Assembly (NCBI GenBank): GCA_041671225.1
Contig: JBAZBY010000001.1
Location: 622,940-686,939 of the forward strand
Length of the DNA stretch: 64,000 nt
Origin: Patescibacteria group bacterium
Lineage (GTDB): Bacteria; Patescibacteriota; Patescibacteriia; JBAZBY01
Direction of reading: 5' to 3'
Part shown: in pieces, positions 1 to 64,000 of the stretch
Layout of the letters: every line of letters starts with the position of its first letter
Numbering within the stretch: the stretch's first letter is position 1
The notes under the pieces: model-generated
Database searches by the model: none
Told to the model about the DNA's origin: nothing
What the model saw: the letters and a program-made list of their open reading frames with translations, nothing else
Made by a program: the position numbers and the translations under genes

Positions 1-823
1 GGCAGACCATATGGGAACGTTCACGCATACGCCAGAGGACGCCGCAGTCGCATTGCAGATTCTTGCGGGGCAGGATCCTCGCGATGCAACAACAAGCAGA
101 GAGCAGGTTCCGGATTATGAAAAGGAGATCAAACAACTTGATCTTAAAAAAATCACCGTGGGCCTCCCTAAGGAGTATTTTGGCGAGGGTCTTGATCCGG
201 CAATTGCAGAACAGGTTCGTTCTGCTGCAAAAAAATTAGAACAACTTGGTGCAAAAGTAGTGGAGCTTTCACTGCCACACACACTTGATGCGTTGCCAAC
301 GTATTATATTTTGAATCCAGCCGAGGCAAGTTCCAATTTGGCACGCTATGACGGTATTCGTTATTCTAAGGGACGCATCGCTTCAATACCAGAAGGCATG
401 ACATTGCGCGAGCGGTATGCGCATGTGCGTGGTGAAGGTTTTGGCAAGGAGCCCAAGCGCCGCATTATGATTGGCAATTATGTGCTTTCTGCTGAACATC
501 AGGATGCAACCTTTCGGCATGCCAGCAAGGTTCGGACGCTCATTCATCAGGATTTTAATCACGCATTTGAGCAGGTTGATGTATTGTTTACGCCCGTCGC
601 ACCAAGCACCGCCTTTTTGCTGGGAGCAGTACAGGACCCCGTGCAGATGTATCTTGCGGATATCTTCACGTCTGCACCCGCACTCGCCGGCGTTCCTGCT
701 GTCAGCGTGCCTGTTGGGGAGATTGACGGCCTCCCGGTTGGTTTGCAGATTGTGGGAAAATCCTTTGCAGAAGGGCAGCTTTTGGGCGTTGCGGCTCATG
801 TGATGCATGAAACAAGGACTTGA
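1..823 (+). CDS. gatA: Glu/Asp-tRNA amidotransferase subunit A-like amidase, C-terminal part (5' end outside window)
   Basis: ORF running in from the window edge; C-terminal amidase-signature region (DIFTSAPALAGVPAVSVPVGE...GLQIVGK) resembles GatA. Confidence 0.65.
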   Translation, partial: ADHMGTFTHTPEDAAVALQILAGQDPRDATTSREQVPDYEKEIKQLDLKKITVGLPKEYFGEGLDPAIAEQVRSAAKKLEQLGAKVVELSLPHTLDALPTYYILNPAEASSNLARYDGIRYSKGRIASIPEGMTLRERYAHVRGEGFGKEPKRRIMIGNYVLSAEHQDATFRHASKVRTLIHQDFNHAFEQVDVLFTPVAPSTAFLLGAVQDPVQMYLADIFTSAPALAGVPAVSVPVGEIDGLPVGLQIVGKSFAEGQLLGVAAHVMHETRT

Positions 824-868
824 AGTGCGCTAAAATTTTTGTTATACTAAAAAAGGTAAAGATTTGCT

Positions 869-1252
869 ATGGCAGAATCAACAAAAGGAAAAGTACTTCT
901 CGTTGAAGATGAAAAAATGCTCGCGGATATGTACGCGACAAAATTTTCGATGGAAGGCTACCAGATAGTGAATGCGTATGATGGGAAAGAGGGCTTGGAG
1001 GCGGCAAAACGCGAGAAGCCAAACATCATTCTTTTGGATATCATCATGCCAAAACTTGATGGCTTTGCAGTGCTGAAGGAGCTCAAGGCAGATGATGCAA
1101 TAAAGAATATTCCCGTTGTTCTCCTCACGAACCTTGGACAGGAAAGCGACGTCAAAAAGGGCAAGGATCTTGGCGCCGACGACTACTTTGTGAAAGCAAA
1201 TCACAGTCCACAGGAAATTGTGGAACTCGTTAAGAAGAAATTAGGAAAGTAA
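869..1252 (+). CDS. stand-alone response-regulator receiver (CheY-like) domain protein
   Basis: 127 aa; LLVEDE...LLDIIMP(phospho-Asp)...K motifs of a REC domain; no output domain. Confidence 0.75.
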   Translation: MAESTKGKVLLVEDEKMLADMYATKFSMEGYQIVNAYDGKEGLEAAKREKPNIILLDIIMPKLDGFAVLKELKADDAIKNIPVVLLTNLGQESDVKKGKDLGADDYFVKANHSPQEIVELVKKKLGK

Positions 1253-1256
1253 ATTT

Positions 1257-1865
1257 ATGGCAGACGATCTACGAAAAGAACGGACCGTTGTTTTAATAAA
1301 GCCGGATGGCGTTATGCGCGGTCTCTCGGGCGAAATTATAAACCGGTTTGAAAAAACAGGTTTAAAGATTATTGCCCTGAAAATGGTATGGATTGATAGA
1401 GAGATGGCTGGCAAGCACTATCCGGACTCTCGCACCGAGTTGCTTACAGGCATGGGTGAGAAAACACTGAAGACGTACGAGAAATATGGTAAGGATGCTA
1501 ATGAAGAGCTTGGTACCATGGATCCAACAGAGATTGGAAGAATGGTGAACAAGTGGAATATGGAGTTTCTTTCTAGTGGTCCGGTGGTGGCAATGATTCT
1601 TGAAGGGCTTCATGCCATTGATAATGTCCGCATGATTGCAGGCAACACCTTACCAGCCTTTGCAGAGCCCGGAACCATTCGCGGGGATTATTCCATTGAT
1701 TCTCCTGCACTTGCAAACGCAAACAAGCGAGCGGTTCGCAATATGATTCATGCATCAGGCAACCCAGAAGAAGCGCAGTATGAGATGGAACTCTGGTTTC
1801 AAGAGAAGGATATTCACAACTACAAGCGGGCAGACGAGGACGCGATGTTTGAAGGGCCGAAGTAG
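1257..1865 (+). CDS. ndk: nucleoside diphosphate kinase with ~45-aa internal insertion and C-terminal extension
   Basis: TVVLIKPDGV, SGPVV, NMIHASGNPEEA (active-site His) motifs; 202 aa vs ~140 typical. Confidence 0.8.
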   Translation: MADDLRKERTVVLIKPDGVMRGLSGEIINRFEKTGLKIIALKMVWIDREMAGKHYPDSRTELLTGMGEKTLKTYEKYGKDANEELGTMDPTEIGRMVNKWNMEFLSSGPVVAMILEGLHAIDNVRMIAGNTLPAFAEPGTIRGDYSIDSPALANANKRAVRNMIHASGNPEEAQYEMELWFQEKDIHNYKRADEDAMFEGPK

Positions 1866-1890
1866 GCCGCTCTATTTTGTATCGTAGACC

Positions 1891-1923
1891 GGACGGACTT
1901 CTCCAGCGGAAGTCCGTCCTTTG
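1891..1923 (+). terminator. rho-independent terminator after ndk
   Basis: perfect 11-bp stem ggacggacttc/gaagtccgtcc with 7-nt loop followed by ttt. Confidence 0.6.
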
Positions 1924-2280
1924 CATCGCGGCTGCCATTGTCAACCGCTCCCCGGCAAGGCCGGGTCGGGTATGACAAGCCAAGCTGGCAGCCGCTCGCA
2001 AGTCTACTTACAAAATACAGCGGCCTACTTCTCTAGAGTGGGGGGGGAAGAGAAGAAGTTCAGAATCGTTCGCCAGTCTGATGGAAAAATATATGAAGTC
2101 CTACAGATGAAGGATGGTAGTGTTTGCAGGCTTACGCGAGGGTGCTATAGTACGCCTGTCTGAAAGATAACGGGCTGTGGTTCTGCGACAAGCGTGGGAT
2201 AAACTCCGTCGGCCAGCGCGCACGAAGGCTCGTATGGCTCGCAGACTTGGATGCAGATAAACGTGCCTTGAAGGCCGAGT

Positions 2281-2354
2281 CGGGGTATGGCGCAGTTGGC
2301 TAGCGCGCTTGCATGGGGTGCAAGAGGTCGCCGGTTCAAGTCCGGCTACCCCGA
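2281..2354 (+). tRNA. tRNA-Pro (anticodon GGG)
   Basis: cloverleaf folds: acceptor cggggta/taccccg, D stem gcgc, anticodon stem cttgc/gcaag with loop atGGGgt, T arm gccgg-ttcaagt-ccggc; no encoded CCA; extra 7-bp flanking helix ggccgag/ctcggcc. Confidence 0.85.
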
Positions 2355-2491
2355 CTCGGCCCTTGAAGGGATCAAGCCCACCCAGCACCCGAGCTCATAG
2401 GGCGAGTGGTGCGGGATTCGGCCAGCCCGACCAATTCATACTTTGGGATTTTTGGTATTTCGGAGGGATATAAAATTAAAAACAGCCCGTC

Positions 2492-2520
2492 TTGACATTG
2501 TTTGTTAGTAGATGTAGTAT
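2492..2520 (+). promoter_or_regulatory. candidate sigma70-type promoter TTGACA-N17-TAGTAT upstream of ATP-grasp gene
   Basis: ttgaca 2492-2497, 17-nt spacer, tagtat 2515-2520. Confidence 0.4.
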
Positions 2521-2655
2521 TGTCGCCAATATTCTGCAAGACATCATTCTGTACACATGCATTCTCATCTTGTAACACTGAACCAGCGAGAAAAGGGCGT
2601 CTAATTTTCATCCTATTCGTTTCCCCGCGTTTTGCGGGTTTTCTTTTTTGTATCT

Positions 2656-4008
2656 ATGTCGATTCACGAATTGCAAACGTTCGCAAAAAGGTATTTCATG
2701 ACGGGTATCAATAAGGTTTCCTCTCTGCGCGTGCGTTCGGAGAAGAATACTACATTCGCGCTCAGCAGGTATTTCCCTGAAGGTACGGAGTATTTTTATG
2801 GGTATCCTACCGGAGAAGATTCGAATTTTTACAATGACGTACCGCCAATCATTGAGGAGCTCGTCTCTGCACGACCCCTTTCCGCTGCAGGAGAAGGGGT
2901 TCGTGTCATCCTTTTTGCCAATGCCGCACAGCATGAACAGATACAACTGCTGCGTGCGCTTGGCGTTCCGCTTGTCCCTGATCAGCAGATGATCCTGTTA
3001 CCGGCGGACATCGATGCCACGTTGATCGGTGTTGAGCGCAATGAAGCCGTGAAAGCCGCATTACGCAAGCGCGTCACACCGGGCAAGCTCATCATGGCGC
3101 AACCATACCTTGATTCTGAGCTGGCAGATCTCTATCAGATCCCGCCCGCACTTTCTGTCTGGTTGAACGATAAGAAGAACATGCCGTCGTATATATCAGC
3201 GTATTATCTGCCAAAGCGTTACGCATCATTCATGAACGGTGAGGAATTTTTCCATACCACAGCGGATCTTCCGGTACCCTGCGTCATTAAGATCTCATCT
3301 TCCAGCTCAGGTGATGGCGTGCGGCTGTGTATGACGCCGGAGGATCTTGCAGCTGCCAAGAACGATATGCGCGGGACGCATGTGAGTATCATCGCCGAAC
3401 AGTTCATCAGAGCGAAGAAAAATCTTGGTGTGCAGTTCGGGATACCGTATGACCGTTCCATGCCGGTGGAATTCGTGGGCGTGAATGAACAGATCACCAC
3501 TCCCGCAGGGTCATTTCTTGGCGGTATCATACATCCACAGGCACAGTATCCGCGATTCGAACACTTGCTGCATCTCTTACGCGAACGCATTTTACCATAT
3601 GCGCGGGACCTCGGTTGGTACGGACCCGGAGGCTTTGATGTGCTGTTGGGCGATGATGACCGATATTATTTTGTGGATGCGAATTTTCGTATGACGGGGA
3701 TGACTACTTTTTTATATGCAGCTGCCAATAGCAACGATGCGCGTATACGCCTGGGGTTCAATGGAACGTTATCCTGCTCGGAAGCATCGCTGTATCAGAA
3801 ACTCTTACCCCTTGCACATGTTGGCGGCCGCAGGCAGATATTCCAGACGATCTCTTTGATACGATCGGGCCATGACTGGCGTCTCAGTGGATTTGTGTTC
3901 GGCAAGGATTTTGCCGAACTTATCGCGAATGTGCAGGCGCTGCTCGATATCGGATTCATCTCTAAAGCACTTTCTGCGTGCGTCGCACAACAGCTGCGTA
4001 CGGAGTAG
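2656..4008 (+). CDS. ATP-grasp family enzyme (peptide/amide ligase-like), function unknown
   Basis: ORF 2632..4008; PCVIKISSSSSGDGVRLCMTPEDL resembles the ATP-grasp nucleotide-binding loop and is followed by IAEQFI; start codon uncertain (TTG 2632, ATG 2656 or ATG 2698). Confidence 0.55.
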   Translation: MSIHELQTFAKRYFMTGINKVSSLRVRSEKNTTFALSRYFPEGTEYFYGYPTGEDSNFYNDVPPIIEELVSARPLSAAGEGVRVILFANAAQHEQIQLLRALGVPLVPDQQMILLPADIDATLIGVERNEAVKAALRKRVTPGKLIMAQPYLDSELADLYQIPPALSVWLNDKKNMPSYISAYYLPKRYASFMNGEEFFHTTADLPVPCVIKISSSSSGDGVRLCMTPEDLAAAKNDMRGTHVSIIAEQFIRAKKNLGVQFGIPYDRSMPVEFVGVNEQITTPAGSFLGGIIHPQAQYPRFEHLLHLLRERILPYARDLGWYGPGGFDVLLGDDDRYYFVDANFRMTGMTTFLYAAANSNDARIRLGFNGTLSCSEASLYQKLLPLAHVGGRRQIFQTISLIRSGHDWRLSGFVFGKDFAELIANVQALLDIGFISKALSACVAQQLRTE

Positions 4009-4032
4009 GTACAGAACGTATACTTAAAGAAG

Positions 4033-4075
4033 TGCACCCCATGCAAGCACGCTAGCCAACTGCGCCACAGCCCGA
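4033..4075 (-). pseudogene. 5'-half fragment of a tRNA-Pro gene (about 40/44 nt identical to 2281-2324), inverted orientation
   Basis: reverse complement reads cgggctgtggcgcagttggctagcgtgcttgcatggggtgcac; no T arm or acceptor 3' side follows. Confidence 0.6.
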
Positions 4076-4121
4076 TGGCGCATACTATATACCACGACTC
4101 GTAATTCTGCAAAATGAAAAA

Positions 4122-4149
4122 GCCCAGATCCTCCTGTCTGGGCGTTTTT
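4122..4149. terminator. bidirectional rho-independent terminator between convergent ATP-grasp gene and purA
   Basis: stem gcccaga/tctgggc, 8-nt loop; A-run upstream and ttttt downstream. Confidence 0.55.
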
Positions 4150-4183
4150 CGCATATGTTGTATGCGCTATGCTGACCGCGATG

Positions 4184-5593
4184 TCAGCGAATGATCATGT
4201 GGTCCCTGTCGGGTCCGGTGCCGATGCGGTCGATGCGATGACCGCCGTGGCGCTCGATGGCGCGGATGTACTCCTGTGCCCGGAGCGGGAGCTTTTCGAA
4301 CTTCGTCTCACCAGTGATGTCCTCCTCCCACCCCGGCAGCTCGAGGTACTGCGGCTGAACACGCGCGTATTCCCAGGCGAGTTCCGGAATGCAGCCCTGC
4401 GGGAGCTGCTGTCCATCGAGCTCGTAGCCAATGCAGATTCGGAGCGTATTCAGTCCCGAGAGGCAGTCGAGCTTGCTGAGTACCAGCTCGTCCGGGTCGT
4501 TGACGTCGCAGAAGTAGACCTGCCACGTGCAATCGAACCAACCGGTTCGGCGCGGCCTGCCGCTTGTGGCACCGTACTCGTTCGCCGTGACGCGCAGATA
4601 CTGCCCGATCTCCTGGTCCGTCGCATGTCCGCCGTTGATCTTGGCGAGCATGTCCGTACACCAGGCCTCGCGCTGCTCCTTTGGGATGCGCTCTTCCTGC
4701 TGCGTCACCGCGTAGTCGCCGAGTTCCGTCACGAACGGACCGTTGCCAACCCGGCTTGCCACGAGCTTGTTCACGCCGATGCGCGTGCCAATGGCAGTCA
4801 CAGGAAGGCCGCTGCCCTGCGGGATTCCCGCAAAGGTGCACATGCCCTGGGTATTGAACCCCCAGGTGCCCCAGTACGGGTCCAGCATGAGCCCCTGCGC
4901 CCCTTCCCAGAGAATGGAGGCGCCGCGGTTCCATGCGTGGAGAAGCTCACCGCGTACATCCGTAACGTATGGCGCGAGCGCATCAGCAACCCCCAGCAGC
5001 TCATCAGCCATCTCTCGCGGACGTTTAACGAGCGGTGGATTCTCGAGGTGCTTGCCGAGCTCAGGATGTTCGAACACGGGGCGAAATGCCTCGTAGAAGT
5101 CCTTGAGCCATTGCAGCAACTCATCCGGGTGGTAGAGCATTCCCACCTTGGCGTTCAGGCGGAAGCCGATACTCCCGGCAATTCCGCACATCCCGCGCAT
5201 GGTTGTGTATGCCATACGTACGCCCTTGGCCTGCTCCACCCAGAGTTCAAGCGACCTGTGCCACTCGAACGAGAGGAAGCAACCGGCATCCACACCGAGA
5301 CTCTGGAGCTTCCCGCCCTTCTCCTGGAACTCCTTGATCTCAGCGAGGAGTTGAATGGGGTCAACCCGCACACCGCGCGCAAGCACGCAACGTGCGCCGG
5401 CGGCGGCACCGCTCGGTAGCAAGTGACCCACGAACTCGAAGTCGCCGACCTTGATGGTGTGACCCGCATTCGCGCCGCCTTCAAAGCGGGCGACGATGCT
5501 GCACTCTCTGCCGAGACGGTCGGTTTCCTTACCCTTGGATTCGTCGCCGGCAAAAACCCCGACGACCGCGTGGTTTACGCCTCGATGTGACAT
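4184..5593 (-). CDS. purA: adenylosuccinate synthetase
   Basis: GDESKGK P-loop, GGANAGHT, TSGRPRRTGWFD motifs; 469 aa; markedly GC-rich relative to neighbours. Confidence 0.9.
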   Translation of the reverse strand: MSHRGVNHAVVGVFAGDESKGKETDRLGRECSIVARFEGGANAGHTIKVGDFEFVGHLLPSGAAAGARCVLARGVRVDPIQLLAEIKEFQEKGGKLQSLGVDAGCFLSFEWHRSLELWVEQAKGVRMAYTTMRGMCGIAGSIGFRLNAKVGMLYHPDELLQWLKDFYEAFRPVFEHPELGKHLENPPLVKRPREMADELLGVADALAPYVTDVRGELLHAWNRGASILWEGAQGLMLDPYWGTWGFNTQGMCTFAGIPQGSGLPVTAIGTRIGVNKLVASRVGNGPFVTELGDYAVTQQEERIPKEQREAWCTDMLAKINGGHATDQEIGQYLRVTANEYGATSGRPRRTGWFDCTWQVYFCDVNDPDELVLSKLDCLSGLNTLRICIGYELDGQQLPQGCIPELAWEYARVQPQYLELPGWEEDITGETKFEKLPLRAQEYIRAIERHGGHRIDRIGTGPDRDHMIIR

Positions 5594-5697
5594 GTCCTTT
5601 ACCTCTTCTTTCGGTTGTCGGAGAGCAAACGTGAACGGCTCGACCTTAGCTGTTTTTTGCGTGATTGTAAAGCGGAATATGGTATAGTTACTGTGTT

Positions 5698-6255
5698 ATG
5701 CAACTCAAGCTCTACATCGCCGGAAAGGTTTCTCCAAACTCCCATTTTGGTACGCACGATTGGCGTGATGCATTTTGTGTTGAACTTGAGAAGAAGACGG
5801 GTTTGGAGATAAAAAATTTAGATCCCGCAAAATCACAATCGGATTTATTTTTGGATGAAAACAACAGCAAATTAATGGTTGGCCGGGATTCCTATATGAT
5901 TCGCATGGCTGATGTTATTCTCGTCAATCTTACTGATGATATTAGTGTTGGGGGTTCGCATGATATGCTTATCGCGAAGTATTACAAGAAATACCTTATT
6001 GGCCTTGCTCCAAAAGAAGGAAAGTTCAATAAATCTGTAACCACCCTCGGAGAACGCGAATACAAGAACTGGATTCACCCTTTTGTTTTGGAAACGTGTG
6101 ATGCGCTCGTTGAGGATATTGACCAACTTGCCGTTTGCTTGAAGGAGTTTATAGAAGTGCCACCAACAGAGATAAAGGATATTGATATCTTCGAGCAAGC
6201 CAGACAGTATTACGAGGAAAAATTTTATCCAGATGATACATTTCTCCATTCTTAA
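5698..6255 (+). CDS. nucleoside 2-deoxyribosyltransferase / DNPH1(Rcl)-like fold protein
   Basis: KLYIAGKVS N-terminus and ADVILVNLTDDISVGGSHDMLIA block match the YFCGSIRGG ... DVVVAEVTxPSLGVGYELG pattern of the family, but Asp replaces the nucleophile Glu; AT-rich gene. Confidence 0.5.
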   Translation: MQLKLYIAGKVSPNSHFGTHDWRDAFCVELEKKTGLEIKNLDPAKSQSDLFLDENNSKLMVGRDSYMIRMADVILVNLTDDISVGGSHDMLIAKYYKKYLIGLAPKEGKFNKSVTTLGEREYKNWIHPFVLETCDALVEDIDQLAVCLKEFIEVPPTEIKDIDIFEQARQYYEEKFYPDDTFLHS

Positions 6256-6263
6256 ATAACACT

Positions 6264-6665
6264 ATGGAACTTCAAGTCGGTGTAAAAATTCTTCTCAAAA
6301 ACCCTGAAGGGAAGTTTCTGCTTACACGCCGCAATCCAAAAAAATACCCTGAGGTGGGACCAAAGTGGGATATTGTTGGCGGACGGATTGATCCCGGCAC
6401 GCCGCTTCTTGATAATCTCCGCCGCGAGGTGAAAGAAGAAACCGGTATGGACTACACCGGCGATCCGACGCTTGTTGCGGCGCAGGATATTTTGCGCGTC
6501 CCCGGTCGGCATGTGGTTCGGCTCACGTATATCGGGGACATTGAAGGCGATCCCCAGCTTTCAGATGAAAGTCTGGAGTACAAATGGTTCACACGCGAGG
6601 AGCTGGTGCAGAATGAGGATCTGGATATCTACGTGAAAGAGTTGCTCGAAAAGGGGACTCTATAA
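6264..6665 (+). CDS. NUDIX hydrolase
   Basis: Nudix box GGRIDPGTPLLDNLRREVKEETG. Confidence 0.8.
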   Translation: MELQVGVKILLKNPEGKFLLTRRNPKKYPEVGPKWDIVGGRIDPGTPLLDNLRREVKEETGMDYTGDPTLVAAQDILRVPGRHVVRLTYIGDIEGDPQLSDESLEYKWFTREELVQNEDLDIYVKELLEKGTL

Positions 6666-6678
6666 TTCTTACGACACA

Positions 6679-6707
6679 TTGACACGCGCTACGACAGCGT
6701 ATAGCAT
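6679..6707 (+). promoter_or_regulatory. candidate promoter TTGACA-N17-TAGCAT for arsR-ccdA
   Basis: ttgaca 6679-6684, 17-nt spacer, tagcat 6702-6707. Confidence 0.35.
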
Positions 6708-6738
6708 TTAAGTACTTTCGCAATTATTAAATGGTTCT

Positions 6739-7056
6739 ATGTTGAAGGATACGCAGATTGCACGCCTTCGCAAAGCTCTTTCCAGGGATAAGGAAAAGCT
6801 TCCGGAATTTTTTGACGCGCTTGCCGACAAAAGCCGTTATCGCATCTTTCTTCTTCTTTTAGAAAACAAAGGATTGTGCGTGACGGATATTGCAAAGGTG
6901 CTTGGCATTTCTGTTCCCGCGGCGTCGCAGCAGTTCAAGATTCTGGAAAAAGCCAGCGTGGTGCAGCGAGAACGCATGGGACAGATGACATGTTATTGCG
7001 TTGACACCACAAATCCAACAGTAAAGTCCATCATCAAGCTCATCGGAGAAAAATAG
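6739..7056 (+). CDS. ArsR/SmtB-family HTH transcriptional regulator
   Basis: SRYRIFLLLLENKGLCVTDIAKVLGISVPAASQQFKILEKASVV winged-HTH typical of ArsR. Confidence 0.75.
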   Translation: MLKDTQIARLRKALSRDKEKLPEFFDALADKSRYRIFLLLLENKGLCVTDIAKVLGISVPAASQQFKILEKASVVQRERMGQMTCYCVDTTNPTVKSIIKLIGEK

Positions 7057-7059
7057 GAT

Positions 7060-7824
7060 ATGGTTGCGCTCATTGTTCCTGCATTCATTGCCGGAATCTT
7101 CATGTTTTTGGCTCCGTGCACACTCCCGTTAGTGCCGGGGTATCTTGCATTCATCAGTGGTGCGTCTTTGACGGATCTTGAAAATCCTACGGTCGCCGGG
7201 CAGATGCGAAAAAAAGTATTCATGAACGGTTTGTTCTATGTTGCGGGCTTTAGTGTCGTTTTTATTCTGATGGGCAGTCTCTTTGGTCTTGGCGGCGCGG
7301 CACTGGTGAAGTATCGCTCGCTTTTCACGCAGATTGGCGGCGTGTTCGTCGTCATGTTCGGTTTGTATATGATGCACGCGTTCACGATTCCCTTTGTTGA
7401 TCGTTTTTTGCAGCAAGATCATCGCGTGCGCTTCACCGCACTCAAGCCCGGTAATCCAACAAGTTCACTTATTTTTGGAGCCACATTCGCGTTTGGCTGG
7501 TCACCATGCGTTGGTCCGATTCTCGGCAGCGTTCTTCTTCTTGCATCATCCACTGCAACGGTTGGACAGGGAGCACTGCTGCTTGCTGTGTTTGCACTCG
7601 GCCTTGCCGTTCCCTTTTTGCTTCTTGCGTATGGCATTGGCTCAGCCATGCGCGTCATTCGTCGCGCTGCAAGGTTCCTCCGATTTTTTTCTTTTATTGG
7701 AGGCGTATTCCTCGTTATCCTTGGCGGATTAATGATCTTTGATCATTTTGGCCTTATGACCCGCTGGTTCTATCAACTTTTCTCCTTTCTTCATTATGAG
7801 AAGAGCTTGCTAGACTTTTTGTAA
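7060..7824 (+). CDS. ccdA: cytochrome c biogenesis / thiol-disulfide transporter CcdA (DsbD-like) membrane protein
   Basis: two conserved Cys in TM segments (APCTLPLVP, WSPCVGPILG); multi-TM. Confidence 0.75.
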   Translation: MVALIVPAFIAGIFMFLAPCTLPLVPGYLAFISGASLTDLENPTVAGQMRKKVFMNGLFYVAGFSVVFILMGSLFGLGGAALVKYRSLFTQIGGVFVVMFGLYMMHAFTIPFVDRFLQQDHRVRFTALKPGNPTSSLIFGATFAFGWSPCVGPILGSVLLLASSTATVGQGALLLAVFALGLAVPFLLLAYGIGSAMRVIRRAARFLRFFSFIGGVFLVILGGLMIFDHFGLMTRWFYQLFSFLHYEKSLLDFL

Positions 7825-7865
7825 TCTTGCATGATGTGCATATCTACCATTAAGAAAAAAGCATA

Positions 7866-8543
7866 GTGCGGCTCGCACGATATTTAAGCATTGCCGGTGT
7901 TGCAAGTAGGCGTAAGGCCGAAGAGTTGATCACCGCGGGAAAGGTGAAGGTGAACGGAAGCGTGCATCGTGATTTGGGTAAGCAAATAGATCCTGAAAGC
8001 GATGTGGTTGAATACGGCGGGAGAAAGCTCGCGGCAGAAACAAAAGTCTATTATAAGGTGCACAAACCCGTCGGGTATGAATGCACGGTCGGCGGGACAT
8101 ATGCAAAGAAGCGCGTTACCGATCTTGTTCCAGAGACGCCGCGCGTCGTTCCCGTTGGGCGACTCGACAAAGATTCCAGTGGTTTGATGATCCTCACGAA
8201 TGATGGCGACCTCGCGTATGAACTCACCCATCCAAAGTTTGAGCACACAAAGTTGTATGAAGTGACCGTGCAGGAAAAGATGAGCCCGAGCAGCGCAAAA
8301 AAATTATGTTCCGGAGTACATCTTGAAGACGGAACGACTGTCCGTGCAGATGCAGCAACGCTGATCAATCCTCATATGCTTCACATCACGTTACACGAAG
8401 GGAAAAACCGTCAGATTCGTCGCATGCTTGCCGTCTTGCACCTTACGGTCACATCACTTGTTCGTATTCAGGAGGGGAGGATCACGCTTGATGATCTCCC
8501 GCCTGGCGGATATGCTCAGCTCACACGAAGTGATATTCTTTGA
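7866..8543 (+). CDS. rluB: pseudouridine synthase, RsuA/RluB family (S4 domain + PSU catalytic domain); GTG start
   Basis: S4 motif LSIAGVASRRKAEELI; HKPVGYECTV; catalytic GRLDKDSSGLMILTNDG. Confidence 0.8.
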   Translation: MRLARYLSIAGVASRRKAEELITAGKVKVNGSVHRDLGKQIDPESDVVEYGGRKLAAETKVYYKVHKPVGYECTVGGTYAKKRVTDLVPETPRVVPVGRLDKDSSGLMILTNDGDLAYELTHPKFEHTKLYEVTVQEKMSPSSAKKLCSGVHLEDGTTVRADAATLINPHMLHITLHEGKNRQIRRMLAVLHLTVTSLVRIQEGRITLDDLPPGGYAQLTRSDIL

Positions 8544-8558
8544 TATACTACTTTTTGT

Positions 8559-9194
8559 ATGATATTTGATCTTCTCTTCCAAAATACCCCGCTCTTCTTT
8601 GCAATCGTCTTTGCGTTTGTTGTATCCATCTCTGTGCATGAATTTGCGCATGCATTGACCGCAACGCAGCTTGGCGACCCTACGGCAAAGAATATGGGGC
8701 GGCTGACACTCAATCCTCTTTCGCATATCGATCCCATGGGCATGCTTTTGGTGTTGTTCATTGGTTTTGGCTGGGGGCGTCCCGTGCCATTCAACCCGCT
8801 CAACCTCCGCAATCAGCAGTGGGGTCCAGCATTCATTTCTCTTGCAGGACCAATCACAAACATTGCCATGATGCTGCTTGCTGGTATTGCACTCCGGATA
8901 TTTGGCCCGTCGCTTGGCGCAGAGAATATGCTCGTGTATTTTCTTGTCTTTATGGTGCAACTGAACTTAATTCTTGCCATTTTCAACCTCATTCCTCTCC
9001 CGCCGCTTGATGGTTCCAAGGTGCTTTTTGGCTTTTTACCCAGCAGGTTTTCTCATATTCAAATGACCCTTGAGCGCACAGGTCCACTGGCGCTCTTCGG
9101 CCTCATTCTTGTTGATCGACTTTTACTTGGCGGCGTGATCTTCGGGGGCCTCTTTACCTGGGCTTTTGGCCTCATTGAGGGTCTTTTTCTCTAG
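8559..9194 (+). CDS. site-2 protease (peptidase M50) family membrane metalloprotease
   Basis: HEFAHA zinc motif in TM helix, multiple TM segments, LxxLxxxDG motif near C-terminus. Confidence 0.7.
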
Positions 9195-9207
9195 GAAGTG
9201 CCCTAAG

Positions 9208-9236
9208 TTGACAGCAGAGAGACTGGGTGGTAGTAT
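9208..9236 (+). promoter_or_regulatory. candidate str-operon promoter TTGACA-N17-TAGTAT
   Basis: ttgaca 9208-9213, 17-nt spacer, tagtat 9231-9236, about 80 nt upstream of rpsL ATG. Confidence 0.45.
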
Positions 9237-9315
9237 CCCATCCGGTTTCTCAAGAGCGTGGCGCTCACGTTTTTTAGTCGCTAAAAAGACTTCGCAACTC
9301 GCGAAACGGCTTCAA

Positions 9316-9735
9316 ATGCCAACTATTTCACAGCTCGTCCGTAAAGGACGCACATCAACGAAGGCAAAGTCCGGTACTCCGGCACTGCAAACATCACTGA
9401 ACGCACTGAAGCGCAAACGTGTTGCGCTGAGCAAAGGATCCCCATTTAAACGCGGGGTCTGCGTCAAAGTGACCACTTCAACACCAAAGAAGCCGAACTC
9501 AGCTCTTCGGAAGATCGCTCGTGTTCGCCTTTCAAATGGGCAGGAAGTCACCGCGTATATCCCCGGTATGGGGCATAACCTTCAGGAACACTCCGTTGTG
9601 CTCGTTCGTGGCGGACGCGTGAAGGATCTTCCAGGCGTACGCTATACTGTGGTTCGTGGTGTGTATGATACGCAGGGCGTGGAAGGTCGTAAGCAGAGCC
9701 GTTCTCAATACGGCGCGAAGAAGCCAAAGGAATAA
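9316..9735 (+). CDS. rpsL: 30S ribosomal protein S12
   Basis: [12 protein letters not shown]... ; internal ATG of ORF 9166..9735 gives 139 aa. Confidence 0.92.
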
Positions 9736-9738
9736 CAC

Positions 9739-10203
9739 ATGCGCGGTAAACCAGCACCAAAACGGGTTACAACCCCGGACGCAAAATACCATAATGTAAC
9801 GGTTTCCAAGTTCATCAATAAGTTGATGTACGGGGGCAAGAAATCTGTTGCTGAAGGCGTTGTCTACGATGCCTTTGCATTGATCGAGAAGCGAACCAAG
9901 AAGGATCCTCTCGAGGTTTTTGAACAGGCTATTCAGATGATCTCACCATCTTTGGAAGTAAAGTCCCGCCGCGTTGGAGGCTCAAACTACCAGATTCCTA
10001 TTGAAGTGCGCGGTGATCGAAAGATCGCGCTTGCAATGCGCTGGATTCTTGAGGCTTCACGCAAGAAGAAGGGAAAAGCGATGTCAGAATGCCTCGCTGA
10101 GGAAATTGTTGCTGCAACTGAGAAACAAGGCGACGCTTGGAAGAAGCGCGAAGATGTCCACCGCATGGCAGACGCCAACCGAGCATTTGCTCATTTTGCT
10201 TAA
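9739..10203 (+). CDS. rpsG: 30S ribosomal protein S7
   Basis: 154 aa, typical S7 sequence ending ...RAFAHFA. Confidence 0.92.
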
Positions 10204-10208
10204 GACCA

Positions 10209-12305
10209 ATGGCAGAATCAACTGTAGCACGAGATTATCCATTAGACCGCGTCCGTAACATCGGAATCATCGCACATATTGATGCTGGGAAGACAACGGT
10301 CACCGAGCGAATTCTTTTTTATACCGGCAAAAAGCACAAGATCGGCGAAGTGCACGAAGGCAAAGCAGAAATGGACTGGATGGAACAGGAACGCGAACGC
10401 GGTATCACTATTACCTCTGCTGCAACAACGTGTTTTTGGAATAAGCACCGCATCAATATTATTGATACGCCGGGTCACATTGATTTTACGGTTGAAGTGC
10501 AGCGGAGTTTGCGCGTTTTGGATGGCGGCGTGGTGGTTTTTGATGGCGTTGCGGGCGTAGAGCCGCAGTCCGAGACGGTGTGGCATCAGGCAGACAAGTT
10601 CAATGTGCCGCGCATTTGTTTTATCAATAAGATGGATCGTACCGGCGCAGATTTTTACTTCGACCTTGATTCCATTGCAGAGCGCCTGACAAAAAAAGCG
10701 CACCCCCTACAATTACCCATTGGCGCTGCCGAGACATTCACTGGTTTGGTGGATCTTTTTGAACGTAAAGCGCGTATTTATAAAGACGAAGACGGAAAAG
10801 AATGGGAAGATGCAGACGTACCAGAGGACATGAAGGAAAAAGTTGAAGCGTACCGCGCAAAACTCGTTGAGGCGATTGTGGAACACGATGAAGCACTCAT
10901 GAGCGCTTATCTTGAAGGGAATGAACCTTCAATCCCAGATCTCAAAAAAACACTTCGCAAAGCAGTGATTGCAAATGAGCTTATCCCAGTTTTTTGCGGT
11001 TCTGCGCTAAAAAATAAAGGTGTGCAATTTTTGATGGATGCAGTCAATGATTATCTTCCAAGCCCTCTCGACGTGCCACCGGTTGCAGGTACGGATCCGG
11101 ATGATTTTGAAAAGAAGTTGACCCGCAAGACCAATGAAGATGAGCCGTTTACTGCATTAGCGTTCAAAATTGCAGCAGATCCTTTTGTTGGTAAGCTGGC
11201 GTTTTTCCGCGTATATGCAGGGACACTCCACGCAGGATCCTATGTGTATAACCCACGTACCCGTAAGAAGGAACGCATTGGTCGCATTGTTCGTTTGCAC
11301 GCAAACAGCCGCGAAGAAGTAGACGTTGTCTATGCCGGTGAAATTGCTGCCGCAGTGGGACTCAAAGAAACCGTGACCGGAGACACGATCTGTGACCCAG
11401 ACCATCCTATTCTCCTTGAATCGATTCAGTTTCCTGAGCCGGTTATTGCGGTTGCGATTGAGCCAAAGACGAAGCAAGACCAGGAAAAAATGGGCGTTGC
11501 ACTTTCGAAGCTTGTTGAAGAAGATCCAACCTTCCGCGTGAAGGCGGATTCAGAAACAGGTGAGACGGTCATCTCTGGTATGGGCGAACTTCATCTTGAT
11601 ATCATTGTGGATCGCATGAAGCGCGAATATAAAGTGGAAGCAAATGTTGGTAAACCACAAGTGGCATATCGTGAAACAATTCGTAAGGAGGCAGAAGCAC
11701 AAGGCAAGTACATCAAACAGAGCGGTGGTCGTGGTCAGTATGGCGACTGTCATATCCGCGTTGAGCCATTGCCAACGGGTGGAGGATTTGAATTTGTTGA
11801 TGCTGTGAAGGGTGGCGTTATTCCTCAGGAGTACATCCCAGCAGTGCGCAAAGGTATTGAAGAATCACTCGATAATGGCGTCGTTGCCGGGTATCGGATG
11901 ATTGATGTGAAGGCAACGCTCTACGATGGTTCGTACCATGACGTGGACTCTTCTGAAGCCGCATTTAAGATCGCTGGTTCCATGGCATTTAAGGAAGCAT
12001 CGCGGCGCGCAAAACCGATACTGCTTGAACCAATCATGGCAGTGGAAGTGATCACCCCGGAACAGTATATGGGTGATGTGATAGGCGATATCAACTCCAA
12101 GCGCGGTCAGGTTGAAGAAATGCGTGACCGTGGCGCTGGTAAGGTGATCGATGCAAAGGTGCCGCTTGCTGAACTCTTTGGATACGCAACGCAGCTTCGT
12201 TCTATGACGCAAGGCCGCGCATCATATTCCATGGAATTCCATGAATATCAGGAAGTGCCGGGAAATGTGGCCAAGGAGATTGCCGGCGATACCACAAAGG
12301 CGTAA
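10209..12305 (+). CDS. fusA: elongation factor G
   Basis: [30 protein letters not shown]...; 698 aa from internal ATG of ORF 10137..12305. Confidence 0.93.
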
Positions 12306-12314
12306 ACTACCTGC

Positions 12315-13664
12315 ATGGAAGCTCAGGGGAAGGACAACGCACAACAAGGAAGGATTTCTGTCTGGACGATTTCAACCATCGTACTTTTTGTGTTGTTGAT
12401 CGCCGGCCTACTGTATTGGGCGAGCATCACGCGAAAATCTTTGGCGCCTGCATTTAGCCGTAACGATATTGCTTTTACAGAACAAGACGCACTACCCGCG
12501 ACCATTGTTGATGATCAAAGCTTTTTGGGAGAAGATCCACGCTTGGTCTTTGCTGAGCGCACAGTTATTGGCTTTGATGCACAGGGAAATGGTCGTTATC
12601 ATACACGCCTTTTTCAATCTGATCGCTCCGGCGAACGCCTCTTTTCGTTTTATGAAACAGAGGATATTACTTTTGAGCAGCTCTCTCCGTACACCGATCA
12701 GTATCTTGTGATTCATTCCGCGTTGCTTGGTACGGATCCACAAGTAATCAACTATTCTGGAGAGCCCGCCGAGGATATTTTTGTTCCAGAGAGTATTGGT
12801 AATCTTTTTTCCGAGATCTTCTCTGCTGATGGGAATAAGCTTGCCTATATTGATTTTGGTGATGCGAATTATGGTACCGATGAATTGGAAGTGATTACTG
12901 AAACGAGTATTGTTGTTCGTGATAGTGCTACTGGTGAAGAAATAAGCGTACCAACGAGCATCTTCACGCATGGGGATATTCAGTACGCGCGTTTCTTCCT
13001 TCGAGCATTTTCTGATGACAATGCAATTCTCTACCTCTCAGCAGTCTGGCCTGGGCAGGAATTTGGCGATCCGGAATCACTTTTTGCCGTTGATTGGGCA
13101 GCGGGTACCGCGCAAGAACTTGTTTATTCCTCGCTCGAAGACCTTGGCGCAGAACAAGTATTAGAGCTCGTCGGTGTTTATCCAGAACATGGATTTGCGC
13201 TTTTTAATCGTGGCCCGCTCATTCCAGAGAGTGATGGAGGCCTCATTGACCGCGTCCGCTTGGAACGTTTTGATTTGGCGACTCAGGAAATGACCACGGT
13301 GTATGAAGAGGGTAGTGGCAGTATTTCAAATCTCATTCAAGACCCGCTTTCTCCGGATGGAACCCGTATTGTTGTAGAAAATGACCAAATTTCCGGAGGT
13401 TTTACCGTTGTGGACATTTTGACGAATGAGGTTTTACCCGTCGCTGAGAAGGGGGTATTTATGGGTTGGGCAGGAGATCGTAATCACCTCGTCTATGAGA
13501 TCCGCATGGATGATCCAAATGAAGGGAAGCCTTTTATTACACTGAAATCCGTCGATTTATCAAGCGGGAGTATTTTTGAAGTGTATCGCCAAACAGTTCT
13601 TCAAGAAGGCACTGGCCTGAACAAGGAAGGTGATATTCTCTACAGCTATATTACTACGAACTAA
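12315..13664 (+). CDS. membrane-anchored hypothetical protein with PD40/TolB-like beta-propeller repeats, inserted between fusA and tuf
   Basis: N-terminal TM helix (ISTIVLFVLLIAGLLYW); repeated S(A/P)DG(N/T)(K/R)(L/I) motifs (SADGNKLAYI, SPDGTRIVV). Confidence 0.55.
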   Translation: MEAQGKDNAQQGRISVWTISTIVLFVLLIAGLLYWASITRKSLAPAFSRNDIAFTEQDALPATIVDDQSFLGEDPRLVFAERTVIGFDAQGNGRYHTRLFQSDRSGERLFSFYETEDITFEQLSPYTDQYLVIHSALLGTDPQVINYSGEPAEDIFVPESIGNLFSEIFSADGNKLAYIDFGDANYGTDELEVITETSIVVRDSATGEEISVPTSIFTHGDIQYARFFLRAFSDDNAILYLSAVWPGQEFGDPESLFAVDWAAGTAQELVYSSLEDLGAEQVLELVGVYPEHGFALFNRGPLIPESDGGLIDRVRLERFDLATQEMTTVYEEGSGSISNLIQDPLSPDGTRIVVENDQISGGFTVVDILTNEVLPVAEKGVFMGWAGDRNHLVYEIRMDDPNEGKPFITLKSVDLSSGSIFEVYRQTVLQEGTGLNKEGDILYSYITTN

Positions 13665-13729
13665 TTTGGCTAATATTAGCTAGAAGTTTGGTTTTAAGCG
13701 CTGTACACAAAGAAAAGAGGTATGAGCCC

Positions 13730-13758
13730 TTGCAATAGCACAGCCTCCCTGCTATACT
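13730..13758 (+). promoter_or_regulatory. candidate tuf promoter TTGCAA-N17-TATACT
   Basis: ttgcaa 13730-13735, 17-nt spacer, tatact 13753-13758; about 115-nt leader. Confidence 0.45.
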
Positions 13759-13877
13759 GGGCACTGCCTCAATTTTCGAAAATGTCGGAAAATCGGGGCT
13801 AAATCAATTATCAATACACACTGACACTGCATTCTGCAGCGTACGTGAAGTAATAAGCGTAAGTATTCACCAACGTT

Positions 13878-15059
13878 ATGGCAAAGTACGAACGAAATAA
13901 GCCGCATGTGAACGTCGGAACCATTGGTCACGTTGACCACGGTAAGACAACGCTCACCGCTGCAATTCTCAAAACCCTTGGCGACAAGGGCTTTATCGCG
14001 CAGTCAAAGGGAGTGGATGAAATTGACGCGGCTCCAGAAGAAAAGGAGCGCGGAATTACCATTGCTACTGCTCACGTCGAATATGAAACAGCAGCGCGTC
14101 ATTATGCGCACGTTGACTGTCCTGGACACGCAGACTATGTGAAGAACATGATCACCGGTGCTGCACAGATGGACGGTGCAATTCTCGTCGTATCCGCTGC
14201 TGACGGCCCAATGCCGCAGACACGTGAACACATTCTTCTGGCGTACCAAGTCGGTGTGCCTTCTATTGTGGTTTTCCTGAATAAGGTTGACCAAGTAGAT
14301 GACCAAGAACTCATTGATCTTGTTGAAGTTGAAGTTCGTGATCTTCTGAAGAAGTATCACTACGATGGCGACAATGTGCCGGTTATTCGTGGTTCTGCTC
14401 TTAAAGCACTTGAAGGCGATGCGGCAAACCAGGATAAGGTTATGGAACTCATGAAGGCATTGGATGAGAGCATTCCACAGCCAGAGCGTCCCGTTGACCA
14501 GCCCTTCCTTATGCCGATTGAAGATATTTTCTCCATTGAAGGTCGCGGTACTGTTGTCACTGGCCGTATTGAACGCGGTGTTATTAAAATCAACGAGGAA
14601 GTTGAAATTGTGGGTCTTCACGACACCACCAAGACCGTTGTTACTGGTATTGAAATGTTCAATAAAGAACTTGATCAAGGTCAGGCTGGCGATAATGCTG
14701 GTGTACTGATTCGCGGCACAAAGAAGGAAGATGTTGAACGCGGTCAGGTACTTGCAAAGCCAGGTACGATCACTCCACACACTGAATTTGACGCAGAAGT
14801 GTATGTGCTTACCAAAGAAGAAGGTGGACGACACACCCCATTCTTTAAAGGGTACAAACCACAGTTCTATATTCGTACCACAGATGTTACGGGTGAGGTA
14901 GAACTTCAAGAAGGTACAGAAATGGTTATGCCAGGTGATACCACTAATGTGAAGATCAAGCTCGTTGCACCGATTGCACTTGAAGAGAAGCAGCGCTTCG
15001 CTATCCGCGAAGGCGGGCACACTGTTGGCGCTGGTGTTGTGACCAAGATCACTAAATAA
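13878..15059 (+). CDS. tuf: elongation factor Tu
   Basis: [30 protein letters not shown]...; 393 aa. Confidence 0.95.
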
Positions 15060-15086
15060 GTACATCATTCCGAATTCTCGCTCCTT

Positions 15087-15452
15087 ATGACCACAACCGC
15101 AAAGAAATCCGGCAGTACATCAGGCAAGTCTGATAAACCGGAAGTACCACAACAGCGAGTTCGGATTCGCATTCGCGCATACGACCATAAAATAATCGAT
15201 CAGTCGACAAAGACGATCGTTGAGACAGTTGAGCGGACTGGGGCACAAATCAAAGGACCAGTGCCCCTTCCGACGGAGAAGAAGAAGTACACGGTGATTC
15301 GCTCCGCATTTGTTCACAAGAATTCTCGTGAGCAATATGAGATGCGAATTCACAAGCGACTTATCGATATTCTCGAGCCAACTGCCAAGACCGTTGACGC
15401 CCTCACCAATTTGAACCTTCCCTCGGGCGTGGACGTCGAAATTAAAATGTAA
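15087..15452 (+). CDS. rpsJ: 30S ribosomal protein S10 with ~20-aa N-terminal extension
   Basis: [38 protein letters not shown]... matches S10. Confidence 0.9.
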
Positions 15453-15559
15453 CAATTCTGTCGAATAGGTTCCTGGGATGATAGTACGAGTATCTGTAAC
15501 GAGTTAATCCCAAGATAACGATTCGCCTCATGAACACTGCGGCACTTCGCCGTATGCGA

Positions 15560-15582
15560 CTGGGCGGGTCCCCAGTTTTTTT
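15560..15582 (+). terminator. terminator/attenuator-like hairpin + T7 run between rpsJ and rplC
   Basis: ctggg-cgggtc-cccag followed by ttttttt, ending 6 nt before the rplC ATG. Confidence 0.5.
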
Positions 15583-15588
15583 GAAGAT

Positions 15589-16194
15589 ATGAAATTTCTT
15601 CTCGGTAAAAAAAAGGAGATGACACGCATTTTTGAAGACGACGGAACGGTCGTCCCTGTTACTGTTGTTACCGCAGGTCCGTGTACCGTAACGCTGGTGA
15701 GAACGCTGGAAAAAGATGGCGTGAACGCCGTACAGATTGGTTTTGGCGTTAAAAAGAAACTCGGCAAGCAGCAGGCAGGGCATTTGAAGAACCTTCCCCA
15801 GCATCCGACGCTGCAGGAATTTCATATTGAAAAGCCAGAAGACTTTGAGCGCGGCAAAACCTTGGATGTAACACAGTTTGAGAAGGGTGATGCCGTGAAG
15901 GTGATTGGAACGAGCAAGGGTCGTGGATTTGCAGGTGTGGTAAGGCGGCATGGTTTTAAAGGAACACGGGCAACGCACGGTAATAAAGATCAGCTGCGTA
16001 TGCCTGGTTCTATCGGTGCAACAGATCCTGCGCGCGTATTCAAAGGGACGCGCATGGGCGGCCGCATGGGTGGCGAGCAGGTGACGCAACCGCATCTTCG
16101 TATTGTCGGTGTGAACCCGGAAAAGCATGAGCTTCTTATTTCTGGTGCTGTTCCGGGTGCACGCAACAGCCTTCTCACCATTGTCAGCGAATAG
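15589..16194 (+). CDS. rplC: 50S ribosomal protein L3
   Basis: 201 aa; typical L3 sequence. Confidence 0.92.
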   Translation: MKFLLGKKKEMTRIFEDDGTVVPVTVVTAGPCTVTLVRTLEKDGVNAVQIGFGVKKKLGKQQAGHLKNLPQHPTLQEFHIEKPEDFERGKTLDVTQFEKGDAVKVIGTSKGRGFAGVVRRHGFKGTRATHGNKDQLRMPGSIGATDPARVFKGTRMGGRMGGEQVTQPHLRIVGVNPEKHELLISGAVPGARNSLLTIVSE

Positions 16195-16195
16195 T

Positions 16196-16825
16196 ATGAA
16201 GGCACCACTTTTTAACATGCAAGGAGAAAAGACCGGCGAGACAGAGCTTGATGCGGCGGTGTTTGAGGTTGTGGTTATACCAGAACTTGTGCAGCAGGCG
16301 ATTGAGACGCAGAATGCAAATCGTCGCGTTGTTCATGCGCATACCAAACTTCGTTCAGAAGTTTCTGGTGGTGGCAAGAAGCCATGGCGCCAAAAGGGCA
16401 CTGGTCGCGCTCGGCATGGTTCCTCCCGATCTCCTCTTTGGGCCGGCGGCGGTGTGACATTTGGACCGCGCAATGATTACAATCCATCAAAGAAAATCAA
16501 TATCAAAGCGCGCCGCAAGGCATTACTTGGCGTGCTCAGTGAAAAAGCAAAGAATGGCTCTGTTGTGGTGATAGAAAAGCTTGCAATGGAAACATCAAAG
16601 ACAAAGGATCTCACAAGTCTTATCGCAAAACTTCCGGGTAAAGCCCCAACACTTGTGATTATGCCAGCGGCGTCGCGTCGCATTGCACTTGCTGCGCGTA
16701 ATGTGCAAAAACTTGAGACAATACTTGCAAACTCCCTGAATGTTCGCGATGTGCTGAAGGCACAGCGCCTCGTGATTGCTCAGGAGAGTCTTCAGAAGAT
16801 CCGCGATACCTACGCTAAGGCTTAA
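16196..16825 (+). CDS. rplD: 50S ribosomal protein L4
   Basis: internal ATG of ORF 16127..16825; MKAPLFNMQGEKTGE... Confidence 0.9.
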   Translation: MKAPLFNMQGEKTGETELDAAVFEVVVIPELVQQAIETQNANRRVVHAHTKLRSEVSGGGKKPWRQKGTGRARHGSSRSPLWAGGGVTFGPRNDYNPSKKINIKARRKALLGVLSEKAKNGSVVVIEKLAMETSKTKDLTSLIAKLPGKAPTLVIMPAASRRIALAARNVQKLETILANSLNVRDVLKAQRLVIAQESLQKIRDTYAKA

Positions 16826-16829
16826 TACT

Positions 16830-17348
16830 ATGGGTATCTTTGAACGATTTCGCTCTCAGAAGGGCAAGCAAGAAAAACGCAAACATCTGACCGACCAGAA
16901 GCATGTGGCAGACGATGCAAAAAAGCAAACATTTAAGAATGTTCCTTCTGCTGGCAGTGAAAAGAATACAAAAGAAGAAAAACCTGCGAAGGATGCGGAG
17001 AAGAGCAGTGAGAAGTCCCGCGGAGCGGGATCCGGCTCTGCCGGAAAAAAAGTCGTGCGTATCACCGGTTCCGCGTATCGCGTTCTCATGAAGCCACTGG
17101 TAACGGAAAAAAGTAATGACCTTTCGTCCCGTGGGCAATATCTGTTTGCGGTTCATACAGAGGCAAACAAGCTAGAAATTGCAGCAGCGGTTGAAAAGGT
17201 GTATGGTGTGCGACCACGTCGTGTACATGTACAACGCATGCGCGGCAAACAGGTTCGTTACGGTCGCAGCAGCGGCGTTACTTCTCAGTGGAAGAAGGCA
17301 ATTGTAACCCTGCCAGAAGGTAAAAGTATTGATGTTTTTGAAGGGTAA
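16830..17348 (+). CDS. rplW: 50S ribosomal protein L23 with ~75-aa Lys/Glu-rich N-terminal extension
   Basis: L23 core AYRVLMKPLVTEKS...YLFAVHTEANKLEIAAAVEKVYGV preceded by a K/E-rich low-complexity region. Confidence 0.85.
   Translation: MGIFERFRSQKGKQEKRKHLTDQKHVADDAKKQTFKNVPSAGSEKNTKEEKPAKDAEKSSEKSRGAGSGSAGKKVVRITGSAYRVLMKPLVTEKSNDLSSRGQYLFAVHTEANKLEIAAAVEKVYGVRPRRVHVQRMRGKQVRYGRSSGVTSQWKKAIVTLPEGKSIDVFEG
17028..17051 (+). repeat. palindromic hairpin + A-run element ggatCCGGCtctGCCGGaaaaaaa (copy 1 of 3), in frame in rplW (encodes GSGSAGKK)
   Basis: 13-bp core ccggctctgccgg identical at 38538 and 39176. Confidence 0.6.
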
Positions 17349-17350
17349 AT

Positions 17351-18190
17351 ATGGGATTTGTTAAGCAATACAAGGCAACCACTCCGGGACGACGCTTTGC
17401 AAGCGTGCTGAAAACAGGCACAACAAAGAAGGGTCCAGAGAAAAAACTCATCTCACCATTGAAGAGGAATGCTGGCCGTGGCAGTTCTGGAAAAATTTCC
17501 GTCCGACATCGTGGCGGAGGCGCAAAGCGTATGTACCGCACTGTGGACTTTAAACAGATGCGTTATGATGAAAAAGCAACAGTACTCGCGATTGAATATG
17601 ATCCAAATCGCACTGCAAATATCGCTCTCATTCAGTATGAAGATGGAACAAAATCATATATTTTAGCACCAGAAGGATTGGAACAGGGAGCAACGGTCGT
17701 GAGTTCTCAGAAGCAAATCGCAATCATCGCAGGCAATCGCACCACATTAGAGAATATTCCAGCAGGATTGTTTGTCATGAATATTGAGCTGAAGCCGGGT
17801 CAGGGTGGCATTCTCGCACGCTCCGCAGGTACGCAGGTCCAACTCATGGTGATTGAGGGTAAGCATGCACATTTGAAGATGCCGTCCGGAGAAATGCGGA
17901 TGGTGCCAAAAGAAGCAATGGCGACCATCGGGCAGGTTTCGAATATCGCACATAATAGGGTTCGTCTTGGAAAAGCCGGACGTATGCGACACTTAGGATT
18001 CCGCCCGACGGTTCGCGGTAAGGCAATGAACCCAGTGGATCACCCACATGGTGGCGGTGAAGGTAATACGCCTATTGGACTCAAATATCCAAAGACTCCA
18101 TGGGGAAAGCATGCACTTGGTGTCAAAACACGTCGCAAGCATAAGAAATCTGAAGCGCTGATTCTCCAGCGCCGCAAACGAAGGAAGTAA
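17351..18190 (+). CDS. rplB: 50S ribosomal protein L2
   Basis: 279 aa typical L2. Confidence 0.93.
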
Positions 18191-18191
18191 T

Positions 18192-18509
18192 ATGTCACGC
18201 TCACTTAAAAAAGGTCCATTTACTGATGAAAAACTTCTCAAGAAGGTCATGAACGCAAAGAAGGGCGAAGTTATTAAGACATGGTCACGCTCAAGCGTTA
18301 TTACTCCAGAAATGGTTGGCCACACTTTTGGTGTTCATAATGGGAAAGATCACATTCAGGTTTTTGTTGTTGAAAATATGGTTGGGTATAAACTTGGTGA
18401 ATTTTCCCTCACGCGAAAGTTTGTGCGCCATGGTGGTAAGATCCAGAAAGAAGCAGAGCAGGCAGCAGCGCGCATTGCAGAAGATGCCTCAAAGAAGGAA
18501 ACAAAATAA
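18192..18509 (+). CDS. rpsS: 30S ribosomal protein S19
   Basis: [19 protein letters not shown]... Confidence 0.92.
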
Positions 18510-18512
18510 TCT

Positions 18513-18941
18513 ATGGATGTTCAGGCAACACATAAGTTTCTCCGCATGTCGCCCCGCAAGGTTCGCCTTGTTGCGGCCAGCGTGAAAGGTCTTTCTGCGC
18601 GACACGCAGGGGAGCAGCTTGCGCATAGCCAAAAGGCCGCAGGGGAACCATTACTGAGAGTACTAAAATCAGCTATTGCAAATGCAAAGCAAAATCATCA
18701 GATTGAAGAAGAGGCGCTGACAGTCAAAAATTTTCTTATTACTGCGGGCCCAGTCCTCAAACGCTTTCAACCTCGCGCATATGGCCGCGCATCCGCAATC
18801 CATAAACGCACTTCTCATGTCACTGTCATTCTTAATGCACCAGAGAAGCCAAAGATAGCAACAAAATCAGAAAAGCCTGCGAAGGAAGCAAAGAAAGAAA
18901 CGGCAAAAGAGAACAAGAAGCTTGAAGCAACCAAGAAATAA
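18513..18941 (+). CDS. rplV: 50S ribosomal protein L22 with Lys-rich C-terminal extension
   Basis: L22 core plus K-rich tail ...KPAKEAKKETAKENKKLEATKK. Confidence 0.9.
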   Translation: MDVQATHKFLRMSPRKVRLVAASVKGLSARHAGEQLAHSQKAAGEPLLRVLKSAIANAKQNHQIEEEALTVKNFLITAGPVLKRFQPRAYGRASAIHKRTSHVTVILNAPEKPKIATKSEKPAKEAKKETAKENKKLEATKK

Positions 18942-18943
18942 TT

Positions 18944-19657
18944 ATGGGACGAAAAGTACATCCAAAAGTTTTCCGCATTGGCGTGAATACCACCTGGAAT
19001 TCACGATGGTATGCCGATAGCAGGCATTTTGCGAAATATCTTGAGCAGGACACAAAGATGCGCAAATTTCTTATGACGAAATTGAAGGGCGCAAGCGTTG
19101 CCAATATTCGCATTGAACGCTCAACAGACGCGGTAACCGTTACTATCTTTACTCCAAAGCCGGGGATTGTGATTGGACGTGGCGGGCAAGGCGTTGAGGA
19201 TCTCAAGAAGAAACTCAAAATGATACTTATGACTGCCGGTCGCAAAACAACCCTGAAGCTCAATATTCAGGAAGTGGACAAGCCGGATATCAACGCTCAA
19301 GTTGTGATGCATAATATTATTGAGCAATTAGAAAAACGTCTTCCTTTCCGTCGCGCCATGAAGCAAGCCGTAGAATCTGTTATGAAAGCAGGTGCCGAAG
19401 GCGTTAAAGTTGAAATCGCAGGACGTTTAAACGGTGCAGAAATTGCTCGTTCAGAGCATCAATCACAGGGGCGACTTCCCCTTCAGACACTACGCGCAAA
19501 TATGCAGTATGCCCGTGGCGTTGCCCGTACAACATATGGTGGGATTGGCGTGAAGGTATGGGTATACACAGGAGAACTTTTTGAAAATGAGCAAGAAGAA
19601 GCCGCAGAGGAATCGAGCGGTTCATCAGCTCCACGTAGCAGAGGTACTAAGCGCTAG
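18944..19657 (+). CDS. rpsC: 30S ribosomal protein S3
   Basis: 237 aa, KH + S3 C-terminal domain; acidic/Ser tail. Confidence 0.92.
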   Translation: MGRKVHPKVFRIGVNTTWNSRWYADSRHFAKYLEQDTKMRKFLMTKLKGASVANIRIERSTDAVTVTIFTPKPGIVIGRGGQGVEDLKKKLKMILMTAGRKTTLKLNIQEVDKPDINAQVVMHNIIEQLEKRLPFRRAMKQAVESVMKAGAEGVKVEIAGRLNGAEIARSEHQSQGRLPLQTLRANMQYARGVARTTYGGIGVKVWVYTGELFENEQEEAAEESSGSSAPRSRGTKR

Positions 19658-19660
19658 TAT

Positions 19661-20074
19661 ATGTTGATGACACCCCGAAAAGTTAAACACCGCAAGTGGC
19701 ACCGCGGTACCACCAAAGGCAAGGCAACGCAAAAGACGACGCTTGCATTTGGTACGATCGGCCTTAAGGCACTTTCTACTGATTGGATTACCGCACGGCA
19801 ACTTGAATCGGCTCGTCGCGCAATGACTCGTTTTGTGCAGCGCGGTGGAAAAATTTGGATTCGGGTATTCACTGATAAACCGGTGACCGTGAAGGGCAAT
19901 GAGGTTCGTATGGGCGGAGGTAAGGGTGCCGTTGACCATTATGTCGCAGTAGTTCGACCCGGTACGATTATGTTTGAGATGGATGGTATTGATGAAACCA
20001 AGTCACGCCGCGCACTCGAGCTTGCAGCACATAAACTCCCCGTAAAGACCCGTATTGTGACAAAGCAGCAATAG
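19661..20074 (+). CDS. rplP: 50S ribosomal protein L16
   Basis: MLMTPRKVKHRKWHRG... Confidence 0.92.
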   Translation: MLMTPRKVKHRKWHRGTTKGKATQKTTLAFGTIGLKALSTDWITARQLESARRAMTRFVQRGGKIWIRVFTDKPVTVKGNEVRMGGGKGAVDHYVAVVRPGTIMFEMDGIDETKSRRALELAAHKLPVKTRIVTKQQ

Positions 20075-20075
20075 T

Positions 20076-20264
20076 ATGACGATCAAAGAACTTCGCATGA
20101 AATCACGAGCAGAACTGGAAAAGCTTCTTACGGAACAGCGAGAAGAGCTGCGTGATATCCGTTTCAAAGTATCACGAGACCAGATGAAGAATGTCCGTTC
20201 AATTCGTTCAACAAAGCAGGACATTGCACGCATTCTCACTATTTTGCATACAGAAAAGAAATAA
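20076..20264 (+). CDS. rpmC: 50S ribosomal protein L29
   Basis: 62 aa, MTIKELRMKSRAELEKLL... Confidence 0.88.
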   Translation: MTIKELRMKSRAELEKLLTEQREELRDIRFKVSRDQMKNVRSIRSTKQDIARILTILHTEKK

Positions 20265-20267
20265 TTT

Positions 20268-20573
20268 ATGGAAGACGCAGCAAAGACAACAGAAGCAAAA
20301 CGACGCCGGTTCACCGGTACGGTTGTGTCAGATAAAATGACCAAGAGTATTGTCGTGCGTATTGATCGCACAAAGACACATCCTCGGTATCATAAGAAAT
20401 ACACGGTTTCGAAACGTTTCCATGTACACGATCCAAAAGATCAAGCTCATGTTGGTGACACTGTTGTTATTGAGGAAACACGTCCAATTTCAAAGACCAT
20501 TCGTTGGCGTGTTCTTTCTGTTACTCCAAAGCCAGCGAAGTCTGGTTCAGTCATTGAGGAAACAAAGGAATAG
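20268..20573 (+). CDS. rpsQ: 30S ribosomal protein S17
   Basis: 101 aa, ...[22 protein letters not shown]... Confidence 0.9.
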
Positions 20574-20574
20574 T

Positions 20575-20946
20575 ATGGTGCAGCCACAGTCTATCTTGAA
20601 TCTCGCAGACAACACCGGCGCAAAAAAACTCCGCGTCATTCGTGTTCTTGGTGGGTATCGCAAGCGATATGCGCGTATCGGTGATATTGTTACCGCATCG
20701 GTTCGTGAAGCAGCTCCCCATGGCATGGTGAAGAAGGGTGAAGTGGTGCGCGCCGTGATTGTCAGGCAGCGCAAAGAACTGCAGCGCAGCGATGGTTCGG
20801 CGATTCGTTTTGATGAGAATGCAGCAGTGATCATTGATAAGGAATCAAAGGAACCAAAGGGTACGCGTATTTTTGGCCCTGTTGCACGAGAGCTTAAAGA
20901 AATGGGATTTCAGAAAATTAATTCCCTTGCACCGGAGGTTCTCTAA
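20575..20946 (+). CDS. rplN: 50S ribosomal protein L14
   Basis: internal ATG of ORF 20350..20946: [27 protein letters not shown]... Confidence 0.9.
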
Positions 20947-21254
20947 TGCAAACACGACCAAAAATGCCAATAAAGAAGGGCGATGTTGTGAAGGTATTAA
21001 CCGGCAAGGATCGCGGCAAGCAAGGAAAGGTTATTCAGGTTTTTCCAAAGCTCCAGCGTGTTGTTGTTGAAGGAGTGAACGCTTTTCAAAAGCATCTGCG
21101 TCCGCGTCGGGAAAACGAACCCGGTCAGCGGGTGGAATTCTTTTCACCACTGCATATGTCGAATGTCAAGAAAGTAAAAGAAGAGCCAAAGGCCAAGAAG
21201 CCGGCACAGGTGAAAGCAGAGAAGTCCGTCAAGACAACCAAGGCAGCAAAATAA
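20946..21254 (+). CDS. rplX: 50S ribosomal protein L24 with Lys-rich C-terminal extension
   Basis: KOW motif KKGDVVKVLTGKDRGKQGKV; ATG overlaps rplN stop. Confidence 0.9.
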   Translation: MQTRPKMPIKKGDVVKVLTGKDRGKQGKVIQVFPKLQRVVVEGVNAFQKHLRPRRENEPGQRVEFFSPLHMSNVKKVKEEPKAKKPAQVKAEKSVKTTKAAK

Positions 21255-21258
21255 TATT

Positions 21259-21882
21259 ATGGCAACTCGATTTTCAGAAAAATATAAGAAAGAAATACTT
21301 CCCAAGATGAAGGAACGCTTTCATTACAAGAACGAGATGGCGGTTCCAAAGTTAACGCAGGCTTCAGTGAATATTGGATTTGGCAAAGAAAAGGATAATG
21401 AGAAGGCAATAGAATACGCAGTGAAGAACTTGGTGCGCATTACTGGTCAGCAGCCGCAAATGACAAAAGCTCGTAAATCTATTGCAAGTTTCAAAGTGCG
21501 GGAAGGCCAGGTTGTTGGCGCAAAGGTGACACTGCGCGGTAGGCGCATGGAACAATTTCTTGACAAGCTCGTTTCTTCCACATTACCCCGTGTGCGTGAC
21601 TTCCGTGGTCTTTCTCTCGTATCATTTCAAAAAGGTGAGACAAACTACACCGTAGGCGTGCGCGAACATAACGTATTTCCTGAAATTAAAAGCGATGAAG
21701 TTGAAGCACTGCACGGATTAGAGGTAACAATTGTCACAACTGCAAAAACGGCGCCAGAAGCACAGGAATTACTAACGCTGTACGGCTTTCCGTTCACAAA
21801 AGAAGATATAAAGGAATTGAAGGAAGAAAAGCCAAAACAGGATAAGAATAAGTCTGGCAAAACCGGAAAGAAGGAGAAATAA
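21259..21882 (+). CDS. rplE: 50S ribosomal protein L5 with Lys-rich C-terminal extension
   Basis: 207 aa typical L5. Confidence 0.92.
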   Translation: MATRFSEKYKKEILPKMKERFHYKNEMAVPKLTQASVNIGFGKEKDNEKAIEYAVKNLVRITGQQPQMTKARKSIASFKVREGQVVGAKVTLRGRRMEQFLDKLVSSTLPRVRDFRGLSLVSFQKGETNYTVGVREHNVFPEIKSDEVEALHGLEVTIVTTAKTAPEAQELLTLYGFPFTKEDIKELKEEKPKQDKNKSGKTGKKEK

Positions 21883-21885
21883 GCT

Positions 21886-22080
21886 ATGGCACGGAAAGCA
21901 CAAATTATTAAATCACGTCGGAATGCCACGAAAGCGAAGTTTTCATCGCGTATCGTGCACCGTTGCTGGCGTTGCGGTCGAAATTCCGGTTATATGCGCG
22001 ACTTCAAGCTCTGTCGCATTTGTTTCCGCGAGCTCGCAAACCGGGGCGATATTCCGGGTATTCAGAAATCCAGTTGGTAA
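21886..22080 (+). CDS. rpsZ: 30S ribosomal protein S14 type Z (zinc-binding)
   Basis: 64 aa with CxxC...CxxC (CWRCGRNSGYMRDFKLCRIC). Confidence 0.9.
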   Translation: MARKAQIIKSRRNATKAKFSSRIVHRCWRCGRNSGYMRDFKLCRICFRELANRGDIPGIQKSSW

Positions 22081-22084
22081 ACCT

Positions 22085-22480
22085 ATGATCTCAGATCCAA
22101 TCGCAGACATGCTCACTATCGTTCGCAACGCGCTCATGGCGCGAAAGAAGAACGTGCATATTCCACATTCAAAAATGCGGGAAAAGCTTTGTCATATTTT
22201 AGTGAAGGAAAAATATTTGGAATCCTGCACCGTTACGGAAGAAGAGAGCCGCAAGACGCTTGATATACAATTGCGCTACACAGAAGATGGCCGCCCGGCT
22301 ATCACAACCATTCGCCGCATTTCCAAGCCAGGGCGTCGTGTGTATGTGGGGCGTCGTGAACTGCCAGTCGTGATCAATAATTTTGGTATTGCCATTCTTT
22401 CAACTCCACAAGGACTTATGACAAATCGCGAGGCGCGCAAGACATCTACGGGTGGAGAAATTATTTGCGAAATATACTAA
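22085..22480 (+). CDS. rpsH: 30S ribosomal protein S8
   Basis: internal ATG of ORF 21923..22480: MISDPIADMLTIVRNA... Confidence 0.9.
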   Translation: MISDPIADMLTIVRNALMARKKNVHIPHSKMREKLCHILVKEKYLESCTVTEEESRKTLDIQLRYTEDGRPAITTIRRISKPGRRVYVGRRELPVVINNFGIAILSTPQGLMTNREARKTSTGGEIICEIY

Positions 22481-22482
22481 AC

Positions 22483-23037
22483 ATGTCACGCATCGGACGA
22501 AAACCTATTGCACTTCCAAGCGGCGTCACTATGACGGTCGCTGACCGCGTGGTCACCATTAAAGGCAGCAAGGGTGAACTGACACAAGAACTTCACCGCC
22601 ATGTGAAGGTGGCACAGGAAGATCAGCAGCTGATAATCACTGTAACAAATCCGGATGAAAAACAGGACCGCGCTCTCTGGGGTCTTACTCGTGCATTAGT
22701 ACAGAATATGGTAACAGGTGTGAGCGACGGTTTTGAGAAACGCCTTGAAGTCAATGGTGTTGGCTATAAAGTTCTTGCATCTGGGAAAAAGTTAACATTG
22801 AATCTTGGTTATTCCCATCCAATTGTGTTCATGATTCCTGAAAAAATTGAGGCAGTCGTTGATGGCAATGTTATTATTCTGAAAGGCGCAGATAAGCAGT
22901 TAATCGGTGAGACCGCTGCGCAGATCCGTCGCTTGCGCAAGCCAGAACCATACAAGGGCAAAGGTATTAAATATGCAGAGGAAATCATCCGCCGCAAGGC
23001 CGGTAAGGTGGTGAAGGCTGCAGGAGGTGGATCATAA
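22483..23037 (+). CDS. rplF: 50S ribosomal protein L6
   Basis: [15 protein letters not shown]... Confidence 0.9.
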
Positions 23038-23038
23038 T

Positions 23039-23389
23039 ATGAAAGCAGCACATAAAGATGCACAGCGCATTCATCGTCATCACCGCGTCCGCGCGCGCGT
23101 GAAGGGCACTGCAGAGAGACCACGACTGGTCATTTCTCGTACACTCAAGCACATTGCTGCGCAGATCATTGATGATACCGTTGGGAGAACACTCGCCGCA
23201 GCACTGGACACAGAAATTAAAGAAAAGAAGAGCGGCAAAGAGCGTGCCGCAGCCGTCGGAGCTTTGCTCGCGGAAAAGGCGAAGAAGGCAGGTATTACGC
23301 AAGTGGTTTTTGATCGCGGTGGCCATAAGTATCACGGACGAGTTGCTGCACTGGCCGATGCTGCACGTAGTGGAGGTCTCCAGTTTTAA
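23039..23389 (+). CDS. rplR: 50S ribosomal protein L18
   Basis: [21 protein letters not shown]... Confidence 0.88.
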
Positions 23390-23398
23390 AAATGCATT

Positions 23399-23950
23399 AT
23401 GATGAAAGAAGTAGGAAATCGTAAAGGAGGACGCAAAGGCCGCGATCGCGAGGTCCGCGAAAAGCGTGAGTTTGAACAGCGCGTTATTGAAATCGCACGC
23501 GTTACTCGCGTGGTCAAAGGCGGTAAGCGTATGCGCTTTCGTGCGTGCGTGGTTATTGGTGATGAGAAGGGCCGTGTTTCTATGGCAATTGCAAAAGGAC
23601 CAGATGTGCAAATTGCCGTAAACAAGGCAACGAATCAGGCAAAGAAGAAGATGTTTCTTGTACCGATGGTCGATGGAACGATTCCGCATAGCCTGCGTAT
23701 TCGCAGGCACGCAGCAGATATACTCCTCAAACCAGCTCCGAAAGGTACGGGAGTTATGGCTGGCGGTGCGTTACGTCCAGTTTTTGAGGTTATTGGACTT
23801 ACGAACGTTGTTGCAAAGATGCTTGGCTCAAAGAGCAAGATAAATAATGTGAAGGCATTGCTTGAAGGTTTGCGCATGTTAAAGCCGCCAAAGAAAAAGC
23901 GAACAGTAAAGCCTGGAGCACAGCAGACTGAACACACAGAGAAGAAATAG
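23399..23950 (+). CDS. rpsE: 30S ribosomal protein S5
   Basis: 183 aa typical S5; followed directly by rplO, with no L30 gene in between. Confidence 0.92.
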   Translation: MMKEVGNRKGGRKGRDREVREKREFEQRVIEIARVTRVVKGGKRMRFRACVVIGDEKGRVSMAIAKGPDVQIAVNKATNQAKKKMFLVPMVDGTIPHSLRIRRHAADILLKPAPKGTGVMAGGALRPVFEVIGLTNVVAKMLGSKSKINNVKALLEGLRMLKPPKKKRTVKPGAQQTEHTEKK

Positions 23951-23953
23951 ATT

Positions 23954-24454
23954 ATGTCACTTTCACTCCATACACTTACGGCATCAAAACGACGCAGCAA
24001 AAAGCGCGTCGGGCGCGGGAATGCATCTGGGCGCGGCACATATTCAAGCCGCGGCTTGAAGGGTCAGCGTTCACGTTCTGGTGGAAGTCGCGGTATTATG
24101 CGCCGTAGTCTTAAGGCATTCTATGTCAAAACACCGAAGGTCAAAGGATTTTCAGGAAAAGAGGAAGGTCAGCTCACATTGAACCTTCGTGATATTGATC
24201 GCTTTTTTCCAAAGCATACCACTATTCGTTTGAAGGATTATTATGACGCCGGGCTCCTTTCTAGCTCAATACGTCGCGTAAAGCTTCTTGCACAGGGTGA
24301 ACTTTCACGGCCAGTACAGCTTTTTGTTCATGCCGCATCTCAGAGTGCACAAAAGGCCGTGGAAAAGGCAGGCGGACGTGTTACTCTGATTGTAGAGAAG
24401 CCAGCACGTGCCGGATCAAAGGGCGGAGAGAAGAAGTTCAACAAAAGTTCATAG
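23954..24454 (+). CDS. rplO: 50S ribosomal protein L15
   Basis: ...RVGRGNASGRGTYSSRGLKGQRSRSGG... Confidence 0.9.
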   Translation: MSLSLHTLTASKRRSKKRVGRGNASGRGTYSSRGLKGQRSRSGGSRGIMRRSLKAFYVKTPKVKGFSGKEEGQLTLNLRDIDRFFPKHTTIRLKDYYDAGLLSSSIRRVKLLAQGELSRPVQLFVHAASQSAQKAVEKAGGRVTLIVEKPARAGSKGGEKKFNKSS

Positions 24455-24462
24455 GGGGTTAC

Positions 24463-25743
24463 ATGGGCGTTTGGGAAAAAATATCTTTACTCTGGCGTGT
24501 CAAAGACTTGCGCAATCGCATCCTCTTCGTCTTGGGGCTGCTCTTTGTGTTTCGGATTACTGCGCATATCCCAATCCCAGGCGTTGATACGGGAGCGCTA
24601 AAAGAATTTTTTGCATCAAATCAACTCCTCGGATTGCTGAATATTTTTTCAGGAGGTGCGCTGGAAAACTTTTCCATCGTCATGCTTGGCGTTGGTCCCT
24701 ATATCACCGCATCGATCATTATGCAGTTGCTGCAAATGATTGTACCGAGCCTTGAAGAGCTTGCAAAAGAAGGCGAGTATGGGCGTCAGAAGATTAATCA
24801 GTGGACACGTTTACTCGCAGTGCCACTGGCAGCAGTACAGGGCTTTGCAACCATTCATCTTTTGCGCCAGCAAGGTGGGGGAATTATCGCTGATATGGAT
24901 CTCTTTAAAACCATCACCGCAGTCATTACTATTACTGCGGGATCCATGTTCTTGATGTGGCTCGGTGAGCTTATTACGGAGAAGCGTATTGGTAATGGCA
25001 TTAGTTTAATGATTTTTGCCGGTATCGTTGCCGGATTGCCGGCACAGATTGGCCAGACAGCGGCCGTCTTTGATTCTGGGCAGTTGGGCACGGTTGCTAT
25101 TTTTGTGATCATGGGTCTTATCACCATTGCTGGCGTGGTGTTCGTTACAGAAGCAAACCGTAATATTCCGGTGCAGTACGCGCGACGCATTCGCGGCAAT
25201 AAGGTGTATGGTGGCGTTTCAAGCCATTTACCGATGCGCGTGAATCAGGCAGGTGTTATCCCAATTATTTTTGCAATTTCTCTTGTATTGTTCCCACCGC
25301 TTATTGCGCAGTTTTTTGTGAATTCTGGGAACGCATTCATTGCGAATGTATCAACTTGGATCACCGTGGAGTTTCAGGGAGGCGTGATCTATTCTGCAAC
25401 GTACTTTATACTTGTTGTCGCCTTTGCGTATTTTTATACTGCGGTGATTTTTCACCCAGATCAGATTGCAGAGAATCTTCAGAAACAGGGTGGCTTTATC
25501 CCAGGTATTCGTCCTGGACGTCACACACAAGAATATCTTTCCTATGTTTCTAGTCGTATTCTTCTTGCTGGGGCGCTTTTCCTTGGTCTTATTGCGGTGC
25601 TACCAAATATTGTTCAGGGTGTGACTAATATCAGTACCCTTATTCTTGGTGGTACAAGCCTCTTGATCGTGGTTTCTGTGGTCATTGAGACCGTCAAGCA
25701 GATTGACTCGCACCTCATTGCCCGCGATTACGAAGGGCTGTAG
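24463..25743 (+). CDS. secY: preprotein translocase subunit SecY
   Basis: 426 aa, 10 TM, typical SecY sequence. Confidence 0.93.
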   Translation: MGVWEKISLLWRVKDLRNRILFVLGLLFVFRITAHIPIPGVDTGALKEFFASNQLLGLLNIFSGGALENFSIVMLGVGPYITASIIMQLLQMIVPSLEELAKEGEYGRQKINQWTRLLAVPLAAVQGFATIHLLRQQGGGIIADMDLFKTITAVITITAGSMFLMWLGELITEKRIGNGISLMIFAGIVAGLPAQIGQTAAVFDSGQLGTVAIFVIMGLITIAGVVFVTEANRNIPVQYARRIRGNKVYGGVSSHLPMRVNQAGVIPIIFAISLVLFPPLIAQFFVNSGNAFIANVSTWITVEFQGGVIYSATYFILVVAFAYFYTAVIFHPDQIAENLQKQGGFIPGIRPGRHTQEYLSYVSSRILLAGALFLGLIAVLPNIVQGVTNISTLILGGTSLLIVVSVVIETVKQIDSHLIARDYEGL

Positions 25744-25752
25744 AATAGCGCT

Positions 25753-26337
25753 ATGACGGCCGCGAAATTAAAAACCGTCGTTATTCTGGGCTCACAGGGT
25801 TCAGGAAAAGGCACGCAGGCAAAACTCCTGGCTGAGCGTTTTGGGTTTGTTCATATTGAAGTCGGAGCGATCCTGCGGAAAAAAGCGCAGGAAGAGAGCG
25901 ATGAAGGCAGAAATGTTGATGCAATGCTCAAGCAGGGAATTCTTTTGCCATTCGATTTGGTTATGAGTCTTGTGCGTGCGGAGGTTGCGGCGCAACCAAT
26001 GACAACATCGCTCGTTTTTGATGGCACGCCACGACGACCTATTGAGATTTCGTATTGGGAGAAAGCATTACCAGAAATGGGTCGCGCATTCACTGATGTA
26101 TTGCTTATTACGCTTCATGAGCAGAAGGCGATTGAAAGGATGTCCCTTCGTGCACAGAAAGAAAAACGAGATGATGACACCCCTCACGCCATTGCCGAGC
26201 GACTCAAAAATTTTAAAGAAAGCACCGCACCGGTGATTGACCATTATCGCAAGGAAGGTATTCTTCGAGAAATCAATGGGGATCAAACAATTGATGAGGT
26301 TCATGCGGATATTGTCAACATACTTGATCTCGCATGA
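25753..26337 (+). CDS. adk: adenylate kinase
   Basis: P-loop GSQGSGKGTQA. Confidence 0.9.
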   Translation: MTAAKLKTVVILGSQGSGKGTQAKLLAERFGFVHIEVGAILRKKAQEESDEGRNVDAMLKQGILLPFDLVMSLVRAEVAAQPMTTSLVFDGTPRRPIEISYWEKALPEMGRAFTDVLLITLHEQKAIERMSLRAQKEKRDDDTPHAIAERLKNFKESTAPVIDHYRKEGILREINGDQTIDEVHADIVNILDLA

Positions 26338-27086
26338 TTACCACCAATGAACAGACAATTGCGCGTTTAGAAAAAAGTGGCCGTATTCTTGCAAAGGCAT
26401 TACAGAAGACTGCAGCAGCTGTTGCGCCAGGCATGAGTACCAAGGACCTCGATGTCATTGCACAGGAATCAATTGAGCAACAAGGGGGCACCCCTGCGTT
26501 TTTGAATTACAGTGGTTTCCCGGCAAGTCTTTGTACCTCACGAAATCATATTGTGGTCCATGGGATCCCCAGCAAAGATGAGAAGCTGCAGGAGGGTGAT
26601 ATTATTGGTCTCGACCTTGGTGTGAATTTTGAAGGTGCTTTTACGGATATGGCGGTTACGGTATCTGTCGGTCCCATTCCCGAAGAAGTCCAGCGGCTTA
26701 TCACCACAACTCGGAAGTCACTTACCGCAGGACTTGATGTGCTTCATGCAGGAGTGCGCACGGGAGATATTGGAGCAGCGGTTCAGGCCGTCGCGGAGGC
26801 AAGTGGGTACGGCGTTGTTCGTGACTTTGTCGGGCATGGCGTGGGCGCGGCAGTACACGAAGAACCGCAGATTCCGAATGTTGGACGTGCTGGCTTTGGA
26901 GCGGTGCTGCCGCTTGGCAGTGTCATTGCTATTGAGCCAATGATCAATATGGGCGGGCCGGGCGTTACGGTGCAGGATGATCGCTGGGCTGTCGCAACGA
27001 ATGATAGAGGACTTTCTGCTCATTTTGAAGTCACGGTGCGTATCACAGAAAAGGGCTTTTCATATATTACGCCGCCATTTTTATGA
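26334..27086 (+). CDS. map: type I methionine aminopeptidase
   Basis: 250 aa; metal-binding D/D/H/E/E pattern typical of MetAP. Confidence 0.9.
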   Translation: MITTNEQTIARLEKSGRILAKALQKTAAAVAPGMSTKDLDVIAQESIEQQGGTPAFLNYSGFPASLCTSRNHIVVHGIPSKDEKLQEGDIIGLDLGVNFEGAFTDMAVTVSVGPIPEEVQRLITTTRKSLTAGLDVLHAGVRTGDIGAAVQAVAEASGYGVVRDFVGHGVGAAVHEEPQIPNVGRAGFGAVLPLGSVIAIEPMINMGGPGVTVQDDRWAVATNDRGLSAHFEVTVRITEKGFSYITPPFL

Positions 27087-27478
27087 AAAAGGTACTCGGT
27101 ATCGATTGGGGACGCGCGCATATTGGTATTGCGATATCCGATGCAGATCATCGTTGGGCATTTCCACGATCGGAAGTCGCACCAGGTAAGCCTTTTTTTG
27201 ACACCCTTGCGGTACTCCAAAAGGAAGAGGATATTGGAGCAGTGGTCGTTGGGTATCCATTACCACTCGGCAAGGCAGGTTCGGTAGGCGAGCAGCAGCT
27301 CAAAGATGTTGAGATATTTGCCGCAGATCTCCGTATTCGTTTGGGGGTGCCCGTGGCGTTGATGGATGAACGTATGAGTAATATGAAGGCAGCGATACAG
27401 CAATATCCTGATGCGGGTGACCATGAACGCGCGGCGGCAATGCTTCTTTCTGAGTATCTTGCACGCGCAGCATTATGA
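27083..27478 (+). CDS. ruvX: Holliday-junction resolvase-like protein YqgF/RuvX
   Basis: MKKVLGIDWGRAHIGIAISD... Confidence 0.8.
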   Translation: MKKVLGIDWGRAHIGIAISDADHRWAFPRSEVAPGKPFFDTLAVLQKEEDIGAVVVGYPLPLGKAGSVGEQQLKDVEIFAADLRIRLGVPVALMDERMSNMKAAIQQYPDAGDHERAAAMLLSEYLARAAL

Positions 27479-28581
27479 TATACGTTGTAGGATTTTTTGG
27501 GGCACTTCTCCTTGGGCTTGTTGTCACACCACTCGTGATCCGGCTTGCACGTCATTTGGGCTTACTTGATGTTCCTGCAGTTGCCCCGCATCGCAAAATT
27601 CACAAAAAACCAATGCCCCTTCTTGGTGGTAGCGCGATCATGTTTGCGTTTTTTTTCATGACGGTACTTTTCATGTTGCACGGGGATATCTTTAGCGGTG
27701 AACTCGGCGCACTTTCTCGCAAGGCATTTTGGGGAATTGCTTTTGGTGCAGCTTTTCTCTTGGTTGGTGGTTTTCTTGATGATAAATATGATCTTCGCGC
27801 CCGTTGGAAATTTGTGTACCCGATTGCGGCAACGTTTTCACTGATCGTTGGTGGTATTGGCGTACTGTTCATCACAAATCCGTTTGGTGGGATTTTTAAT
27901 CTTGAGCAAATACGCATCACACTCTTTTCACTGGATGGGATACCCTATCAACTCGTTCTCTTTGCTGACGTGTTCACCTTTCTCTGGCTGATGGGGTCGA
28001 TGTTTACAACAAAATTTCTTGATGGCATGGACGGACTTGTCACAGGAATTGGTGTGATAGGTGCGGTTGTTATTTTTCTTCTTTCACTTCGTCCTGAGGT
28101 TGCACAGCCAGAACTCGCGCTTCTTTCAGCTATTTTTGGAGGAGCACTCCTTGGATTTTTCCCGTATAATTTTTACCCTGCACGTATTTTTCTTGGCGAG
28201 GGAGGTTCCCTTTTTGTTGGTTTTATTCTTGGGACGCTTTCGATCCTTGCAGGGGGGAAGATTGCAACCGCCTTGTTGATTCTTGGCCTCCCCATTCTTG
28301 ACGTGGCGTGGGCGATTATGCGAAGACTCATGGCTGGTCGTTCACCATTTTCTGCAGACCGGCAGCATCTTCATCATCGTCTGCTTGATTCTGGCCTGCC
28401 GCATCGCACGGTCGTCCTCTTTTTTTATGGTCTCACTCTTCTTTTTGGATTTTCGACACTTTTTGTACGTGGAGCAATGAAGGCGGCAGTACTGGTCATC
28501 CTTGTATTTGTGATGGCACTTCTTGCATACCTTGCGATCCGTTTTGAAAACCGCAAGGTGAACCACAAGCCTCATGAGTAG
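27475..28581 (+). CDS. MraY/WecA-family polyprenyl-phosphate sugar-1-phosphate transferase (glycosyltransferase family 4)
   Basis: 10-11 TM; DDKYDL and FLDGMDGLVTG signature motifs. Confidence 0.75.
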   Translation: MIYVVGFFGALLLGLVVTPLVIRLARHLGLLDVPAVAPHRKIHKKPMPLLGGSAIMFAFFFMTVLFMLHGDIFSGELGALSRKAFWGIAFGAAFLLVGGFLDDKYDLRARWKFVYPIAATFSLIVGGIGVLFITNPFGGIFNLEQIRITLFSLDGIPYQLVLFADVFTFLWLMGSMFTTKFLDGMDGLVTGIGVIGAVVIFLLSLRPEVAQPELALLSAIFGGALLGFFPYNFYPARIFLGEGGSLFVGFILGTLSILAGGKIATALLILGLPILDVAWAIMRRLMAGRSPFSADRQHLHHRLLDSGLPHRTVVLFFYGLTLLFGFSTLFVRGAMKAAVLVILVFVMALLAYLAIRFENRKVNHKPHE

Positions 28582-29080
28582 ATCCATTGTTAATCTTTTT
28601 TTGATTCTGATTCTTTTTGGAGGTTTTTTTACGGCGTTCTTTTATGAAGATTTAGCGCGTGAGGCTCGTTTTTTGTGGACTGATATAAGGGAGTTGTTTC
28701 AGCCATTGGAAGAGTGGGAGGTTGTACTTGAAGATGGAACTGAACTTTCTCTTCCCGTTGCGCAGACTGAAGATGAATTGCAACGCGGATTAATGAATCG
28801 TCGATCTCTTGAAGATGGAGAGGGGATGATTCTTGCTTACGACGAGCCATCTTTGCATAGCATCTGGATGAAGAATGTGTATTTTAATCTTGATCTACTA
28901 TGGGTGGAAAATGATACTGTTATGTATCTCCTTCCTAATACGCAACGAGCAGCAGGTGTGGAGAATCCGCCAATCTATTCACCGGACGCGCCTTCAACTT
29001 ATGTTGTGGAATTCCCCGCTGGATATGCTAAAACGCATGCTATTGAGCAGGGGGGTATTCTGATGATTAAGAAGGATTGA
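28574..29080 (+). CDS. DUF192-family protein (COG1430) with N-terminal membrane anchor
   Basis: GLMNRRSLEDGEGMIL...SIWMKNVYFNLDLLWV pattern of DUF192. Confidence 0.65.
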   Translation: MSRSIVNLFLILILFGGFFTAFFYEDLAREARFLWTDIRELFQPLEEWEVVLEDGTELSLPVAQTEDELQRGLMNRRSLEDGEGMILAYDEPSLHSIWMKNVYFNLDLLWVENDTVMYLLPNTQRAAGVENPPIYSPDAPSTYVVEFPAGYAKTHAIEQGGILMIKKD

Positions 29081-29112
29081 CGCCATACACAGGCTTTGGT
29101 AGGATATCCGCC

Positions 29113-29439
29113 ATGAGTACACAGAATGAAAGTAAGGATTTTGCGGTGATTGCCACAGGCGGTAAGCAGTATGTTGTGCACCCTGGCCAAACAATTGCCG
29201 TGGAAAAATTAGAAGAAGCAGAGGGCCAGGTTACCTTTGAGAAGGTGCTTCTGCAGTCAAAAGCAGGAAAAGTCACTATCGGCACTCCTGAGATTTCAGG
29301 CGCCAAGGTTATGGGTACCATTCTCAAAACTGCCAAAGGCAAAAAGATCATGGTCGTGAAATACAAGAACAAGACGCGCCAACGCAGCTCAAATGGTCAT
29401 CGCCAGACCCGGGCTACTGTGAAGATAGAAAGCGTCTAG
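29113..29439 (+). CDS. rplU: 50S ribosomal protein L21
   Basis: internal ATG of ORF 29077..29439: ...FAVIATGGKQYVVHPGQ... Confidence 0.85.
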   Translation: MSTQNESKDFAVIATGGKQYVVHPGQTIAVEKLEEAEGQVTFEKVLLQSKAGKVTIGTPEISGAKVMGTILKTAKGKKIMVVKYKNKTRQRSSNGHRQTRATVKIESV

Positions 29440-30062
29440 TTTGCCTTTGAGGGACGTGATGCAGTAAGCTCTTCGCGGCGTGCGAAGGCATTTTCAAGTG
29501 TCTGGTCATCCGCGTACGCAATATCAGCACCCATCGGGAGTCCTCGGGCGAGACGCGTCATGCGTATTCCCAATTTTGTGAAACGCTTTGTGAGATATTG
29601 CGTGGTTGCTTCGCCTTCCATCGTCGGATCCAGTGCAATGATAAGCTCTTGCACCTTTTTTTCTTTGATGCGCTTCTCGAGTGCATCCACCGTAAGTCGC
29701 TCGGGAGTTATGCCAGCAGTTGGCCGAAGCACTCCACCAAGAATGTGGTATTTTCCTGCAAAAGCGCCACTGCGTTCCAACGCATGAAGATCTGAACTTT
29801 CTGCAACAACACAAAGATGTTCATCACTACGGTTTGCATCCCCGCAGATATTGCAGGGACTTTTTTCTGCAAAATCAAAGCAGATGACGCATGTTGCGAT
29901 GGTTCGCGAGAGATCGCTGATCGCATCTGCCATCGCCTCTCGCTCGCTCTTTGGCAGCTTTAACAGCGTGTAGATATAACGCTCCGCAGTTTTTGGGCCA
30001 ACACCTGGGAGCTGTGTGAAGCGCTCAATGAGGCGCTGGATAACGAAGGGGAATCGTGCCAT
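29436..30062 (-). CDS. recR: recombination protein RecR
   Basis: HhH motif LPGVGPKTAERY, C4 zinc finger CVICFDFAEKSPCNIC, Toprim domain. Confidence 0.92.
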   Translation of the reverse strand: MARFPFVIQRLIERFTQLPGVGPKTAERYIYTLLKLPKSEREAMADAISDLSRTIATCVICFDFAEKSPCNICGDANRSDEHLCVVAESSDLHALERSGAFAGKYHILGGVLRPTAGITPERLTVDALEKRIKEKKVQELIIALDPTMEGEATTQYLTKRFTKLGIRMTRLARGLPMGADIAYADDQTLENAFARREELTASRPSKAN

Positions 30063-30358
30063 TAGGAGAAGTTTGGCATGGAAATATCGCCGCTCTGCAT
30101 TTTCTTTACCATGATTTTTTGTACTTCTTTCACGGCACTCTGTACAGCCTCGCGGATACCATCCTCCACATTCTTTTTGTTGTCAGGGGAGAGAAGTTCA
30201 GGGTCAATATTCACGGACTGTATTTCCTGATTACCGTCCATAACAATGGTAATTTTTCCGCCTTTTGCTTCACCAGTGACGGTTTCCTGCGCAAGCATAT
30301 TCTTCATTTCATTTGCCTGACTGCGAAGATCTTTGATCTGTTTGAGTTTATTGAACAT
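30062..30358 (-). CDS. ybaB: nucleoid-associated protein YbaB/EbfC
   Basis: MFNKLKQIKDLRSQANEMKNMLAQETVTGEAKGGKITIVMDGNQEIQSVNIDPELL; start taken at internal Met. Confidence 0.85.
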   Translation of the reverse strand: MFNKLKQIKDLRSQANEMKNMLAQETVTGEAKGGKITIVMDGNQEIQSVNIDPELLSPDNKKNVEDGIREAVQSAVKEVQKIMVKKMQSGDISMPNFS

Positions 30359-30368
30359 AGGTTCGAAT

Positions 30369-31775
30369 TTAAAATGGTGAATCTTGCGCGAAGGCATTGT
30401 CGCCGACATGATGGCGTTCAAGGCTTCTAAATGAGGCAAGTTCTTTATCAAAAAAGAGATTGATCATGCCGGTGGGACCGTTACGGTGTTTTGCGACATG
30501 GATTTCTGCGCGATTGACATCTTCGGGCGGGAGGTCGCGCTCATGCACGGCTGGGCGATAGATGAACATAACAACGTCAGCATCCTGTTCAATGGTTCCG
30601 GATTCTCGCAGGTCAGAAAGTTTTGGAATTGGAGGGTGGCGCATTTCAGTGGCACGTGAGAGTTGTGAGAGCGCGAGAACCGGAACGTTCAGTTCCTTTG
30701 CAAGTCCCTTGAGTCCGCGCGTAATTTCTGCAACTTGTTGCACGCGATTCTCGACACTTGCCGAACCTTCCAATAGTTGGAGGTAGTCAATGACAATCAT
30801 ACCAATGCCATGTTCAGACTGCAGGCGACGCGCCTTTGTGCGCATTTCCATGATGTTACTCATTGCAGAGTCGTCGATGTAAATTGGGGCTTCAGCGAGC
30901 ACGCCCATTGCATGGCCGATCTTTGGAAAGTCATCGTCACCTTCTGCGTCAGAAAGTTTGCCTGTGCGCAGTTTCCAGAGTGGGACGCCTGCTTCGCTAC
31001 AAATAAGGCGATCGACCAATTGCTCTTTTGACATTTCCAAAGAAAAGATGGCCACTGGAACCTTGTGTTCTGTGGCAACATGTCGACACATGTCCAAGGC
31101 AAGACTTGTTTTTCCCACTGAAGGGCGTGCGGCGAGCACGACGAGATCAGATTTTTGCAGACCAGCAAGGAGGTTGTCTATATCGGGGAAGCCTGTTGGT
31201 ATGCCACGGAGTTGGCCGGTATTTTTGTGGAGTTCATCGATGCGGTCGAATGCATCAGAGAGAATATTCCGAATGGGAATAAAGTTTTGTTTGAGGTAGC
31301 GTTGCGATACTTGAAAAAGTGCTTGTTCCGCACGGTCGAGAACACGCTCCACTTCTTCCTCTTCACCATAACCAAAGCCACTGATATCAGCCGCAGCGGT
31401 AATAAGGCGACGCAGCGTTGCCTTGCGTTGCACGATATTCGCGTAGTGCACCACGTGCGATGACGTCGGTACGGTATTTGCAAGCTCAGTGAGATAGCCC
31501 CGACCGCCAATAATATCCAGCATTTTTTTCTCCTGTAGGCGATTGGTCAGCGAGATCACGTCAATTGGTTCTCGCTGCGCATAGACGTCAAGCATCGACT
31601 CATACACCTTGCGATGCGTGTCTTTATAGAAGTCTTCTGGGTGCAGAGAGTCCGCAACGCGAATCATCGCGTCCTTATCAATAAGGAGCGCACCGAGCAC
31701 GCTTTGCTCAGCTTCGAGGTTCTGTGGGGGGATTTTTGTTACCGAATCGGCCATAAGCCACCTTTTTGTGCTCAC
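30369..31775 (-). CDS. dnaB: replicative DNA helicase DnaB
   Basis: N-terminal domain (IPPQNLEAEQSVLGALL) plus RecA-like Walker A (GKTS) and downstream motifs; 468 aa. Confidence 0.92.
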   Translation of the reverse strand: MSTKRWLMADSVTKIPPQNLEAEQSVLGALLIDKDAMIRVADSLHPEDFYKDTHRKVYESMLDVYAQREPIDVISLTNRLQEKKMLDIIGGRGYLTELANTVPTSSHVVHYANIVQRKATLRRLITAAADISGFGYGEEEEVERVLDRAEQALFQVSQRYLKQNFIPIRNILSDAFDRIDELHKNTGQLRGIPTGFPDIDNLLAGLQKSDLVVLAARPSVGKTSLALDMCRHVATEHKVPVAIFSLEMSKEQLVDRLICSEAGVPLWKLRTGKLSDAEGDDDFPKIGHAMGVLAEAPIYIDDSAMSNIMEMRTKARRLQSEHGIGMIVIDYLQLLEGSASVENRVQQVAEITRGLKGLAKELNVPVLALSQLSRATEMRHPPIPKLSDLRESGTIEQDADVVMFIYRPAVHERDLPPEDVNRAEIHVAKHRNGPTGMINLFFDKELASFRSLERHHVGDNAFAQDSPF

Positions 31776-31888
31776 GCATTGTACCCCAGGGGGTGCCTGT
31801 CAGCAAGCCGTGACTCCCCAGGCCATACACAGCTCTCTCCACAGCGTTTATTGCATAAAAATCGGGTATTCCGTACACTACCCGCACT

Positions 31889-32422
31889 ATGATTGATCGT
31901 GCGACACCCTTTGTTATTTTTGACACGGAAACCACGGGTCTTGAGCCAACCGAGGGGCATGACATTATTGAGATAGGGGCAGAAAAACTTGTGAACGGCA
32001 AGGTTGTCGATGTGTTTGATTCACTTCTCACAACAGAGCGGACGCTGGATCCTGATGTTGTCGCTATCCATGGGATCACGAATGCGCTCATTGAGAAAGA
32101 GGCGCGGCTCTCCGCGGAGGTTATTTCTGACTTTCTTGGTTTTATTGAAGGTACGGTACTCGTGGCACATAATGCAGGTTTTGATATTGCTTTTCTGAAT
32201 GAACATCTGCGCCGGCAGGGTGTGCCACCAATTGAGAATAGAGTATTGGATACCTTAGCAATTGCTCGTCGCGAACTCGTACTTCCAAGTTATTCATTGC
32301 AGAGCGTGGCAATTTATCTGAAGGTGCCACAACCAAAAGCGCACCGCGCACTCGCAGACGTTCAGACCACGCGCAAGGTTTTTTTGAAGCTTATTGAGCG
32401 CGCAAAACAGCGCCGCAGCTAG
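31889..32422 (+). CDS. DnaQ-like (DEDDh) 3'-5' exonuclease
   Basis: FVIFDTETTGL, HNAGFDIAFL, HRALADV exonuclease motifs. Confidence 0.8.
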   Translation: MIDRATPFVIFDTETTGLEPTEGHDIIEIGAEKLVNGKVVDVFDSLLTTERTLDPDVVAIHGITNALIEKEARLSAEVISDFLGFIEGTVLVAHNAGFDIAFLNEHLRRQGVPPIENRVLDTLAIARRELVLPSYSLQSVAIYLKVPQPKAHRALADVQTTRKVFLKLIERAKQRRS

Positions 32423-32486
32423 GGCTTGTCAGAATACAATTTTTGCTTTATACTCCTTCAGTTCTTTGCATAATAGTAACCGCCCC

Positions 32487-32531
32487 GCGGGCGCCTATAG
32501 CTCCGTGGCACGCGCACCTGGTTTTAACCAG
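32487..32531 (+). pseudogene. degenerate 5'-part copy of tRNA-Lys (acceptor/D/anticodon arm, anticodon loop 1 nt short)
   Basis: gcgggcgcctatagctccgtggcacgcgcacctggttttaaccagg vs intact gene at 32783. Confidence 0.55.
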
Positions 32532-32573
32532 GTGTATGCGTAAGTACATATCATTTTGAAATAATAATCACTT

Positions 32574-32650
32574 CGCGGGCGCCTATAGCTCAGTGGCACG
32601 CGCACCTGGTTTTAACCAGGGTGGAGTGGGGTCGAGGCTGCCGAGGAGCA
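32574..32650 (+). pseudogene. second degenerate tRNA-Lys copy, with decayed T arm
   Basis: ttcgcgggcgcctatagctcagtggcacgcgcacctggttttaaccaggg...gtggggtcgagg. Confidence 0.5.
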
Positions 32651-32712
32651 ACTGAACTGCTTCAGTTGCGTGCAGCCGAGACGGGCGACGCGTTGTCGCC
32701 AAAGGCGACCGC

Positions 32713-32756
32713 GTCGCACCCTATGAGTTCGTCGCACCCTATGAGTTCGTCGCACC
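32713..32756 (+). repeat. 18-nt tandem direct repeat gtcgcaccctatgagttc x2.4
   Basis: directly visible; sits between the degenerate and intact tRNA-Lys copies next to perfect hairpins (gcaactgaa/ttcagttgc). Confidence 0.75.
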
Positions 32757-32782
32757 ATACCTTAACATGCTGCCCCCATGGG

Positions 32783-32858
32783 GCGCCCATAGCTCAGTTG
32801 GTAGAGCACCTGGCTTTTAACCAGGGTGTCGGGGGTTCGAATCCCTCTGGGCGCACCA
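32783..32858 (+). tRNA. tRNA-Lys (anticodon TTT), CCA encoded
   Basis: gcgccca-ta-gctc...gagc-a-cctgg-cTTTtaa-ccagg-gtgtc-ggggg-ttcgaat-ccctc-tgggcgc-a-cca; flanked by 13-bp inverted repeat gctgcccccatgg / ccatgggggcagc. Confidence 0.88.
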
Positions 32859-32888
32859 TGGGGGCAGCACCAGCGCATACTTCGTGCG

Positions 32889-32907
32889 TCCCTCTGGGCG
32901 CACCACG
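32889..32907 (+). repeat. duplicated tRNA-Lys 3'-end fragment (att-like)
   Basis: tccctctgggcgcaccacg identical to the 3' end of the intact tRNA-Lys. Confidence 0.6.
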
Positions 32908-32928
32908 AAGTGATTATGAGAATGTAAG

Positions 32929-32947
32929 AATCCCTCTGGGCGCACCA
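32929..32947 (+). repeat. second duplicated tRNA-Lys 3'-end fragment (att-like)
   Basis: aatccctctgggcgcacca identical to the 3' end of the intact tRNA-Lys. Confidence 0.6.
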
Positions 32948-33173
32948 CGGGGCGGTTCATGGTAGAGAGCATTCACCCTTTTGGCTTCAAAGGAGAATTT
33001 GTGTTTGGAAATAAAAGAAGTGGGCGTTCATGATCTCTTGACAATATTCTTCCGCAGTGCATACTTTGGGCACTGTTCATTCACTGAAGGCATCCTTGCG
33101 TCGCTTCTTCGCTTGAGGTGGTGTTTGGTGTCTTCGTAAAGGCGCTCTACGCGCAAAGCGAGGTGAAAGAAAC

Positions 33174-33497
33174 GTGAAATTTTCCGTGAAGGGAATGATC
33201 ACGCAGGAGATGCTCTGCTTGTTGGGGCAACACGTGCTCCAGGTCATTGCATCGTCGTTTTTCCGGGATACTCTGCCCCGGCAGCGGCTGATGAGCTGGA
33301 CGCAATCCTGCACGTTCACGAACGATTCTGCAGCGCCGGAAATCTCCATTTACCTGCCGACCAGCAGAAAGCAGCTTCACCGTGAGGCCTATGCGCGAAT
33401 GCGCATCGTCGGGCTGATCGAAGCCCTGACGCACATGAAACCGAACGTGCGTTTCACGTACCTCAATAAGGAGGAGCTTGCTGCGCTGGTTGTGTAG
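33174..33497 (+). CDS. hypothetical protein (coding strand ambiguous; overlapping minus-strand ORFs exist)
   Basis: ORF ends 16 nt before the ATPase ATG, which has a gaaggagg RBS; no recognisable domain. Confidence 0.25.
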   Translation: MKFSVKGMITQEMLCLLGQHVLQVIASSFFRDTLPRQRLMSWTQSCTFTNDSAAPEISIYLPTSRKQLHREAYARMRIVGLIEALTHMKPNVRFTYLNKEELAALVV

Positions 33498-33512
33498 GGA
33501 AGGAGGGCCCCG

Positions 33513-36371
33513 ATGTCTGCCTCACAGACCGCCCATTCGAACCGACCCGGATATCCTCTATCCGTTCAGGTCGGTTCTTTAATATGTGTTACACTATATT
33601 GTATGGTGAAAATAAAATGGTACGCGATTTCAACAGCCGATGCACTAGGAAGATTAGAATCTTCTCCTGAGGGTCTTACTACAGACGTGATCGCAGAGCG
33701 GCGCAAACGTTACGGAGAGAATCGGCTTCCTGATGCCAAGGCCCTTTCGCCTGTTGTTGTCTTTCTTCGGCAGTTTAAGAGCCCGCTCATTGCTATTCTG
33801 ATCATTGCCGCAGGACTTTCTTTGTTCCTGCGGGAGTTTATTGATGCCGTCATTATTATTGCCATACTCTTTTTTAATGCGATCATTGGATTTATTCAGG
33901 AGAGGCGCGCTGATTCAGCCCTTAAAGCACTGCAGCAAATGGCGCAATCAAGTGTTGTTGTGGTTCGTGATGGTACGGTGCAGACCATAGAGCAGATAGA
34001 ACTTGTGCCAGGTGATATTTTGGTTGTTGAGACAGGAGATATTCTTGCTGCCGACGCTCGTATTCTTGAGTACACGAATCTCAAGGTGAATGAATCAATC
34101 CTGACTGGCGAAGCAGTACCGGTACACAAAAGCAATAAAAAACTTGCAGAAAAAACAGCAATACCTGACCGTGCCAATATGCTTTTTCGGGGGACAACAG
34201 TGGTCTATGGGCGTGCGCGCGCGCTCGTAACCGCCACTGCTCTTGAAACGCAATACGGCAGCATTGTTGCCGAAGTGCAAAAGAGTGAAAACACAAGTAC
34301 CCCGATCCAGCAACGTTTCAGTACATTATCTCGCAGTATTGGCGTTGCAGTGATTGGCGTTGCACTGCTTGTCGTTGCACTTGGCATCGCGCGTGATATT
34401 CCGATTGTGGAGATGATTCTCGTTGGGCTCTCTTTAGCTGTTTCCGCCATACCAGAGGGTTTGCCGATCGTGGTGACCATTACGCTGGCCATTGGTATGT
34501 GGCGTATGGCAAAACGCAAGGCTATCGTGCGTAAACTTCCTGCGGTTGAGACGCTTGGGTCGGTGAATCTTATTGCATCTGACAAAACAGGCACGCTAAC
34601 CTTTGGTGAGATGATGGTCCAGCGTGCATTTGTTGATGAGAAGGAATTTACCGCAAGCGGCAAGGGATATCAGCGCGATGGACTCTTTTTGCTTCATAAT
34701 CACCCAGTTGATCATGTAAAAGAAAAAGGGTTGTCGCGTGCGCTGCTTCTTGGTGCACTTTGCAATAATGCATCTCTGCGTTACCCAGAAAAAAATGCAG
34801 AAAATCCGCATCCAGAAACCGTGGGGGATCCCACAGAAATTGCATTGCTTGTCGGTGCCGTGAAGGGCGGTATTGAGCCTAATAATTTGAAGGAGCGGCA
34901 TTCCCGCATCGGGGAGATTCCTTTTGACTCTGATAAGAAATATATGATGACCATCCATAAGGATGGCAAAAAGGAACTGGTCGCAATCAAGGGCGCACCT
35001 GAGAAGATCCTCGCCATGAGTTCAAAGATTTTTGTGGGCGGAAAGGTTCATAAACTTACCGCTGCGCTGCGTGATATTATAGAGCGTGAATACGCGCAAA
35101 TGGCGCATAACAGCCTGCGGGGTATTGCGGTTGCTGAGTTGAGTTCGCACAACGGCATGAAGGATGCTGCGCGTGTTTCGAAGGAAAAGAATCTAACGTT
35201 TGTTGGGCTTTTTGGTATTAGTGACGCAATACGCGAAGAAGCGGCAACAACTATTTCTGTTGCAGCGCGTGCGGGCATCCGAACCATTATGATTACCGGT
35301 GATCATAAAGATACTGCGATTGCTATTGCATATGAGCTTGAGATCTTGCCCAAGGATGGTTCGAAGGAAGATATTGATGCTGCGGTTATTGATGGTTTGA
35401 CGCTTGATGAGCTTTCTGATGATGAGTTACTTAAACGCTTACCAAAGCTGCGCGTTGCTGCGCGCGTTTCTCCTGAACATAAACTGCGCATCGTTCGTCT
35501 TGCAAAGCAGCAGGGGAACGTTGTTGCGGTGACTGGTGATGGCGTGAATGATGCTCCGGCTCTGGTAGAAGGGGATATCGGCATAGCCGTTGATCAACAG
35601 AGCACCGATGCCGCAAAAGGCGCATCCGACATTCTTCTTACCGATGGGAATTTTGCGACAATTATTGGCGCAGTTGAAGAAGGGCGTACGATTTTTGCGA
35701 ACATTCGCCGCGTGACATTGTATTTGCTTTCTACCAATATCGTTGAGGCATTACTTATCCTTATCACGCTTGCTTTCAATTTTCCTTTGCCTCTTCTGCC
35801 AATTCAGATTCTTTGGTTGAATGTGGTGACCGATACCTTTCTTGATATCTCTATCGGCACAGAACCAAAACATGCGACGGTCATGGAGGATGGGCCAAAT
35901 AGGCGCGAAGAACACATTATTAATGCACATACTCTTGGCCGCTTACTCTTTCTTGCAACGATCATGCTCGGCATCGTGTTCTTTGTGTATCGTTTTACTT
36001 TGGCAAATACACTAGACCTTCGTTATGTTTATGCAATGACGCTCACCGCGCTTGCCGTTTCTCAGTGGTTCAATTCCTTTAATGTACGGAGCGGGCGTGA
36101 ATCGCTCTTTCGCGTTGGCCTGTTGCGCAACAAATTTCATCTTGGCGCACTCGGCGTGGTTCTCTCATTGCAGCTTATTGCACTCTATGTGCCGCCAGTA
36201 ACAAAAGCACTTCACTTGGTTCCCCTGGCGCTCCGTGATTGGCTGTTTATTATTGCACTCGGCAGTCTTGTTTTTGTCGCCGAAGAGGTTCGAAAATTTG
36301 CGTTCCGGCACTGGCGCAGCGCACCGCGCAATGTACATGGGCCGGCAGAACCTGCGGAAAACGCGCGTTGA
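33513..36371 (+). CDS. P-type cation-transporting ATPase (type II, Ca2+-ATPase-like)
   Basis: DKTGTLT phosphorylation site, PEGLP in TM4, MITGDH, TGDGVNDAPAL; 952 aa. Confidence 0.88.
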   Translation: MSASQTAHSNRPGYPLSVQVGSLICVTLYCMVKIKWYAISTADALGRLESSPEGLTTDVIAERRKRYGENRLPDAKALSPVVVFLRQFKSPLIAILIIAAGLSLFLREFIDAVIIIAILFFNAIIGFIQERRADSALKALQQMAQSSVVVVRDGTVQTIEQIELVPGDILVVETGDILAADARILEYTNLKVNESILTGEAVPVHKSNKKLAEKTAIPDRANMLFRGTTVVYGRARALVTATALETQYGSIVAEVQKSENTSTPIQQRFSTLSRSIGVAVIGVALLVVALGIARDIPIVEMILVGLSLAVSAIPEGLPIVVTITLAIGMWRMAKRKAIVRKLPAVETLGSVNLIASDKTGTLTFGEMMVQRAFVDEKEFTASGKGYQRDGLFLLHNHPVDHVKEKGLSRALLLGALCNNASLRYPEKNAENPHPETVGDPTEIALLVGAVKGGIEPNNLKERHSRIGEIPFDSDKKYMMTIHKDGKKELVAIKGAPEKILAMSSKIFVGGKVHKLTAALRDIIEREYAQMAHNSLRGIAVAELSSHNGMKDAARVSKEKNLTFVGLFGISDAIREEAATTISVAARAGIRTIMITGDHKDTAIAIAYELEILPKDGSKEDIDAAVIDGLTLDELSDDELLKRLPKLRVAARVSPEHKLRIVRLAKQQGNVVAVTGDGVNDAPALVEGDIGIAVDQQSTDAAKGASDILLTDGNFATIIGAVEEGRTIFANIRRVTLYLLSTNIVEALLILITLAFNFPLPLLPIQILWLNVVTDTFLDISIGTEPKHATVMEDGPNRREEHIINAHTLGRLLFLATIMLGIVFFVYRFTLANTLDLRYVYAMTLTALAVSQWFNSFNVRSGRESLFRVGLLRNKFHLGALGVVLSLQLIALYVPPVTKALHLVPLALRDWLFIIALGSLVFVAEEVRKFAFRHWRSAPRNVHGPAEPAENAR

Positions 36372-36386
36372 TGAATCATCTAAAAT

Positions 36387-36818
36387 ATGTTATGGTTGCT
36401 TGTGATGAACAAGCGATTTCTTGGTGCTGCAACGATTTTTTTACTCGTTGTTGCTGGCGTTGGGGTGGCTTTCCTCGGCTTTCTGAAATCAGATGAGCGC
36501 GAGGGAATTGTGGAGGGAACAAAACAGTCCCAACTGGTGCAGGTGCGCACATTGACCATCCGCACAGTAAACGGTGAAACACTTGAGTTTGCGCCAAATG
36601 TATTGGTGTATATTGATGAACAGATAGGTGAACAAACACAGGGAAGAGAATCAATACATCAAGCCCTTCGTTCCAATGAAAGCGGCATCGCAGTGTTTCA
36701 GTTACCGCAAGGCGATTATACCCTTCGTTCTGGTAGCGCAGAGTGGTATGGCGTTCTGAATGTTCGACTGGAACAAAATGCAGAACTTTATCTTAATCTT
36801 CATTCACTTACCGAATGA
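36387..36818 (+). CDS. hypothetical membrane-anchored/secreted protein
   Basis: N-terminal hydrophobic segment; no recognisable domain. Confidence 0.4.
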   Translation: MLWLLVMNKRFLGAATIFLLVVAGVGVAFLGFLKSDEREGIVEGTKQSQLVQVRTLTIRTVNGETLEFAPNVLVYIDEQIGEQTQGRESIHQALRSNESGIAVFQLPQGDYTLRSGSAEWYGVLNVRLEQNAELYLNLHSLTE

Positions 36819-38227
36819 TTGACTTTTCTCAGCGTATTCTTAGTTCCACAATAAAGGATGCGGTTGGCGCACCAGCCATGATGGCTGGTTGGGTTCAGAG
36901 CGTCCGCAAGATGGGGAAAATTCTCTTTATTGATTTGCGGGATAAGGACGGCATCACGCAGTTAGTCGTTAACCCAGAAAGTGCCGCACAAGCAACTGCT
37001 CGGCGTATTCGACCGGAGTGGGTGATTGGCGTACGCGGCAGCGTCAAGGATCGTGGCGAAGCGCATGTGAATGAAAAAATTGCCAGCGGTACCGTTGAGA
37101 TGGCTGTTGATGAGATTGAAGTTTTAAATGAGGCGCTCACTCCACCTTTTGAAATTGATGACCGCAAGGATGTCAGTGAAGAGATTCGACTGCAGTACCG
37201 ATATCTTGATTTGCGACATGAACGCATGCAGAAGAATATCCGCATGCGGCATGACATAGTGCGCTATATGCGTACCTTCCTTTCGGATCGTGATTTTACA
37301 GAAATCGAAACCCCAACACTGACAAAGGGCACGCCAGAAGGAGCACGTGAATATGTGGTTCCATCGCGACTCTATCCTGGGAATTTTTATGTGTTGCCGC
37401 AATCGCCGCAACAATTCAAGCAGTTATTGATGGTTGCCGGCTTTGAGCGTTATTTTCAATTCGCCCGTTGCTTCCGCGATGAAGACCAGCGTGGCGATCG
37501 ACAACCGGAGTTCACGCAACTCGATTTGGAGATGAGCTTCATACAGCAGGATGACATTCTTGCACTCATGGAAGAATTATTTACAAGCCTCGTGGAAACA
37601 TTGTACCCGCATAAACATATCACCAAAAAACCGTGGCCGCGTATTACCTATGCGGAGGCAATGAAGCAGTACCATACCGATAAACCAGACTTGCGTATTC
37701 ATCCTGACGATCCGGATGAACTGGCCTTTGCGTTTGTTACCGATTTTCCTTTGTTTGAAAAAACTGCGGATGGCAAGCTTGCGAGTGCACATCACCCTTT
37801 TACGATGCCCGCCGCGGAGGATTTGGAGACGTTTGAAGAACATCCGCTCACCGCAAACTCACAAGCGTATGATATGGTTTTGAACGGCAATGAGATTGGT
37901 TCTGGTAGTATTCGTATCCATAATCGAGATTTGCAAAACCGTATTTTTAAGACGCTCGGCCTCCCCGATGATGAAATCGAACAGCGCTTTGGTCATATGC
38001 TCCGTGCATTCGAATATGGCGCGCCTCCACATGGCGGCATGGCGCCCGGCATCGATCGTATTGTGATGTTACTGCAGAATGAACCGAATATTCGTGAAGT
38101 CATGGCCTTTCCAAAGACGGGGGATGCGCGTGATTTGATGATGGGTGCACCCTCGGAGATTCCCGAAGAACAGATCGCGAGCGTGCATATACAGACAGTG
38201 ATTGATGATAAAGAGAAGAAAACATGA
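36815..38227 (+). CDS. aspS: aspartyl-tRNA synthetase, short form without the bacterial GAD insertion domain
   Basis: FYVLPQSPQQFKQLLMVAGFERYFQFARCFRDEDQRGDRQPEFTQLDLEMSF and GSGSIRIH...GAPPHGGMAPGIDRIVMLL class II motifs. Confidence 0.85.
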   Translation: MIDFSQRILSSTIKDAVGAPAMMAGWVQSVRKMGKILFIDLRDKDGITQLVVNPESAAQATARRIRPEWVIGVRGSVKDRGEAHVNEKIASGTVEMAVDEIEVLNEALTPPFEIDDRKDVSEEIRLQYRYLDLRHERMQKNIRMRHDIVRYMRTFLSDRDFTEIETPTLTKGTPEGAREYVVPSRLYPGNFYVLPQSPQQFKQLLMVAGFERYFQFARCFRDEDQRGDRQPEFTQLDLEMSFIQQDDILALMEELFTSLVETLYPHKHITKKPWPRITYAEAMKQYHTDKPDLRIHPDDPDELAFAFVTDFPLFEKTADGKLASAHHPFTMPAAEDLETFEEHPLTANSQAYDMVLNGNEIGSGSIRIHNRDLQNRIFKTLGLPDDEIEQRFGHMLRAFEYGAPPHGGMAPGIDRIVMLLQNEPNIREVMAFPKTGDARDLMMGAPSEIPEEQIASVHIQTVIDDKEKKT

Positions 38228-38230
38228 CCT

Positions 38231-38563
38231 ATGCGGCTTTCTGGGTTACAAAAAGATATTTTGAAACGCGCGGTATTATTTCGTGAACCACAGATAACCC
38301 GGGCACAGTTTGCAGCATATTATGAAAAGCCCGTTAAGGCGCTGAGTAAGGATCAACAGAATGCGCTTACCACGAGTCTTGAGCGATTGATCGATAAAGG
38401 GCTTCTTGTGGGATTCGGAAGGCGGACTCAAGAAAAATGGTTCATTGAATCGGTTCGGCTCACACCGCAAGGTCGTCGGATCGCTCGCCCACTTTTTGGC
38501 ACACAGGGCGCCTTATCACTTACGCGCCGCAGTAAGCCCGGCTCTGCCGGAAAGAAACACTAA
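38231..38563 (+). CDS. small winged-helix-like hypothetical protein with GSAGKK tail
   Basis: 110 aa; C-terminal ...RRSKPGSAGKKH encoded by repeat copy 2. Confidence 0.4.
   Translation: MRLSGLQKDILKRAVLFREPQITRAQFAAYYEKPVKALSKDQQNALTTSLERLIDKGLLVGFGRRTQEKWFIESVRLTPQGRRIARPLFGTQGALSLTRRSKPGSAGKKH
38538..38556 (+). repeat. palindromic hairpin element CCGGCtctGCCGGaaagaa (copy 2 of 3), in frame (PGSAGKK)
   Basis: 13-bp core identical to 17032 and 39176. Confidence 0.6.
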
Positions 38564-38574
38564 ACGACACACCT

Positions 38575-39237
38575 ATGGGAGTACCAAAACAATTGCAGAA
38601 GCATTTGGATGAATCGAACGCAGAGTATGATGTTGCAGAACATCGTACCGTCTTTACTGCGTATGACCTCGCCCAGACATTGCGCCGCGACTTGGCAGAC
38701 ATCGCAAAGACGCTGCTCATCAAAACAGAAGAAGGTTTGAAACTCGTTGTGGTTCCGGCATCCAAACGCTTGAATCTTGTTAAGTTAAAGAAGGCATTAG
38801 GTGTAAAAAAGCTTTCTATTGCGTCTGAGAAGGATATGCAGAAGGCATATGGCGTGAAGCCCGGCGCCATCCATGCATTTGGTTCTGTTTTGAAGGGAAC
38901 GCCCGTGGTGGTGGATCGTGCGCTTGCAAAGGCAAAAGAGTTGGTTTTTCCAACAGGAAGCTTCACAGATTCACTGCGCATGAAGGCAAAGATATATCTT
39001 TCGCTTGAAAATCCTGTGATCGCAAGTTTCACCGATGCGGCAAAATTAAAACTCACCGCAAAGAGCGCCGCAGACCGCGCAAAGGGGAAGAAGAAGCATA
39101 AGAAGGGCAAAGGGCCGCGTAAAGCAGGAACCGTTTCTCGCAAAAAGAGCGCATCAAAGTCCGGCAAAGCCGGATCCGGCTCTGCCGGAAAAAAGTCGGT
39201 GACAAAGGTCACAAAACGCAAAACCCGAAAACGCTAA
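38575..39237 (+). CDS. YbaK/ProX-like aminoacyl-tRNA deacylase domain protein with long Lys-rich C-terminal tail
   Basis: TLLIKTEEGLKLVVVPASKRLNLVKLKKALGVKKLSIASEKDMQKAYGVKPGAIHAFG resembles YbaK editing domain; tail KGKKKHKKGKGPRK... Confidence 0.6.
   Translation: MGVPKQLQKHLDESNAEYDVAEHRTVFTAYDLAQTLRRDLADIAKTLLIKTEEGLKLVVVPASKRLNLVKLKKALGVKKLSIASEKDMQKAYGVKPGAIHAFGSVLKGTPVVVDRALAKAKELVFPTGSFTDSLRMKAKIYLSLENPVIASFTDAAKLKLTAKSAADRAKGKKKHKKGKGPRKAGTVSRKKSASKSGKAGSGSAGKKSVTKVTKRKTRKR
39172..39195 (+). repeat. palindromic hairpin + A-run element ggatCCGGCtctGCCGGaaaaaag (copy 3 of 3), in frame (AGSGSAGKK)
   Basis: about 23 nt nearly identical to copy 1 at 17028. Confidence 0.6.
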
Positions 39238-39944
39238 TGCGCACTGTCCAGCTTTCACAGTTTCATGGTCCATTAGATCTTCTTCTTACGCTTATTGAAC
39301 GCGAGAAGTTGGATATCAGTGAGATTGCTCTAGCACAGGTCACAGAACAGTATCTTGGTTTTTTGACCGCAGCGGAGGAGATGGACGTTGAGGATCTCGC
39401 TGATTTCCTCGTTGTCGCTGCGCGGTTGCTCGTCATCAAATCTCGGGCGTTACTGCCAATGCTCACCGAGGAAGACGAAGATGCGGTTGATCTGGAGCGG
39501 CAGTTGAAAATTTACAAGGAGTATTACGATGCGGCGCAGGTCATGGCCGGCATGCTTCACAAGCATCGTTTCACATATGGGCGCGAAACAGCCGTACGGA
39601 TTGAGGCGCAGTTCTCGCCTCCGCCAAAACTTAAGGTGGATGGACTGCACGCTTCACTCTTGCATGTTCTGAAGCAGTTGGAACCGATTGTGCTCTACCG
39701 CGATGAAGCAACCATCAAACGCACGGTTTCACTGCGGGAAAAGATTGCACACATTCATAGTCTTCTTATGCAGAGCGAGAGTCTGGATTTCCACAACCTT
39801 CTTGAACGCGCAGAAAGCCGCACCGATGTTATCATTACCTTTCTTGCTATTCTAGAACTGGTAAAGCAGCAGCACGTGGTCGTGCAACAACAAAATATGT
39901 TCGATTCATTTCGCATAGATAAGCACAACGCAGAACCTTTATGA
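39237..39944 (+). CDS. scpA: segregation and condensation protein A
   Basis: HGPLDLLLTLIEREKLDISEIALAQVTEQYL. Confidence 0.85.
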   Translation: MRTVQLSQFHGPLDLLLTLIEREKLDISEIALAQVTEQYLGFLTAAEEMDVEDLADFLVVAARLLVIKSRALLPMLTEEDEDAVDLERQLKIYKEYYDAAQVMAGMLHKHRFTYGRETAVRIEAQFSPPPKLKVDGLHASLLHVLKQLEPIVLYRDEATIKRTVSLREKIAHIHSLLMQSESLDFHNLLERAESRTDVIITFLAILELVKQQHVVVQQQNMFDSFRIDKHNAEPL

Positions 39945-40564
39945 AACTCAAAGCGCAACTCGAGAGTATTCTTTTCATGAGTCCCGACCCGCTCAGTACC
40001 AAGAAGCTTGCAGTGATAACGCAGCACAAGCCCGAAGATATTGAAAAAGCTCTGGATGAACTTGGCAAGGATATTGCGGAGGGCGAACGTGGCGTGCTCC
40101 TGCAACGCACCGGTAAGGAAGTGCAGCTGACCTCACATCCAGATGCGGCAAAGCTTGTGGAGCAGTTTATTAAATCTGAAATGACCGGAGAACTCACTCG
40201 TCCGCAGCTGGAAACATTGACCATTGTCGCCTACCGAGGACCCATTGGGAAAATGGAGCTTGATCAGATTCGCGGCGTGAACTGCGCGCTTATTCTGCGC
40301 AATCTTTTGATTCGCGGTCTTATCACGCGCGGTGAGGTGGCGAAGGAAATCTATGAGTATGAAATCTCAATGGATTTCTTGCGTCATCTTGGCCTTTCAT
40401 ATGTACGCGAGCTCCCGAATTATGAGACGCTCTCAAGTCATGAATTGATTGAAGAGATGCTGAAGAAGCAGGAAGAGCGCGAAGCGGCGCAAGCAATGGA
40501 TGTCCCGCAGGAGATAAATGGATCGGCAGCAGAGGAAACCGCAGAAGGGGCATTGACGACATAG
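39941..40564 (+). CDS. scpB: segregation and condensation protein B
   Basis: ESILFMSPDPLSTKKLAVI... and TLTIVAYRGPIGKMELDQIRGV winged helices. Confidence 0.85.
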   Translation: MKLKAQLESILFMSPDPLSTKKLAVITQHKPEDIEKALDELGKDIAEGERGVLLQRTGKEVQLTSHPDAAKLVEQFIKSEMTGELTRPQLETLTIVAYRGPIGKMELDQIRGVNCALILRNLLIRGLITRGEVAKEIYEYEISMDFLRHLGLSYVRELPNYETLSSHELIEEMLKKQEEREAAQAMDVPQEINGSAAEETAEGALTT

Positions 40565-40565
40565 T

Positions 40566-41060
40566 ATGCTTGCCGCACTGGAACACGCTATTTTTTCTGC
40601 AGCCAATCCGATACTTGCGACCTTCTTATGGTCCATGCTTCCTGTAACAGAATTGCGCGCGACCATCCCGCTCGCCATCACCGCATATGGACTTTCCTCA
40701 TGGACCGCGTATGCTTTATCCGTTTTTGGAACGAGTACCATTACTTTTCTACTGCTTTTGCTGCTGGATCCTGCGGTGCGCCTGCTCCGACATATCGGTT
40801 TTATCGATCGCTTCATGCATTGGCTTTTTGCACGCACGCGTACGCGTTTCACCAAGGAGTCGGAACGATATGGCTTCTTCCTCGCCCTTGTTATCTTTGT
40901 TGCCATTCCATTGCCGGGGACAGGAGGCTGGACAGGCGCGTTGATCGCCTATCTCTTTGGCATTCCGCTGTGGCGCGCATTTGCCGCGATCACGCTGGGG
41001 CTCGTCCTTTCCGGATTCATCGTCCTTGCAATCACCAACGGCACACTCGCCATTTTCTAA
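40566..41060 (+). CDS. small multidrug-export-family (COG2426) integral membrane protein
   Basis: LPVTELRATIPLA motif and 4 TM segments. Confidence 0.55.
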   Translation: MLAALEHAIFSAANPILATFLWSMLPVTELRATIPLAITAYGLSSWTAYALSVFGTSTITFLLLLLLDPAVRLLRHIGFIDRFMHWLFARTRTRFTKESERYGFFLALVIFVAIPLPGTGGWTGALIAYLFGIPLWRAFAAITLGLVLSGFIVLAITNGTLAIF

Positions 41061-41066
41061 AAAAAC

Positions 41067-42002
41067 ATGTCAATGAAGAGTTCAAAAAAATCCACATCAT
41101 CCTTCCGCCCTCTTCTGATGGCAAATTGGAAGATGAGTCTCCTACATAGCGAGGCAACGCGCGTCGCAAAGACATTTGTAAAAATGAGCACCAGCCTGGC
41201 TGAAGATGTTGATCTTATTATATGTCCAACGTTTACATCTCTTTCAGCCGTTGGGCGGGTACTTCAGGATACGCATATTGCACTTGGGGCGCAGGATGTC
41301 TTTTGGGAAGAGAAGGGGAGTTACACTGGTGAGGTTTCTGTTGCTCAATTAATGGAACTCGGTGTGACGCATGTCATTCTTGGACACTCAGAACGCAGGC
41401 AGCATGTCGGTGAAACGAATGACATCGTGAATCGGAAGCTTCTTGCGGTTGTTCGTCATGGTCTCACGCCAATTCTTTGTGTTGGTGAGACAACAGAGGA
41501 GCGTCGAACTGGTCAGCAAGATCGCATTGTTTCAGAGCAGATTCGCCGCGCATTTCAAAATGTTCGTCCGCCATCTGGCAATCAGCAGTTTGTTGTTGCG
41601 TATGAGCCAATTTGGGCAATTGGAAGCGGGGAGCCCTGTGACCCGCAGGAAGCCGTGCGTATGGCAGAAGTGATTCACTATGCGCTGCTGGAGCTTTACG
41701 ATGAGCATGTTTTGCGTGATACTATTCGTATCACCTATGGCGGATCCGTGACTGCGGTGAATGTCCGTTCATATATTGGTCCCACTGCAATGCATGGCGC
41801 GCTCGTTGGTGGCGCGAGTCTTGATCCCGATTCCTTTCTTGCTATGACTGAAGCAGTTGCCCCACGAGATGTCTTTGTAGCATCAGCGCGCGTACCACAT
41901 AAACATTCTTCAACGAATGCACAAAGACATCAACAAAAGCAAAGAAGAGTATTTTCACAACGCCGCAGAACGCAAACTCGTTCGCGTCGTACTAAGAAAT
42001 AA
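41067..42002 (+). CDS. tpiA: triosephosphate isomerase with unusual ~45-aa basic C-terminal tail
   Basis: ANWKM, ILGHSERR, AYEPIWAIGSG motifs; tail ...HKHSSTNAQRHQQKQRRVFSQRRRTQTRSRRTKK. Confidence 0.85.
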   Translation: MSMKSSKKSTSSFRPLLMANWKMSLLHSEATRVAKTFVKMSTSLAEDVDLIICPTFTSLSAVGRVLQDTHIALGAQDVFWEEKGSYTGEVSVAQLMELGVTHVILGHSERRQHVGETNDIVNRKLLAVVRHGLTPILCVGETTEERRTGQQDRIVSEQIRRAFQNVRPPSGNQQFVVAYEPIWAIGSGEPCDPQEAVRMAEVIHYALLELYDEHVLRDTIRITYGGSVTAVNVRSYIGPTAMHGALVGGASLDPDSFLAMTEAVAPRDVFVASARVPHKHSSTNAQRHQQKQRRVFSQRRRTQTRSRRTKK

Positions 42003-42011
42003 ATAGCATCT

Positions 42012-43022
42012 ATGCCTACACCTATTCGTATTGGGATCAATGGCTTTGGACGCATCGGCCGCAGCGCGTTTAAAGTTGCTTTTGAGAAAAAGAATTGCGA
42101 GATTGTCGCTATTAATGATCTTTCTGATAATAAGGCGCTTGCGCATCTTTTGAAATATGATACTGCGTATGGCCGTTACAACCACGAGGTGGCTTCAACA
42201 AAGACCCAGCTTGTCGTTGATAAAAAGAAAATTCCCGTAACTGAATTCAAAGAGCCTGATAAGATTCCATGGAAGAAATATAAGGTCGATGTCGTTTTGG
42301 AATGCACAGGAAGATTTCTTGATGCCGAGGGCGCAGCAGGACATATCAAGGCAGGAGCAAAGCGCGTCGTGCTCTCTGCGCCCGGCAAAGGCGAGGGAAT
42401 ACAGACACTCGTTCTTGGTGTGAATGAAAAGGATGATAAAGGGGAAGCGATTATCTCCAATGCGTCCTGCACCACAAATTGTATTTCTCCGGTTGCGTAC
42501 CTCCTGAACAAGCATTTTGGCGTGAAGAAGGCAATGATGACAACCGTCCATTCCTATACCACAGACCAGGTACTGCAGGATAATGCACATAAAGATCTAC
42601 GGCGCGCACGTGCGGCAGCACAGAATATCATTCCGACCACAACAGGTGCGGCTATCGCAACCACAGAGACCATCCCAGAGCTCAAAGGAAAGTTTGACGG
42701 TTTGGCCATTCGTGTCCCAACCATCACCGTTTCACTCTCGGATTTCACCTTTCTTCTCAAGAAAAAAACAACCGCAGCACAGGTCAATAATGTCTTTAAG
42801 CGCGCGGCAGCCAATCCCTACTACAAAGGTATTCTTGCCGTCACAAACGAGCCGCTCGTTTCATCAGATTTTATTGGTGACCCGCATTCCAGCACGATTG
42901 ATCTTGGTCTCACAAAGGTTGTTGATGGGGATATGGTCAAAGTGATTGCGTGGTATGATAATGAGTGGGGTTACTCGAATCGATTGGTCGAAATGGCTAT
43001 TGGAGCTATTAAAAAGGCATAA
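42012..43022 (+). CDS. gap: glyceraldehyde-3-phosphate dehydrogenase
   Basis: INGFGRIGR NAD motif, ASCTTNC active site. Confidence 0.92.
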   Translation: MPTPIRIGINGFGRIGRSAFKVAFEKKNCEIVAINDLSDNKALAHLLKYDTAYGRYNHEVASTKTQLVVDKKKIPVTEFKEPDKIPWKKYKVDVVLECTGRFLDAEGAAGHIKAGAKRVVLSAPGKGEGIQTLVLGVNEKDDKGEAIISNASCTTNCISPVAYLLNKHFGVKKAMMTTVHSYTTDQVLQDNAHKDLRRARAAAQNIIPTTTGAAIATTETIPELKGKFDGLAIRVPTITVSLSDFTFLLKKKTTAAQVNNVFKRAAANPYYKGILAVTNEPLVSSDFIGDPHSSTIDLGLTKVVDGDMVKVIAWYDNEWGYSNRLVEMAIGAIKKA

Positions 43023-43059
43023 TTGCTTTAAACGCAGTTATCCACACCATTGAAAGGGG

Positions 43060-43248
43060 GTGACAAACAACGTGATGGGTTTAAATAATAAAGTACTTGC
43101 CGAGGCATTCTTCTGGTTTGCCATTACCACGGCAATCTTTGGCGTTGCAACACAGCTTTCTCAGCAGCTTATCTTTGCGAGTCCGTTTTTCTACATCGAG
43201 CTTGCAATGTTTGGTATGCTCGGAGCAATCTACACCAGCCGCAAATAG
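43060..43248 (+). CDS. small hypothetical membrane protein
   Basis: 62 aa, two hydrophobic segments; weak support. Confidence 0.25.
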   Translation: MTNNVMGLNNKVLAEAFFWFAITTAIFGVATQLSQQLIFASPFFYIELAMFGMLGAIYTSRK

Positions 43249-43420
43249 GGCGGACGGTTCATGTATCCTGTCTACTCGCCTCGTCGCGAAGCGGGCCGGC
43301 AGGCAGGCTTGCCCCCACCCTGTACCAGTCGCCTTTGGATCCGGTACAGGGCTATGCCTTTAGGGTGCTTTTGTATAGAGCTTGCCCGGCACCTAGCGCG
43401 CAGCGAGGAGTGGCGCGGGG

Positions 43421-43449
43421 TTGACGCCCGCAAAAACTTTGGGTAGCCT
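43421..43449 (+). promoter_or_regulatory. candidate promoter TTGACG-N17-TAGCCT upstream of tRNA-Glu
   Basis: ttgacg 43421-43426, 17-nt spacer, tagcct 43444-43449; overlaps the hairpin below. Confidence 0.3.
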
Positions 43450-43466
43450 GTCATGGCTACTTTTTT
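43443..43466 (+). terminator. hairpin + T6 run (possible terminator)
   Basis: gtagcc-tgtcat-ggctac followed by tttttt. Confidence 0.4.
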
Positions 43467-43514
43467 GCGGCTCGTCCGCTTCGCCAAAGGTGAGTGAGAC
43501 GAGGCACGCAACGT

Positions 43515-43589
43515 GGCCCCATCGTCTAATGGTTAGGACGCCAGGTTCTCATCCTGGTAATAGGGGTTCGATTCCCCTTGGGGCTACCA
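43515..43589 (+). tRNA. tRNA-Glu (anticodon CTC), CCA encoded
   Basis: ggcccca-tc-gtct-aatggtta-ggac-g-ccagg-ttCTCat-cctgg-taat-agggg-ttcgatt-cccct-tggggct-a-cca. Confidence 0.88.
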
Positions 43590-43771
43590 TACATACGGCC
43601 GCCATTCATGTGGCGGGCGGATGTATGGTATTCTTAGAAGGAGAATCGAACGGGCAGAAGCGAGACAAGCCGCTTGCCAAAGGCGCGGCGTAGGCGAGCG
43701 ATCGGTTCATGCAAGCACGCGCAGCATGAACCGCTGCCCAGGACAACGAGCCCGCCAAACAGCGGGCGAGG

Positions 43772-43793
43772 CGGAATTCCCCTTGGGGCTACC
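43772..43793 (+). repeat. duplicated tRNA-Glu 3'-end fragment (att-like), left copy
   Basis: ggaattccccttggggctacca; 19 nt identical to the tRNA-Glu 3' end. Confidence 0.6.
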
Positions 43794-43977
43794 ACTACAA
43801 AACGTTCCGACATTTCCCCAGATTTTTCATGGGCGCGGTTTGCGGCTGCAAAGGCTGCGGGATGTGGTGCATTGCCATCAAGAATCCATACACGCCTGCA
43901 CAGGACCTTTTCCGCGCCGACCTCGTGCTGGATTCGCTGGAAAATATGAATGAAACAATTCTTGCGCGCATTTCGGA

Positions 43978-44208
43978 GTGATTGATACGCGCGTCACAAA
44001 TACGGCAGATTTCATGTATAATACAAAAGCTATGCCAGAAATCATCAATACCTATCTCCTCACCGACCCGGAAACCGCGCTCCCGATGAATCGAGACGAT
44101 TTTTATGCTGAGCAGATTGCTGCCTTTAAAAAGGATGGAAAACCGACGCGGGCGAATGATGTTGTGCAGGTCTTTCTCTTCAGGTCGAACGGAGAATTAC
44201 TCGTTTAA
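43978..44208 (+). pseudogene. possible truncated Nudix-family N-terminal fragment
   Basis: 76-aa ORF ending ...NDVVQVFLFRSNGELLV (Nudix beta-strand start pattern), then a premature stop. Confidence 0.25.
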
Positions 44209-44341
44209 AAACGCGCAACGGAATCGCTTGTCGCCGCTTGCCGCTTTTGCGCTAGGCATGTAGGCCACGCCCTTGAAAAATTGCCAAAACGAGATAGCAT
44301 GAAGGGTATGGAATTAGAGCAACACTTCTCACGAGTCGAAC

Positions 44342-45271
44342 ATGCCGATATTTAGTTCGATCCTTGCCATTGCTGGCCTTTCGCTTTTTGAGACCATCAG
44401 CAGCATCGATAATGCGGTGATCAATGCCGAGGTGCTCTCCACCATGAGCCAGCGCGCACGGCGTTGGTTTCTCGTGTGGGGGCTCTTGTTCGCTGTGTTC
44501 ATCATCCGCGGTTTCCTGCCGTGGGCGATCGTTTGGGCGACCTCGCCCTCGCTCGGGCCCATCGGCGCGTTCACGGCATCGTTCAGCGGTGACCCGAAGG
44601 TCCACGCGGCCATTGAAGCATCAGCGCCGATCCTGCTTGCGGGCGGCGGCATTTTTCTCGTCTTTCTATTCTTCCACTGGCTCTTTTTGGAGCAGAAGAA
44701 CTTCGGCCTTCCGGGCGAGCGGTTCTTCATGCGCCAGGGTGTGTGGTTTTACACGGTGGTGTCCGTCATTCTTCTGGTGTCCGTGACTCTCGCCATTCGC
44801 ATGAATCCTTTGATGGCGCTCGGTGCCGTGGCCGGCTCCACGGCATTCTTCATCACGCACGGGTTCAAAGAGCAGGCGGAGAAGCAGGAGAAAGAGCTCA
44901 TGAAGCAGCACCTCTCCGATGCGAGTAAGATATTGTATCTTGAGGTCATTGACGCGACATTCTCCATTGACGGCGTGCTTGGCGCCTTCGCATTCACGCT
45001 GTCCGTGCCGCTCATCATCCTCGGCAACGGCCTTGGCGCAGTGATCGTGCGGCAACTGACCATCGGCAACATCTCGCGCATCAAGCGCTATCCCTTCCTC
45101 AAGAACGGCGCCATGTATTCCATCCTCGTGCTGGGGAGCATCATGCTACTGGATGCCTTTGGCTTGCACATCCCGCAATGGCTCTCCCCGGTGGTGACCT
45201 TCGTGACCATCGGCTATTTCTTCTGGAGATCCGTGCGCACAGGCCCGGCTCCCATACAAACCGCATCGTAA
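44342..45271 (+). CDS. TerC-superfamily (DUF475-like) integral membrane protein
   Basis: multi-TM; ETISSIDNAVINA motif; GC-rich. Confidence 0.5.
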   Translation: MPIFSSILAIAGLSLFETISSIDNAVINAEVLSTMSQRARRWFLVWGLLFAVFIIRGFLPWAIVWATSPSLGPIGAFTASFSGDPKVHAAIEASAPILLAGGGIFLVFLFFHWLFLEQKNFGLPGERFFMRQGVWFYTVVSVILLVSVTLAIRMNPLMALGAVAGSTAFFITHGFKEQAEKQEKELMKQHLSDASKILYLEVIDATFSIDGVLGAFAFTLSVPLIILGNGLGAVIVRQLTIGNISRIKRYPFLKNGAMYSILVLGSIMLLDAFGLHIPQWLSPVVTFVTIGYFFWRSVRTGPAPIQTAS

Positions 45272-45649
45272 ATGGAATATTCAAAGCATATCGGCCTTCC
45301 CGCGCGCTTCAAGCGGGTTGCCCCATTGCCCACGGGTACACGCATTGGTTATGCGTTTGCACTGGCCATTGGTTTTGGGATTGCAGCGGCCGCGCTCTTT
45401 AAAAACCTGCAGCCGCCAGAAGCATTTGACAGCTTTGGCGGCATTGCGGTCGGCATGCTCATGCTTTTCATTGGATTTTTAGTTTTTCTTGTGACAGTGT
45501 TCGTCGCGCCTGTGCAATTCAAGCGGTATACGAATGGAACGGCGGTGTTGATGACGCTAGCGTGGGACATTGTTATTGCGCTGGTATTGCTCATAGTGTA
45601 TTTTGGACTCGAGTTGCTCGGGTCATCTGAAATACGCACCATTCAATAG
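45272..45649 (+). CDS. hypothetical small membrane protein
   Basis: 125 aa, 3-4 TM segments. Confidence 0.4.
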   Translation: MEYSKHIGLPARFKRVAPLPTGTRIGYAFALAIGFGIAAAALFKNLQPPEAFDSFGGIAVGMLMLFIGFLVFLVTVFVAPVQFKRYTNGTAVLMTLAWDIVIALVLLIVYFGLELLGSSEIRTIQ

Positions 45650-45736
45650 GATATTTTTTTAACCTGTGCGCATGTGGAGCCGCAGTTCCCCCCTTGTCGG
45701 GCGAATTTTGCTATACTGTATTCGTTATACCACCAT

Positions 45737-46819
45737 ATGAAATTCAATCCATCGTCATATCTTTCCGTTCTGCGCAAGGCCACAAAACGCCCTGGCCCGC
45801 GCCCCGGTGCGGAACTTGTTCCGGTGAAGAAGACCGGTATCCCCACCACGATCCATCGGATGACGTATTCCCCGGAGCAGGTGACGGAAGAGGACGTGAA
45901 GGATCCCTCGGTATTGCATCGTCCCCGAGGCAGTGGCGTGCAGTGGATCGATGTGGCCGGACTGGAAGATATTGCAACTTTGGAAAAGGTCGCCGCCGCA
46001 TTCCACTTGCACTCGCTTGTCCTTGAGGACATCGTCCACACGAATCAACGGCCCAAGTTCGAGCGCTACGATGACATCATCTATATCGTCGCGCGCATGC
46101 TCACCATAGACCCGAAGACATCGGAGATCGCGGAAGAACAGGTGAGCATCGTCCATGGCAAAGGGTTCGTGATCCTCTTTCAGGAGAACCCCGGAGATAT
46201 CTTTGAGGACCTGCGCAATCGGATCCGGGCGAATGTCGGTCGGGCGCGCATGTCCGGTGCGGACTACCTGGTCTATTCCTTGCTCAGCACGCTCGTGGAC
46301 AGCTTTTATGATATCCTTGAGGAGATCGGCGAGCAGACGGAGTTCTTTGAGGAAAAGATCATCGCAGAACCGAACCGGAACGTCATCGGGGGGATCCACG
46401 ATCTGAAACAGCAGATCATCGTCCTGCGCCGTTCCATATGGCCCATCCGCGAGGTGGTTCTGCGCCTTCTGGATGAAGACCCCGGCTTGTTCCATAAAGA
46501 GACGCGGTTCTTCCTCCGCGATGTGGGCGACCATGCCATTCAGGCTGTGGACACAGTGGAAACGTACCGCGATCTGCTTTCCGGCCTCACCGACCTGTAC
46601 GTCTCCAGCATCTCCAACCGTACCAATGAGGTGATGAAGGTGCTCACCATCATCGCGACCATCTTCATTCCCTTGACGTTCATCGTCGGCCTCTACGGCA
46701 TGAACTTCAGGTACATGCCGGAACTTGAGCAGCGGTGGGGTTATCCCGCCATCCTCATTCTGATGTTCATCATTGCAATGGGCATGCTTGGGTACTTCAA
46801 GCGCAAGCGCTGGTTCTAA
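45737..46819 (+). CDS. corA: CorA-family Mg2+/Co2+ transporter
   Basis: C-terminal two TM helices with GMNF signature (YGMNFRYMPEL); start taken at internal ATG of the GTG-initiated ORF. Confidence 0.85.
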   Translation: MKFNPSSYLSVLRKATKRPGPRPGAELVPVKKTGIPTTIHRMTYSPEQVTEEDVKDPSVLHRPRGSGVQWIDVAGLEDIATLEKVAAAFHLHSLVLEDIVHTNQRPKFERYDDIIYIVARMLTIDPKTSEIAEEQVSIVHGKGFVILFQENPGDIFEDLRNRIRANVGRARMSGADYLVYSLLSTLVDSFYDILEEIGEQTEFFEEKIIAEPNRNVIGGIHDLKQQIIVLRRSIWPIREVVLRLLDEDPGLFHKETRFFLRDVGDHAIQAVDTVETYRDLLSGLTDLYVSSISNRTNEVMKVLTIIATIFIPLTFIVGLYGMNFRYMPELEQRWGYPAILILMFIIAMGMLGYFKRKRWF

Positions 46820-47187
46820 GCTTTTTCCAAAGACCCCGCGGCGCTTTCCTTCCTGACCTACGCCCGTTTTTCTGTACAATATTGTATTGTACTGCAGAAG
46901 AGGAGAATCATTCACCCGGCTACGAAAGCACGCCGCGCAGGATGCATGGCATGAGGAATGACAAAATTGAGAAGGGCTAAGTGGTGGAGAAACGCGAGTG
47001 CCCATCAAATGCAGAGTTCTATAATTTTCTCCTCTTTGATTTTTGCTACACTATGCAGGTATAAGCACGACAAAAGTACCACTATGGAAAAACCAAATCG
47101 TGAGATTCAGATAAACAAGGCATCCATTGCAGTCTCATTCACTGGACTCATGACAGTGGTTTTCATCTAACGGAGTTCTAAGGCAGT

Positions 47188-47210
47188 CGGAATTCCCCTT
47201 GGCAATACCA
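47188..47210 (+). repeat. duplicated tRNA-Glu 3'-end-like fragment, right copy
   Basis: cggaattccccttggcaatacca (19/23 identical to the left copy). Confidence 0.5.
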
Positions 47211-47287
47211 TGTGACGACTGTGTTTATTCAAAGCGCGTAGCGGCATTTCTGTTTGATTACGTATTGTGCCTTTCTAAGTCGATACA

Positions 47288-48196
47288 ATGAGAGAGAATA
47301 AAGTCACACATATCCAAATACCATCCATTAGCATCGGACTTGGTGGTATTATGCTCATGTGGCTTACCGTTGGGTTTTCCGTTCCCTTGGTGAATATTCT
47401 GCACGATTTTCCGGCTGAGCAGTTATTGTTCATTCGGGGATTTGTGACAATCATCGTCTTGCTTCCGTGGCTCTTGCGGGAACGACTCGCGGTCAGCAGG
47501 AAGAATGTGCTGTTGGCGCTTTCTTTTGGGTTGGCTTCCATCGGATTATTCGCCGGTACGCGCATCTGGGGGCCGAACCCGACCATCATCGTTTTTTCCG
47601 CATCACCGATACTCAACGTGCTGTTTGCCCGCTGGCGCGGCCGAAGGATCGGCATACCCCCTATCGCTGCATTCATCACATTGTTTCTTGGGATTATCGT
47701 CATGCTTCAGCCATGGGCTGTGCAGGGGGAATTTCATCTCAGCGGCTTACTCTGGAGTCTTTTTGGCATGACCATGAATGCCGTTTTTCAAGAGATCCTG
47801 GGGCAGAGCAGTAATGCTTCTCCGCTTAGCCGCTCATTGTGGCAGTCGTTTGGATGCATTGCCGTTGGCGGGTTATCGATTCTATGGGTGCCATGGTTGT
47901 GGGCAATAGCGGAAGGACATCAGGTATGGTCACTCATCGGATTTGGGCTTCTCTCCGGAGTGTTGAATTTGCGAAGCAACACATTGGCGTTTGATCATCT
48001 GCCGACTGCGGTGGCAAGCATACTCGCGGCTGGAGCAGCTCCGGCCACGATCATCATCAGCAATTGGCTCTTGCATACGACGCTCTCTGTTGCGCAGTGG
48101 GGTGGCGTTGCTCTGGCAATGGCCAGCGTGGCTTATCTGAGTGCATGGTTAGGGAAGAAATCCTTTGGCACAAAAGGAGTGGCGGTTCAGGATTAA
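47288..48196 (+). CDS. EamA/DMT-superfamily transporter
   Basis: 302 aa, about 10 TM helices, duplicated EamA-like halves. Confidence 0.6.
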   Translation: MRENKVTHIQIPSISIGLGGIMLMWLTVGFSVPLVNILHDFPAEQLLFIRGFVTIIVLLPWLLRERLAVSRKNVLLALSFGLASIGLFAGTRIWGPNPTIIVFSASPILNVLFARWRGRRIGIPPIAAFITLFLGIIVMLQPWAVQGEFHLSGLLWSLFGMTMNAVFQEILGQSSNASPLSRSLWQSFGCIAVGGLSILWVPWLWAIAEGHQVWSLIGFGLLSGVLNLRSNTLAFDHLPTAVASILAAGAAPATIIISNWLLHTTLSVAQWGGVALAMASVAYLSAWLGKKSFGTKGVAVQD

Positions 48197-48249
48197 TTGC
48201 AACACGGAATACAAAGCACCGGGTTGTTTTTGTATGGTAGAATAAAATC

Positions 48250-48882
48250 ATGAGCACACTTCTTCTCACATCAGACTCCAAAGTTCTCCACAATAGTCTT
48301 GCAGGTGCCGTCGGTAAGCCTGAAAAAGAACTTAAGGCGCTCTTCATGATTACTGCATCTATGGGTATTCCTGATCGTGCGTATGTTGCAAGACACCGCG
48401 AGGTTATGCAAGACAGGGGTATTGCGTTCGAAGAGTATGATTGTGAGGGGAAGTCATTGGAAGAACATCGTGCAGCTTTTGAGGGTCAAGATGTTCTTAT
48501 TGTTATCGGCGGGAATCCGTTCCACCTTCTGGAAGCAGTGCGAGTGAGTCGTTTTGATCAGGCGGTTTATGAATTTATTGATCGTGGCGGAGTGTACAGC
48601 GGAGGAAGCGCTGGTGCATACATCGCTTGTCCGGATATTGGTATCAGTGAACTTAGCCACTGGAATACGCCGGAGTACCGCGGTGGTCTTTCCGATCTTA
48701 CCGCTATGGATCTCGTACCGTTTTATATTAAGGCGCATTATCTTCCGGAGCAGGAAGAAGAGATGCGCGCGTTTGCTGAGAAAGCCGCATACCCTTTGCG
48801 TGTATTAAAAGATGGACAAGGCTTGCTCGTACGAGACGGGAATGTGGAGTTTATCGGAGAAGGTGAGGAGGTTATACTCTAA
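48250..48882 (+). CDS. peptidase S51 (dipeptidase E / cyanophycinase-like) family protein
   Basis: VLIVIGGNPFHLLEAV ... GGVYSGGSAGAYIACPDI (Ser nucleophile region). Confidence 0.65.
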   Translation: MSTLLLTSDSKVLHNSLAGAVGKPEKELKALFMITASMGIPDRAYVARHREVMQDRGIAFEEYDCEGKSLEEHRAAFEGQDVLIVIGGNPFHLLEAVRVSRFDQAVYEFIDRGGVYSGGSAGAYIACPDIGISELSHWNTPEYRGGLSDLTAMDLVPFYIKAHYLPEQEEEMRAFAEKAAYPLRVLKDGQGLLVRDGNVEFIGEGEEVIL

Positions 48883-49616
48883 TGCATATCAAACTCCTCC
48901 AGTGGAACATTCTCTTTGATGAGAAATACGAAAATATTCTCCGCGAATTGAAGAAAATCAATGCGGATGTGTTGTGTCTGGAAGAGGCGACAACGCAGAG
49001 TCCGGTGAACCGCAAGCGCCACGTTGCGGATGATCTTGCGCGCGCTCTTGGCATGCACGTGCATTATGGTCGGGCCGGGCACTGGGAAGGCAGACACTTC
49101 GGCAATGCCGTGCTTTCGCGTTTTCCGATCGTGAAGCGCAGGATGATTCCCCTCAAGATCCACGAGGCGTATCACGATACCCCTGAATACATCAAGCGGG
49201 GGTATGTTGAAGCGACGCTGAATATTCGCGGAAAACGGTTGGCTGTCGGCGTGACGCATCTGGCATTCCGACGCCGTTTTCATCATACACCGGTAAAAGT
49301 GAAGGAGGCGGACAGGCTTATGGAGATCGTCCGGAAGCGCAAGAAAAATTACATCCTTTGTGGGGATATGAATGCCCTTCCGCAGAGCTATACGATCCGG
49401 CATTTTAAAAAATGCCTTGTGAATGCCGGACCTCCATACCGTGAAAAATCATTTACGACTATCCCGTTTACGTTTGAGGGATGGCACGCCCGCCGTTTGC
49501 ACTACCGCGTGGATTATTGTTTTACCACGCCCGATATCCGCGTTAAGACTGCCCGCTTTCTTGGGGATGTGAAAGCCTCTGACCATCTCCCCATTCTTAT
49601 TGAGCTTGAAGTGTAA
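48882..49616 (+). CDS. endonuclease/exonuclease/phosphatase (EEP) family protein
   Basis: LLQWNIL N-terminus and C-terminal SDHLPI motif. Confidence 0.7.
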   Translation: MHIKLLQWNILFDEKYENILRELKKINADVLCLEEATTQSPVNRKRHVADDLARALGMHVHYGRAGHWEGRHFGNAVLSRFPIVKRRMIPLKIHEAYHDTPEYIKRGYVEATLNIRGKRLAVGVTHLAFRRRFHHTPVKVKEADRLMEIVRKRKKNYILCGDMNALPQSYTIRHFKKCLVNAGPPYREKSFTTIPFTFEGWHARRLHYRVDYCFTTPDIRVKTARFLGDVKASDHLPILIELEV

Positions 49617-49649
49617 CACTTCGCACCCCTTGACCGATTACCTTATTAT

Positions 49650-50174
49650 ATGACTGAAGCGGAAATCCAGGAGTTTGTGCAGCAGGCTCGCGACGGGGAC
49701 GCAGAGGCGTTTGGTGTTCTTTTTGAGGAATTTAGTGATCGCGTATACCGTTTTCTCGCCATGCGCGTTTCAGAGAAGGAAACAGCGGAAGATATCACGC
49801 AAACGGTGTTTGTTGAAATGATTCAGTCGCTCGGTCGATATAAGAAGCAAAGGAATGCAAAGTTTTCGACCTGGCTTTTCCAAATTGCGCGTTTTCGGCT
49901 CATTGATCATTATCGCAGTAAAAAGGCGCACATACCGCTCGAAGACGTTCCAGAGCCCGTTCAGGAGCCCGCACACGCAGATCCAGTCCAGGACAGGGCA
50001 TTACGTGACGCTTTGAACACATTACCAGAACAACAGCGCACCGTACTGCACCTTCATTTTTTTGAGGACATGTCTCCCCAGGAAATTGCGGTCGTCCTAA
50101 AGACAACAGCAATCAATGTCCGCGTCATTCAGCATCGAGCCATTAAAGTTTTGCGCACTCTTATTACCATATAA
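49650..50174 (+). CDS. ECF-type RNA polymerase sigma factor (sigma-70 region 2 and 4)
   Basis: region 2 (VYRFLAMRVSEKETAEDITQTVFVEMIQSL) and region 4 HTH (LPEQQRTVLHLHFFEDMSPQEIAVVLKTT...). Confidence 0.85.
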   Translation: MTEAEIQEFVQQARDGDAEAFGVLFEEFSDRVYRFLAMRVSEKETAEDITQTVFVEMIQSLGRYKKQRNAKFSTWLFQIARFRLIDHYRSKKAHIPLEDVPEPVQEPAHADPVQDRALRDALNTLPEQQRTVLHLHFFEDMSPQEIAVVLKTTAINVRVIQHRAIKVLRTLITI

Positions 50175-50175
50175 C

Positions 50176-51504
50176 ATGCAATTCCCATTTTTATATAACA
50201 TACGTGAAAACAACGACGATCTTCGCACGCGTTTTCAGGCTATGCAGACCCCGCATCTTTCTGTTGAGCACAAAAAGCGTATGCTTGGGGAATTACAAAA
50301 AACATTTAAAAATGTAACAACAAAGGATGACGCTCGATATAGGATGCGTCAACCATTTTATTTTTTTAGACAAACAAAACCTATGATCCCGATACTCGCA
50401 GCAATCGTTATTCTTCTCGGTGGTACCTTTGGCACGGCAGCAGCTGCTGATGCCGCAAAGCCCGGCGATGTATTTTTTGGCGTTGATCGTGCCGCAGAAC
50501 AAACAAGTCTCGCGTTTGCCTTTAGTGGCGAGAAGAAGGCTCGCATACGCACGAATATTGCAGAAGAGCGCGAACGCGAACGCGTGGAGCTGCAACAGGA
50601 AGGCCGCACAGAAGATGCCGCTCAGGCAGAGGAGCATGCGGATGTTGCGCTTGTCCAAGCCATTGAGACGATCTCTGATGTTCGTGTAAAAATAGAGGAA
50701 AAGGGGAATGACGATGCGTTGCAAGCGCTTACCGAGGTTGAAAATCGTCTTGAGGCATTACGCCAGATGCGTGATGACCGGGATGGTGATGCAGATGACT
50801 CTGGTGATGACATGACGGCGAAGGGATTAACAGAGGCCGAGGTGCACATTGAGAATGGCGTTGCAGAGGTACAGGTGGAATACAACGATGAAAAGCAGAC
50901 GTTCGTTCTGGTGACGAGCGATCGCGATGCCATTATTGCCGAGATTGTCGCACGAACCGGCGCGACAGAAGAAGCAGTGCGCGCTGCTGTGCGTATTGAG
51001 GAGAACGGCGTTGTTGATGAACCTATTGATGATGTGTCTGATGATGACAGCGCTGATAGCAGTGAAGACATCAATGATGATTCTCATGCAACCAATAGCA
51101 GCAATGGCGAGCAGGAACAAGAGCAGGAACAAGAGCAGGAACAAGAGCAGGAACAAGAACAGGAACAAGAGCAAGAACACGTGAACGGCAACACCAACCA
51201 GAATCAGGAGCAAGAGCAGGAGCAAGAACAGGATCGTGAAGAAGAGCATGCAAACACCAATACATCGGATGATGAGGAGCAAAGTGATGACGAACAGAAT
51301 CAGGAACAAGTGCGAAACGAAATTCGCGTTGAAGTGAACCAAGAAGATGGCAAGGCAGAGATCCACACTCGCATCGGCAGCGCTGAGATGGAATGGGAGC
51401 TCAAGACAACAAATCAGAACACAATCCTACTGAGCATCAGCGGAAAAACTGGACTTTCCGGCGCACAGATTCAGGCCGTGTGGCAATATAGCGTCGAAGA
51501 CTAA
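50176..51504 (+). CDS. putative anti-sigma-factor-like single-pass membrane protein with highly acidic extracytoplasmic domain and (EQ)n repeat
   Basis: lies directly after the ECF sigma gene; TM helix MIPILAAIVILLGGTFG; start may be 50176 or 50242. Confidence 0.5.
   Translation: MQFPFLYNIRENNDDLRTRFQAMQTPHLSVEHKKRMLGELQKTFKNVTTKDDARYRMRQPFYFFRQTKPMIPILAAIVILLGGTFGTAAAADAAKPGDVFFGVDRAAEQTSLAFAFSGEKKARIRTNIAEERERERVELQQEGRTEDAAQAEEHADVALVQAIETISDVRVKIEEKGNDDALQALTEVENRLEALRQMRDDRDGDADDSGDDMTAKGLTEAEVHIENGVAEVQVEYNDEKQTFVLVTSDRDAIIAEIVARTGATEEAVRAAVRIEENGVVDEPIDDVSDDDSADSSEDINDDSHATNSSNGEQEQEQEQEQEQEQEQEQEQEQEHVNGNTNQNQEQEQEQEQDREEEHANTNTSDDEEQSDDEQNQEQVRNEIRVEVNQEDGKAEIHTRIGSAEMEWELKTTNQNTILLSISGKTGLSGAQIQAVWQYSVED
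51109..51180 (+). repeat. 12-nt coding tandem repeat (gagcaggaacaa)n encoding (EQ)n
   Basis: six near-identical 12-nt units; a second shorter block at 51208-51233. Confidence 0.85.
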
Positions 51505-51544
51505 TCATTAACATCCTAGGCGTTCTTTTCCAAAAGCCCCTGGC

Positions 51545-51563
51545 ACCCCGTCCGGGGTTTTTG
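51545..51563 (+). terminator. possible rho-independent terminator after the anti-sigma-like gene
   Basis: acccc-gtcc-ggggt followed by tttt. Confidence 0.4.
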
Positions 51564-51714
51564 GTTTATTATTTGAATAGAGTATGCAGCGTATAAAAAA
51601 CACACCCGGGGATTTTTGCCATGGGTGCTGCGATGCAACAATACGCTCGTCAAGAATTCTGGTATACTATTATTGTGTACATGTGTTAAGAAAGAGACAC
51701 GAACTTCACATACT

Positions 51715-54489
51715 ATGAGCCGAATCAGACGGGTAATCTTCATTATTATCGCACTCGCGTTTCTTGGAGTACTCCTCCTTGGGGGCGCCTTTAGGCTCAT
51801 CACTGATTGGTGGTGGTTTCAATCGATTAACCACACCACTTTTTTTACAACAATCCTCAGCTCACAGCTGCTTGTTGGTTTTGGGGTTGCGCTTTTTTCC
51901 TTCCTTTTTGTCTGGGTGAATTTACTACTCGTTCGGCGTTTTGCGGCACATCATTCTCGATCCTTCACCTTCCGTGCGGGCATAAAGGCCGGCATACCAC
52001 AAGTGAAGACCGTTGAGGTACAAAGCATTATTACTCGGCTCTCTTTTCCTCTTTCGTTGCTCATCGGGATCATGATGGGGTTTGCTGCAGCGAGTCAATG
52101 GGATACAGTCTTACTTTTTATGAATCAGACGGCGTTTCATGAAACAGACCCGCTTTTTGGACGGGACGTTGCGTATTATGTATTTACACTACCCTTCTTG
52201 CAGAATGCACTGTCTTTTGCTTTTACGCTCATTGTTATCGCAATTGTGGTAGCGTTCGTTCTGTACAATGTTCTTGGTGTTCTGGATTTTCGCGGCGGGA
52301 TACGTCAGGCGTTCCGTGGTTCCTTAAAGACCGTTGTTTCTGCGGCACGGCGGCATCTTGCACTTCTTGTTGCACTCTACTTTTTTCTTGTCGCGCTGAA
52401 GGATTACTTTGTTGATATTCCCAATCTCGTTTATTCTGCGGCAGGTTCCTTCACAGGCGCAGGGTATACCGACGTGACAATTCGCATTCCGCTTTTACAG
52501 ATCGGCGCAGTGCTTGCTTCACTTGTTGGAGCAGTACTCATCATTCATGCATTCCGTTCCAGTACCCGCCAGGTTGTAGGAACCATTTTTCTTTATTTCT
52601 TCATAACGATTATCGGTGGCGCAGTGGTACCAGGTATCGTGCAGCGTTTTATTGTGTCGCCGAATGAGCTTGTAAAAGAGGAGAAGTACATTGCATACAA
52701 TATTGCCGCAACGCAGGCTGCGTATGGCGTGGATACATTGGAAAAGCGCGACCTGTCCGGTGACACTTCGCTCACACAAGCAGATTTGGAAGCAAATTCC
52801 GGGACCATCAGAAACATCCGGTTATGGGAGCGCGCACCGTTACTGGATACCTTTGGTCAGATTCAGGAGATTCGCACATATTATGACTTTGTGTCCCTTG
52901 ATAACGACCGGTATACCATTGACGGAGAATTGCGCCAGACGCTTCTTTCTCCGCGTGAACTTTCTGCCGCTGCACTCCCGCAGCGCAATTTCATTAATGA
53001 GCATCTTACCTTCACGCACGGATTCGGGCTTACGCTCGGGCCGGTGAATGAGGTGACCCCAGAAGGCCTGCCCGTGCTCTTTATTAAGGATCTTCCGCCA
53101 GCATCGACAAAAAGTGAATTGGATGTGACCAGGCCGGAGATCTATTATGGGGAACTCGCAAATGATTTTGTCGTTGTGAATACTGACGCAGAGGAATTCA
53201 ACTATCCATCGGGTGAAGAGAATGTTTTTTCCACGTATGAAGGAGAAGGGGGAGTACCCGTGAATTCACTCTTCCGTAAACTTCTTTTTGCGCTTCGGTT
53301 TGGCTCAAACAAGCTCTTCTTTTCCAACGATATTACGACAGATTCCAAGATCATGTTCTATAGGGATATTCATGAGCGCGTACGACGATTGCTGCCGTTT
53401 TTGAAATTTGATCAAGATCCATATCTTGTGGTGCGGGAAGATGGCTCACTGACATGGATGTATGACGCGTATACAACGACGAATCGCTATCCGTATGCAG
53501 AACGCAGAACAGATGATCTCTTTGACCAAAATAAAACTGCGTCGGCAATTCCCGGAACATTGAATTACATCCGTAACAGCGTCAAGATCACTATTGATGC
53601 ATATGACGGAAGTATGACACTTTATACCGCAGACGCAGAGGATCCGCTCATCCAGACGTATGCAAAGATCTTTGATGATTCATTTGTGCCGCTGACAGAG
53701 ATGCCGGAGGACCTTCGTTCTCATATACGATATCCGGAAGATATTTATCGCTATCAAGCAGATATTTATAGCGTGTATCACATGGAAGAGCCGCAGATTT
53801 TTTACAATAAGGAAGATGAATGGCAGATCCCCACAAACACCGGTCAGGATGTGGGCGACCCCATCATGCGTCATCTTGTGATGAGCCTGCCAGATGAAGA
53901 GAATGAGGAGTTCATTTTGATGCTGCCGTATACTCCGCGCGGCAAGGATAACCTTGCGGCATGGATGGTTGCACGCAATGATGGCGAAAACTATGGAGAA
54001 TTGGTTGTGTATCGCTTCCCCAAGCAGGAGCTTGTCTTTGGCCCAACGCAGATCCGCAACCGCATCAACCAGAACCCAGACATTTCGCGGCAGATCTCCC
54101 TCTGGGACCAGCGCGGCTCAGAAGTGATTCAGGGGAGCCTGTTGGTGATTCCCATCGAATCCTCCTTGCTCTATGTGCAGCCGCTGTATTTGCGCGCGGA
54201 AGGCGGACGCATCCCGGAACTCAAGCGGGTGATCGTGGCAAACGGCAATAACATCGCCATGGCAGAGACGCTGGACCTCGCGCTCGCGCAGCTCTTTACT
54301 GATGCACCGCTGACGGTTGATGAAACAGTGGATGAGGCCACAACAACCATAGAAACGACAACCAACAGCACGGTGCTGGAGCAAGCACAGGCCGCGTATG
54401 AACGCGCCCTTGCCGCGCAAAAACGCGGTGACTGGGCAACGTATGGCACAGAGATCACCCTGCTTGGCGAGTTGTTAGGGGAGTTGTAA
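51715..54489 (+). CDS. UPF0182-family large membrane protein
   Basis: N-terminal TM helices with ITDWWWFQS motif; 924 aa from internal ATG of ORF 51616..54489. Confidence 0.75.
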   Translation: MSRIRRVIFIIIALAFLGVLLLGGAFRLITDWWWFQSINHTTFFTTILSSQLLVGFGVALFSFLFVWVNLLLVRRFAAHHSRSFTFRAGIKAGIPQVKTVEVQSIITRLSFPLSLLIGIMMGFAAASQWDTVLLFMNQTAFHETDPLFGRDVAYYVFTLPFLQNALSFAFTLIVIAIVVAFVLYNVLGVLDFRGGIRQAFRGSLKTVVSAARRHLALLVALYFFLVALKDYFVDIPNLVYSAAGSFTGAGYTDVTIRIPLLQIGAVLASLVGAVLIIHAFRSSTRQVVGTIFLYFFITIIGGAVVPGIVQRFIVSPNELVKEEKYIAYNIAATQAAYGVDTLEKRDLSGDTSLTQADLEANSGTIRNIRLWERAPLLDTFGQIQEIRTYYDFVSLDNDRYTIDGELRQTLLSPRELSAAALPQRNFINEHLTFTHGFGLTLGPVNEVTPEGLPVLFIKDLPPASTKSELDVTRPEIYYGELANDFVVVNTDAEEFNYPSGEENVFSTYEGEGGVPVNSLFRKLLFALRFGSNKLFFSNDITTDSKIMFYRDIHERVRRLLPFLKFDQDPYLVVREDGSLTWMYDAYTTTNRYPYAERRTDDLFDQNKTASAIPGTLNYIRNSVKITIDAYDGSMTLYTADAEDPLIQTYAKIFDDSFVPLTEMPEDLRSHIRYPEDIYRYQADIYSVYHMEEPQIFYNKEDEWQIPTNTGQDVGDPIMRHLVMSLPDEENEEFILMLPYTPRGKDNLAAWMVARNDGENYGELVVYRFPKQELVFGPTQIRNRINQNPDISRQISLWDQRGSEVIQGSLLVIPIESSLLYVQPLYLRAEGGRIPELKRVIVANGNNIAMAETLDLALAQLFTDAPLTVDETVDEATTTIETTTNSTVLEQAQAAYERALAAQKRGDWATYGTEITLLGELLGEL

Positions 54490-54605
54490 AAGCCTCTCTC
54501 CTTGACAGAACGGGAGTGATAGGTTAGTATCAGTTGTTCATCGAATATCGAGCTATGTGCTATCTCTCGCTATTCAGAACGAGAGATTACTACATAACGA
54601 TATTC

Positions 54606-55862
54606 ATGAGAAACATCAATCGAAATTTTAAACGTGGTCGCACGCAGGGTGGCGGAAGTCAGCGCTCTGGCAGCAAGTTTTATCGTGGGCAGGGTGGCGG
54701 CGGCGGACAGCGACGCAGCAGAGGTGGCGGCGGCGGACGTGGCCGTGGGACGTATATTCACCCCGATAGGTACATCAACAAAGCAACGGTCCTCGATGAG
54801 CAGAAACCGTATCAATCAAAGCATACCTTTGCGGATTTTGGCTTCTTGCCGATTCTTGATAAGGCATGTACGAGAAAGGGATACACGACCCCAACCGCTA
54901 TTCAGGATGACGCGATTCCGCCGATTCTTGAAGGCAAGGACGTGATTGGTCTTGCGAATACCGGCTCAGGAAAGACCGCGGCATTTGTGCTGCCAATTAT
55001 TCAACATATTGTCGCAACACACACGAGCACCAAGGCATTGGTGGTTGCACCAACGCGTGAACTCGCGGTGCAGATAGAAGAAGAGTTCCGCGCGTTTAGC
55101 AATGGCCTGCGCATGAACACCGCGCTATGCGTGGGTGGCGCGAGCATGGGCAAACAGAAGGCGCAGCTTGCCCGTCGCCCGCAGGTGGTGATCGGCACGC
55201 CCGGACGCCTGAAGGATCTCACCGAACAACACATCTTGAAGCTGGGTGACGTGGATGTGCTCGTGCTTGATGAAGTGGATCGCATGCTCGACATGGGCTT
55301 TCTGCACGATGTGCGTTTTCTCATCGACAAGACAAATCCGAATCGTCAGTCATTATGCTTCAGCGCGACCATCACGCCGGCGATTGAGAAGTTGCTCGCG
55401 GACATGCTCAAAAACCCAGTGACGGTTTCTGTGCGCACGAGCCAGAAGCAGGAGCATATTGAACAGGAAGTGATCAAGGTGCGGAGCAAGGAAGACAAAA
55501 TTACCATGCTTTTAAAGCTCCTTGCGCAGCCGCAGTTTGATAAAGTGCTGGTCTTTGGCGGAACCAAGTGGGGCGTGCAGAAGCTTGCAGACGCGCTCAA
55601 CGCGAGAGGCCACACCGCGCAGGCGATTCATGGCAACAAAACACAGCCGCAGCGTCAGCGCGCTCTCCGTGCCTTTAAGGAAGGCAAGGTGAAGGTGTTG
55701 GTCGCAACGGACGTAGCCGCGCGCGGTTTGGATATTCCCAACGTGAGCCAGGTTGTGAACTTTGACGAGCCAATGAGCCATGATGATTACATTCACCGCA
55801 TCGGCCGTACGGGCCGCGCCGGCAAAGCTGGGCATGCACTGACATTCGTGGTCGGAGGATAA
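54606..55862 (+). CDS. DEAD-box ATP-dependent RNA helicase with Arg/Gly-rich N-terminal extension
   Basis: Q motif, GSGKTAAF Walker A, DEVD box, SAT, HRIGRTGRAG motif VI. Confidence 0.9.
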   Translation: MRNINRNFKRGRTQGGGSQRSGSKFYRGQGGGGGQRRSRGGGGGRGRGTYIHPDRYINKATVLDEQKPYQSKHTFADFGFLPILDKACTRKGYTTPTAIQDDAIPPILEGKDVIGLANTGSGKTAAFVLPIIQHIVATHTSTKALVVAPTRELAVQIEEEFRAFSNGLRMNTALCVGGASMGKQKAQLARRPQVVIGTPGRLKDLTEQHILKLGDVDVLVLDEVDRMLDMGFLHDVRFLIDKTNPNRQSLCFSATITPAIEKLLADMLKNPVTVSVRTSQKQEHIEQEVIKVRSKEDKITMLLKLLAQPQFDKVLVFGGTKWGVQKLADALNARGHTAQAIHGNKTQPQRQRALRAFKEGKVKVLVATDVAARGLDIPNVSQVVNFDEPMSHDDYIHRIGRTGRAGKAGHALTFVVGG

Positions 55863-55954
55863 AGGGATTTTTGTGTCTAGAGGTTGACCGGGGTTGCGGA
55901 TACCAGTGCGTACTACGCCACGGGCAGAATCTCTTTTTAACTACCCGCGACCTA

Positions 55955-55963
55955 TGTTATACT
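55955..55963 (+). promoter_or_regulatory. extended -10 element TGTTATACT upstream of the heliorhodopsin gene
   Basis: tgnTATACT 31 nt upstream of ATG; RBS aaggggga at 55979-55986. Confidence 0.4.
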
Positions 55964-55993
55964 TTCTGCGTTAAAAACTAAGGGGGATTTTTT

Positions 55994-56776
55994 ATGCCAC
56001 AAATAATAAAAAAAGATCAGCGGTTTCAATCCTTACGCCGTTTCAATATTTTTATGGCCGTTTTGCACGCGGTGCAGGGCACGCTCATGCTGGTCTTGTC
56101 GAGAGATTTTTCTTTACCAGTTACAACGTCATACGTTGAGTATGATCCGTTTGCGGGTCAGCTCGCCGCAGAGACAGTAACAAAGTTTGAGTTCGCGATC
56201 GGCCCACTGATCGCTGGTTTCTTATTCCTCTCTTCCATCGCGCACCTTGCCGTGAGTCTTCCAGGTATCTATGAATGGTACAGGGAAAATCTCAAGAAAG
56301 GCCTTAACGTCGCACGTTGGGTAGAATATAGCGCATCATCTTCTTTAATGATCATTGTTATCGCAATGCTCGTTGGAGTCTATGATTTTTCCAGTCTCAT
56401 ACTTCTCTTTTCTCTGAATGCAATGATGATTCTTTTTGGCTGGGTGATGGAGGTTCACAATCAGACAACAGAAAAGACAAACTGGCTAAGTTACTGGTTT
56501 GGCGTTATTGCCGGCGCCGTGCCGTGGATCGTGGTTGCGCTGTATCTTTTTAATGCCGGCGAGGGCGAATTCCGCGCACCAGCATTCGTTTATTGGATCT
56601 ACTTTTCCATCTTCCTCTTCTTCAACGTGTTCGCTATCAATATGGTGCTGCAGTATAAGAAAGTGGGGAAGTGGCAGGACTACCTCTACGGCGAACGGGC
56701 ATATATTGTTTTGAGTCTTGTTGCAAAATCGTTACTTGCGTGGCAAGTATGGGCTGGTACTCTACGCCCTGTCTGA
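55994..56776 (+). CDS. heliorhodopsin (7-TM retinal-binding protein, inverted topology)
   Basis: 260 aa, 7 TM; family-diagnostic blocks ARWVEYSASSSLMIIVIA, MILFGW, GERAYIVLSLVAKSLLAWQ; conserved His25, His84, Glu111 and Schiff-base Lys245. Confidence 0.85.
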   Translation: MPQIIKKDQRFQSLRRFNIFMAVLHAVQGTLMLVLSRDFSLPVTTSYVEYDPFAGQLAAETVTKFEFAIGPLIAGFLFLSSIAHLAVSLPGIYEWYRENLKKGLNVARWVEYSASSSLMIIVIAMLVGVYDFSSLILLFSLNAMMILFGWVMEVHNQTTEKTNWLSYWFGVIAGAVPWIVVALYLFNAGEGEFRAPAFVYWIYFSIFLFFNVFAINMVLQYKKVGKWQDYLYGERAYIVLSLVAKSLLAWQVWAGTLRPV

Positions 56777-56881
56777 TAATTAGCCTGAACTGACGAAAAA
56801 CCTGCCCGTGCTCATCTTCTTGACAAGAAGGAGCGTTTGGCGTAGATTTGATTGTTCACTTTTTGCCGGATAGTCCGGTAT

Positions 56882-56930
56882 GGGTGGTGCGCGCACAGAT
56901 CGGCCCCGCGCGCGCCACCCAATTTTTTTA
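56882..56930 (+). terminator. strong rho-independent terminator after heliorhodopsin
   Basis: 13-bp stem gggtggtgcgcgc/gcgcgcgccaccc (one mismatch), then aattttttta. Confidence 0.65.
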
Positions 56931-56963
56931 TCCGCTTTCGCCCTGGCGCAGGCAGTGTTTCAT

Positions 56964-56992
56964 TTGACATGGGTGCTTTCTCATTCTAGGGT
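56964..56992 (+). promoter_or_regulatory. candidate promoter TTGACA-N17-TAGGGT
   Basis: ttgaca 56964-56969, 17-nt spacer, tagggt 56987-56992; RBS aggagg at 57028. Confidence 0.35.
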
Positions 56993-57038
56993 GAACCTGT
57001 CCAACTCTCTGTGCTCTATGCACATACCAGGAGGCAGT

Positions 57039-57410
57039 ATGTCGTCGCCCCTTACCTCCGAGAACGTCGTTCACATCATCCTGCAGCTCTGTGCAGCGGT
57101 GGCGCCAAATGCGCGGACTTCATTCCTGACCTCCACGCTCTGGAAGGCCATCTGCAAGGCCTATCAGAGTGACGGTATTCAGGATGCCCTTCCCGATGGG
57201 CATTTCCGGTCCGATCTCTTCGACATGTGGTTCCGGAACGCCCTCCGCGAGGCGACCCACAAGGGTTACCTCGCCCCTGCAGGCGTGGAACGACTCTTCC
57301 TCACAGATATCGGCCGCACCATGGCCGAGATGCATCCGCTGCCGGAGGCGCTTGCTCCACTTGCGGAGTACCTTCAGGCGACCGCACCCAAGGCGCCCGT
57401 GGTGCCATGA
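57039..57410 (+). CDS. hypothetical protein (GC-rich)
   Basis: start moved to the ATG with aggagg RBS; the annotated upstream start overlaps the terminator. Confidence 0.4.
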   Translation: MSSPLTSENVVHIILQLCAAVAPNARTSFLTSTLWKAICKAYQSDGIQDALPDGHFRSDLFDMWFRNALREATHKGYLAPAGVERLFLTDIGRTMAEMHPLPEALAPLAEYLQATAPKAPVVP

Positions 57411-57529
57411 TCCCCGTGCGGCATCGCGCCGCTTTTGTCCATCGGGCGGCAGACCATTCCCAACGTCTGCCGCCCCTCCCTTTTATTTACAATAAAAAAA
57501 CGAGCCCCCTTTTGGTAAGCGGTGGGGGC

Positions 57530-58459
57530 TCATGTATCCGCATGTTGGAGGACTGAGAGAACGAGACATCTCTTCTCGTTCGGCCTGAGTTTGTACGGCA
57601 GGTCTGCAAAGACCAGCTCCACAAGCTTGCTGGCAGTCCGAGAAGGATCCCCGAGCCGGTACATCTGTACCCGGCGCAGGATCTGCTGCGTGGATCTCTC
57701 GAGGATGGCGAGGCGTTCCTCAACGTCCTCAATTGGGTCGCCGTGGCCGGGGATGATCATCCTCGGCTTCAGCGCTTTGATCCGCACGAGCGACTTCTGT
57801 GCCGCAAACAGGTTTCCCTCGGGAGTGTAGATCGAGGGGACCCTTTCGCGGCCAGGCCGGTTAGGGACGAGGTCGCCCCCGATCAGGATTCCGTACTCCG
57901 GAATCCAGAAGGCGACTTCCCCTGGGCAGTGTCCGGGCGTTTCTATGACTTCGACGTGATATCCGTCGAACTGAAACCCATCCGGAGGGAACGGCCCATA
58001 GACGCCGCCGTCCTCACCCCACATGCCTTCATGCCGCATCTTTGGTCCGCAAGCGATGCTTGCAACTGCTCCGTAGAGCTTTGCAAGTGGCTTGTCGGCG
58101 GCTGTGAAGCCAGTGAGGCTGTTGCCTGTCTTCCTTGCCAGAATACGTCCGGCTTCAAGGAGTTTCCCCGGAGAGCGGAGACTCCAGAAGCTTTTCTTAT
58201 GGCAGTAGACAGGCACGCCGGGCGCAACATGGCGGAGATTGCCAATATGGTCCGGGTGTGAATGGGTCAGGAGCACCCCGTGGAGGTTTGCCCCTGTTGC
58301 GCGCCTGAGTCTCGCAAGTTCCCAGTTTTTGCCGAAAGCGAACCAGAACAGGCCAGGGTCGGTCATGAGTAGCGAGTTATTCTTCCGTCGCATCACGAGA
58401 GATGGGGGACTGTCCATGGCTCCGGGAAGGAGCCACAGATTCGGTGCGAGTTCTCGCAT
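57530..58459 (-). CDS. MBL-fold metallo-hydrolase
   Basis: LLTHSHPDHIGN (HxHxDH) zinc motif, later His/Asp ligands. Confidence 0.75.
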   Translation of the reverse strand: MRELAPNLWLLPGAMDSPPSLVMRRKNNSLLMTDPGLFWFAFGKNWELARLRRATGANLHGVLLTHSHPDHIGNLRHVAPGVPVYCHKKSFWSLRSPGKLLEAGRILARKTGNSLTGFTAADKPLAKLYGAVASIACGPKMRHEGMWGEDGGVYGPFPPDGFQFDGYHVEVIETPGHCPGEVAFWIPEYGILIGGDLVPNRPGRERVPSIYTPEGNLFAAQKSLVRIKALKPRMIIPGHGDPIEDVEERLAILERSTQQILRRVQMYRLGDPSRTASKLVELVFADLPYKLRPNEKRCLVLSVLQHADT

Positions 58460-58578
58460 CGCAGGCTCCTTTCGGAGTAGGTTGTGAATGTTCAGGCGTT
58501 TCCCGAACCTTACATTCTACCATATTTATATAAAAATGTCAATATACGGCAAAAAATACACCTGCTATACTTCAGTGC

Positions 58579-59712
58579 GTGATCTCCTTTGCTATACAAA
58601 AAAGTTCAAAAAGATCCCGTGCACGACTCGGGATTTTAAAGACCCCGCATGGCGAAGTGGAAACGCCGACGCTGGTACCGGTTGCAACACAGGCTGTGGT
58701 CAAGACTCTCACCAGCGAGCAGGTTGTGCAGACCGGCACCCAGCTTCTGATCGCCAATACGTTCCATCTGCACTTGAAGCCCGGTGAGAAGGCGGTGGGG
58801 CGTGCAGGGGGCCTGCATAACTTCATGCAATGGAAGCGTCCGCTCATGACCGATTCCGCGGGCTATCAGGTGTTCAGCCTTGGCTTTGGCATGGATCTAG
58901 GGAGCGGGAAGATCGGCAAGGGGGGAGAGAAGCGCGTGCAACAGGGAGAGCAGCCGCAGCACATACGCATCACGGAACGCGGCGTGCACTTCCGCTCGCC
59001 CGTTGATGGGAGCAAGCTTTTCATCGGGCCAAAAGAGTCCATGGCTATACAGGAGCAGCTCGGTGCAGATATCATGTTCGCGTTCGACGAATGCCCGCCG
59101 CCCAGTGCGAGCAAGGCATACATGGCGGCATCGGTTGAGCGTACGCATCGCTGGGCGCTGCAGTGCATCAAAATGCACAAGACGCGGCAGGCGCTTTTTG
59201 GCATCGTGCAGGGCGGGAAGTATAAAGATCTCCGCCGTAAGAGCGCGGAGTATATCGCGAGCCTCCCGTTTTCGGGCTTTGGCATCGGCGGGGAATTCGG
59301 CGCAGACAAAGCGACCATGGAGAAAATGGTCGGCTGGGTTACGGATGTACTTCCAGAAAAAAAGCCGCGGCACTTGCTCGGCATCGGCCACCCGGAGGAT
59401 ATTCCGCGCATCATCAAGGCGGGCGTGGATACGTTTGATTGTATCGTGCCGACGCATTATGCGCGCCATGGCACTGCGTTCATTGGTACAGGGCGGCTGG
59501 ACATGACAAAGACAGTGATGCTGTCGCAGAACAGGCCGTTGGATTCGGCGTGCGCCTGCGCGGTCTGCACCACATACACCCGCGCATACATCAGCCATCT
59601 CGTGCGCGCAAAGGAGATCACCGGCCTTTCACTACTGACGTTTCACAACCTCTGGTATTTTAATCAACTTGTCGCAGGATACCGCAAGCAGATACAACAG
59701 GGGAAGCTATGA
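58579..59712 (+). CDS. tgt: queuine tRNA-ribosyltransferase (tRNA-guanine transglycosylase)
   Basis: SKRSRARLGILKTPHGEVETPTLVPVAT N-terminus, DCIVPTHYARHG, zinc site CACAVCTTYTRAYISHL. Confidence 0.85.
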   Translation: MISFAIQKSSKRSRARLGILKTPHGEVETPTLVPVATQAVVKTLTSEQVVQTGTQLLIANTFHLHLKPGEKAVGRAGGLHNFMQWKRPLMTDSAGYQVFSLGFGMDLGSGKIGKGGEKRVQQGEQPQHIRITERGVHFRSPVDGSKLFIGPKESMAIQEQLGADIMFAFDECPPPSASKAYMAASVERTHRWALQCIKMHKTRQALFGIVQGGKYKDLRRKSAEYIASLPFSGFGIGGEFGADKATMEKMVGWVTDVLPEKKPRHLLGIGHPEDIPRIIKAGVDTFDCIVPTHYARHGTAFIGTGRLDMTKTVMLSQNRPLDSACACAVCTTYTRAYISHLVRAKEITGLSLLTFHNLWYFNQLVAGYRKQIQQGKL

Positions 59713-60296
59713 CCATTTTCTGGCTCACCACGCTTGGCGTTTTTACTTTTGTCGTTCTTGAGGGGATCGTTTCTTGGATTGAGGGCACGCTCACAAAGAA
59801 CTCGCGTCGTAAGCCTGGTATTTCCTTTCTTGCGCATTCCGCCATGTGGTCTGACGCATTCTTATTGTCAGTCATTCTTGGCTTGATTTTGCCGCACCTC
59901 GTATATCCATGGTGGGGTGTGGTTATTGGATTACTCCTTGGCAGTGTTGCGTCTGTTGCGCTGCACCGCGCGTGGGGGTCTTCTGGCGCAACAGGGCATA
60001 TGTGGCATTCGCATGCTTCTCGTCATTGGCTGCGCGACATGAGCATCGCTGGTTGGATGCATTTTCTTTTCACTATTTTTGCGCTCGCCATCATGTATCT
60101 CTATGTGGCATCTCCGGTGCCATCACATGCAGCATGGTTGATCGGTGCGATACTTGTCGTTTTTGTGCCTGCAGCCTCCTTAGTACCAACAATGGTACTG
60201 ACAAGGGGAAAACCAGGCAAAAATGAGTGGAAGATTGCGGGTCTTATGTGGGGAATGGTTCTGCTGGTAACAGCGCTGAAGGTTGCAGGGTTTTGA
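59709..60296 (+). CDS. hypothetical integral membrane protein (start overlaps tgt stop)
   Basis: 195 aa, about 6 TM segments. Confidence 0.45.
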   Translation: MTIFWLTTLGVFTFVVLEGIVSWIEGTLTKNSRRKPGISFLAHSAMWSDAFLLSVILGLILPHLVYPWWGVVIGLLLGSVASVALHRAWGSSGATGHMWHSHASRHWLRDMSIAGWMHFLFTIFALAIMYLYVASPVPSHAAWLIGAILVVFVPAASLVPTMVLTRGKPGKNEWKIAGLMWGMVLLVTALKVAGF

Positions 60297-60379
60297 CGGA
60301 TACCGTGCCCGCATTGCTCCCTTTTTGTACTTTATGCTAGAATAGAGCTATTCAATAAAGGTTTTTAGGGGGAATCCTT

Positions 60380-60943
60380 ATGAAAAATACGTCCATTCTA
60401 CTTATCATCGTTCTCGTGATCATTGTTGTTGCGGGTGGTATTTATTATTTCGTCACGCAGACAGGTGATGAAGAGGTGCCGGCAGAAATAAATGTGAACG
60501 CGACATCCATCAATGCAACGATCACCGATAATCTTCCAGATCCATCATTAACTGATGAAAATTGGGATCCAGCAACGCGAGGCGACCTGACAGTGAATGC
60601 AGAAGGAACTCATAATGATGTTACATTTTCATTTTCCACAGCGAGTCGCGTGTCATCATTCCAAGGCGTTGATGCTGAAGAGGGGAATGAATTCGTTGTG
60701 GTGTATTTCGGTACGATTCCCTTTGCAGATCGCGATGCAGTCGTGCAATGGCTTGGCAAAGACGTTGCCATTGTTGATGGGGCGGGTACCAGTTATGCAC
60801 TTCAGAGCTTTCAGGTTATTACTGAATATTCACAGCCCAGTGAAACAGGATTTTTCCAGTTTGCCGTTCCCACAGGTGGGAGTAATTACCGCATTCAGTT
60901 TGGTGAAGGAGAAGACGCAACAACTGTCGGCCTCGGCTTTTAG
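60380..60943 (+). CDS. hypothetical secreted/membrane-anchored protein
   Basis: N-terminal signal anchor; Thr/Asp-rich. Confidence 0.45.
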   Translation: MKNTSILLIIVLVIIVVAGGIYYFVTQTGDEEVPAEINVNATSINATITDNLPDPSLTDENWDPATRGDLTVNAEGTHNDVTFSFSTASRVSSFQGVDAEEGNEFVVVYFGTIPFADRDAVVQWLGKDVAIVDGAGTSYALQSFQVITEYSQPSETGFFQFAVPTGGSNYRIQFGEGEDATTVGLGF

Positions 60944-61000
60944 TCTTTTGCGGGTACTCCGGGCGTTCTCTTTGCGGAGCGCGCGTTTGGCATTGGCGCT

Positions 61001-62131
61001 ATGAAGATTGGCATCCTCTCCCAAACGTATTACCCGATCAAGGGTGGCATTGCAGAACACGTTCATGCAACGGCAACAGAACTGCGCAAGCGCGGGCATG
61101 AGGCAACCATCATTACCGCGAATTTTAACCGCGGAGATGAGGAATGGAGTGATGGCGTAGAGCGCATTGGGCGGGATCTGACGCTGCCGTTCAATGGTGC
61201 ATTCGTGAATATAACCATTGGCGCGCGACTCGCCGCAGATTTTCGGCGTCTTGAGAAGAAGTACAATTTTGATGTGCTGCATATTCATAACCCGCCAGAT
61301 CCCGTGTTGCCTATCGTTGCGACATTGAATGCAAAAGCGCCGATCGTGGGAACCTTTCATACGTATAAACCATCGAGTCTTGCATATAAGATCATGCAGA
61401 GACCGCTGGACCACCGCGTTATTCAAAAGCTTAGGGTGCGTATTGCGGTTTCTGAAGCTGCCAAATCTTTTTTCAGCAAGTATTTTACCGGCCCTTGGGA
61501 GATCCTTCCCAATGGTGTGAATATTGAGCGCTTTCATCCTTCAAACGCACCCATGCCTCATCTCGCCGGTGGACCTCCCACGATCCTCTTTGTGGGGCGT
61601 ATGGATCCGCGCAAAGGGGTGAATATCATGCTTGATGCGTTCACGCGGCTTGCAAAAGATGCTCCAGATGCCCGTCTTGTGGTGGTCGGTGGAGGGATAC
61701 TTATCCATCACTATAAGCGGTATGTGCCTTTGGATTTGCGCCCGCGCGTGCAGTTCATGAATTATGTCTCCTGGCAGGATCTTCCGCGATACTACGCGAG
61801 CGCAGATATTTGCTGCTTCCCAGCATATGGAAGGGAAAGTTTTGGTATTGTATTGGCTGAGGCAATGGCTGCTGGAAAACCCATGGTCGCATCTGATATT
61901 GTGGGGTACCGTGCGGTCATTGATGATGGAAAAAACGGACTCCTTGCCAAAACAGCAGATGCCGCGGATTTTGCGAGGAAACTCAAAATTCTGCTCGATG
62001 ATAAGGATCTCCGCAGGAACATGGGGGAGCATGGCCGCCATAAGGCAGAAACGCACTACGCTTGGCCTGCAATCGTTGATAAACTTGAAGGGTATTACAG
62101 GCAGGCAATCAGCGCCCATCGGGAGGGTTGA
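61001..62131 (+). CDS. GT4-family glycosyltransferase (PimA-like)
   Basis: MKIGILSQTYYPIKGGIAEHVHATATEL N-terminus; C-terminal EsFGIVLAEAMAaGkP motif. Confidence 0.8.
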   Translation: MKIGILSQTYYPIKGGIAEHVHATATELRKRGHEATIITANFNRGDEEWSDGVERIGRDLTLPFNGAFVNITIGARLAADFRRLEKKYNFDVLHIHNPPDPVLPIVATLNAKAPIVGTFHTYKPSSLAYKIMQRPLDHRVIQKLRVRIAVSEAAKSFFSKYFTGPWEILPNGVNIERFHPSNAPMPHLAGGPPTILFVGRMDPRKGVNIMLDAFTRLAKDAPDARLVVVGGGILIHHYKRYVPLDLRPRVQFMNYVSWQDLPRYYASADICCFPAYGRESFGIVLAEAMAAGKPMVASDIVGYRAVIDDGKNGLLAKTADAADFARKLKILLDDKDLRRNMGEHGRHKAETHYAWPAIVDKLEGYYRQAISAHREG

Positions 62132-62155
62132 CGCCTCAAAACACTTTGCTATACT
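62128..62155 (+). promoter_or_regulatory. promoter TTGACG-N16-TATACT of the hrcA operon
   Basis: ttgacg 62128-62133; tatact 62150-62155; immediately upstream of CIRCE. Confidence 0.5.
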
Positions 62156-62158
62156 GCA

Positions 62159-62185
62159 TTAGCACTCTGAGTGAAGGAGTGCTAA
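62159..62185 (+). promoter_or_regulatory. CIRCE operator (HrcA binding site)
   Basis: perfect TTAGCACTC-N9-GAGTGCTAA. Confidence 0.9.
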
Positions 62186-62194
62186 ACTGTATAC

Positions 62195-62896
62195 ATGACA
62201 CAGGACATACAACTCTCAGAACGTCAGGAAGATTTACTTAAACTTATCGTTGAAGCGTTCATTGATGAGGCAGAACCAGTTTCATCCAAGTATCTCGTTG
62301 AGGTGCATGGGCTTTCCTGGTCGCCGGCGACCATCCGTAATGATATGGCGTTTCTGGAACAGACGGGTTTTATTACGCATCCGCATACCTCTGCAGGGCG
62401 TATTCCAACAGAATTCGGCTGGAAATACTATTTGAAGCAGCAGCGCGTCGCACCATTGGATGCCAAGGAAGCATCGGCACTCAAGCGCGCCGCAGGCCAG
62501 ACAAAAGATGCAACGCAGCGTACAAAAGAGCTCGCAAAGTCTCTGGCTGATATTTCCCAGCAGACGGTGATTGTCGGGTTTGCGCCACATGACGTCTATT
62601 ACACGGGAATTGCGAATCTTGTGCGACATCCTGAATTCCAAAGCATGGATGTGCTCTCAGAAATGACTGGTATTGTGGACCACTGTGATGATGTCATCTC
62701 TCGCTTGTTCCAGTCACTGCAGCCAGAACCGCAGATTTTACTTGGTAGCGAGAATCCCTTTGGTGCCGCCGCAGGGACAATCGTGAGTCGCTGGGGGAAG
62801 AAGCCGCACGGCATTTTTTGTCTTCTTGGTCCCATACGCATGAATTATCCAAAAAATATTGCCCGTATATCATTCATTCAACATCTGCTGACGTAA
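62195..62896 (+). CDS. hrcA: heat-inducible transcription repressor HrcA, short 233-aa form
   Basis: LSERQEDLLKLIVEAFIDEAEPVSSKYL...SPATIRNDMAFLEQTGFITHPHTSAGRIPT. Confidence 0.8.
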   Translation: MTQDIQLSERQEDLLKLIVEAFIDEAEPVSSKYLVEVHGLSWSPATIRNDMAFLEQTGFITHPHTSAGRIPTEFGWKYYLKQQRVAPLDAKEASALKRAAGQTKDATQRTKELAKSLADISQQTVIVGFAPHDVYYTGIANLVRHPEFQSMDVLSEMTGIVDHCDDVISRLFQSLQPEPQILLGSENPFGAAAGTIVSRWGKKPHGIFCLLGPIRMNYPKNIARISFIQHLLT

Positions 62897-62898
62897 GT

Positions 62899-63384
62899 AT
62901 GGATACACACCACGAACAGAAAAAAGACAAACATCGACGCGAGCTTGATGAAATAAAAATGAAAGCCGAGGAGTATTTGAGTGGATGGAAGCGCGCTCAG
63001 GCTGATTATCAAAATTTGCAAAAGCAATCAGAGAAGGAGAAGTTGGAGATAGGGAGTTTTGCACGCTCGGCGGTGCTTGTGCAGATGCTGCCGATCCTCG
63101 AAAATCTTCGCCGTGCGTTTCATCACGTGCCCGATGAACAGAAAAAAGCGGAATGGGTGGTCGGCCTTCAGCATATTCAGACACAGATGGAAGAACTTTT
63201 GACGCAATATCAACTCACGGAGATTGACGCAGAAGGCAAACAATTCGACCCACACCTGCATGAAGCGGTCGCGCGCGAAAAGCGCGACGGCGTTGAAAGC
63301 GATGTTATTCTTGAAGTGCTGCAGAGCGGATGGAAGTATGGCGAACGGGTTTTGGTTCCAAGTAAGGTCAAAGTCGCAGAATAA
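62899..63384 (+). CDS. grpE: nucleotide exchange factor GrpE
   Basis: coiled-coil N-terminus, RAQADYQNLQKQ, C-terminal GERVLVPSKVKVAE. Confidence 0.85.
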   Translation: MDTHHEQKKDKHRRELDEIKMKAEEYLSGWKRAQADYQNLQKQSEKEKLEIGSFARSAVLVQMLPILENLRRAFHHVPDEQKKAEWVVGLQHIQTQMEELLTQYQLTEIDAEGKQFDPHLHEAVAREKRDGVESDVILEVLQSGWKYGERVLVPSKVKVAE

Positions 63385-63401
63385 ATATTAATCGAACTCA
63401 T

Positions 63402-63806
63402 ATGCGTATTACACCTTGGCGCCCACTTTTTCCGGAGATGTTCGAAGATGAATTCTGGGGAGAGCAGTGGCATTTCAGCCCAGCGATCGATGTGTATGAG
63501 GATGGTGATACCGTCATCATTCAGTCACCGATTGCAGGTATAGATCCAAAATTACTGAAAATTGAAATTGAGGAAAACGTCCTCAAACTTTCTGGTGAAA
63601 TGAAAAAGCAATCTGAAATTGACGAAAAGAATTATTACCGCAAAGAAGTTCGCCAGGGTAGTTTCTCTCGCGCCGTTGCGCTCCCGCATGCTGTTGATGC
63701 TGATAGGGCCAATGCGACCTATAAAGATGGCGTGTTGATGATTCAGATCCCAAAGCGTGAAGAAATGAAGCCGAAATCCGTAACCGTAAATGTTGAGGAG
63801 CAATAA
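63402..63806 (+). CDS. Hsp20/alpha-crystallin small heat-shock protein
   Basis: alpha-crystallin domain PAIDVYEDGDTVIIQSPIAGIDPKLLKIEIEENVLKLSGE... Confidence 0.85.
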   Translation: MRITPWRPLFPEMFEDEFWGEQWHFSPAIDVYEDGDTVIIQSPIAGIDPKLLKIEIEENVLKLSGEMKKQSEIDEKNYYRKEVRQGSFSRAVALPHAVDADRANATYKDGVLMIQIPKREEMKPKSVTVNVEEQ

Positions 63807-63825
63807 ATGACATATCACTCACCAC

Positions 63826-64000
63826 AAAGTCCGCTGTCCAATGTGCCTGGAGGCAACAGTCGGCTGCTCAAATTTTCCGTGAGCTGCCCCGTGTGTGAGC
63901 ATGCCTATGATTTGCAGGCTTTGCGGATCGTCGGTGAGTCAGACCAGTCTTTGCTCACGCATATCGTGTGCGGACGATGCTCCACCGCCGTACTCACGCT
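63826..64000 (+). CDS. partial ORF (3' end outside window) with zinc-ribbon-like CxxC...CxxC
   Basis: MTYHSPQSPLSNVPGGNSRLLKFSVSCPVCEH...CGRCSTAVL; not in the provided ORF track because it is truncated. Confidence 0.25.

Follow-up and report, generated by a model that had tools for sequence, protein, structure and literature searches.

Partial, apparently non-functional copies of tRNA genes lying beside an intact gene are a known kind of relic, and the tRNA-Pro fragment described here is most likely such a tRNA gene relic. It is accompanied, as other pseudo-tRNAs are, by similar scars at other tRNAs, and it departs from them in that it comprises the 5' portion of the gene, has a promoter of its own, is inverted and carries an allele that seems to be older than the live gene. 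Williams is said to have found in 2002 that the att duplications made by integrases at tRNA genes cover the 3' part. The classic integrase scars are direct repeats of that part, and the copy in our window (the whole 64,000-nt stretch of DNA that was analysed) is unlike them. Another close system is the intron-less homing of free-standing GIY-YIG endonucleases, as with the Seg proteins of T4, notably SegB in the T4 tRNA cluster (PMC2330249), and in fungal mitochondria the target genes are partly duplicated beside free-standing homing endonuclease genes. Metagenomic loci with this type of tRNA-Pro have a small GIY-YIG gene abutting the intact tRNA together with displaced exact pieces of it, and co-conversion, in which a segment of the target is replaced, would account for remnants of an earlier gene on either side of a newer one. 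The window, however, lacks a GIY-YIG gene (profile and tblastn search), the tRNA is a bacterial chromosomal one rather than that of a phage or organelle, and homing does not normally yield an inverted stub. The split tRNA genes of Nanoarchaeota, whose 5' and 3' halves are transcribed separately, share with our fragment a 5' half with its own promoter. Here, though, the break falls at position 42 and not at 37/38, the same anticodon is served by an intact tRNA, and the window holds neither a partner 3' half nor a complementary joining sequence for the stub, the fold of which has no special structure. To our knowledge, the archaeal splicing endonuclease is absent from bacteria. In the literature we found no description of the present pattern in Patescibacteria.

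The fragment lies in the gene order gatA, response regulator, NDK, tRNA-Pro, ATP-grasp, purA (minus strand), hypothetical protein, Nudix, ArsR and DsbD, with pilin genes and ligA farther upstream and the S12 and S7 ribosomal genes and the EF-G gene farther downstream. The features of the locus are these:

2123 to 2151, plus strand: P1, a promoter-like site (TTTGCA, 17-nt spacer, TATAGT, with TG) from the promoter scan, orthologous by alignment to the tRNA-Pro promoter of the related contigs L044, L045 and L006
2171 to 2180, plus strand: 5' stub CGGGCTGTGG, the first 10 nt of the probably older B allele, 19 nt 3' of P1
2266 to 2280, plus strand: 5' flank complementary to the 3' flank, extending the acceptor stem of the live tRNA (sequence and predicted fold)
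2281 to 2355, plus strand: live tRNA-Pro(GGG), A allele, acceptor strand CGGGGTA, no encoded CCA (ARAGORN, Rfam)
2356 to 2370, plus strand: 3' flank CTCGGCCCTTGAAGG, which pairs with 2266 to 2280 (sequence and predicted fold)
2419 to 2433, plus strand: 3' remnant CGGCCAGCCCGACCA, comprising the T-stem 3' strand, the acceptor 3' strand CAGCCCG and the ACCA of B, with a unique 12-mer
2698 to 4008, plus strand: ATP-grasp gene encoding 436 aa when read from the ATG at 2698; its family is conserved in Patescibacteria and it is syntenic in L006
4033 to 4075, minus strand: inverted tRNA-Pro copy, positions -1 to 42, B allele (CGGGCTG at the start, T at 26), from repeat search, blastn-short and profile
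4076 to 4113, minus strand: P1', a promoter-like site (TTTGCA, 18-nt spacer, TATAGT; hexamers within 4084 to 4113) from the promoter scan, with 8 nt separating it from the shared T at 4075
4122 to 4143, no strand assigned: bidirectional intrinsic terminator common to ATP-grasp and purA (terminator prediction)
4184 to 5593, minus strand: purA (adenylosuccinate synthetase), GC 0.62 (gene annotation)

The inverted unit as a whole thus occupies 4033-4113 on the minus strand, 81 nt, and consists of the promoter-like site, the 8-nt spacer and tRNA positions -1 to 42.

An earlier note, made from the letters of the window, had reported an inverted copy of the 5' half of tRNA-Pro(GGG) between the convergent ATP-grasp gene and the terminator shared with purA, and both the copy and its placement hold: the fragment lies 3' of the ATP-grasp stop (4008) and before the terminator. 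ARAGORN places the live tRNA at 2281-2355 and Rfam scores it at 63.1 bits at 2281-2354; a repeat search returned inverted arms at 2280-2322 and 4033-4075 of 43 nt and 93% complementarity, that is, 40 of 43 identical positions. The three mismatches fall at tRNA positions 5, 7 and 26, the longest exact run is 18 nt, and blastn-short matched positions 8-42 to the inverted copy at an E value of 9e-13. A profile built from 20 distinct tRNA-Pro sequences matched 4074-4033 on the minus strand over positions 1-42 (E 1.8e-11), with nothing else close in the window. The copy breaks off at position 42, three bases into the anticodon stem's 3' strand, and lacks a variable loop, a T arm and the 3' strand of the acceptor; its cloverleaf is incomplete, and neither ARAGORN nor Rfam called a functional tRNA gene at 4033-4075. 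The window contig, from a Patescibacteria (CPR) genome, was assembled by MEGAHIT, and contig L005 from another sample (Logan SRR6484324) is 100% identical to it over 2326-13944, a span that includes ATP-grasp, the fragment, the terminator and purA. Since both junctions of the fragment are reproduced in this independent assembly, misassembly is excluded. We also considered whether the ending of four contigs inside tRNA-Pro (L005, L044, L045 and L048) was a sign of the inverted copy in relatives, and rejected this because the shared run of 18 nt is shorter than k=31; these breaks are better explained by many organisms of one metagenome sharing an identical tRNA core.

The copy did not come alone. 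A promoter scan of 1800-4300 gave three sites, two of which, P1 upstream of the live tRNA-Pro and P1' directly upstream of the inverted fragment, form a pair with identical hexamers, and TTTGCAGNNTTACG was found at only two sites in the window, the P1 region and 4100-4113. Local alignment of the regions upstream gave p ~0.04, or ~0.01 with the start of the tRNA added, so that homology of P1 and P1' has modest statistical support. An extra 10-12 nt between the -10 hexamer and the tRNA is common to P1 of the window and L044; the P1' unit aligns instead with the short spacing of L045 and L006, from which it appears that the inverted unit keeps the ancestral format of the locus. Both hexamers of P1' are intact, the spacer between them has diverged from that of P1, and the 42 tRNA bases of the stub are undecayed, in that every position occurs in functional alleles. 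This combination fits a recent truncation or selection and not a long-dead relic, and it gives some weight to rival readings, among them import from an L045-like relative.

The alleles hint at the order of events. The acceptor strand of the inverted fragment reads CGGGCTG (allele B, with the specific bases C5 and G7) against CGGGGTA in the live gene (allele A), and intact tRNAs with the B acceptor occur at L011, L015, L017 and L024, and with the A acceptor at L013, L022, L026, L032 and L034. The remains of B around the live gene are two displaced partial copies in direct orientation, a type to which the inverted stub does not belong, and both were picked out post hoc: the 10-mer CGGGCTGTGG occurs twice in the window, in the inverted fragment and at 2171-2180 (0.13 expected per window), and the 15-nt CGGCCAGCCCGACCA begins 64 nt past the live tRNA, contains an exact 12-mer unique in the window and matches the 3' end of intact B-type tRNAs (L011, L015) exactly over 13 nt, its gapped score being reached by 0 of 1000 shuffles. 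Extension of this 3' remnant to tRNA position 24 (2390-2433) was not retained, the gapped part adding almost nothing over the 13-mer, and neither were decayed tRNA pieces proposed at 1965-2003 and 2208-2255, which score at noise level and the first of which L044 shares as conserved non-tRNA sequence. Folding of 2152-2445 is predicted to pair the 3' stub with the 5' stub (2171-2177) around the live cloverleaf, which itself sits on an acceptor stem lengthened by its complementary flanks. The stubs on both sides and the fold together suggest that the live A gene is nested within the remains of a B gene driven by P1. Two contigs found through an NDK search and syntenic over gatCA-RR-NDK (RR, the response regulator) point the same way. 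L044 (NDK 86%) has the same P1, then TCGGGCTGCGG in the place of the window stub at 2171-2180, a 30-nt leader and an A-allele tRNA, and L045 (NDK 83%) has the promoter, a slightly decayed B positions 1-27, 13 nt, and a third type of tRNA-Pro(GGG). Judging from these sequences, B was probably the ancestral resident gene and was later replaced, since its stubs lie both around the live gene and behind the orthologous promoter in L044 and L045.

The most informative relative for the region between the repeats is L006, where the order pilins-ligA-gatCA-RR-NDK-tRNA-Pro(GGG)-ATP-grasp-purA(-) is as in the window, with identities of 85% for the response regulator, 81% for NDK and 53% for both purA and ATP-grasp, the last being its best homologue. 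A fourth, very different tRNA-Pro(GGG) follows the promoter immediately there. No partial tRNA-Pro copy was found anywhere on this contig, and its ATP-grasp/purA spacer holds a hairpin only. The spacers of NDK/tRNA-Pro/ATP-grasp/purA measure 59, 116 and 93 nt in L006 and 415, 342 and 175 nt in the window. The last is therefore 82 nt longer in the window than in L006, which matches the 81-nt inverted unit. As an anchor for synteny in its own right, purA was tried and set aside, for a contig scan returned only relatives at 33-34% identity, and the homologues at 58-63% lie in unrelated purine clusters.

Partial copies of other tRNAs in the window, to which the earlier note had also pointed, are borne out for tRNA-Lys and tRNA-Glu. 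The tRNA-Lys gene (32783-32858) has two 5' halves upstream (32486-32532 and 32574-32620) and two 3' ends downstream (32889-32905 and 32928-32947), so that it lies within two nested shells of older copies, the outer flanks of each layer being complementary to each other; for the 491-nt region nested helices are predicted, with a fold z of -9.9. In the case of tRNA-Glu, a 19-nt copy of its own 3' end is found 186 nt downstream. We found no other repeat family in the window linking the Pro, Lys and Glu loci. Beyond the window, a metagenome scan with tRNA positions 9-42 as the query returned 33 loci, ~26 of them distinct, which are grouped here by tRNA-Pro type and not by host taxonomy. All 33 have a full tRNA-Pro(GGG) gene of this type, with varied acceptor alleles, and at least 5 of the ~26 distinct loci have exact partial tRNA-Pro copies beside the intact gene (L013/L022/L034, L020, L028/L033, L031/L036 and L035). 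These pieces are often contiguous parts of the tRNA split by short GC-rich inserts, and L022 is distinguished from L034 by a 112-nt segment with a second copy of tRNA positions 1-17 at its end. Small GIY-YIG ORFs lie at most 300 nt from tRNA-Pro in five locus types (L031/L036, L028/L033, L013/L022/L034, L027 and L040), three of which also bear fragments; the ORFs match Pfam PF01541 at E values of 9e-17 to 6e-11 and SegE weakly. In L031 and L028 the GIY-YIG ORF runs into the tRNA and ends at the TAG of the D-loop, and its exact product is present in the protein collection. A weak tblastn match to GIY-YIG at 10620-10820 of the window lies inside EF-G and was discarded as spurious. No copy of the tRNA-Pro core was found in viral contigs, and none of the other loci examined for tRNA-Pro fragments has an inverted 5' stub.

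How, then, did the inverted unit arise? The earlier note took the tRNA and its partial copy as brackets around an orphan ATP-grasp gene at the edge of a GC-rich purA block, and explained the orientation by an inversion or rearrangement after integration; in this account the two copies would be the att sites of an element, later rearranged, that carried ATP-grasp. Integration often takes place at tRNA genes, and the tRNA-Lys and tRNA-Glu of the window do have direct repeats of their 3' ends, but the 4033-4075 copy is no direct repeat of the tRNA 3' part: it has the wrong orientation, as the same note recognized in setting aside a simple att duplication, and the wrong half of the tRNA (positions -1 to 42), and it carries the promoter of the gene, which is unexpected for a copy derived from attP. 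Nor is the ATP-grasp gene an orphan: 123 homologues reach E<=1e-3, with 38-53% identity, mostly from Patescibacteria, to which almost all of the named ones belong. ATP-grasp is the sole gene between the repeats, and L006 keeps it in the same place in the same gene order. Its GC content (0.514) is near the window mean (0.496), and purA is equally GC-rich in L006 (0.628 against a locus mean of 0.555), so that the purA block is no newcomer. Taken together, the synteny of ATP-grasp, its ordinary GC content and the GC-rich purA of L006 indicate that ancestral DNA, rather than an insert, lies between the repeats. There is no integrase or recombinase gene within ~8 kb of the fragment and no transposase or nuclease gene at the tRNA-Pro locus of the window. 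What survives of the account is the rearrangement; prior integration of the bracketed DNA left no sign, and we consider the att reading hardly credible. Programs that predict islands from tRNA fragments would report false ones here, as the earlier note did. An invertible segment is another way to read inverted repeats of 43 nt that flank a gene with a promoter of its own: recombination between the copies would turn the 1.7-kb ATP-grasp segment around and exchange the promoter and 5' half of the tRNA. Such a switch is very unlikely, because the longest exact run is as short as 18 nt, no invertase or recombinase gene lies nearby, and a flip would give a tRNA with a C-C mismatch in the acceptor stem and disrupt the live gene; moreover, all retrieved assemblies have the same single orientation.

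Two further readings take the promoter and the undecayed tRNA bases of the unit more seriously. The unit could be what is left of a second, minus-strand tRNA-Pro gene 3' of purA, an old paralogue or a transfer from a close relative, possibly together with purA, from which a recent deletion removed all that followed position 42. A promoter of its own, built in the ancestral format and with a -10-proximal part nearer to L045 than to P1 of the window, would be natural for such a gene, as would the intact tRNA part, and the nearest purA homologues (58-63%) are non-syntenic while the syntenic L006 reaches merely 53%, a hint that the history of purA is not simply vertical. Yet the relatives of purA have no tRNA-Pro just downstream of it and L006 has nothing there, and the near equality of the 81-nt unit and the 82-nt spacer excess fits a small insertion better than a larger truncating deletion; a second gene is rather unlikely on this evidence. 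Alternatively, the stub may be functional, whether through an RNA from P1' that starts with the 5' half of tRNA-Pro and runs antisense into the 3' end of ATP-grasp, through a small RNA like a tRNA half, or through an anti-tRNA-Pro sequence in the 3' UTR of the ATP-grasp mRNA. Lying between the ATP-grasp stop and the terminator, the unit is predicted to be transcribed on the plus strand within that mRNA, which would thus contain a 43-nt anti-tRNA-Pro sequence; on the other strand, the intact hexamers of P1' are correctly spaced and stand 8 nt from the tRNA start, and the tRNA bases have not decayed even though the promoter spacer has diverged. Against a function, the fold of the minus-strand RNA is not above background (z = +1.4), Rfam gave no match, no nearby minus-strand terminator was found, and the unit is absent from L006. 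We regard a functional stub as unlikely.

The interpretation we prefer, and hold to be somewhat better than an even bet, is that the inverted stub is a scar of rearrangement from the replacement of a tRNA gene, so that 4033-4113 on the minus strand would be a dead 81-nt stub of an older tRNA-Pro(GGG) gene. It can be hypothesized that in this clade of Patescibacteria the site directly 3' of NDK was ancestrally occupied by B, under the control of P1, and that a later copy of tRNA-Pro was inserted into or behind B, leaving the promoter, the 10-nt 5' stub and the 15-nt 3' stub. An inverted copy of the promoter and 5' part, still in the ancestral format, would have been placed in the spacer between ATP-grasp and the shared terminator, likely by illegitimate recombination or double-strand-break repair. 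The template may have been the older copy of the genome itself or DNA of a close relative, and the inverted copy may have reached its place as a fragment captured in break repair, by a switch of template, or as DNA imported from a close relative. With no inverted 5' stub at any other locus examined, this inversion step is without parallel. As to what drives the turnover, the fragments and GIY-YIG genes at the metagenomic loci make replacement by an endonuclease a reasonable model, in which small free-standing GIY-YIG homing endonucleases would target the tRNA gene; as the window itself has no GIY-YIG gene, the driver is proposed here by analogy only. A broader version, which we put forward tentatively and think possible rather than likely, is that small self-propagating cassettes repeatedly overwrite tRNA genes in this lineage of Patescibacteria and leave nested 'fossil shells'. 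Each cassette would bring a fresh copy of the tRNA, often with long complementary flanks, and at some loci it would also carry a GIY-YIG homing endonuclease, the ORF terminating at the D-loop TAG; the stub would then be a by-product, or an antisense promoter that was retained.

By itself the stub is a small genomic scar, and its value is that of a dated fossil. At a single syntenic locus no fewer than four different tRNA-Pro(GGG) sequences have been present, namely B, A and the types of L045 and L006, which suggests that the single-copy essential tRNA genes of very small genomes can be replaced in place. If the link to the GIY-YIG genes is true, selfish elements of the homing type would target chromosomal tRNA genes in uncultured bacteria, which would bear on the evolution of tRNA genes and on horizontal transfer. 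And if the cassette reading is true, this would be a previously undescribed selfish system of gene replacement acting on the chromosomal tRNA genes of bacteria.

The purA gene at 4184-5593 has a GC content about 12 points above that of its surroundings, and the purA of locus L006 (11408-12847), a relative with the same order of NDK, tRNA-Pro, ATP-grasp gene and purA, lies about 7 points above its locus mean. While the window purA shares only 53% identity with this syntenic copy, it reaches 58-63% with its closest homologues (contigs L008-L010), which are located in unrelated purine-biosynthesis clusters.

Upstream of the ATP-grasp gene there is a promoter-like site, rated good, at 2492-2520 (TTGACA-17-TAGTAT), followed by an intrinsic-terminator-like hairpin at 2624-2638, 60 nt ahead of the start codon, an arrangement that resembles a leader or an attenuator. 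Public records list a 79-aa open reading frame on the minus strand (2372-2611) as a gene; it had no Pfam match, and part of it coincides with the tRNA 3' remnant at 2419-2433.

The non-coding stretch between NDK and the promoter-like site upstream of the live tRNA-Pro (1866-2122) shows patchy conservation with positions 4614-4790 of L044, a relative sharing the gatCA-RR-NDK synteny, in patches such as ttttgtatcgtagacc, catgacaagcc and cctacagat, and its counterpart in L006 is only 59 nt long. No Rfam match was found for 1866-2122; an RNA not yet described is one possibility for this conserved stretch, a decayed gene another. A 23-nt inverted repeat, its arms (1859-1881 and 2009-2031) 96% complementary and enclosing 127 nt, takes the NDK stop codon and last two codons into its left arm; neither L044 nor L006 has it.

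Partial tRNA copies also occur elsewhere in the window. In the tRNA-Glu(CUC) region (43515-43794), the 3' end of the tRNA (positions 57-75) is repeated exactly over 19 nt, 186 nt downstream, with no gene in between. On the minus strand of this insert, 43708-43720 agrees exactly over 13 nt with the inverted tRNA-Pro stub (4033-4075, stub positions 23-35), the T26 variant of the stub included, a match of marginal significance. At 32486-32952, older copies of tRNA-Lys form two nested shells around the live gene:

32486-32532, older tRNA-Lys 5' half
32574-32620, older tRNA-Lys 5' half
32783-32858, live tRNA-Lys(UUU)
32889-32905, older tRNA-Lys 3' end
32928-32947, older tRNA-Lys 3' end

The two 5' halves are 98% identical to each other and each about 85% identical to the live gene. 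In every layer, including the live gene, the outer flanks are complementary to each other over 10-13 nt, and the predicted fold of the region is one of nested helices (z = -9.9).

Among the metagenomic loci carrying the same tRNA-Pro(GGG) type, genes with exact displaced self-pieces are directly adjoined by small GIY-YIG nuclease genes (L031/L036, L028/L033, L013/L022/L034, L027 and L040). In L031 and L028 the nuclease reading frame and the tRNA share 20 nt, with the D-loop TAG serving as the stop codon of the frame. A 112-nt insert and a 17-nt tRNA duplicate distinguish L022 from L034.

The flanks of the live tRNA-Pro (2266-2280 and 2356-2370) are complementary to each other, extending its acceptor stem by about 8-15 bp. 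The same GAGT-tRNA-ACTC design is seen again in several metagenomic loci (L019, L022, L035 and L042), and CCA is not encoded in the tRNA-Pro genes with such stem-lengthening flanks. These complementary flanks may form a stem used in processing, or they may be the termini of a mobile cassette.

What the first reader, a model, noticed from the sequence alone, without database searches (positions are those of the whole stretch)
32481..32955. tRNA-Lys graveyard: two degenerate upstream copies, one intact gene in a 13-bp flanking helix, two 3'-end duplicates
A 475-bp stretch holds five full or partial copies of one tRNA-Lys(TTT). Two decayed copies sit upstream; one has an anticodon loop 1 nt short and a divergent D loop, the other a decayed T arm. 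The intact gene follows. Two tandem copies of its last ~19 nt (tccctctgggcgcacca) lie downstream, which is the classic signature of repeated site-specific integration and excision at a tRNA 3' end. Yet no integrase is present. An 18-nt tandem repeat, two perfect hairpins and terminal inverted repeats (ccgccccg ... cggggcgg) add to the picture. The P-type ATPase block begins about 550 bp downstream of the cluster.
Basis: seen in the sequence. Interest (0 to 1): 0.6.

Follow-up and report, generated by a model that had tools for sequence, protein, structure and literature searches.

The report
Nested tRNA-Lys gene inside two dead copies
One working lysine tRNA gene in a tiny-genome (Patescibacteria) bacterium sits inside the split halves of two older dead copies of itself, and each dead copy's upstream flank still base-pairs with its own downstream flank, which ordinary phage integration scars do not explain.

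Summary
Window 32478-32957 holds one intact tRNA-Lys(UUU) at 32783-32858, two 5' partial copies upstream and two 3'-end copies downstream. Two independent assemblies from other sequencing runs match it with 0 mismatches.

- The leader of the outermost 5' piece pairs with the trailer of the outermost 3' piece.
- The middle pieces pair with each other.
- The intact gene has its own 14-bp leader-trailer helix.
- The outer and middle helices differ by four double (compensatory) changes and no single ones.
- The middle shell is one tRNA gene split in its T loop by a 253-bp insert that carries the working gene.

Repeated integration at the tRNA 3' end does not fit. It would give only 3' fragments, and it would pair the working gene's leader with the outermost trailer. 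I found no integrase among the ORFs of 150 aa or more that I scanned or that relatives' contigs annotate.

My best reading (0.45) is two rounds of T-loop disruption by a segment carrying a replacement tRNA-Lys unit, all transcribed as one about 0.5-kb rod-shaped precursor. The main rival is separate tandem duplications centred on the T arm. This is a new variant of a known kind, of moderate interest.

The parts
32426..32454 (+). Sigma-70-like promoter TTGTCA-17-TATACT, the only one upstream of the cluster. It is the probable start of a single precursor transcript.
   Evidence: It matches 10 of 12 consensus positions. The -10 box and start region TATACTCC are conserved upstream of tRNA-Lys in L002, L138 and R81, whatever the orientation.
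32478..32490 (+). Leader L0 of the outer shell (AACCGCCCCGCGG).
   Evidence: It pairs with 32945-32957 in 12 of 13 positions (pair I7).
32491..32536 (+). Outer shell (U0), 5' piece. It holds the acceptor 5' strand GCGCCTA, an altered D region, an anticodon hairpin with a 6-nt loop, and ends in the variable loop.
   Evidence: It is not detected as a tRNA.
32564..32578 (+). Leader L1 of the middle shell (ATAATCACTTCGCGG).
   Evidence: It pairs with 32903-32917 in 14 of 15 positions (pair I6).
32579..32635 (+). Middle shell (U1), 5' piece. It runs from the acceptor 5' strand to A58 of the T loop (...GTGGGGTCGA).
   Evidence: It is 97.9% identical to U0 over 47 nt. Joined in silico to 32889-32905, it gives a cloverleaf that ARAGORN accepts.
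32636..32767 (+). Left flank of the insert that splits U1. It contains the helix GGCTGC/GCAGCC around a 9-bp hairpin (32648-32669), a two-tier hairpin (32685-32717) and the 18-nt tandem repeat (32712-32756).
   Evidence: It shows weak similarity to the region just after the promoter (p about 0.05) and to a 5' unit (p about 0.02).
32768..32782 (+). Leader L2 of the working gene.
   Evidence: Positions 32768-32781 pair perfectly (14 bp) with 32856-32869. G32782 faces the discriminator A32855.
32783..32858 (+). Intact tRNA-Lys(UUU) with encoded CCA.
   Evidence: ARAGORN. Rfam 76.5 bits. It is 98.7% identical to the tRNA-Lys of relative L138.
32856..32888 (+). Trailer T2 (CCATGGGGGCAGCA) plus a 19-nt spacer, forming the right flank of the insert.
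   Evidence: The trailer-spacer-3'-fragment order aligns with the relative R81.
32889..32917 (+). Middle shell (U1), 3' piece. It is tRNA positions 60-76 (TCCCTCTGGGCGCACCA) followed by trailer T1 (CGAAGTGATTAT).
   Evidence: It is 100% identical to the gene's last 17 nt and pairs with L1.
32928..32957 (+). Outer shell (U0), 3' piece. It is tRNA positions 57-76 (GAATCCCTCTGGGCGCACCA) followed by trailer T0 (CGGGGCGGTT).
   Evidence: It is 100% identical to the gene's last 20 nt and pairs with L0.

Best explanation
SHOWN. A single working tRNA-Lys(UUU) gene lies at the centre of two concentric shells.
- Each shell is the 5' piece and the 3' piece of an older copy of the same unit (leader + tRNA + trailer).
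- Each copy is broken in or next to the T loop.
- Each shell's leader is still complementary to its own trailer, and its acceptor strands still pair.
- The shells cannot act as tRNAs. They have a 6-nt anticodon loop and a mismatched D stem, and one lacks a T arm.

INFERRED, origin. There were two successive events. In each, a short DNA segment carrying a complete leader-tRNA-trailer unit came to lie inside the T loop of the resident copy. Each event therefore left one 5' piece upstream and one 3' piece downstream and handed the function to the incoming copy. The donor could be a copy of the same locus or a related strain's allele. The enzyme is unknown.

INFERRED, how it works now.
- The whole 0.5-kb block is transcribed from the promoter at 32426-32454.
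- It folds into a rod of three helices of about 20-22 bp, each made of 13-15 bp of leader:trailer pairing plus 7 bp of acceptor-type pairing.
- The cloverleaf sits at the tip. The encoded CCA is paired to the leader.
- The mature tRNA therefore probably has to be released from a duplex, by a double-strand-specific cut of the RNase III type followed by RNase P and 3' trimming.
- Leader-trailer pairing is under selection for the working gene in this lineage, and the shell helices appear to be kept as part of that stalk.
For: Concentric pairing:
- The RNAduplex matrix gives L0-T0 -24.2, L1-T1 -19.1 and L2-T2 -32.2 kcal/mol. Off-diagonal values run from -3.4 to -18.9.
- The minimum-energy fold of 32465-32965 reproduces all three nested helices with the cloverleaf at the centre, z = -9.4.

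Compensatory change:
- The U0 and U1 helices differ at four base pairs, all by changes on both sides (C:G to T:A three times, G:C to A:T once). There are no one-sided changes.
- The inner helix covaries between the window (GCTGCCCCCATGG:CCATGGGGGCAGC) and relative R81 (GCACTGCCCTTGG:CCAAGGGCAGTGC). That is three compensated substitutions plus a 2-bp deletion on both strands.

Split in the T loop:
- The U1 5' piece ends at A58 and its 3' piece starts at T60. Joining them in silico gives a cloverleaf that ARAGORN accepts.
- So U1 is one gene interrupted by the 253-bp segment 32636-32888, which contains the working unit.
- There are two 5' pieces and two 3' pieces, as expected if each event makes one of each.

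Age and constraint:
- Third codon positions of the neighbouring exonuclease gene are only 42-45% identical between the window and R81.
- Yet R81 has a 3' fragment in the homologous position after a homologous trailer and spacer. Its trailer CCACGGGGCGATT matches T0 at 12 of 13 positions.
- The R81 composite also folds as a nested rod, z = -4.5.

Transcription: one promoter lies upstream, and no promoter-like or terminator-like site was found on the + strand between 32475 and 33037; a second weak overlapping match lies at 32447-32474.

Lineage habit: tRNA-Pro in the same window has an uninterrupted 15-bp leader-plus-acceptor helix.

Real sequence: two independent assemblies are identical.
Against: - I identified no insertion machinery, donor or circular form.
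- There is no clear duplicated core or target-site repeat at either junction.
- The outer shell's break is not clean. About 10 nt, the T-stem 5' strand, are missing.
- The two 5' pieces share the same derived defects (6-nt loop, D region) and are 98% identical, while their leaders differ at 5 of 13 positions. That needs gene conversion between them, or duplication after inactivation, on top of the insertion model.
- The 3' fragments are 100% identical to the working gene while the 5' pieces are only 82-85% identical. This also suggests ongoing conversion or a different history for the two sides.
- The L2-type leader is also the leader of the shell-less relative L138, so the 'incoming' unit looks like the ancestral resident.
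- R81's outer helix is not significant on its own (p = 0.10). Its locus is split over two contigs, and I assumed the 18 nt between them.
- There are no RNA data, so transcription through the shells and any RNase III cut are inferences.
Confidence: 0.45

Rival explanations
1. Separate local tandem duplications centred on the T-arm hairpin, by replication slippage or template switching. In this reading an approximately 88-bp unit (about 26 nt upstream through the T loop) was duplicated on the 5' side. A 42-47-bp unit (T loop through the trailer) was duplicated on the 3' side, twice each. Nesting then follows automatically. Leader:trailer complementarity of the dead copies is kept by DNA-level correction between inverted repeats (quasi-palindrome template switching or gene conversion), or by selection on the transcript's fold.
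For: - Start-to-start spacings are 88 nt for the 5' units and 47 and 42 nt for the 3' units.
- Homology between U0 and U1 runs about 26 nt upstream and about 25 nt downstream of the tRNA part.
- All fragments seen begin in the T loop: Lys, Glu, Andersenbacteria L011 and R81. A strong G+C hairpin is a plausible switching point.
- The two 5' pieces share the same defects, as expected if a dead piece was copied.
- The spacers are far too short for element remnants.
- Template switching is documented to create and maintain hairpin complementarity in one step (bioRxiv 10.1101/2021.04.15.439925, listed).
Against: - It needs four events instead of two.
- Equal numbers of 5' and 3' pieces would be a coincidence.
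- The abutting break points of U1 (A58 | T60) would also be a coincidence, unless the hairpin tip is the hotspot.
- The 17 nt after the variable loop in U0 are unrelated to the equivalent stretch in U1, so the 88-bp 'unit' is not homologous throughout.
- Correction between arms 325-455 nt apart, always with the correct partner, is not the usual range of quasi-palindrome events.
Confidence: 0.27
2. The copies are scars of repeated site-specific integration and excision of genetic elements at the tRNA-Lys gene by a T-loop-targeting integrase. Each event left a 3' fragment, and the elements were later almost entirely deleted.
For: - The 3' fragments are exact copies of the tRNA end and start in the T loop. 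This is the known footprint of T-loop integrases, for example mycobacteriophage Ms6 (PMC1762012), and the general source of prokaryotic tRNA gene fragments (PMC9897764).
- A similar single fragment lies 186 nt after tRNA-Glu in the same window.
Against: - It does not generate 5' pieces.
- It predicts that the working gene's leader matches the outermost trailer, and the opposite is seen.
- The spacers are 30 and 25 nt.
- No integrase, recombinase or transposase turned up in the Pfam or PHROGs scans of most ORFs of 150 aa or more in the window (about 13 not scanned), or in the gene lists of relatives' contigs covering 21889-38371.
- Cluster pieces had no relevant match in viral contigs.
Confidence: 0.12
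3. The shells are working genes: split or intron-containing tRNAs whose halves are joined or held together after processing, as in archaeal split tRNAs.
For: The middle shell's two pieces together make a complete cloverleaf, which ARAGORN calls tRNA(tta). Complementary flanks bring the halves together.
Against: - The anticodon loop has 6 nt and the D stem has a mismatch.
- T54 is replaced, and the outer shell has no T-stem 5' strand.
- The complementarity is at the outer ends, not at the internal junction where a bulge-helix-bulge would be needed.
- The host is a bacterium.
- The 6-nt-loop variant was not found as a tRNA-like sequence in 241 million metagenome records.
Confidence: 0.02
4. Assembly artefact, for example strain variants of one tRNA locus concatenated by the assembler.
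For: The region is repetitive. Short-read contigs of the same organism and of R81 break inside the tRNA.
Against: Two independent assemblies from other runs reproduce the 5' side (21889-32857) and the 3' side (32829-38371) with 0 mismatches. The junction sequences between copies are unique. A different organism (R81) has a related arrangement.
Confidence: 0.01

Closest known systems
tRNA gene fragments left by integrative elements, i.e. att-site direct repeats at the T loop or 3' end (e.g. PMC9897764; Ms6 attB in the T loop, PMC1762012)
   Same: The 3' pieces are exact copies of the tRNA end, start inside the T loop and lie downstream of the intact gene. The gene stays functional.
   Different: - 5' pieces are present as well.
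- The pieces are concentric, and each pair has its own matching flanks.
- The spacers are 25-30 nt.
- There is no integrase and no element DNA.
- At least the middle copy was not rebuilt but split, and the function passed to a copy carried inside the insert.
Leader-trailer processing helices of bacterial rRNA operons (RNase III stalks; PMC10250234)
   Same: Sequences 5' and 3' of a stable RNA pair over 20 bp or more to enclose it. The pairing is kept by compensatory change. The stable RNA sits at the tip of the stalk.
   Different: Here the enclosed RNA is a single tRNA. The stalk has three tiers, and two tiers are made of dead halves of the tRNA itself. Cleavage has not been shown.
Archaeal split and intron-containing tRNA genes. 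This comparison rests on my own knowledge of Nanoarchaeum split tRNAs and Thermoproteales non-canonical introns.
   Same: A tRNA sequence is interrupted at a non-anticodon position, and complementary sequences bring the pieces together.
   Different: The complementarity is at the outer ends rather than at the splice junction. There is no bulge-helix-bulge. The halves are defective, and the host is bacterial.
Nested miniature inverted-repeat elements (MITE inside MITE)
   Same: There are terminal inverted repeats of about 20 bp, small size, no coding capacity and nesting.
   Different: No target-site duplication was seen. No other copies occur in the 64-kb window or in the collections scanned. 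The inverted repeats are the tRNA acceptor stem plus flanks, not transposase sites.

Membership tests
tRNA (Rfam RF00005) | Cloverleaf scoring above the family's gathering score | tested here: met
   The copy at 32783-32855 scores 76.5 bits against 29. ARAGORN calls it tRNA-Lys(ttt). This applies to the intact copy only.
tRNA (Rfam RF00005), partial copies | The partial copies are detectable as tRNAs | tested here: not met
   There is no match for 32491-32536 or 32579-32635, even at E<=10 on a 571-nt stretch. ARAGORN finds nothing in either 5' piece alone.
Integrase-generated att fragments at a tRNA gene | A direct repeat identical to the tRNA 3' part, starting in the T loop or anticodon loop | tested here: met
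   Blocks of 17 nt and 20 nt are 100% identical and start at T60 and G57.
Integrase-generated att fragments at a tRNA gene | An integrase gene next to the tRNA-proximal junction, or at least in the element | tested here: not met
   No PF00589, resolvase or transposase hit in 38 ORFs of 150 aa or more. None appears in the annotated relatives' gene lists covering 21889-38371. The rest of the genome and about 13 window ORFs were not searched.
Integrase-generated att fragments at a tRNA gene | Element DNA (kb scale) lies between the repeats, and only 3' fragments are produced | tested here: not met
   The spacers are 30 and 25 nt, and two 5' pieces are present.
Integrase-generated att fragments at a tRNA gene | The original leader stays with the working gene, so it matches the outermost trailer | tested here: not met
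   L2 pairs best with T2 (-32.2) and not with T0 (-18.9). L0 pairs with T0.
Leader-trailer processing stalk (rRNA-type, RNase III substrate) | The 5' and 3' flanks form a helix of 20 bp or more enclosing the stable RNA | tested here: met
   There are three helices of 20-22 bp, including the acceptor-type pairs. Duplex energies are far below shuffles, and the helices are present in the minimum-energy fold. This is in silico only.
Leader-trailer processing stalk (rRNA-type, RNase III substrate) | Pairing is maintained by compensatory substitutions | tested here: met
   There are four double changes between U0 and U1. The inner helix differs between the window and R81 by three compensated substitutions plus a matched 2-bp deletion. 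The sample is small, and DNA-level correction is not excluded.
Leader-trailer processing stalk (rRNA-type, RNase III substrate) | Cleavage of the helix by RNase III during maturation | not testable with these tools
   This needs RNA end mapping or an in-vitro assay.
Split or BHB-intron tRNA genes | The halves rebuild a canonical tRNA (7-nt anticodon loop, intact D and T arms) | tested here: not met
   The loop is 6 nt (TTTTAA), the D stem has a T:C mismatch, and T54 is replaced. The outer shell lacks the T-stem 5' strand.
Split or BHB-intron tRNA genes | Complementary sequences at the internal junction form a bulge-helix-bulge | tested here: not met
   The complementarity is between the outer leader and the outer trailer (pairs I6 and I7). 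I saw no BHB at 32635/32889.
MITE-like transposable element | Terminal inverted repeats plus a target-site duplication | tested here: inconclusive
   Inverted ends are present. No convincing direct repeat flanks either insert. The shared 4-5-mers at the junctions are at chance level.
MITE-like transposable element | Multiple dispersed copies | tested here: not met
   There are no other copies of any cluster piece in the 64-kb window. The viral scans gave nothing relevant, and the single metagenome scan of the 6-nt-loop motif gave no tRNA-like hit.

The most novel reading that the evidence does not exclude
The leader-tRNA-trailer unit may itself be a miniature self-targeting cassette of about 150-250 bp with no genes. 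It would insert into the T loop of the resident tRNA-Lys gene and replace its function, mobilised in trans or by a repair pathway. Each takeover would add one shell. Alternatively or in addition, the shells may have been recruited as a multi-tier double-stranded stalk that this reduced bacterium needs to process or stabilise the tRNA precursor. The flips in orientation of the whole promoter+tRNA unit among relatives would fit a unit that moves.
Probability: 0.15. Interest if true: 0.8.

Novelty: new variant of a known kind. Interest (0 to 1): 0.55.

Why it matters
Partial tRNA genes are normally read as integration scars and ignored. Here the scars are ordered like onion layers, and each layer keeps its own base-paired flanks.

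This means one of two things. Either there is a way of renewing a tRNA gene that has not been described, with a replacement copy landing inside the old one. Or dead tRNA halves are being kept as structural parts of the precursor RNA.

Both readings bear on how bacteria of the Candidate Phyla Radiation, with minimal RNA-processing equipment, make mature tRNA. Both are directly testable with RNA end mapping and long-read population data.

There is also a practical point. Concentric pairing of flanks is a simple criterion that separates this kind of locus from ordinary att-site fragments in genome annotation.

Tried and rejected
- **Genome scan wasted.** I scanned genome contigs with the 3'-end motif CCCTCTGGGCGCACCA.
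- **6-nt-loop variant.** I scanned metagenome contigs with GCACCTGGTTTTAACCAGG. It gave 12 hits, none tRNA-like, and the window's own genome is not in that collection. The viral scan gave 0 hits.
- **Cluster pieces in viral contigs.** Scans for the 18-nt repeat, the hairpin and the 3' fragment plus trailer gave one chance hit inside a ligase-like coding region, and otherwise nothing.
- **Closer relatives.** Only one genome, R81, lies between 72% and 100% exonuclease identity, and its locus is broken inside the tRNA.
- **Flipping between the inverted leader and trailer.** I considered this as an explanation for the opposite orientation in R81 and L138. I rejected it because the promoter is inverted together with the tRNA.
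- **Five decayed tandem full copies.** Rejected, because that model gives no reason for L0 to match T0 specifically.
- **Reverse-transcriptase stops at m1A58 as the origin of the 3' fragments.** Rejected. The fragment starts vary (positions 56-60), and the fragments carry homologous trailers, so they are DNA-level copies.
- **The ORF 32621-32965 (114 aa).** It has no family hit and spans the tRNA, so I treat it as spurious.
- **Flank homology tests.** I tested the insert's left flank against the promoter-proximal region and against a 5' unit, and did the analogous tests at tRNA-Glu. The results were only marginal (p = 0.02-0.11).
- **R81 outer-helix duplex test.** It was not significant (p = 0.10).
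Full report
**What is there**

The window comes from a Patescibacteria (CPR) chromosome. The exonuclease next to the cluster is 100% identical to a protein named 'MAG: 3'-5' exonuclease [Patescibacteria group bacterium]' on a 1,028,488-bp contig. The neighbours are housekeeping genes:
- upstream: DnaB, RecR and an RNase_T-type exonuclease;
- downstream: a conserved 107-aa ORF, a P-type ATPase and a class II aminoacyl-tRNA synthetase.

ARAGORN and Rfam find exactly one tRNA in the region, tRNA-Lys(UUU) at 32783-32858, scoring 76.5 bits.

The repeat search and blastn confirm the partial copies:
- Two upstream copies of the leader plus 5' part. They are 97.9% identical to each other over 47 nt and 82-85% identical to the gene.
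- Two downstream copies of the 3' end. They are 100% identical to the gene's last 17 and 20 nt.

The 18-nt tandem repeat, the hairpins and the terminal inverted repeat are also as described. Neither upstream copy is recognisable as a tRNA, even with permissive settings.

Two independent Logan assemblies from other sequencing runs reproduce the sequence with no mismatch. One covers 21889-32857 and the other 32829-38371. The arrangement is therefore not an assembler's invention.

- The leader of the first 5' piece (32478-32490) is complementary to the trailer of the LAST 3' piece (32945-32957).
- The leader of the second 5' piece (32564-32578) is complementary to the trailer of the MIDDLE 3' piece (32903-32917).
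- The intact gene has its own 14-bp leader-trailer helix, 32768-32781 with 32856-32869 (pairs I7, I6, I1).

In a 3x3 matrix of duplex energies, the matched combinations are L0-T0 -24.2, L1-T1 -19.1 and L2-T2 -32.2 kcal/mol. All six mismatched combinations are weaker.

With the acceptor-type pairs included, each tier is a helix of 20-22 bp and lies far outside shuffled controls. The minimum-energy fold of the 501-nt block reproduces the three nested tiers with the cloverleaf at the tip, z = -9.4.

The outer and middle helices differ at four base pairs. All four changed on both strands, and there is no one-sided change.

**Anatomy of the layers**

- The middle layer's 5' piece runs to A58 of the T loop. 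Its 3' piece starts at T60.
- Joined in silico, they give a cloverleaf that ARAGORN accepts. The middle layer is therefore one tRNA gene interrupted in its T loop by 253 bp (32636-32888), and that segment contains the working gene with its flanks.
- The outer layer's 5' piece stops in the variable loop and its 3' piece starts at G57, so about 10 nt are missing.
- Both 5' pieces carry a 6-nt anticodon loop, a mismatched D stem and an altered D loop. They are dead as tRNAs.

**Relatives**

Relatives are listed by exonuclease identity to the window:

| Relative | Identity | State of the tRNA-Lys locus |
|---|---|---|
| L002 | 72% | Plain single tRNA-Lys, + strand, different acceptor stem, no flanking helix |
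| L138 | 69% | Plain single tRNA-Lys with the window's acceptor stem and a 7-bp flanking helix, opposite strand |
| R81 (contigs L001 + L005, same sample) | 81% | tRNA on the opposite strand, with a 13-bp leader-trailer helix that covaries with the window's; then a 3' fragment with trailer CCACGGGGCGATT |

In R81, the order trailer, spacer, 3' fragment aligns with the window's. The upstream region aligns weakly but colinearly with the window's promoter and outer leader. The composite, with 18 nt that I assumed across the contig gap, folds as a nested rod with z = -4.5.

Third codon positions of the exonuclease gene are only 42-45% identical between the two organisms. Neutral sequence should therefore be nearly unrecognisable, yet the shell trailer is 12/13 identical. 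This suggests the shell helix has been kept rather than merely not yet decayed. It rests on one relative, and R81's outer helix alone is not significant (p = 0.10).

**Why the integration-scar reading is insufficient**

Integration at a tRNA 3' end or T loop leaves only 3' fragments. It also keeps the original leader next to the working gene, so that leader should match the outermost trailer. The opposite is observed.

The spacers are 30 and 25 nt. No integrase, recombinase or transposase appeared in the ORFs I scanned or that relatives' contigs annotate. About 13 ORFs of 150 aa or more were not scanned, at 7.9-10.2 kb, 16.1-21.9 kb, 40628-41149, 49650-50174 and 56880-57410.

Pieces of the cluster have no relevant match in viral contigs.

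The reading is not baseless, though. T-loop break points are what T-loop integrases produce (PMC1762012; PMC9897764). A classical-looking single 3' fragment follows tRNA-Glu in this window and a tRNA-Lys(CTT) in an Andersenbacteria genome.

**Best explanation and its main rival**

The most economical history is two events. In each, a segment carrying a complete leader-tRNA-trailer unit came to lie in the T loop of the resident copy. This explains four things:
- the equal numbers of 5' and 3' pieces;
- the abutting break points of the middle layer;
- the matched flanks of each layer;
- the position of the working gene at the centre.

It does not identify a mechanism. It also needs gene conversion to explain why the two 5' pieces share the same defects.

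The rival is four separate tandem duplications with the T-arm hairpin as a common break point. Complementarity would then be kept by template-switch correction between inverted repeats (bioRxiv 10.1101/2021.04.15.439925) or by selection. It fits the short spacings (88, 47 and 42 nt) and the shared defects, and I cannot exclude it.

Under either history the present-day consequence is the same:
- One promoter at 32426-32454 lies upstream, and no terminator-like site was found on the + strand before the next gene's promoter.
- The precursor should therefore contain all layers and fold as a three-tier rod.
- The encoded CCA is paired to the leader, so release of the tRNA probably needs a double-strand-specific cut first, as for rRNA leader-trailer helices (PMC10250234).

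That step is inference.

**Verdict**

The locus is a new variant of a known kind (tRNA gene fragments), and it is unusual in its concentric, self-pairing architecture.

My confidence in the architecture is about 0.9, in the insertion history about 0.45, and in a maintained role for the shells about 0.35.

Noticed in passing
window 43776-43794 (tRNA-Glu is at 43515-43589): A 19-nt exact copy of the tRNA-Glu 3' end (ATTCCCCTTGGGGCTACCA, starting in the T loop) lies 186 nt downstream of the intact gene. An inverted copy of the T-arm region lies at 43638-43651. I saw no 5' piece and no matching leader-trailer pairing, so this looks like a classical single fragment.
   Followed up: partly
window 2273-2287 / 2347-2361 (tRNA-Pro is at 2281-2355): tRNA-Pro has an uninterrupted, perfect 15-bp helix made of leader plus acceptor strand against acceptor strand plus trailer, extended by CCTTGAAGG on both sides. 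Weak look-alikes of its D arm (2208-2221, 87 nt upstream) and of its 3' end (2419-2431, 76 nt downstream) may be very decayed partial copies or chance.
   Followed up: partly
L001/L005, L002:6701-6776, L138:528-603, L139:6988-7062, L140:6613-6687: The tRNA-Lys transcription unit next to the exonuclease gene, including its promoter with the conserved TATACTCC, lies on either strand in different relatives. It is + in the window, L002 and L140, and - in R81, L138 and L139. That implies repeated inversion or re-insertion of the unit.
   Followed up: partly
L002:6799-8631 and L143:860-2677: A DUF6311 gene (about 605-610 aa) lies between the tRNA-Lys locus and the small ORF/ATPase genes in L002, and upstream of the same genes in L143 (whose contig holds no tRNA). 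It is absent from the window, R81 and L138. So there has been a gene loss or gain right at the rearranging tRNA locus.
   Followed up: no
L011:341-359 (Candidatus Andersenbacteria, MHHS01000001.1): A tRNA-Lys(CTT) at 180-254 is followed 86 nt later by a 19-nt copy of its T-loop-to-acceptor end (CGAATCCCTCTGGGCGCAC). Two G+C hairpins lie in between.
   Followed up: no
window 33174-33497: A 107-aa ORF upstream of the P-type ATPase has no family hit in Pfam or PHROGs. It has only two listed homologues among 5.8 billion proteins, one of which is its own genome's copy. Syntenic ORFs of 103-138 aa are present in L002, L138 and R81.
   Followed up: partly
window 55994-56776: A heliorhodopsin gene (Pfam PF18761, E = 3.6e-100) is present in this Patescibacteria genome.
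   Followed up: no
L126, L129, L130, L133, L135 (metagenome contigs): The motif GCACCTGGTTTTAACCAGGTG recurs in unrelated metagenome contigs. It is followed 20-35 nt later by a second palindrome, AACCGTTTTAACGGTT or AACCGTTTCAACGGTT. This is a paired-hairpin element of unknown nature, unrelated to tRNA.
   Followed up: no

Follow-up and report, generated by a model that had tools for sequence, protein, structure and literature searches.

A probable decayed mosaic islet and copies of a tRNA 3' end downstream of tRNA-Glu(CTC) in a candidate-phyla-radiation bacterium

Prochlorococcus-type hypervariable islands, which occur in a small streamlined genome, are flanked by repeated tRNA 3' ends, while the ICESt1/CIME literature describes att-flanked segments that lack a recombination module of their own and lie in tandem beside a tRNA-type target. 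Duplication of a tRNA 3' end is usually tied to an enzyme of the tyrosine type and not to a serine recombinase. Integrases targeting tRNA genes restore the tRNA gene and leave behind a displaced 3' fragment (PMC4383910). The tRNA-linked repeats (TLRs) of E. coli, including rtT of the tyrT operon, follow a tRNA gene directly and share its orientation; a locus has one to five units, each of which closes with 18–19 bp that match the 3' end of this tRNA exactly (PMC8144298).

The locus described here belongs to a 64,000-nucleotide stretch of DNA (the window) from a candidate-phyla-radiation bacterium, in which an islet adjoins the tRNA-Glu gene in the layout tRNA-Glu(CTC)-[205 bp]-DR2-[3.4 kb]-DR3 (Table 1). 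Like Islander-type tDNA islands and P4-like tyrosine-integrase islands, it is bounded on one side by an intact tRNA gene and has direct copies of the tRNA 3' end distally (DR2, 19/19; DR3, 16/19), and the DNA in between lacks synteny and is in part of unusual composition, in line with the principle established for such islands (PMC4383910). It differs from them in having no integrase gene or remnant, in compositional limits that depart from the repeats, in being a mosaic of stumps and genes with differing affinities, and in a proximal repeat that lies within a conserved element instead of being a private scar. As in the E. coli TLRs, a 205-nt unit (43590–43794) follows the tRNA gene directly on the same strand and ends in 19 nt identical to it; however, this unit resembles neither rtT nor any other family, in sequence or by Rfam, is conserved over deeply divergent lineages, contains an antisense T-arm motif and is followed by kilobases of variable DNA. 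The layout is likewise compatible with tandem accretion as in CIMEs and other integrase-less remnants, but searches of viral, plasmid and phage collections yielded no cognate element with an integrase, and mobilisation in trans would be purely conjectural. A tRNA gene with partial 3' copies, followed by a lineage-variable region with transporters and stumps, also recalls the Prochlorococcus islands, whereas the variability is read here from one distant relative and not at the population level in the window's own lineage.

Between DR2 and DR3 lie two gene stumps and three genes for intact membrane proteins, without a recombinase, in the order HAD-like stump, NUDIX stump, DUF475/TerC, 125-aa membrane ORF, CorA and orphan ORF. 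Positions 43649–51138 are matched exactly by an independent Logan contig (L004), and the order DR2-block-DR3 is therefore not an artefact of a single assembly.

Table 1. Features of the tRNA-Glu(CTC) locus (positions in the window)
Feature	Position	Strand	Evidence
Small membrane protein, 62 aa	43060..43248	+	tblastn with 73-aa ORF of L008: 43096-43263, E=6e-6
tRNA-Glu(CTC), intact	43515..43589	+	ARAGORN; Rfam tRNA 65 bits
Hairpin, 20 bp	43585..43630	+	Inverted repeat I3, 90% complementary; begins in tRNA UACCA tail
Conserved GC-rich structured tRNA-linked element	43634..43794	+	Motifs common to L168/L162 and L008; folding; model R1
DR2, AGGCGGAATTCCCCTTGGGGCTACCA	43769..43794	+	Final 19 nt identical to tRNA 3' end
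HAD-family hydrolase C-terminal stump, probable	43829..43981	+	Weak match: E=0.054 to residues 191-224 of 246-aa HAD-like 4uav, plus CbbY
NUDIX-family N-terminal stump, 58 aa	44032..44208	+	Stops at in-frame TAA; 28 homologues
DUF475/TerC-family integral membrane protein, 309 aa, intact	44342..45271	+	Pfam DUF475 1e-46, TerC 4e-19
Predicted membrane protein, 125 aa	45272..45649	+	ORF list; start abuts DUF475 stop; GC3 0.556
CorA Mg2+/Co2+ channel, 360 aa, intact	45737..46819	+	Pfam CorA (PF01544) E=3e-72, profile positions 2-292/292
Orphan ORF, 70 aa, putative	46958..47170	+	ORF list; AT-rich distal end
DR3, AGTCGGAATTCCCCTTGGCAATACCA	47185..47210	+	Degenerate: 16/19 vs tRNA end, 22/26 vs DR2; with 5' extension of DR2
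EamA-family transporter	47288..48196	+	Pfam EamA; first gene past DR3
Right syntenic block, five genes	60380..63806	+	blastp collinearity with L008 13640-17696, 26-59% identity

The final 26 nt of tRNA-Glu(CTC) (43564–43589) constitute the first repeat, DR1, whose terminal 19-mer ATTCCCCTTGGGGCTACCA (43571–43589) has a perfect second copy at 43776–43794 and a third copy with 3 mismatches at 47192–47210. All three repeat copies (family D1) are in direct orientation, and the tRNA-end 19-mer, with up to 3 mismatches allowed, gives 3 hits where shuffled sequence would give 0.01, far above chance. The initial annotation had placed the second copy at 43775–43793 and a closer mutual pair at 43771 and 47188; both recurrences are genuine, but the former coordinates and the first coordinate of the pair are off by one, as CGGAATTCCCCTTGG is present at 43772 and 47188 only. 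The second and third copies have in common a 5' extension, AG[G/T]CGGA, which is not in the tRNA; DR2 and DR3 are therefore kin to each other and not independent copies of the tRNA. Model R1, built on the element that ends in DR2, matches DR3 weakly and within the repeat alone. Partial 3'-end copies are also found at other tRNA genes of the window, one of them adjoining the GC3 outlier purA, and its tRNA-Lys is accompanied by two very short units that leave no space for cargo.

The DNA between the tRNA gene and the end of DR2 begins with a hairpin, counterparts of which occur 3' of the tRNA in L168 and L008; no U-tract follows it, and no terminator-like flag was raised between the tRNA and the element. 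The element itself comprises an antisense T-arm motif (43638–43651), a helix formed by GGGCAG (43652–43657) and CTGCCC (43734–43739) with variable hairpins inside, and, 3' of the helix, the motif AGGACAA, a hairpin (43750–43767) and finally DR2. It is positioned downstream of tRNA-Glu(CTC) in the window, in L008 and in L168/L162, three divergent Patescibacteria lineages with genome GC contents of 0.375–0.58, across which its motifs and fold are kept, and its terminal repeat agrees with the host's own tRNA end in 19/19 (window), 22/22 (L008) and 19/19 (L168) positions. Model R1 (window plus L168) recovers L008 (E=3.7e-4), and the MFE z-scores of the element are −3 to −8, compared with approximately 0 in control non-coding DNA. 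The element has a GC content of 0.62 within a locus of GC 0.375. An Rfam search of the element gave no family besides tRNA at threshold and no rtT-like match at E<=10. As the tRNA-element-DR2 module is conserved, DR2 is argued to be a functional feature and not a scar.

The sole syntenic relative is L008, a distant Kerfeldbacteria MAG (GAPDH 61% identical), which is collinear with the window over nine genes, the small membrane protein, the tRNA-Glu, the element and a perfect 22-nt repeat. The small membrane protein is the last protein-coding gene of this left syntenic block, where the GAPDH and tRNA-Glu neighbours are also present in L008. Collinearity stops exactly at DR2 and resumes at 60380, where the variable region would really end as judged by gene order; the region defined by synteny thus extends from DR2 to about 60.38 kb, i.e. 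about 16.8 kb rather than 3.4 kb. L008 contains neither the block nor the next 13 kb, and since non-synteny runs 13 kb past DR3, DR3 is an internal landmark. The EamA gene still belongs to the non-syntenic part, and its protein was its own sole homologue found among 5.8 billion proteins. In L008, a stump of a Resolvase N-terminal (serine-recombinase) domain is located 127 nt past the repeat. Between the near-identical strains L168 and L162, the sequences are 99.5% identical up to ...AATTCCCC within the repeat and rearranged beyond it. This break inside the repeat, together with the end of L008 collinearity there, suggests that DNA has recombined at this site.

The probable HAD-like stump, which has no Pfam match, is cut off on its 5' side near DR2. 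The ORF at 43978–44208, initially annotated as a truncated Nudix gene, has no Pfam match itself; the assignment is confirmed indirectly through its homologues, full-length proteins of 150–230 aa whose first 58 residues align with residues 19–76 of the ORF, and of which four of the eight tested match Pfam NUDIX from about residue 44. Similarity ends at about 44217, some 14 residues past the domain start indicated by these homologues; assignment as a NUDIX hydrolase was thus rejected in favour of a stump. The TerC-like and CorA genes named in the same annotation are both confirmed by Pfam. The former contains a full-length DUF475 domain (PF04332; 160 bits where the curated cut-off is 27; profile positions 1–288/293) and scores 69.6 bits for TerC. 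Its closest homologues (85–89% aa and 77–80% nt identity) lie on contigs of GC 0.54 in unrelated contexts, where the other common proteins are just 28–44% identical, and the gene was probably acquired from a Patescibacteria lineage of about 54% GC, to judge from these matches. DUF475 is, however, highly conserved and near-universal in Patescibacteria, with thousands of matches at 70–76%, and the identity of 85–89% alone is therefore weak evidence for transfer. The 125-aa ORF has only sub-threshold Pfam matches and no PHROG match. The CorA translation contains the GMN motif (YGMNF), and even its best homologues reach just about 50% identity, those with names being non-Patescibacteria and one top match standing in an archaeal-type context; no close relative was found in the databases searched, and no close match was labelled Patescibacteria. 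CorA is probably of foreign origin, mainly on account of its composition. The orphan 70-aa ORF matches neither Pfam nor PHROG. As predicted from family membership only, the intact cargo probably handles divalent cations, CorA taking up Mg2+/Co2+ and the TerC-family protein exporting metals.

The GC content of the block is 0.53–0.57 against about 0.48 elsewhere, but unevenly so. The rise starts at 43250 (about 265 nt 5' of the tRNA), dips to 0.46–0.48 at 43900–44300 and stops at about 46850, before DR3; the GC enrichment first noticed for the enclosed segment thus holds, while its delimitation by the repeats does not. The GC-rich core (about 44.3–46.85 kb) is nested within DR2-DR3 between host-like, AT-rich ends (GC 0.41–0.45 at the distal one), and the NUDIX ORF as a whole is host-like (GC 0.455, GC3 0.51). 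Since the core is nested in this manner and truncates a host-like gene, it probably reflects a separate event. The GC3 values of DUF475 (0.774) and CorA (0.745) are 2.5–2.8 sd over the window mean (median 0.49, sd 0.095), whereas the genes of ribosomal proteins, EF-Tu and other membrane proteins have GC3 values of 0.40–0.47, and the tetranucleotide deviation is maximal over 43.5–47.5 kb. High GC3 is also observed in several further genes of the window, including the housekeeping genes purA and tgt.

No recombinase or integrase is present among the called genes within ±10 kb, the small ORFs in the non-coding parts have no PHROG match, and tblastn of the window with the L008 resolvase stump returned nothing; the absence of an integrase from the segment had been noted from the start. 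What defines a tDNA island, an integrase or its remnant, is therefore missing. An integron-type cassette array was rejected, as there is no integrase and the repeats are direct and derived from the tRNA, unlike the imperfect palindromes of the attC type. The original proposal of a decayed integrative island with attL/attR-like repeats is supported in part: the direct tRNA-derived repeats, the non-syntenic DNA, two GC3 outliers, the stumps and a recombinase stump at the homologous site of the relative speak for it; the limits of the core, the nature of DR2, the internal position of DR3 and the lack of an integrase do not.

The 3' flank of tRNA-Glu(CTC) is, with slightly better than even probability, a recombination hot spot marked by tRNA 3'-end copies, and the 3.4-kb interval a decayed, immobile, mosaic islet. 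The repeats would themselves be crossover sites of a site-specific recombinase within the T-loop/T-stem portion of the tRNA, or be derived from such sites, and cassettes would have been stacked and eroded through successive insertions and deletions. The recombinase gene would have been lost here, while a serine-recombinase stump persists at the equivalent site of the relative. The GC-rich DUF475-(125 aa)-CorA segment would have come later by horizontal transfer into already variable DNA, severing the NUDIX gene, and would not be one arriving unit bounded by repeats. Against the hot spot, the extra 16.8 kb could be ordinary rearrangement or deletion in the distant relative, whose recombinase stump is of the serine and not the tyrosine type, is located past the repeat and may have nothing to do with it. 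The missing integrase, compositional limits that miss the repeats and the conserved tRNA-element-DR2 module also count against this reading. A classical single island, where one element entered tRNA-Glu by means of a tyrosine integrase since lost and DR2 (or the tRNA) and DR3 are attL and attR, would account for direct tRNA-3'-end repeats flanking atypical, non-syntenic DNA, and a 19-nt repeat from T-loop to CCA is its classic footprint (PMC4383910). It is nevertheless unlikely, as the GC-rich core lies within host-like ends and cuts a host-like NUDIX gene, the affinities differ (DUF475 Patescibacteria, 85–89%; CorA non-Patescibacteria/archaeal, about 50%), an integrase remnant is absent, and non-synteny reaches well past DR3. 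Moreover, DR2 belongs to an element found without this block in other, distant lineages, and is thus not a by-product of the block's integration.

Somewhat less improbable than the single island, though still doubtful, is that the repeats are not scars of mobility but tandem tRNA-linked RNA elements like the E. coli TLRs/rtT, co-transcribed with the tRNA and having tRNA-identical ends for processing or function, in which case DR3 would be left over from a second unit, the 3.4 kb having come in between the two by illegitimate recombination. This would agree with the motifs and fold kept in three lineages despite their range of genome GC, with a GC-rich element in an AT-rich genome and strongly negative folding z-scores, as for structured RNAs, with a repeat that matches the host's own tRNA end every time, with the 18–19-bp identity of the E. 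coli units (PMC8144298), and with the cargo-free units at tRNA-Lys; it fits poorly with the L168/L162 break inside the repeat, the end of L008 collinearity at the repeat, and the element motifs upstream of DR3, which extend no further than 7 nt. Since the E. coli TLRs are themselves of unexplained origin, such an RNA is compatible with an att-site origin. That nothing was acquired, the region being native with gene-specific codon bias and repeats arising by local duplication or chance, is highly improbable: DUF475 is near-universal in Patescibacteria and other window genes including purA and tgt also have high GC3, but the repeats far exceed the shuffled expectation, the GC3 values are high where those of highly expressed genes are low, stumps are present, collinearity is lost exactly at DR2, and the tetranucleotide deviation peaks over the block. 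A bolder reading, to which only a slim chance is given, is that the 160–205-nt element is a functional module conserved in Patescibacteria, a structured scaffold and then 19–22 nt equal to the host's own tRNA end, and serves as a landing pad steering incoming DNA here, such as an attI-like crossover or recognition site for a trans-acting recombinase or, less probably, a guide-like RNA carrying a self-matching 'homing' segment; hypervariable DNA would then start exactly at the 3' end of the module in every lineage for a mechanistic reason.

The islet is of an ordinary kind among decayed genomic islets. What is noteworthy is that three deeply divergent lineages keep, 3' of tRNA-Glu(CTC), a small structured element bearing the host tRNA's own 3' end, and that the collinearity between lineages and the near-identity between strains both break exactly at the repeat. 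With the hot spot as the favoured reading, candidate-phyla-radiation genomes of about 1 Mb would also gather and erode foreign genes, here those of metal-ion transporters, at tRNA-associated hot spots, and in the window's genome GC3 outliers tend to adjoin tRNA debris. If the element is functional, it would offer a handle on DNA targeting into reduced genomes and might illuminate the unexplained tRNA-linked repeats of E. coli.

The last 19 nt of tRNA-Glu(CTC) recur twice downstream of the gene, as a perfect copy at 43776–43794 (DR2) and as a copy with three mismatches at 47192–47210 (DR3), and the 19-mer gives three matches at ≤3 mismatches against 0.01 expected. The corresponding 26-mers of the tRNA (GGGTTCGATTCCCCTTGGGGCTACCA), DR2 (AGGCGGAATTCCCCTTGGGGCTACCA) and DR3 (AGTCGGAATTCCCCTTGGCAATACCA) are all in direct orientation. 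DR2 and DR3 have a common 5′ extension which is missing from the tRNA, and thus show a mutual kinship beyond shared descent from the tRNA; CGGAATTCCCCTTGG is confined to 43772 and 47188. DR2 ends with ...GGGGCUACCA at 43794, while DR3 is followed by TGTGACGACTG... and then by the EamA gene. The repeats which the initial annotation had taken for attL/attR-like sites are thus real, although two of their coordinates were off by one.

The window lies on a ~1.03-Mb contig of a Patescibacteria (candidate phyla radiation) MAG. The DR2–block–DR3 order is no artefact of one assembly, as independent contigs agree on it: an ENA contig equals the window along 21 kb, apart from a Glu-Gln repeat at 51.1 kb whose length differs by 12 nt, and a Logan contig, built with another assembler, matches 43649–51138 exactly. 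The break of the Logan contig at 43561–43648 is uninterpretable as population heterogeneity, as the tRNA k-mers are common to other organisms. The length polymorphism lies in (GAG CAG GAA CAA)n of a 462-aa protein encoded next after the ECF sigma factor.

Features of the window
Feature	Position	Remark
tRNA-Pro, intact	2281–2355	
tRNA-Pro(GGG), truncated second copy	4033–4075 (−)	positions 1–42, 39/42 identical
purA	4184–5593	strongest GC outlier of the window (GC 0.624, GC3 0.766)
Copies of variant tRNA-Lys 5′ half	32486–32532, 32574–32620	47 nt each
18-nt tandem repeat	~32717–32757	ends in collapsed T-loop/acceptor-like GAGTTCGTCGCACCA
tRNA-Lys(TTT)	32783–32858	partial self-copies all around (32486–32947)
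Copies of tRNA-Lys 3′ end	32889–32905, 32928–32947	17 nt and 20 nt
GC-rich non-coding stretch	43249–43514	265 nt, GC ~0.59
tRNA-Glu(CTC)	43515–43589	
HAD-hydrolase C-terminal stump, probable	43829–43981	weak (E=0.054) to C-termini of solved HAD-like proteins
NUDIX stump	43978–44208	residues 19–76 of this ORF match residues 1–58 of 150–230-aa proteins
DUF475/TerC-family gene	44342–45271	intact; protein MFA6512381.1 / MFA6943914.1
125-aa membrane ORF		abuts DUF475/TerC-family gene
CorA gene	45737–46819	intact
Antisense ‘shadow’ ORF	45755–47008 (−)	417 aa, over CorA
Orphan 70-aa ORF		in DR2–DR3 interval
EamA gene	47288–48196	protein matches Pfam EamA
Glu-Gln repeat	51120–51147	12-nt length polymorphism between assemblies
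DEAD helicase	54555–55862	GC3 outlier
Heliorhodopsin gene	55994–56776	Pfam E=4e-100; in non-syntenic region
ORF	56880–57410	GC3 outlier
MBL-fold gene	57530–58459	GC3 outlier
tgt	58825–59712	GC3 outlier; Pfam model matched only from position 71

Four of eight such homologues of the NUDIX stump match Pfam NUDIX, starting at about residue 44, and the similarity to the homologues stops two codons past the stop. Its in-frame TAA (44206–44208) takes the place of the codon of a conserved Gln (LLxQKRS) in homologues. A gene with 64% identity on an unrelated Logan contig (L210) contains TAA at the same codon (844–846), where the frame remains intact for more than 80 codons beyond it, and the shared TAA could be either a coincident C-to-T nonsense change or a case of read-through or recoding; elsewhere in the window TAA is a normal stop. 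In place of CorA, the ENA gene caller chose an ORF of 374 aa on the opposite strand, which has no Pfam match; this choice may be a side effect of high GC at the third codon position (GC3). The genes called in the block and up to 10 kb beyond each of its ends include no recombinase, and none of the ten small ORFs in its non-coding parts has a match in PHROG.

The GC enrichment of the block, as initially annotated, is real, but its boundaries differ from the repeats: the rise starts at ~43250, upstream of the tRNA, drops to 0.46–0.48 across the stumps, reaches high values in DUF475 and CorA, and stops at ~46850, some 340 nt short of DR3. This is a third-codon-position effect, with a GC3 of 0.774 in DUF475 and 0.745 in CorA (window median 0.49, sd 0.095). 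Values of 0.40–0.47 occur in the ribosomal-protein genes, EF-Tu, SecY and the P-type ATPase, and with 0.556 and 0.51, respectively, the 125-aa ORF and the NUDIX stump are also host-like. The tetranucleotide deviation peak at 43.5–47.5 kb is one of three in the window, where purA, the DEAD helicase, the metallo-beta-lactamase-fold gene and tgt are further GC3 outliers; patchy composition is thus a property of this genome. The GC-rich non-coding stretch between the small membrane protein and the tRNA has no Rfam match and folds no better than shuffles (z=−0.14), and its counterpart in the Candidatus Kerfeldbacteria MAG locus (L008) comprises ~400 nt of GC-rich non-coding DNA and a GIY-YIG ORF overlapping the 5′ end of the tRNA.

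DUF475 has thousands of homologues in Patescibacteria with 70–76% identity. The nearest ones (85–89% amino acid and 77–80% nucleotide identity; GC3 0.66–0.77) are located on contigs with a GC of 0.54 and unrelated gene contexts, whose other proteins in common with the window share just 28–44% identity. CorA has no homologue above ~56% identity; its named matches are from Planctomycetota, Proteobacteria, Nitrospinota and Trichlorobacter, and one top match lies in an archaeal-type neighbourhood (GatD/GatE, diphthamide synthase and ATP-dependent ligase). Matches of the block in blastn against phages and plasmids are limited to short conserved pieces of corA.

A GAPDH-based scan covered 185,579 species genomes, where the matches listed were mostly from unrelated phyla, the best of them reached 64%, and L008 was the only syntenic genome among them. 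The gene order of this distant genome (GC 0.578) follows that of the window through a run of nine genes, with the P-type ATPase at one end and GAPDH at the other (43–61% identity), and on through the small membrane protein to tRNA-Glu(CTC); just 1.5 kb past its tRNA it rejoins the window (60380–63806). The window thus has ~16.8 kb of extra DNA relative to L008, with the DR2–DR3 interval as the proximal fifth. In L008, 22 nt of the 3′ end of its own tRNA recur without mismatch 140 nt downstream of that gene, and 127 nt past this repeat lies a 65-aa stump with similarity to the N-terminal part of the Resolvase domain (E=2e-4); an IS607 origin of this stump was rejected, as the N-terminal HTH is missing. 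The 13 kb past DR3 (47211–60380) are also non-syntenic with L008 and encode host-like EamA, peptidase S51, EEP nuclease, ECF sigma factor and UPF0182, while the start of tgt may be misplaced or truncated. The EamA protein has no homologue except itself among 5.8 billion proteins in a word-based search, which divergent relatives may have escaped.

The metagenomic strain variants L168 and L162 share 99.5% identity over a stretch that begins upstream of the tRNA and runs as far as ...AATTCCCC within the repeat, past which they diverge and the downstream modules are reordered; the collinearity between the window and L008 likewise stops at the repeat. These breakpoints, together with the recombinase stump of L008 and the stumps of the window, point to DNA exchange at the repeat. 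The shuffled modules (L168 1198–1600 and, on the reverse strand, L162) are each preceded by GCGGGATT(C/T)C, like the GGCGGGA...ATTCC end of the element described below, and all contain ACACTT...AAGTGT hairpins, an arrangement which looks like a small cassette array.

Between the tRNA and the end of DR2 lies a conserved, GC-rich structured element. A metagenome scan with the tRNA-Glu(CTC) pattern recovered 120 loci, mostly from unrelated organisms, among which only L168/L162 contain the element; the tRNA end recurs downstream in only 5 of the 106 loci having at least 300 nt downstream, L008 being among the five. The architecture of the window is also that of L168 (GC 0.375), namely tRNA, hairpin, GAAGG(G/A)GAATCGAACGGGCAGAAG, variable hairpins, CGCTGCCC(C/A)GGACAA, hairpin and a repeat of the last 19 nt of its own tRNA. 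With a covariance model based on these two sequences the element of L008 is detected (E=3.7e-4), giving three independent sequences in all, while a match of the model in L130 was rejected as a coding region. The element has a GC of 0.62–0.67 in all three, against flanks of 0.35–0.39 in the 0.375-GC genome, and folds with z = −3 to −8 relative to shuffles (z ~0 for two control non-coding stretches). Its antisense T-arm copy follows the T-loop variant of the host, as GAATCGAA occurs with tRNA TTCGATTC and GATTCGAA with tRNA TTCGAATC. The element matches no Rfam family, the tRNA alone being matched, and four viral-contig scans (DR2-type repeat, two tRNA 3′ ends and the paired motifs of the element) returned zero matches. 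The presence of another tRNA gene, a tmRNA or a split tRNA within the spacer was rejected (ARAGORN negative, no 5′ acceptor strand, T-stem lost), as were a group I/II intron, which lacks Rfam support, and an IS200/605-type omega-RNA, as there is no tnpB and the guide in that system is not a cis duplication.

Shorter tRNA-Glu-linked units are present in two other AT-rich metagenomic lineages (L103 2209–2300 and L203 827–905), where one or two GC-rich hairpins are followed by 15–21 nt of tRNA 3′ end without sequence kinship to the window element; L190 is merely a tandem tRNA gene. In the window, tRNA-Lys has the two copies of its variant 5′ half upstream and the two copies of its 3′ end downstream, and is flanked by an 11–12-nt inverted repeat (CTGCCCCCATGG ... 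CCATGGGGGCAG). The truncated tRNA-Pro, with its own promoter-like TTGCAG-N17-TATAGT, is inverted, 1.7 kb from the intact gene and directly downstream of purA, a second instance of tRNA debris adjoining a compositional outlier.

The host-like NUDIX gene is cut just upstream of DUF475, so that the GC-rich segment most probably was inserted into DNA already present. A reading with no acquisition at all, with which the patchy composition of this genome would agree, is highly improbable. A restored tRNA with a displaced fragment is the characteristic footprint of islands that tyrosine integrases insert into tRNA genes (PMC4383910). The block lacks the integrase defining these islands, and thus works like one without demonstrably being one; the observation of the initial annotation is confirmed, and its decayed island is supported in part. 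Since the differing affinities of DUF475 and CorA do not resemble one imported unit, a single classical island is considered unlikely.

Somewhat less doubtful, but still a minority reading, is that of RNA units of the type of the E. coli tRNA-linked repeats, accompanied by an unrelated insertion. Those units, of unknown function, lie 3′ of tRNA genes and have the tRNA 3′ end as their last 18–19 bp (PMC8144298); the tRNA–element–DR2 unit falls within this definition, but has no sequence homology with them. The reading favoured here, by a modest degree, is that of an immobile islet of mosaic make-up, situated in a hot spot which tRNA-3′-end repeats mark, and into which DUF475 and CorA were imported separately. 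The islet itself is ordinary; what deserves further attention is the conserved element.
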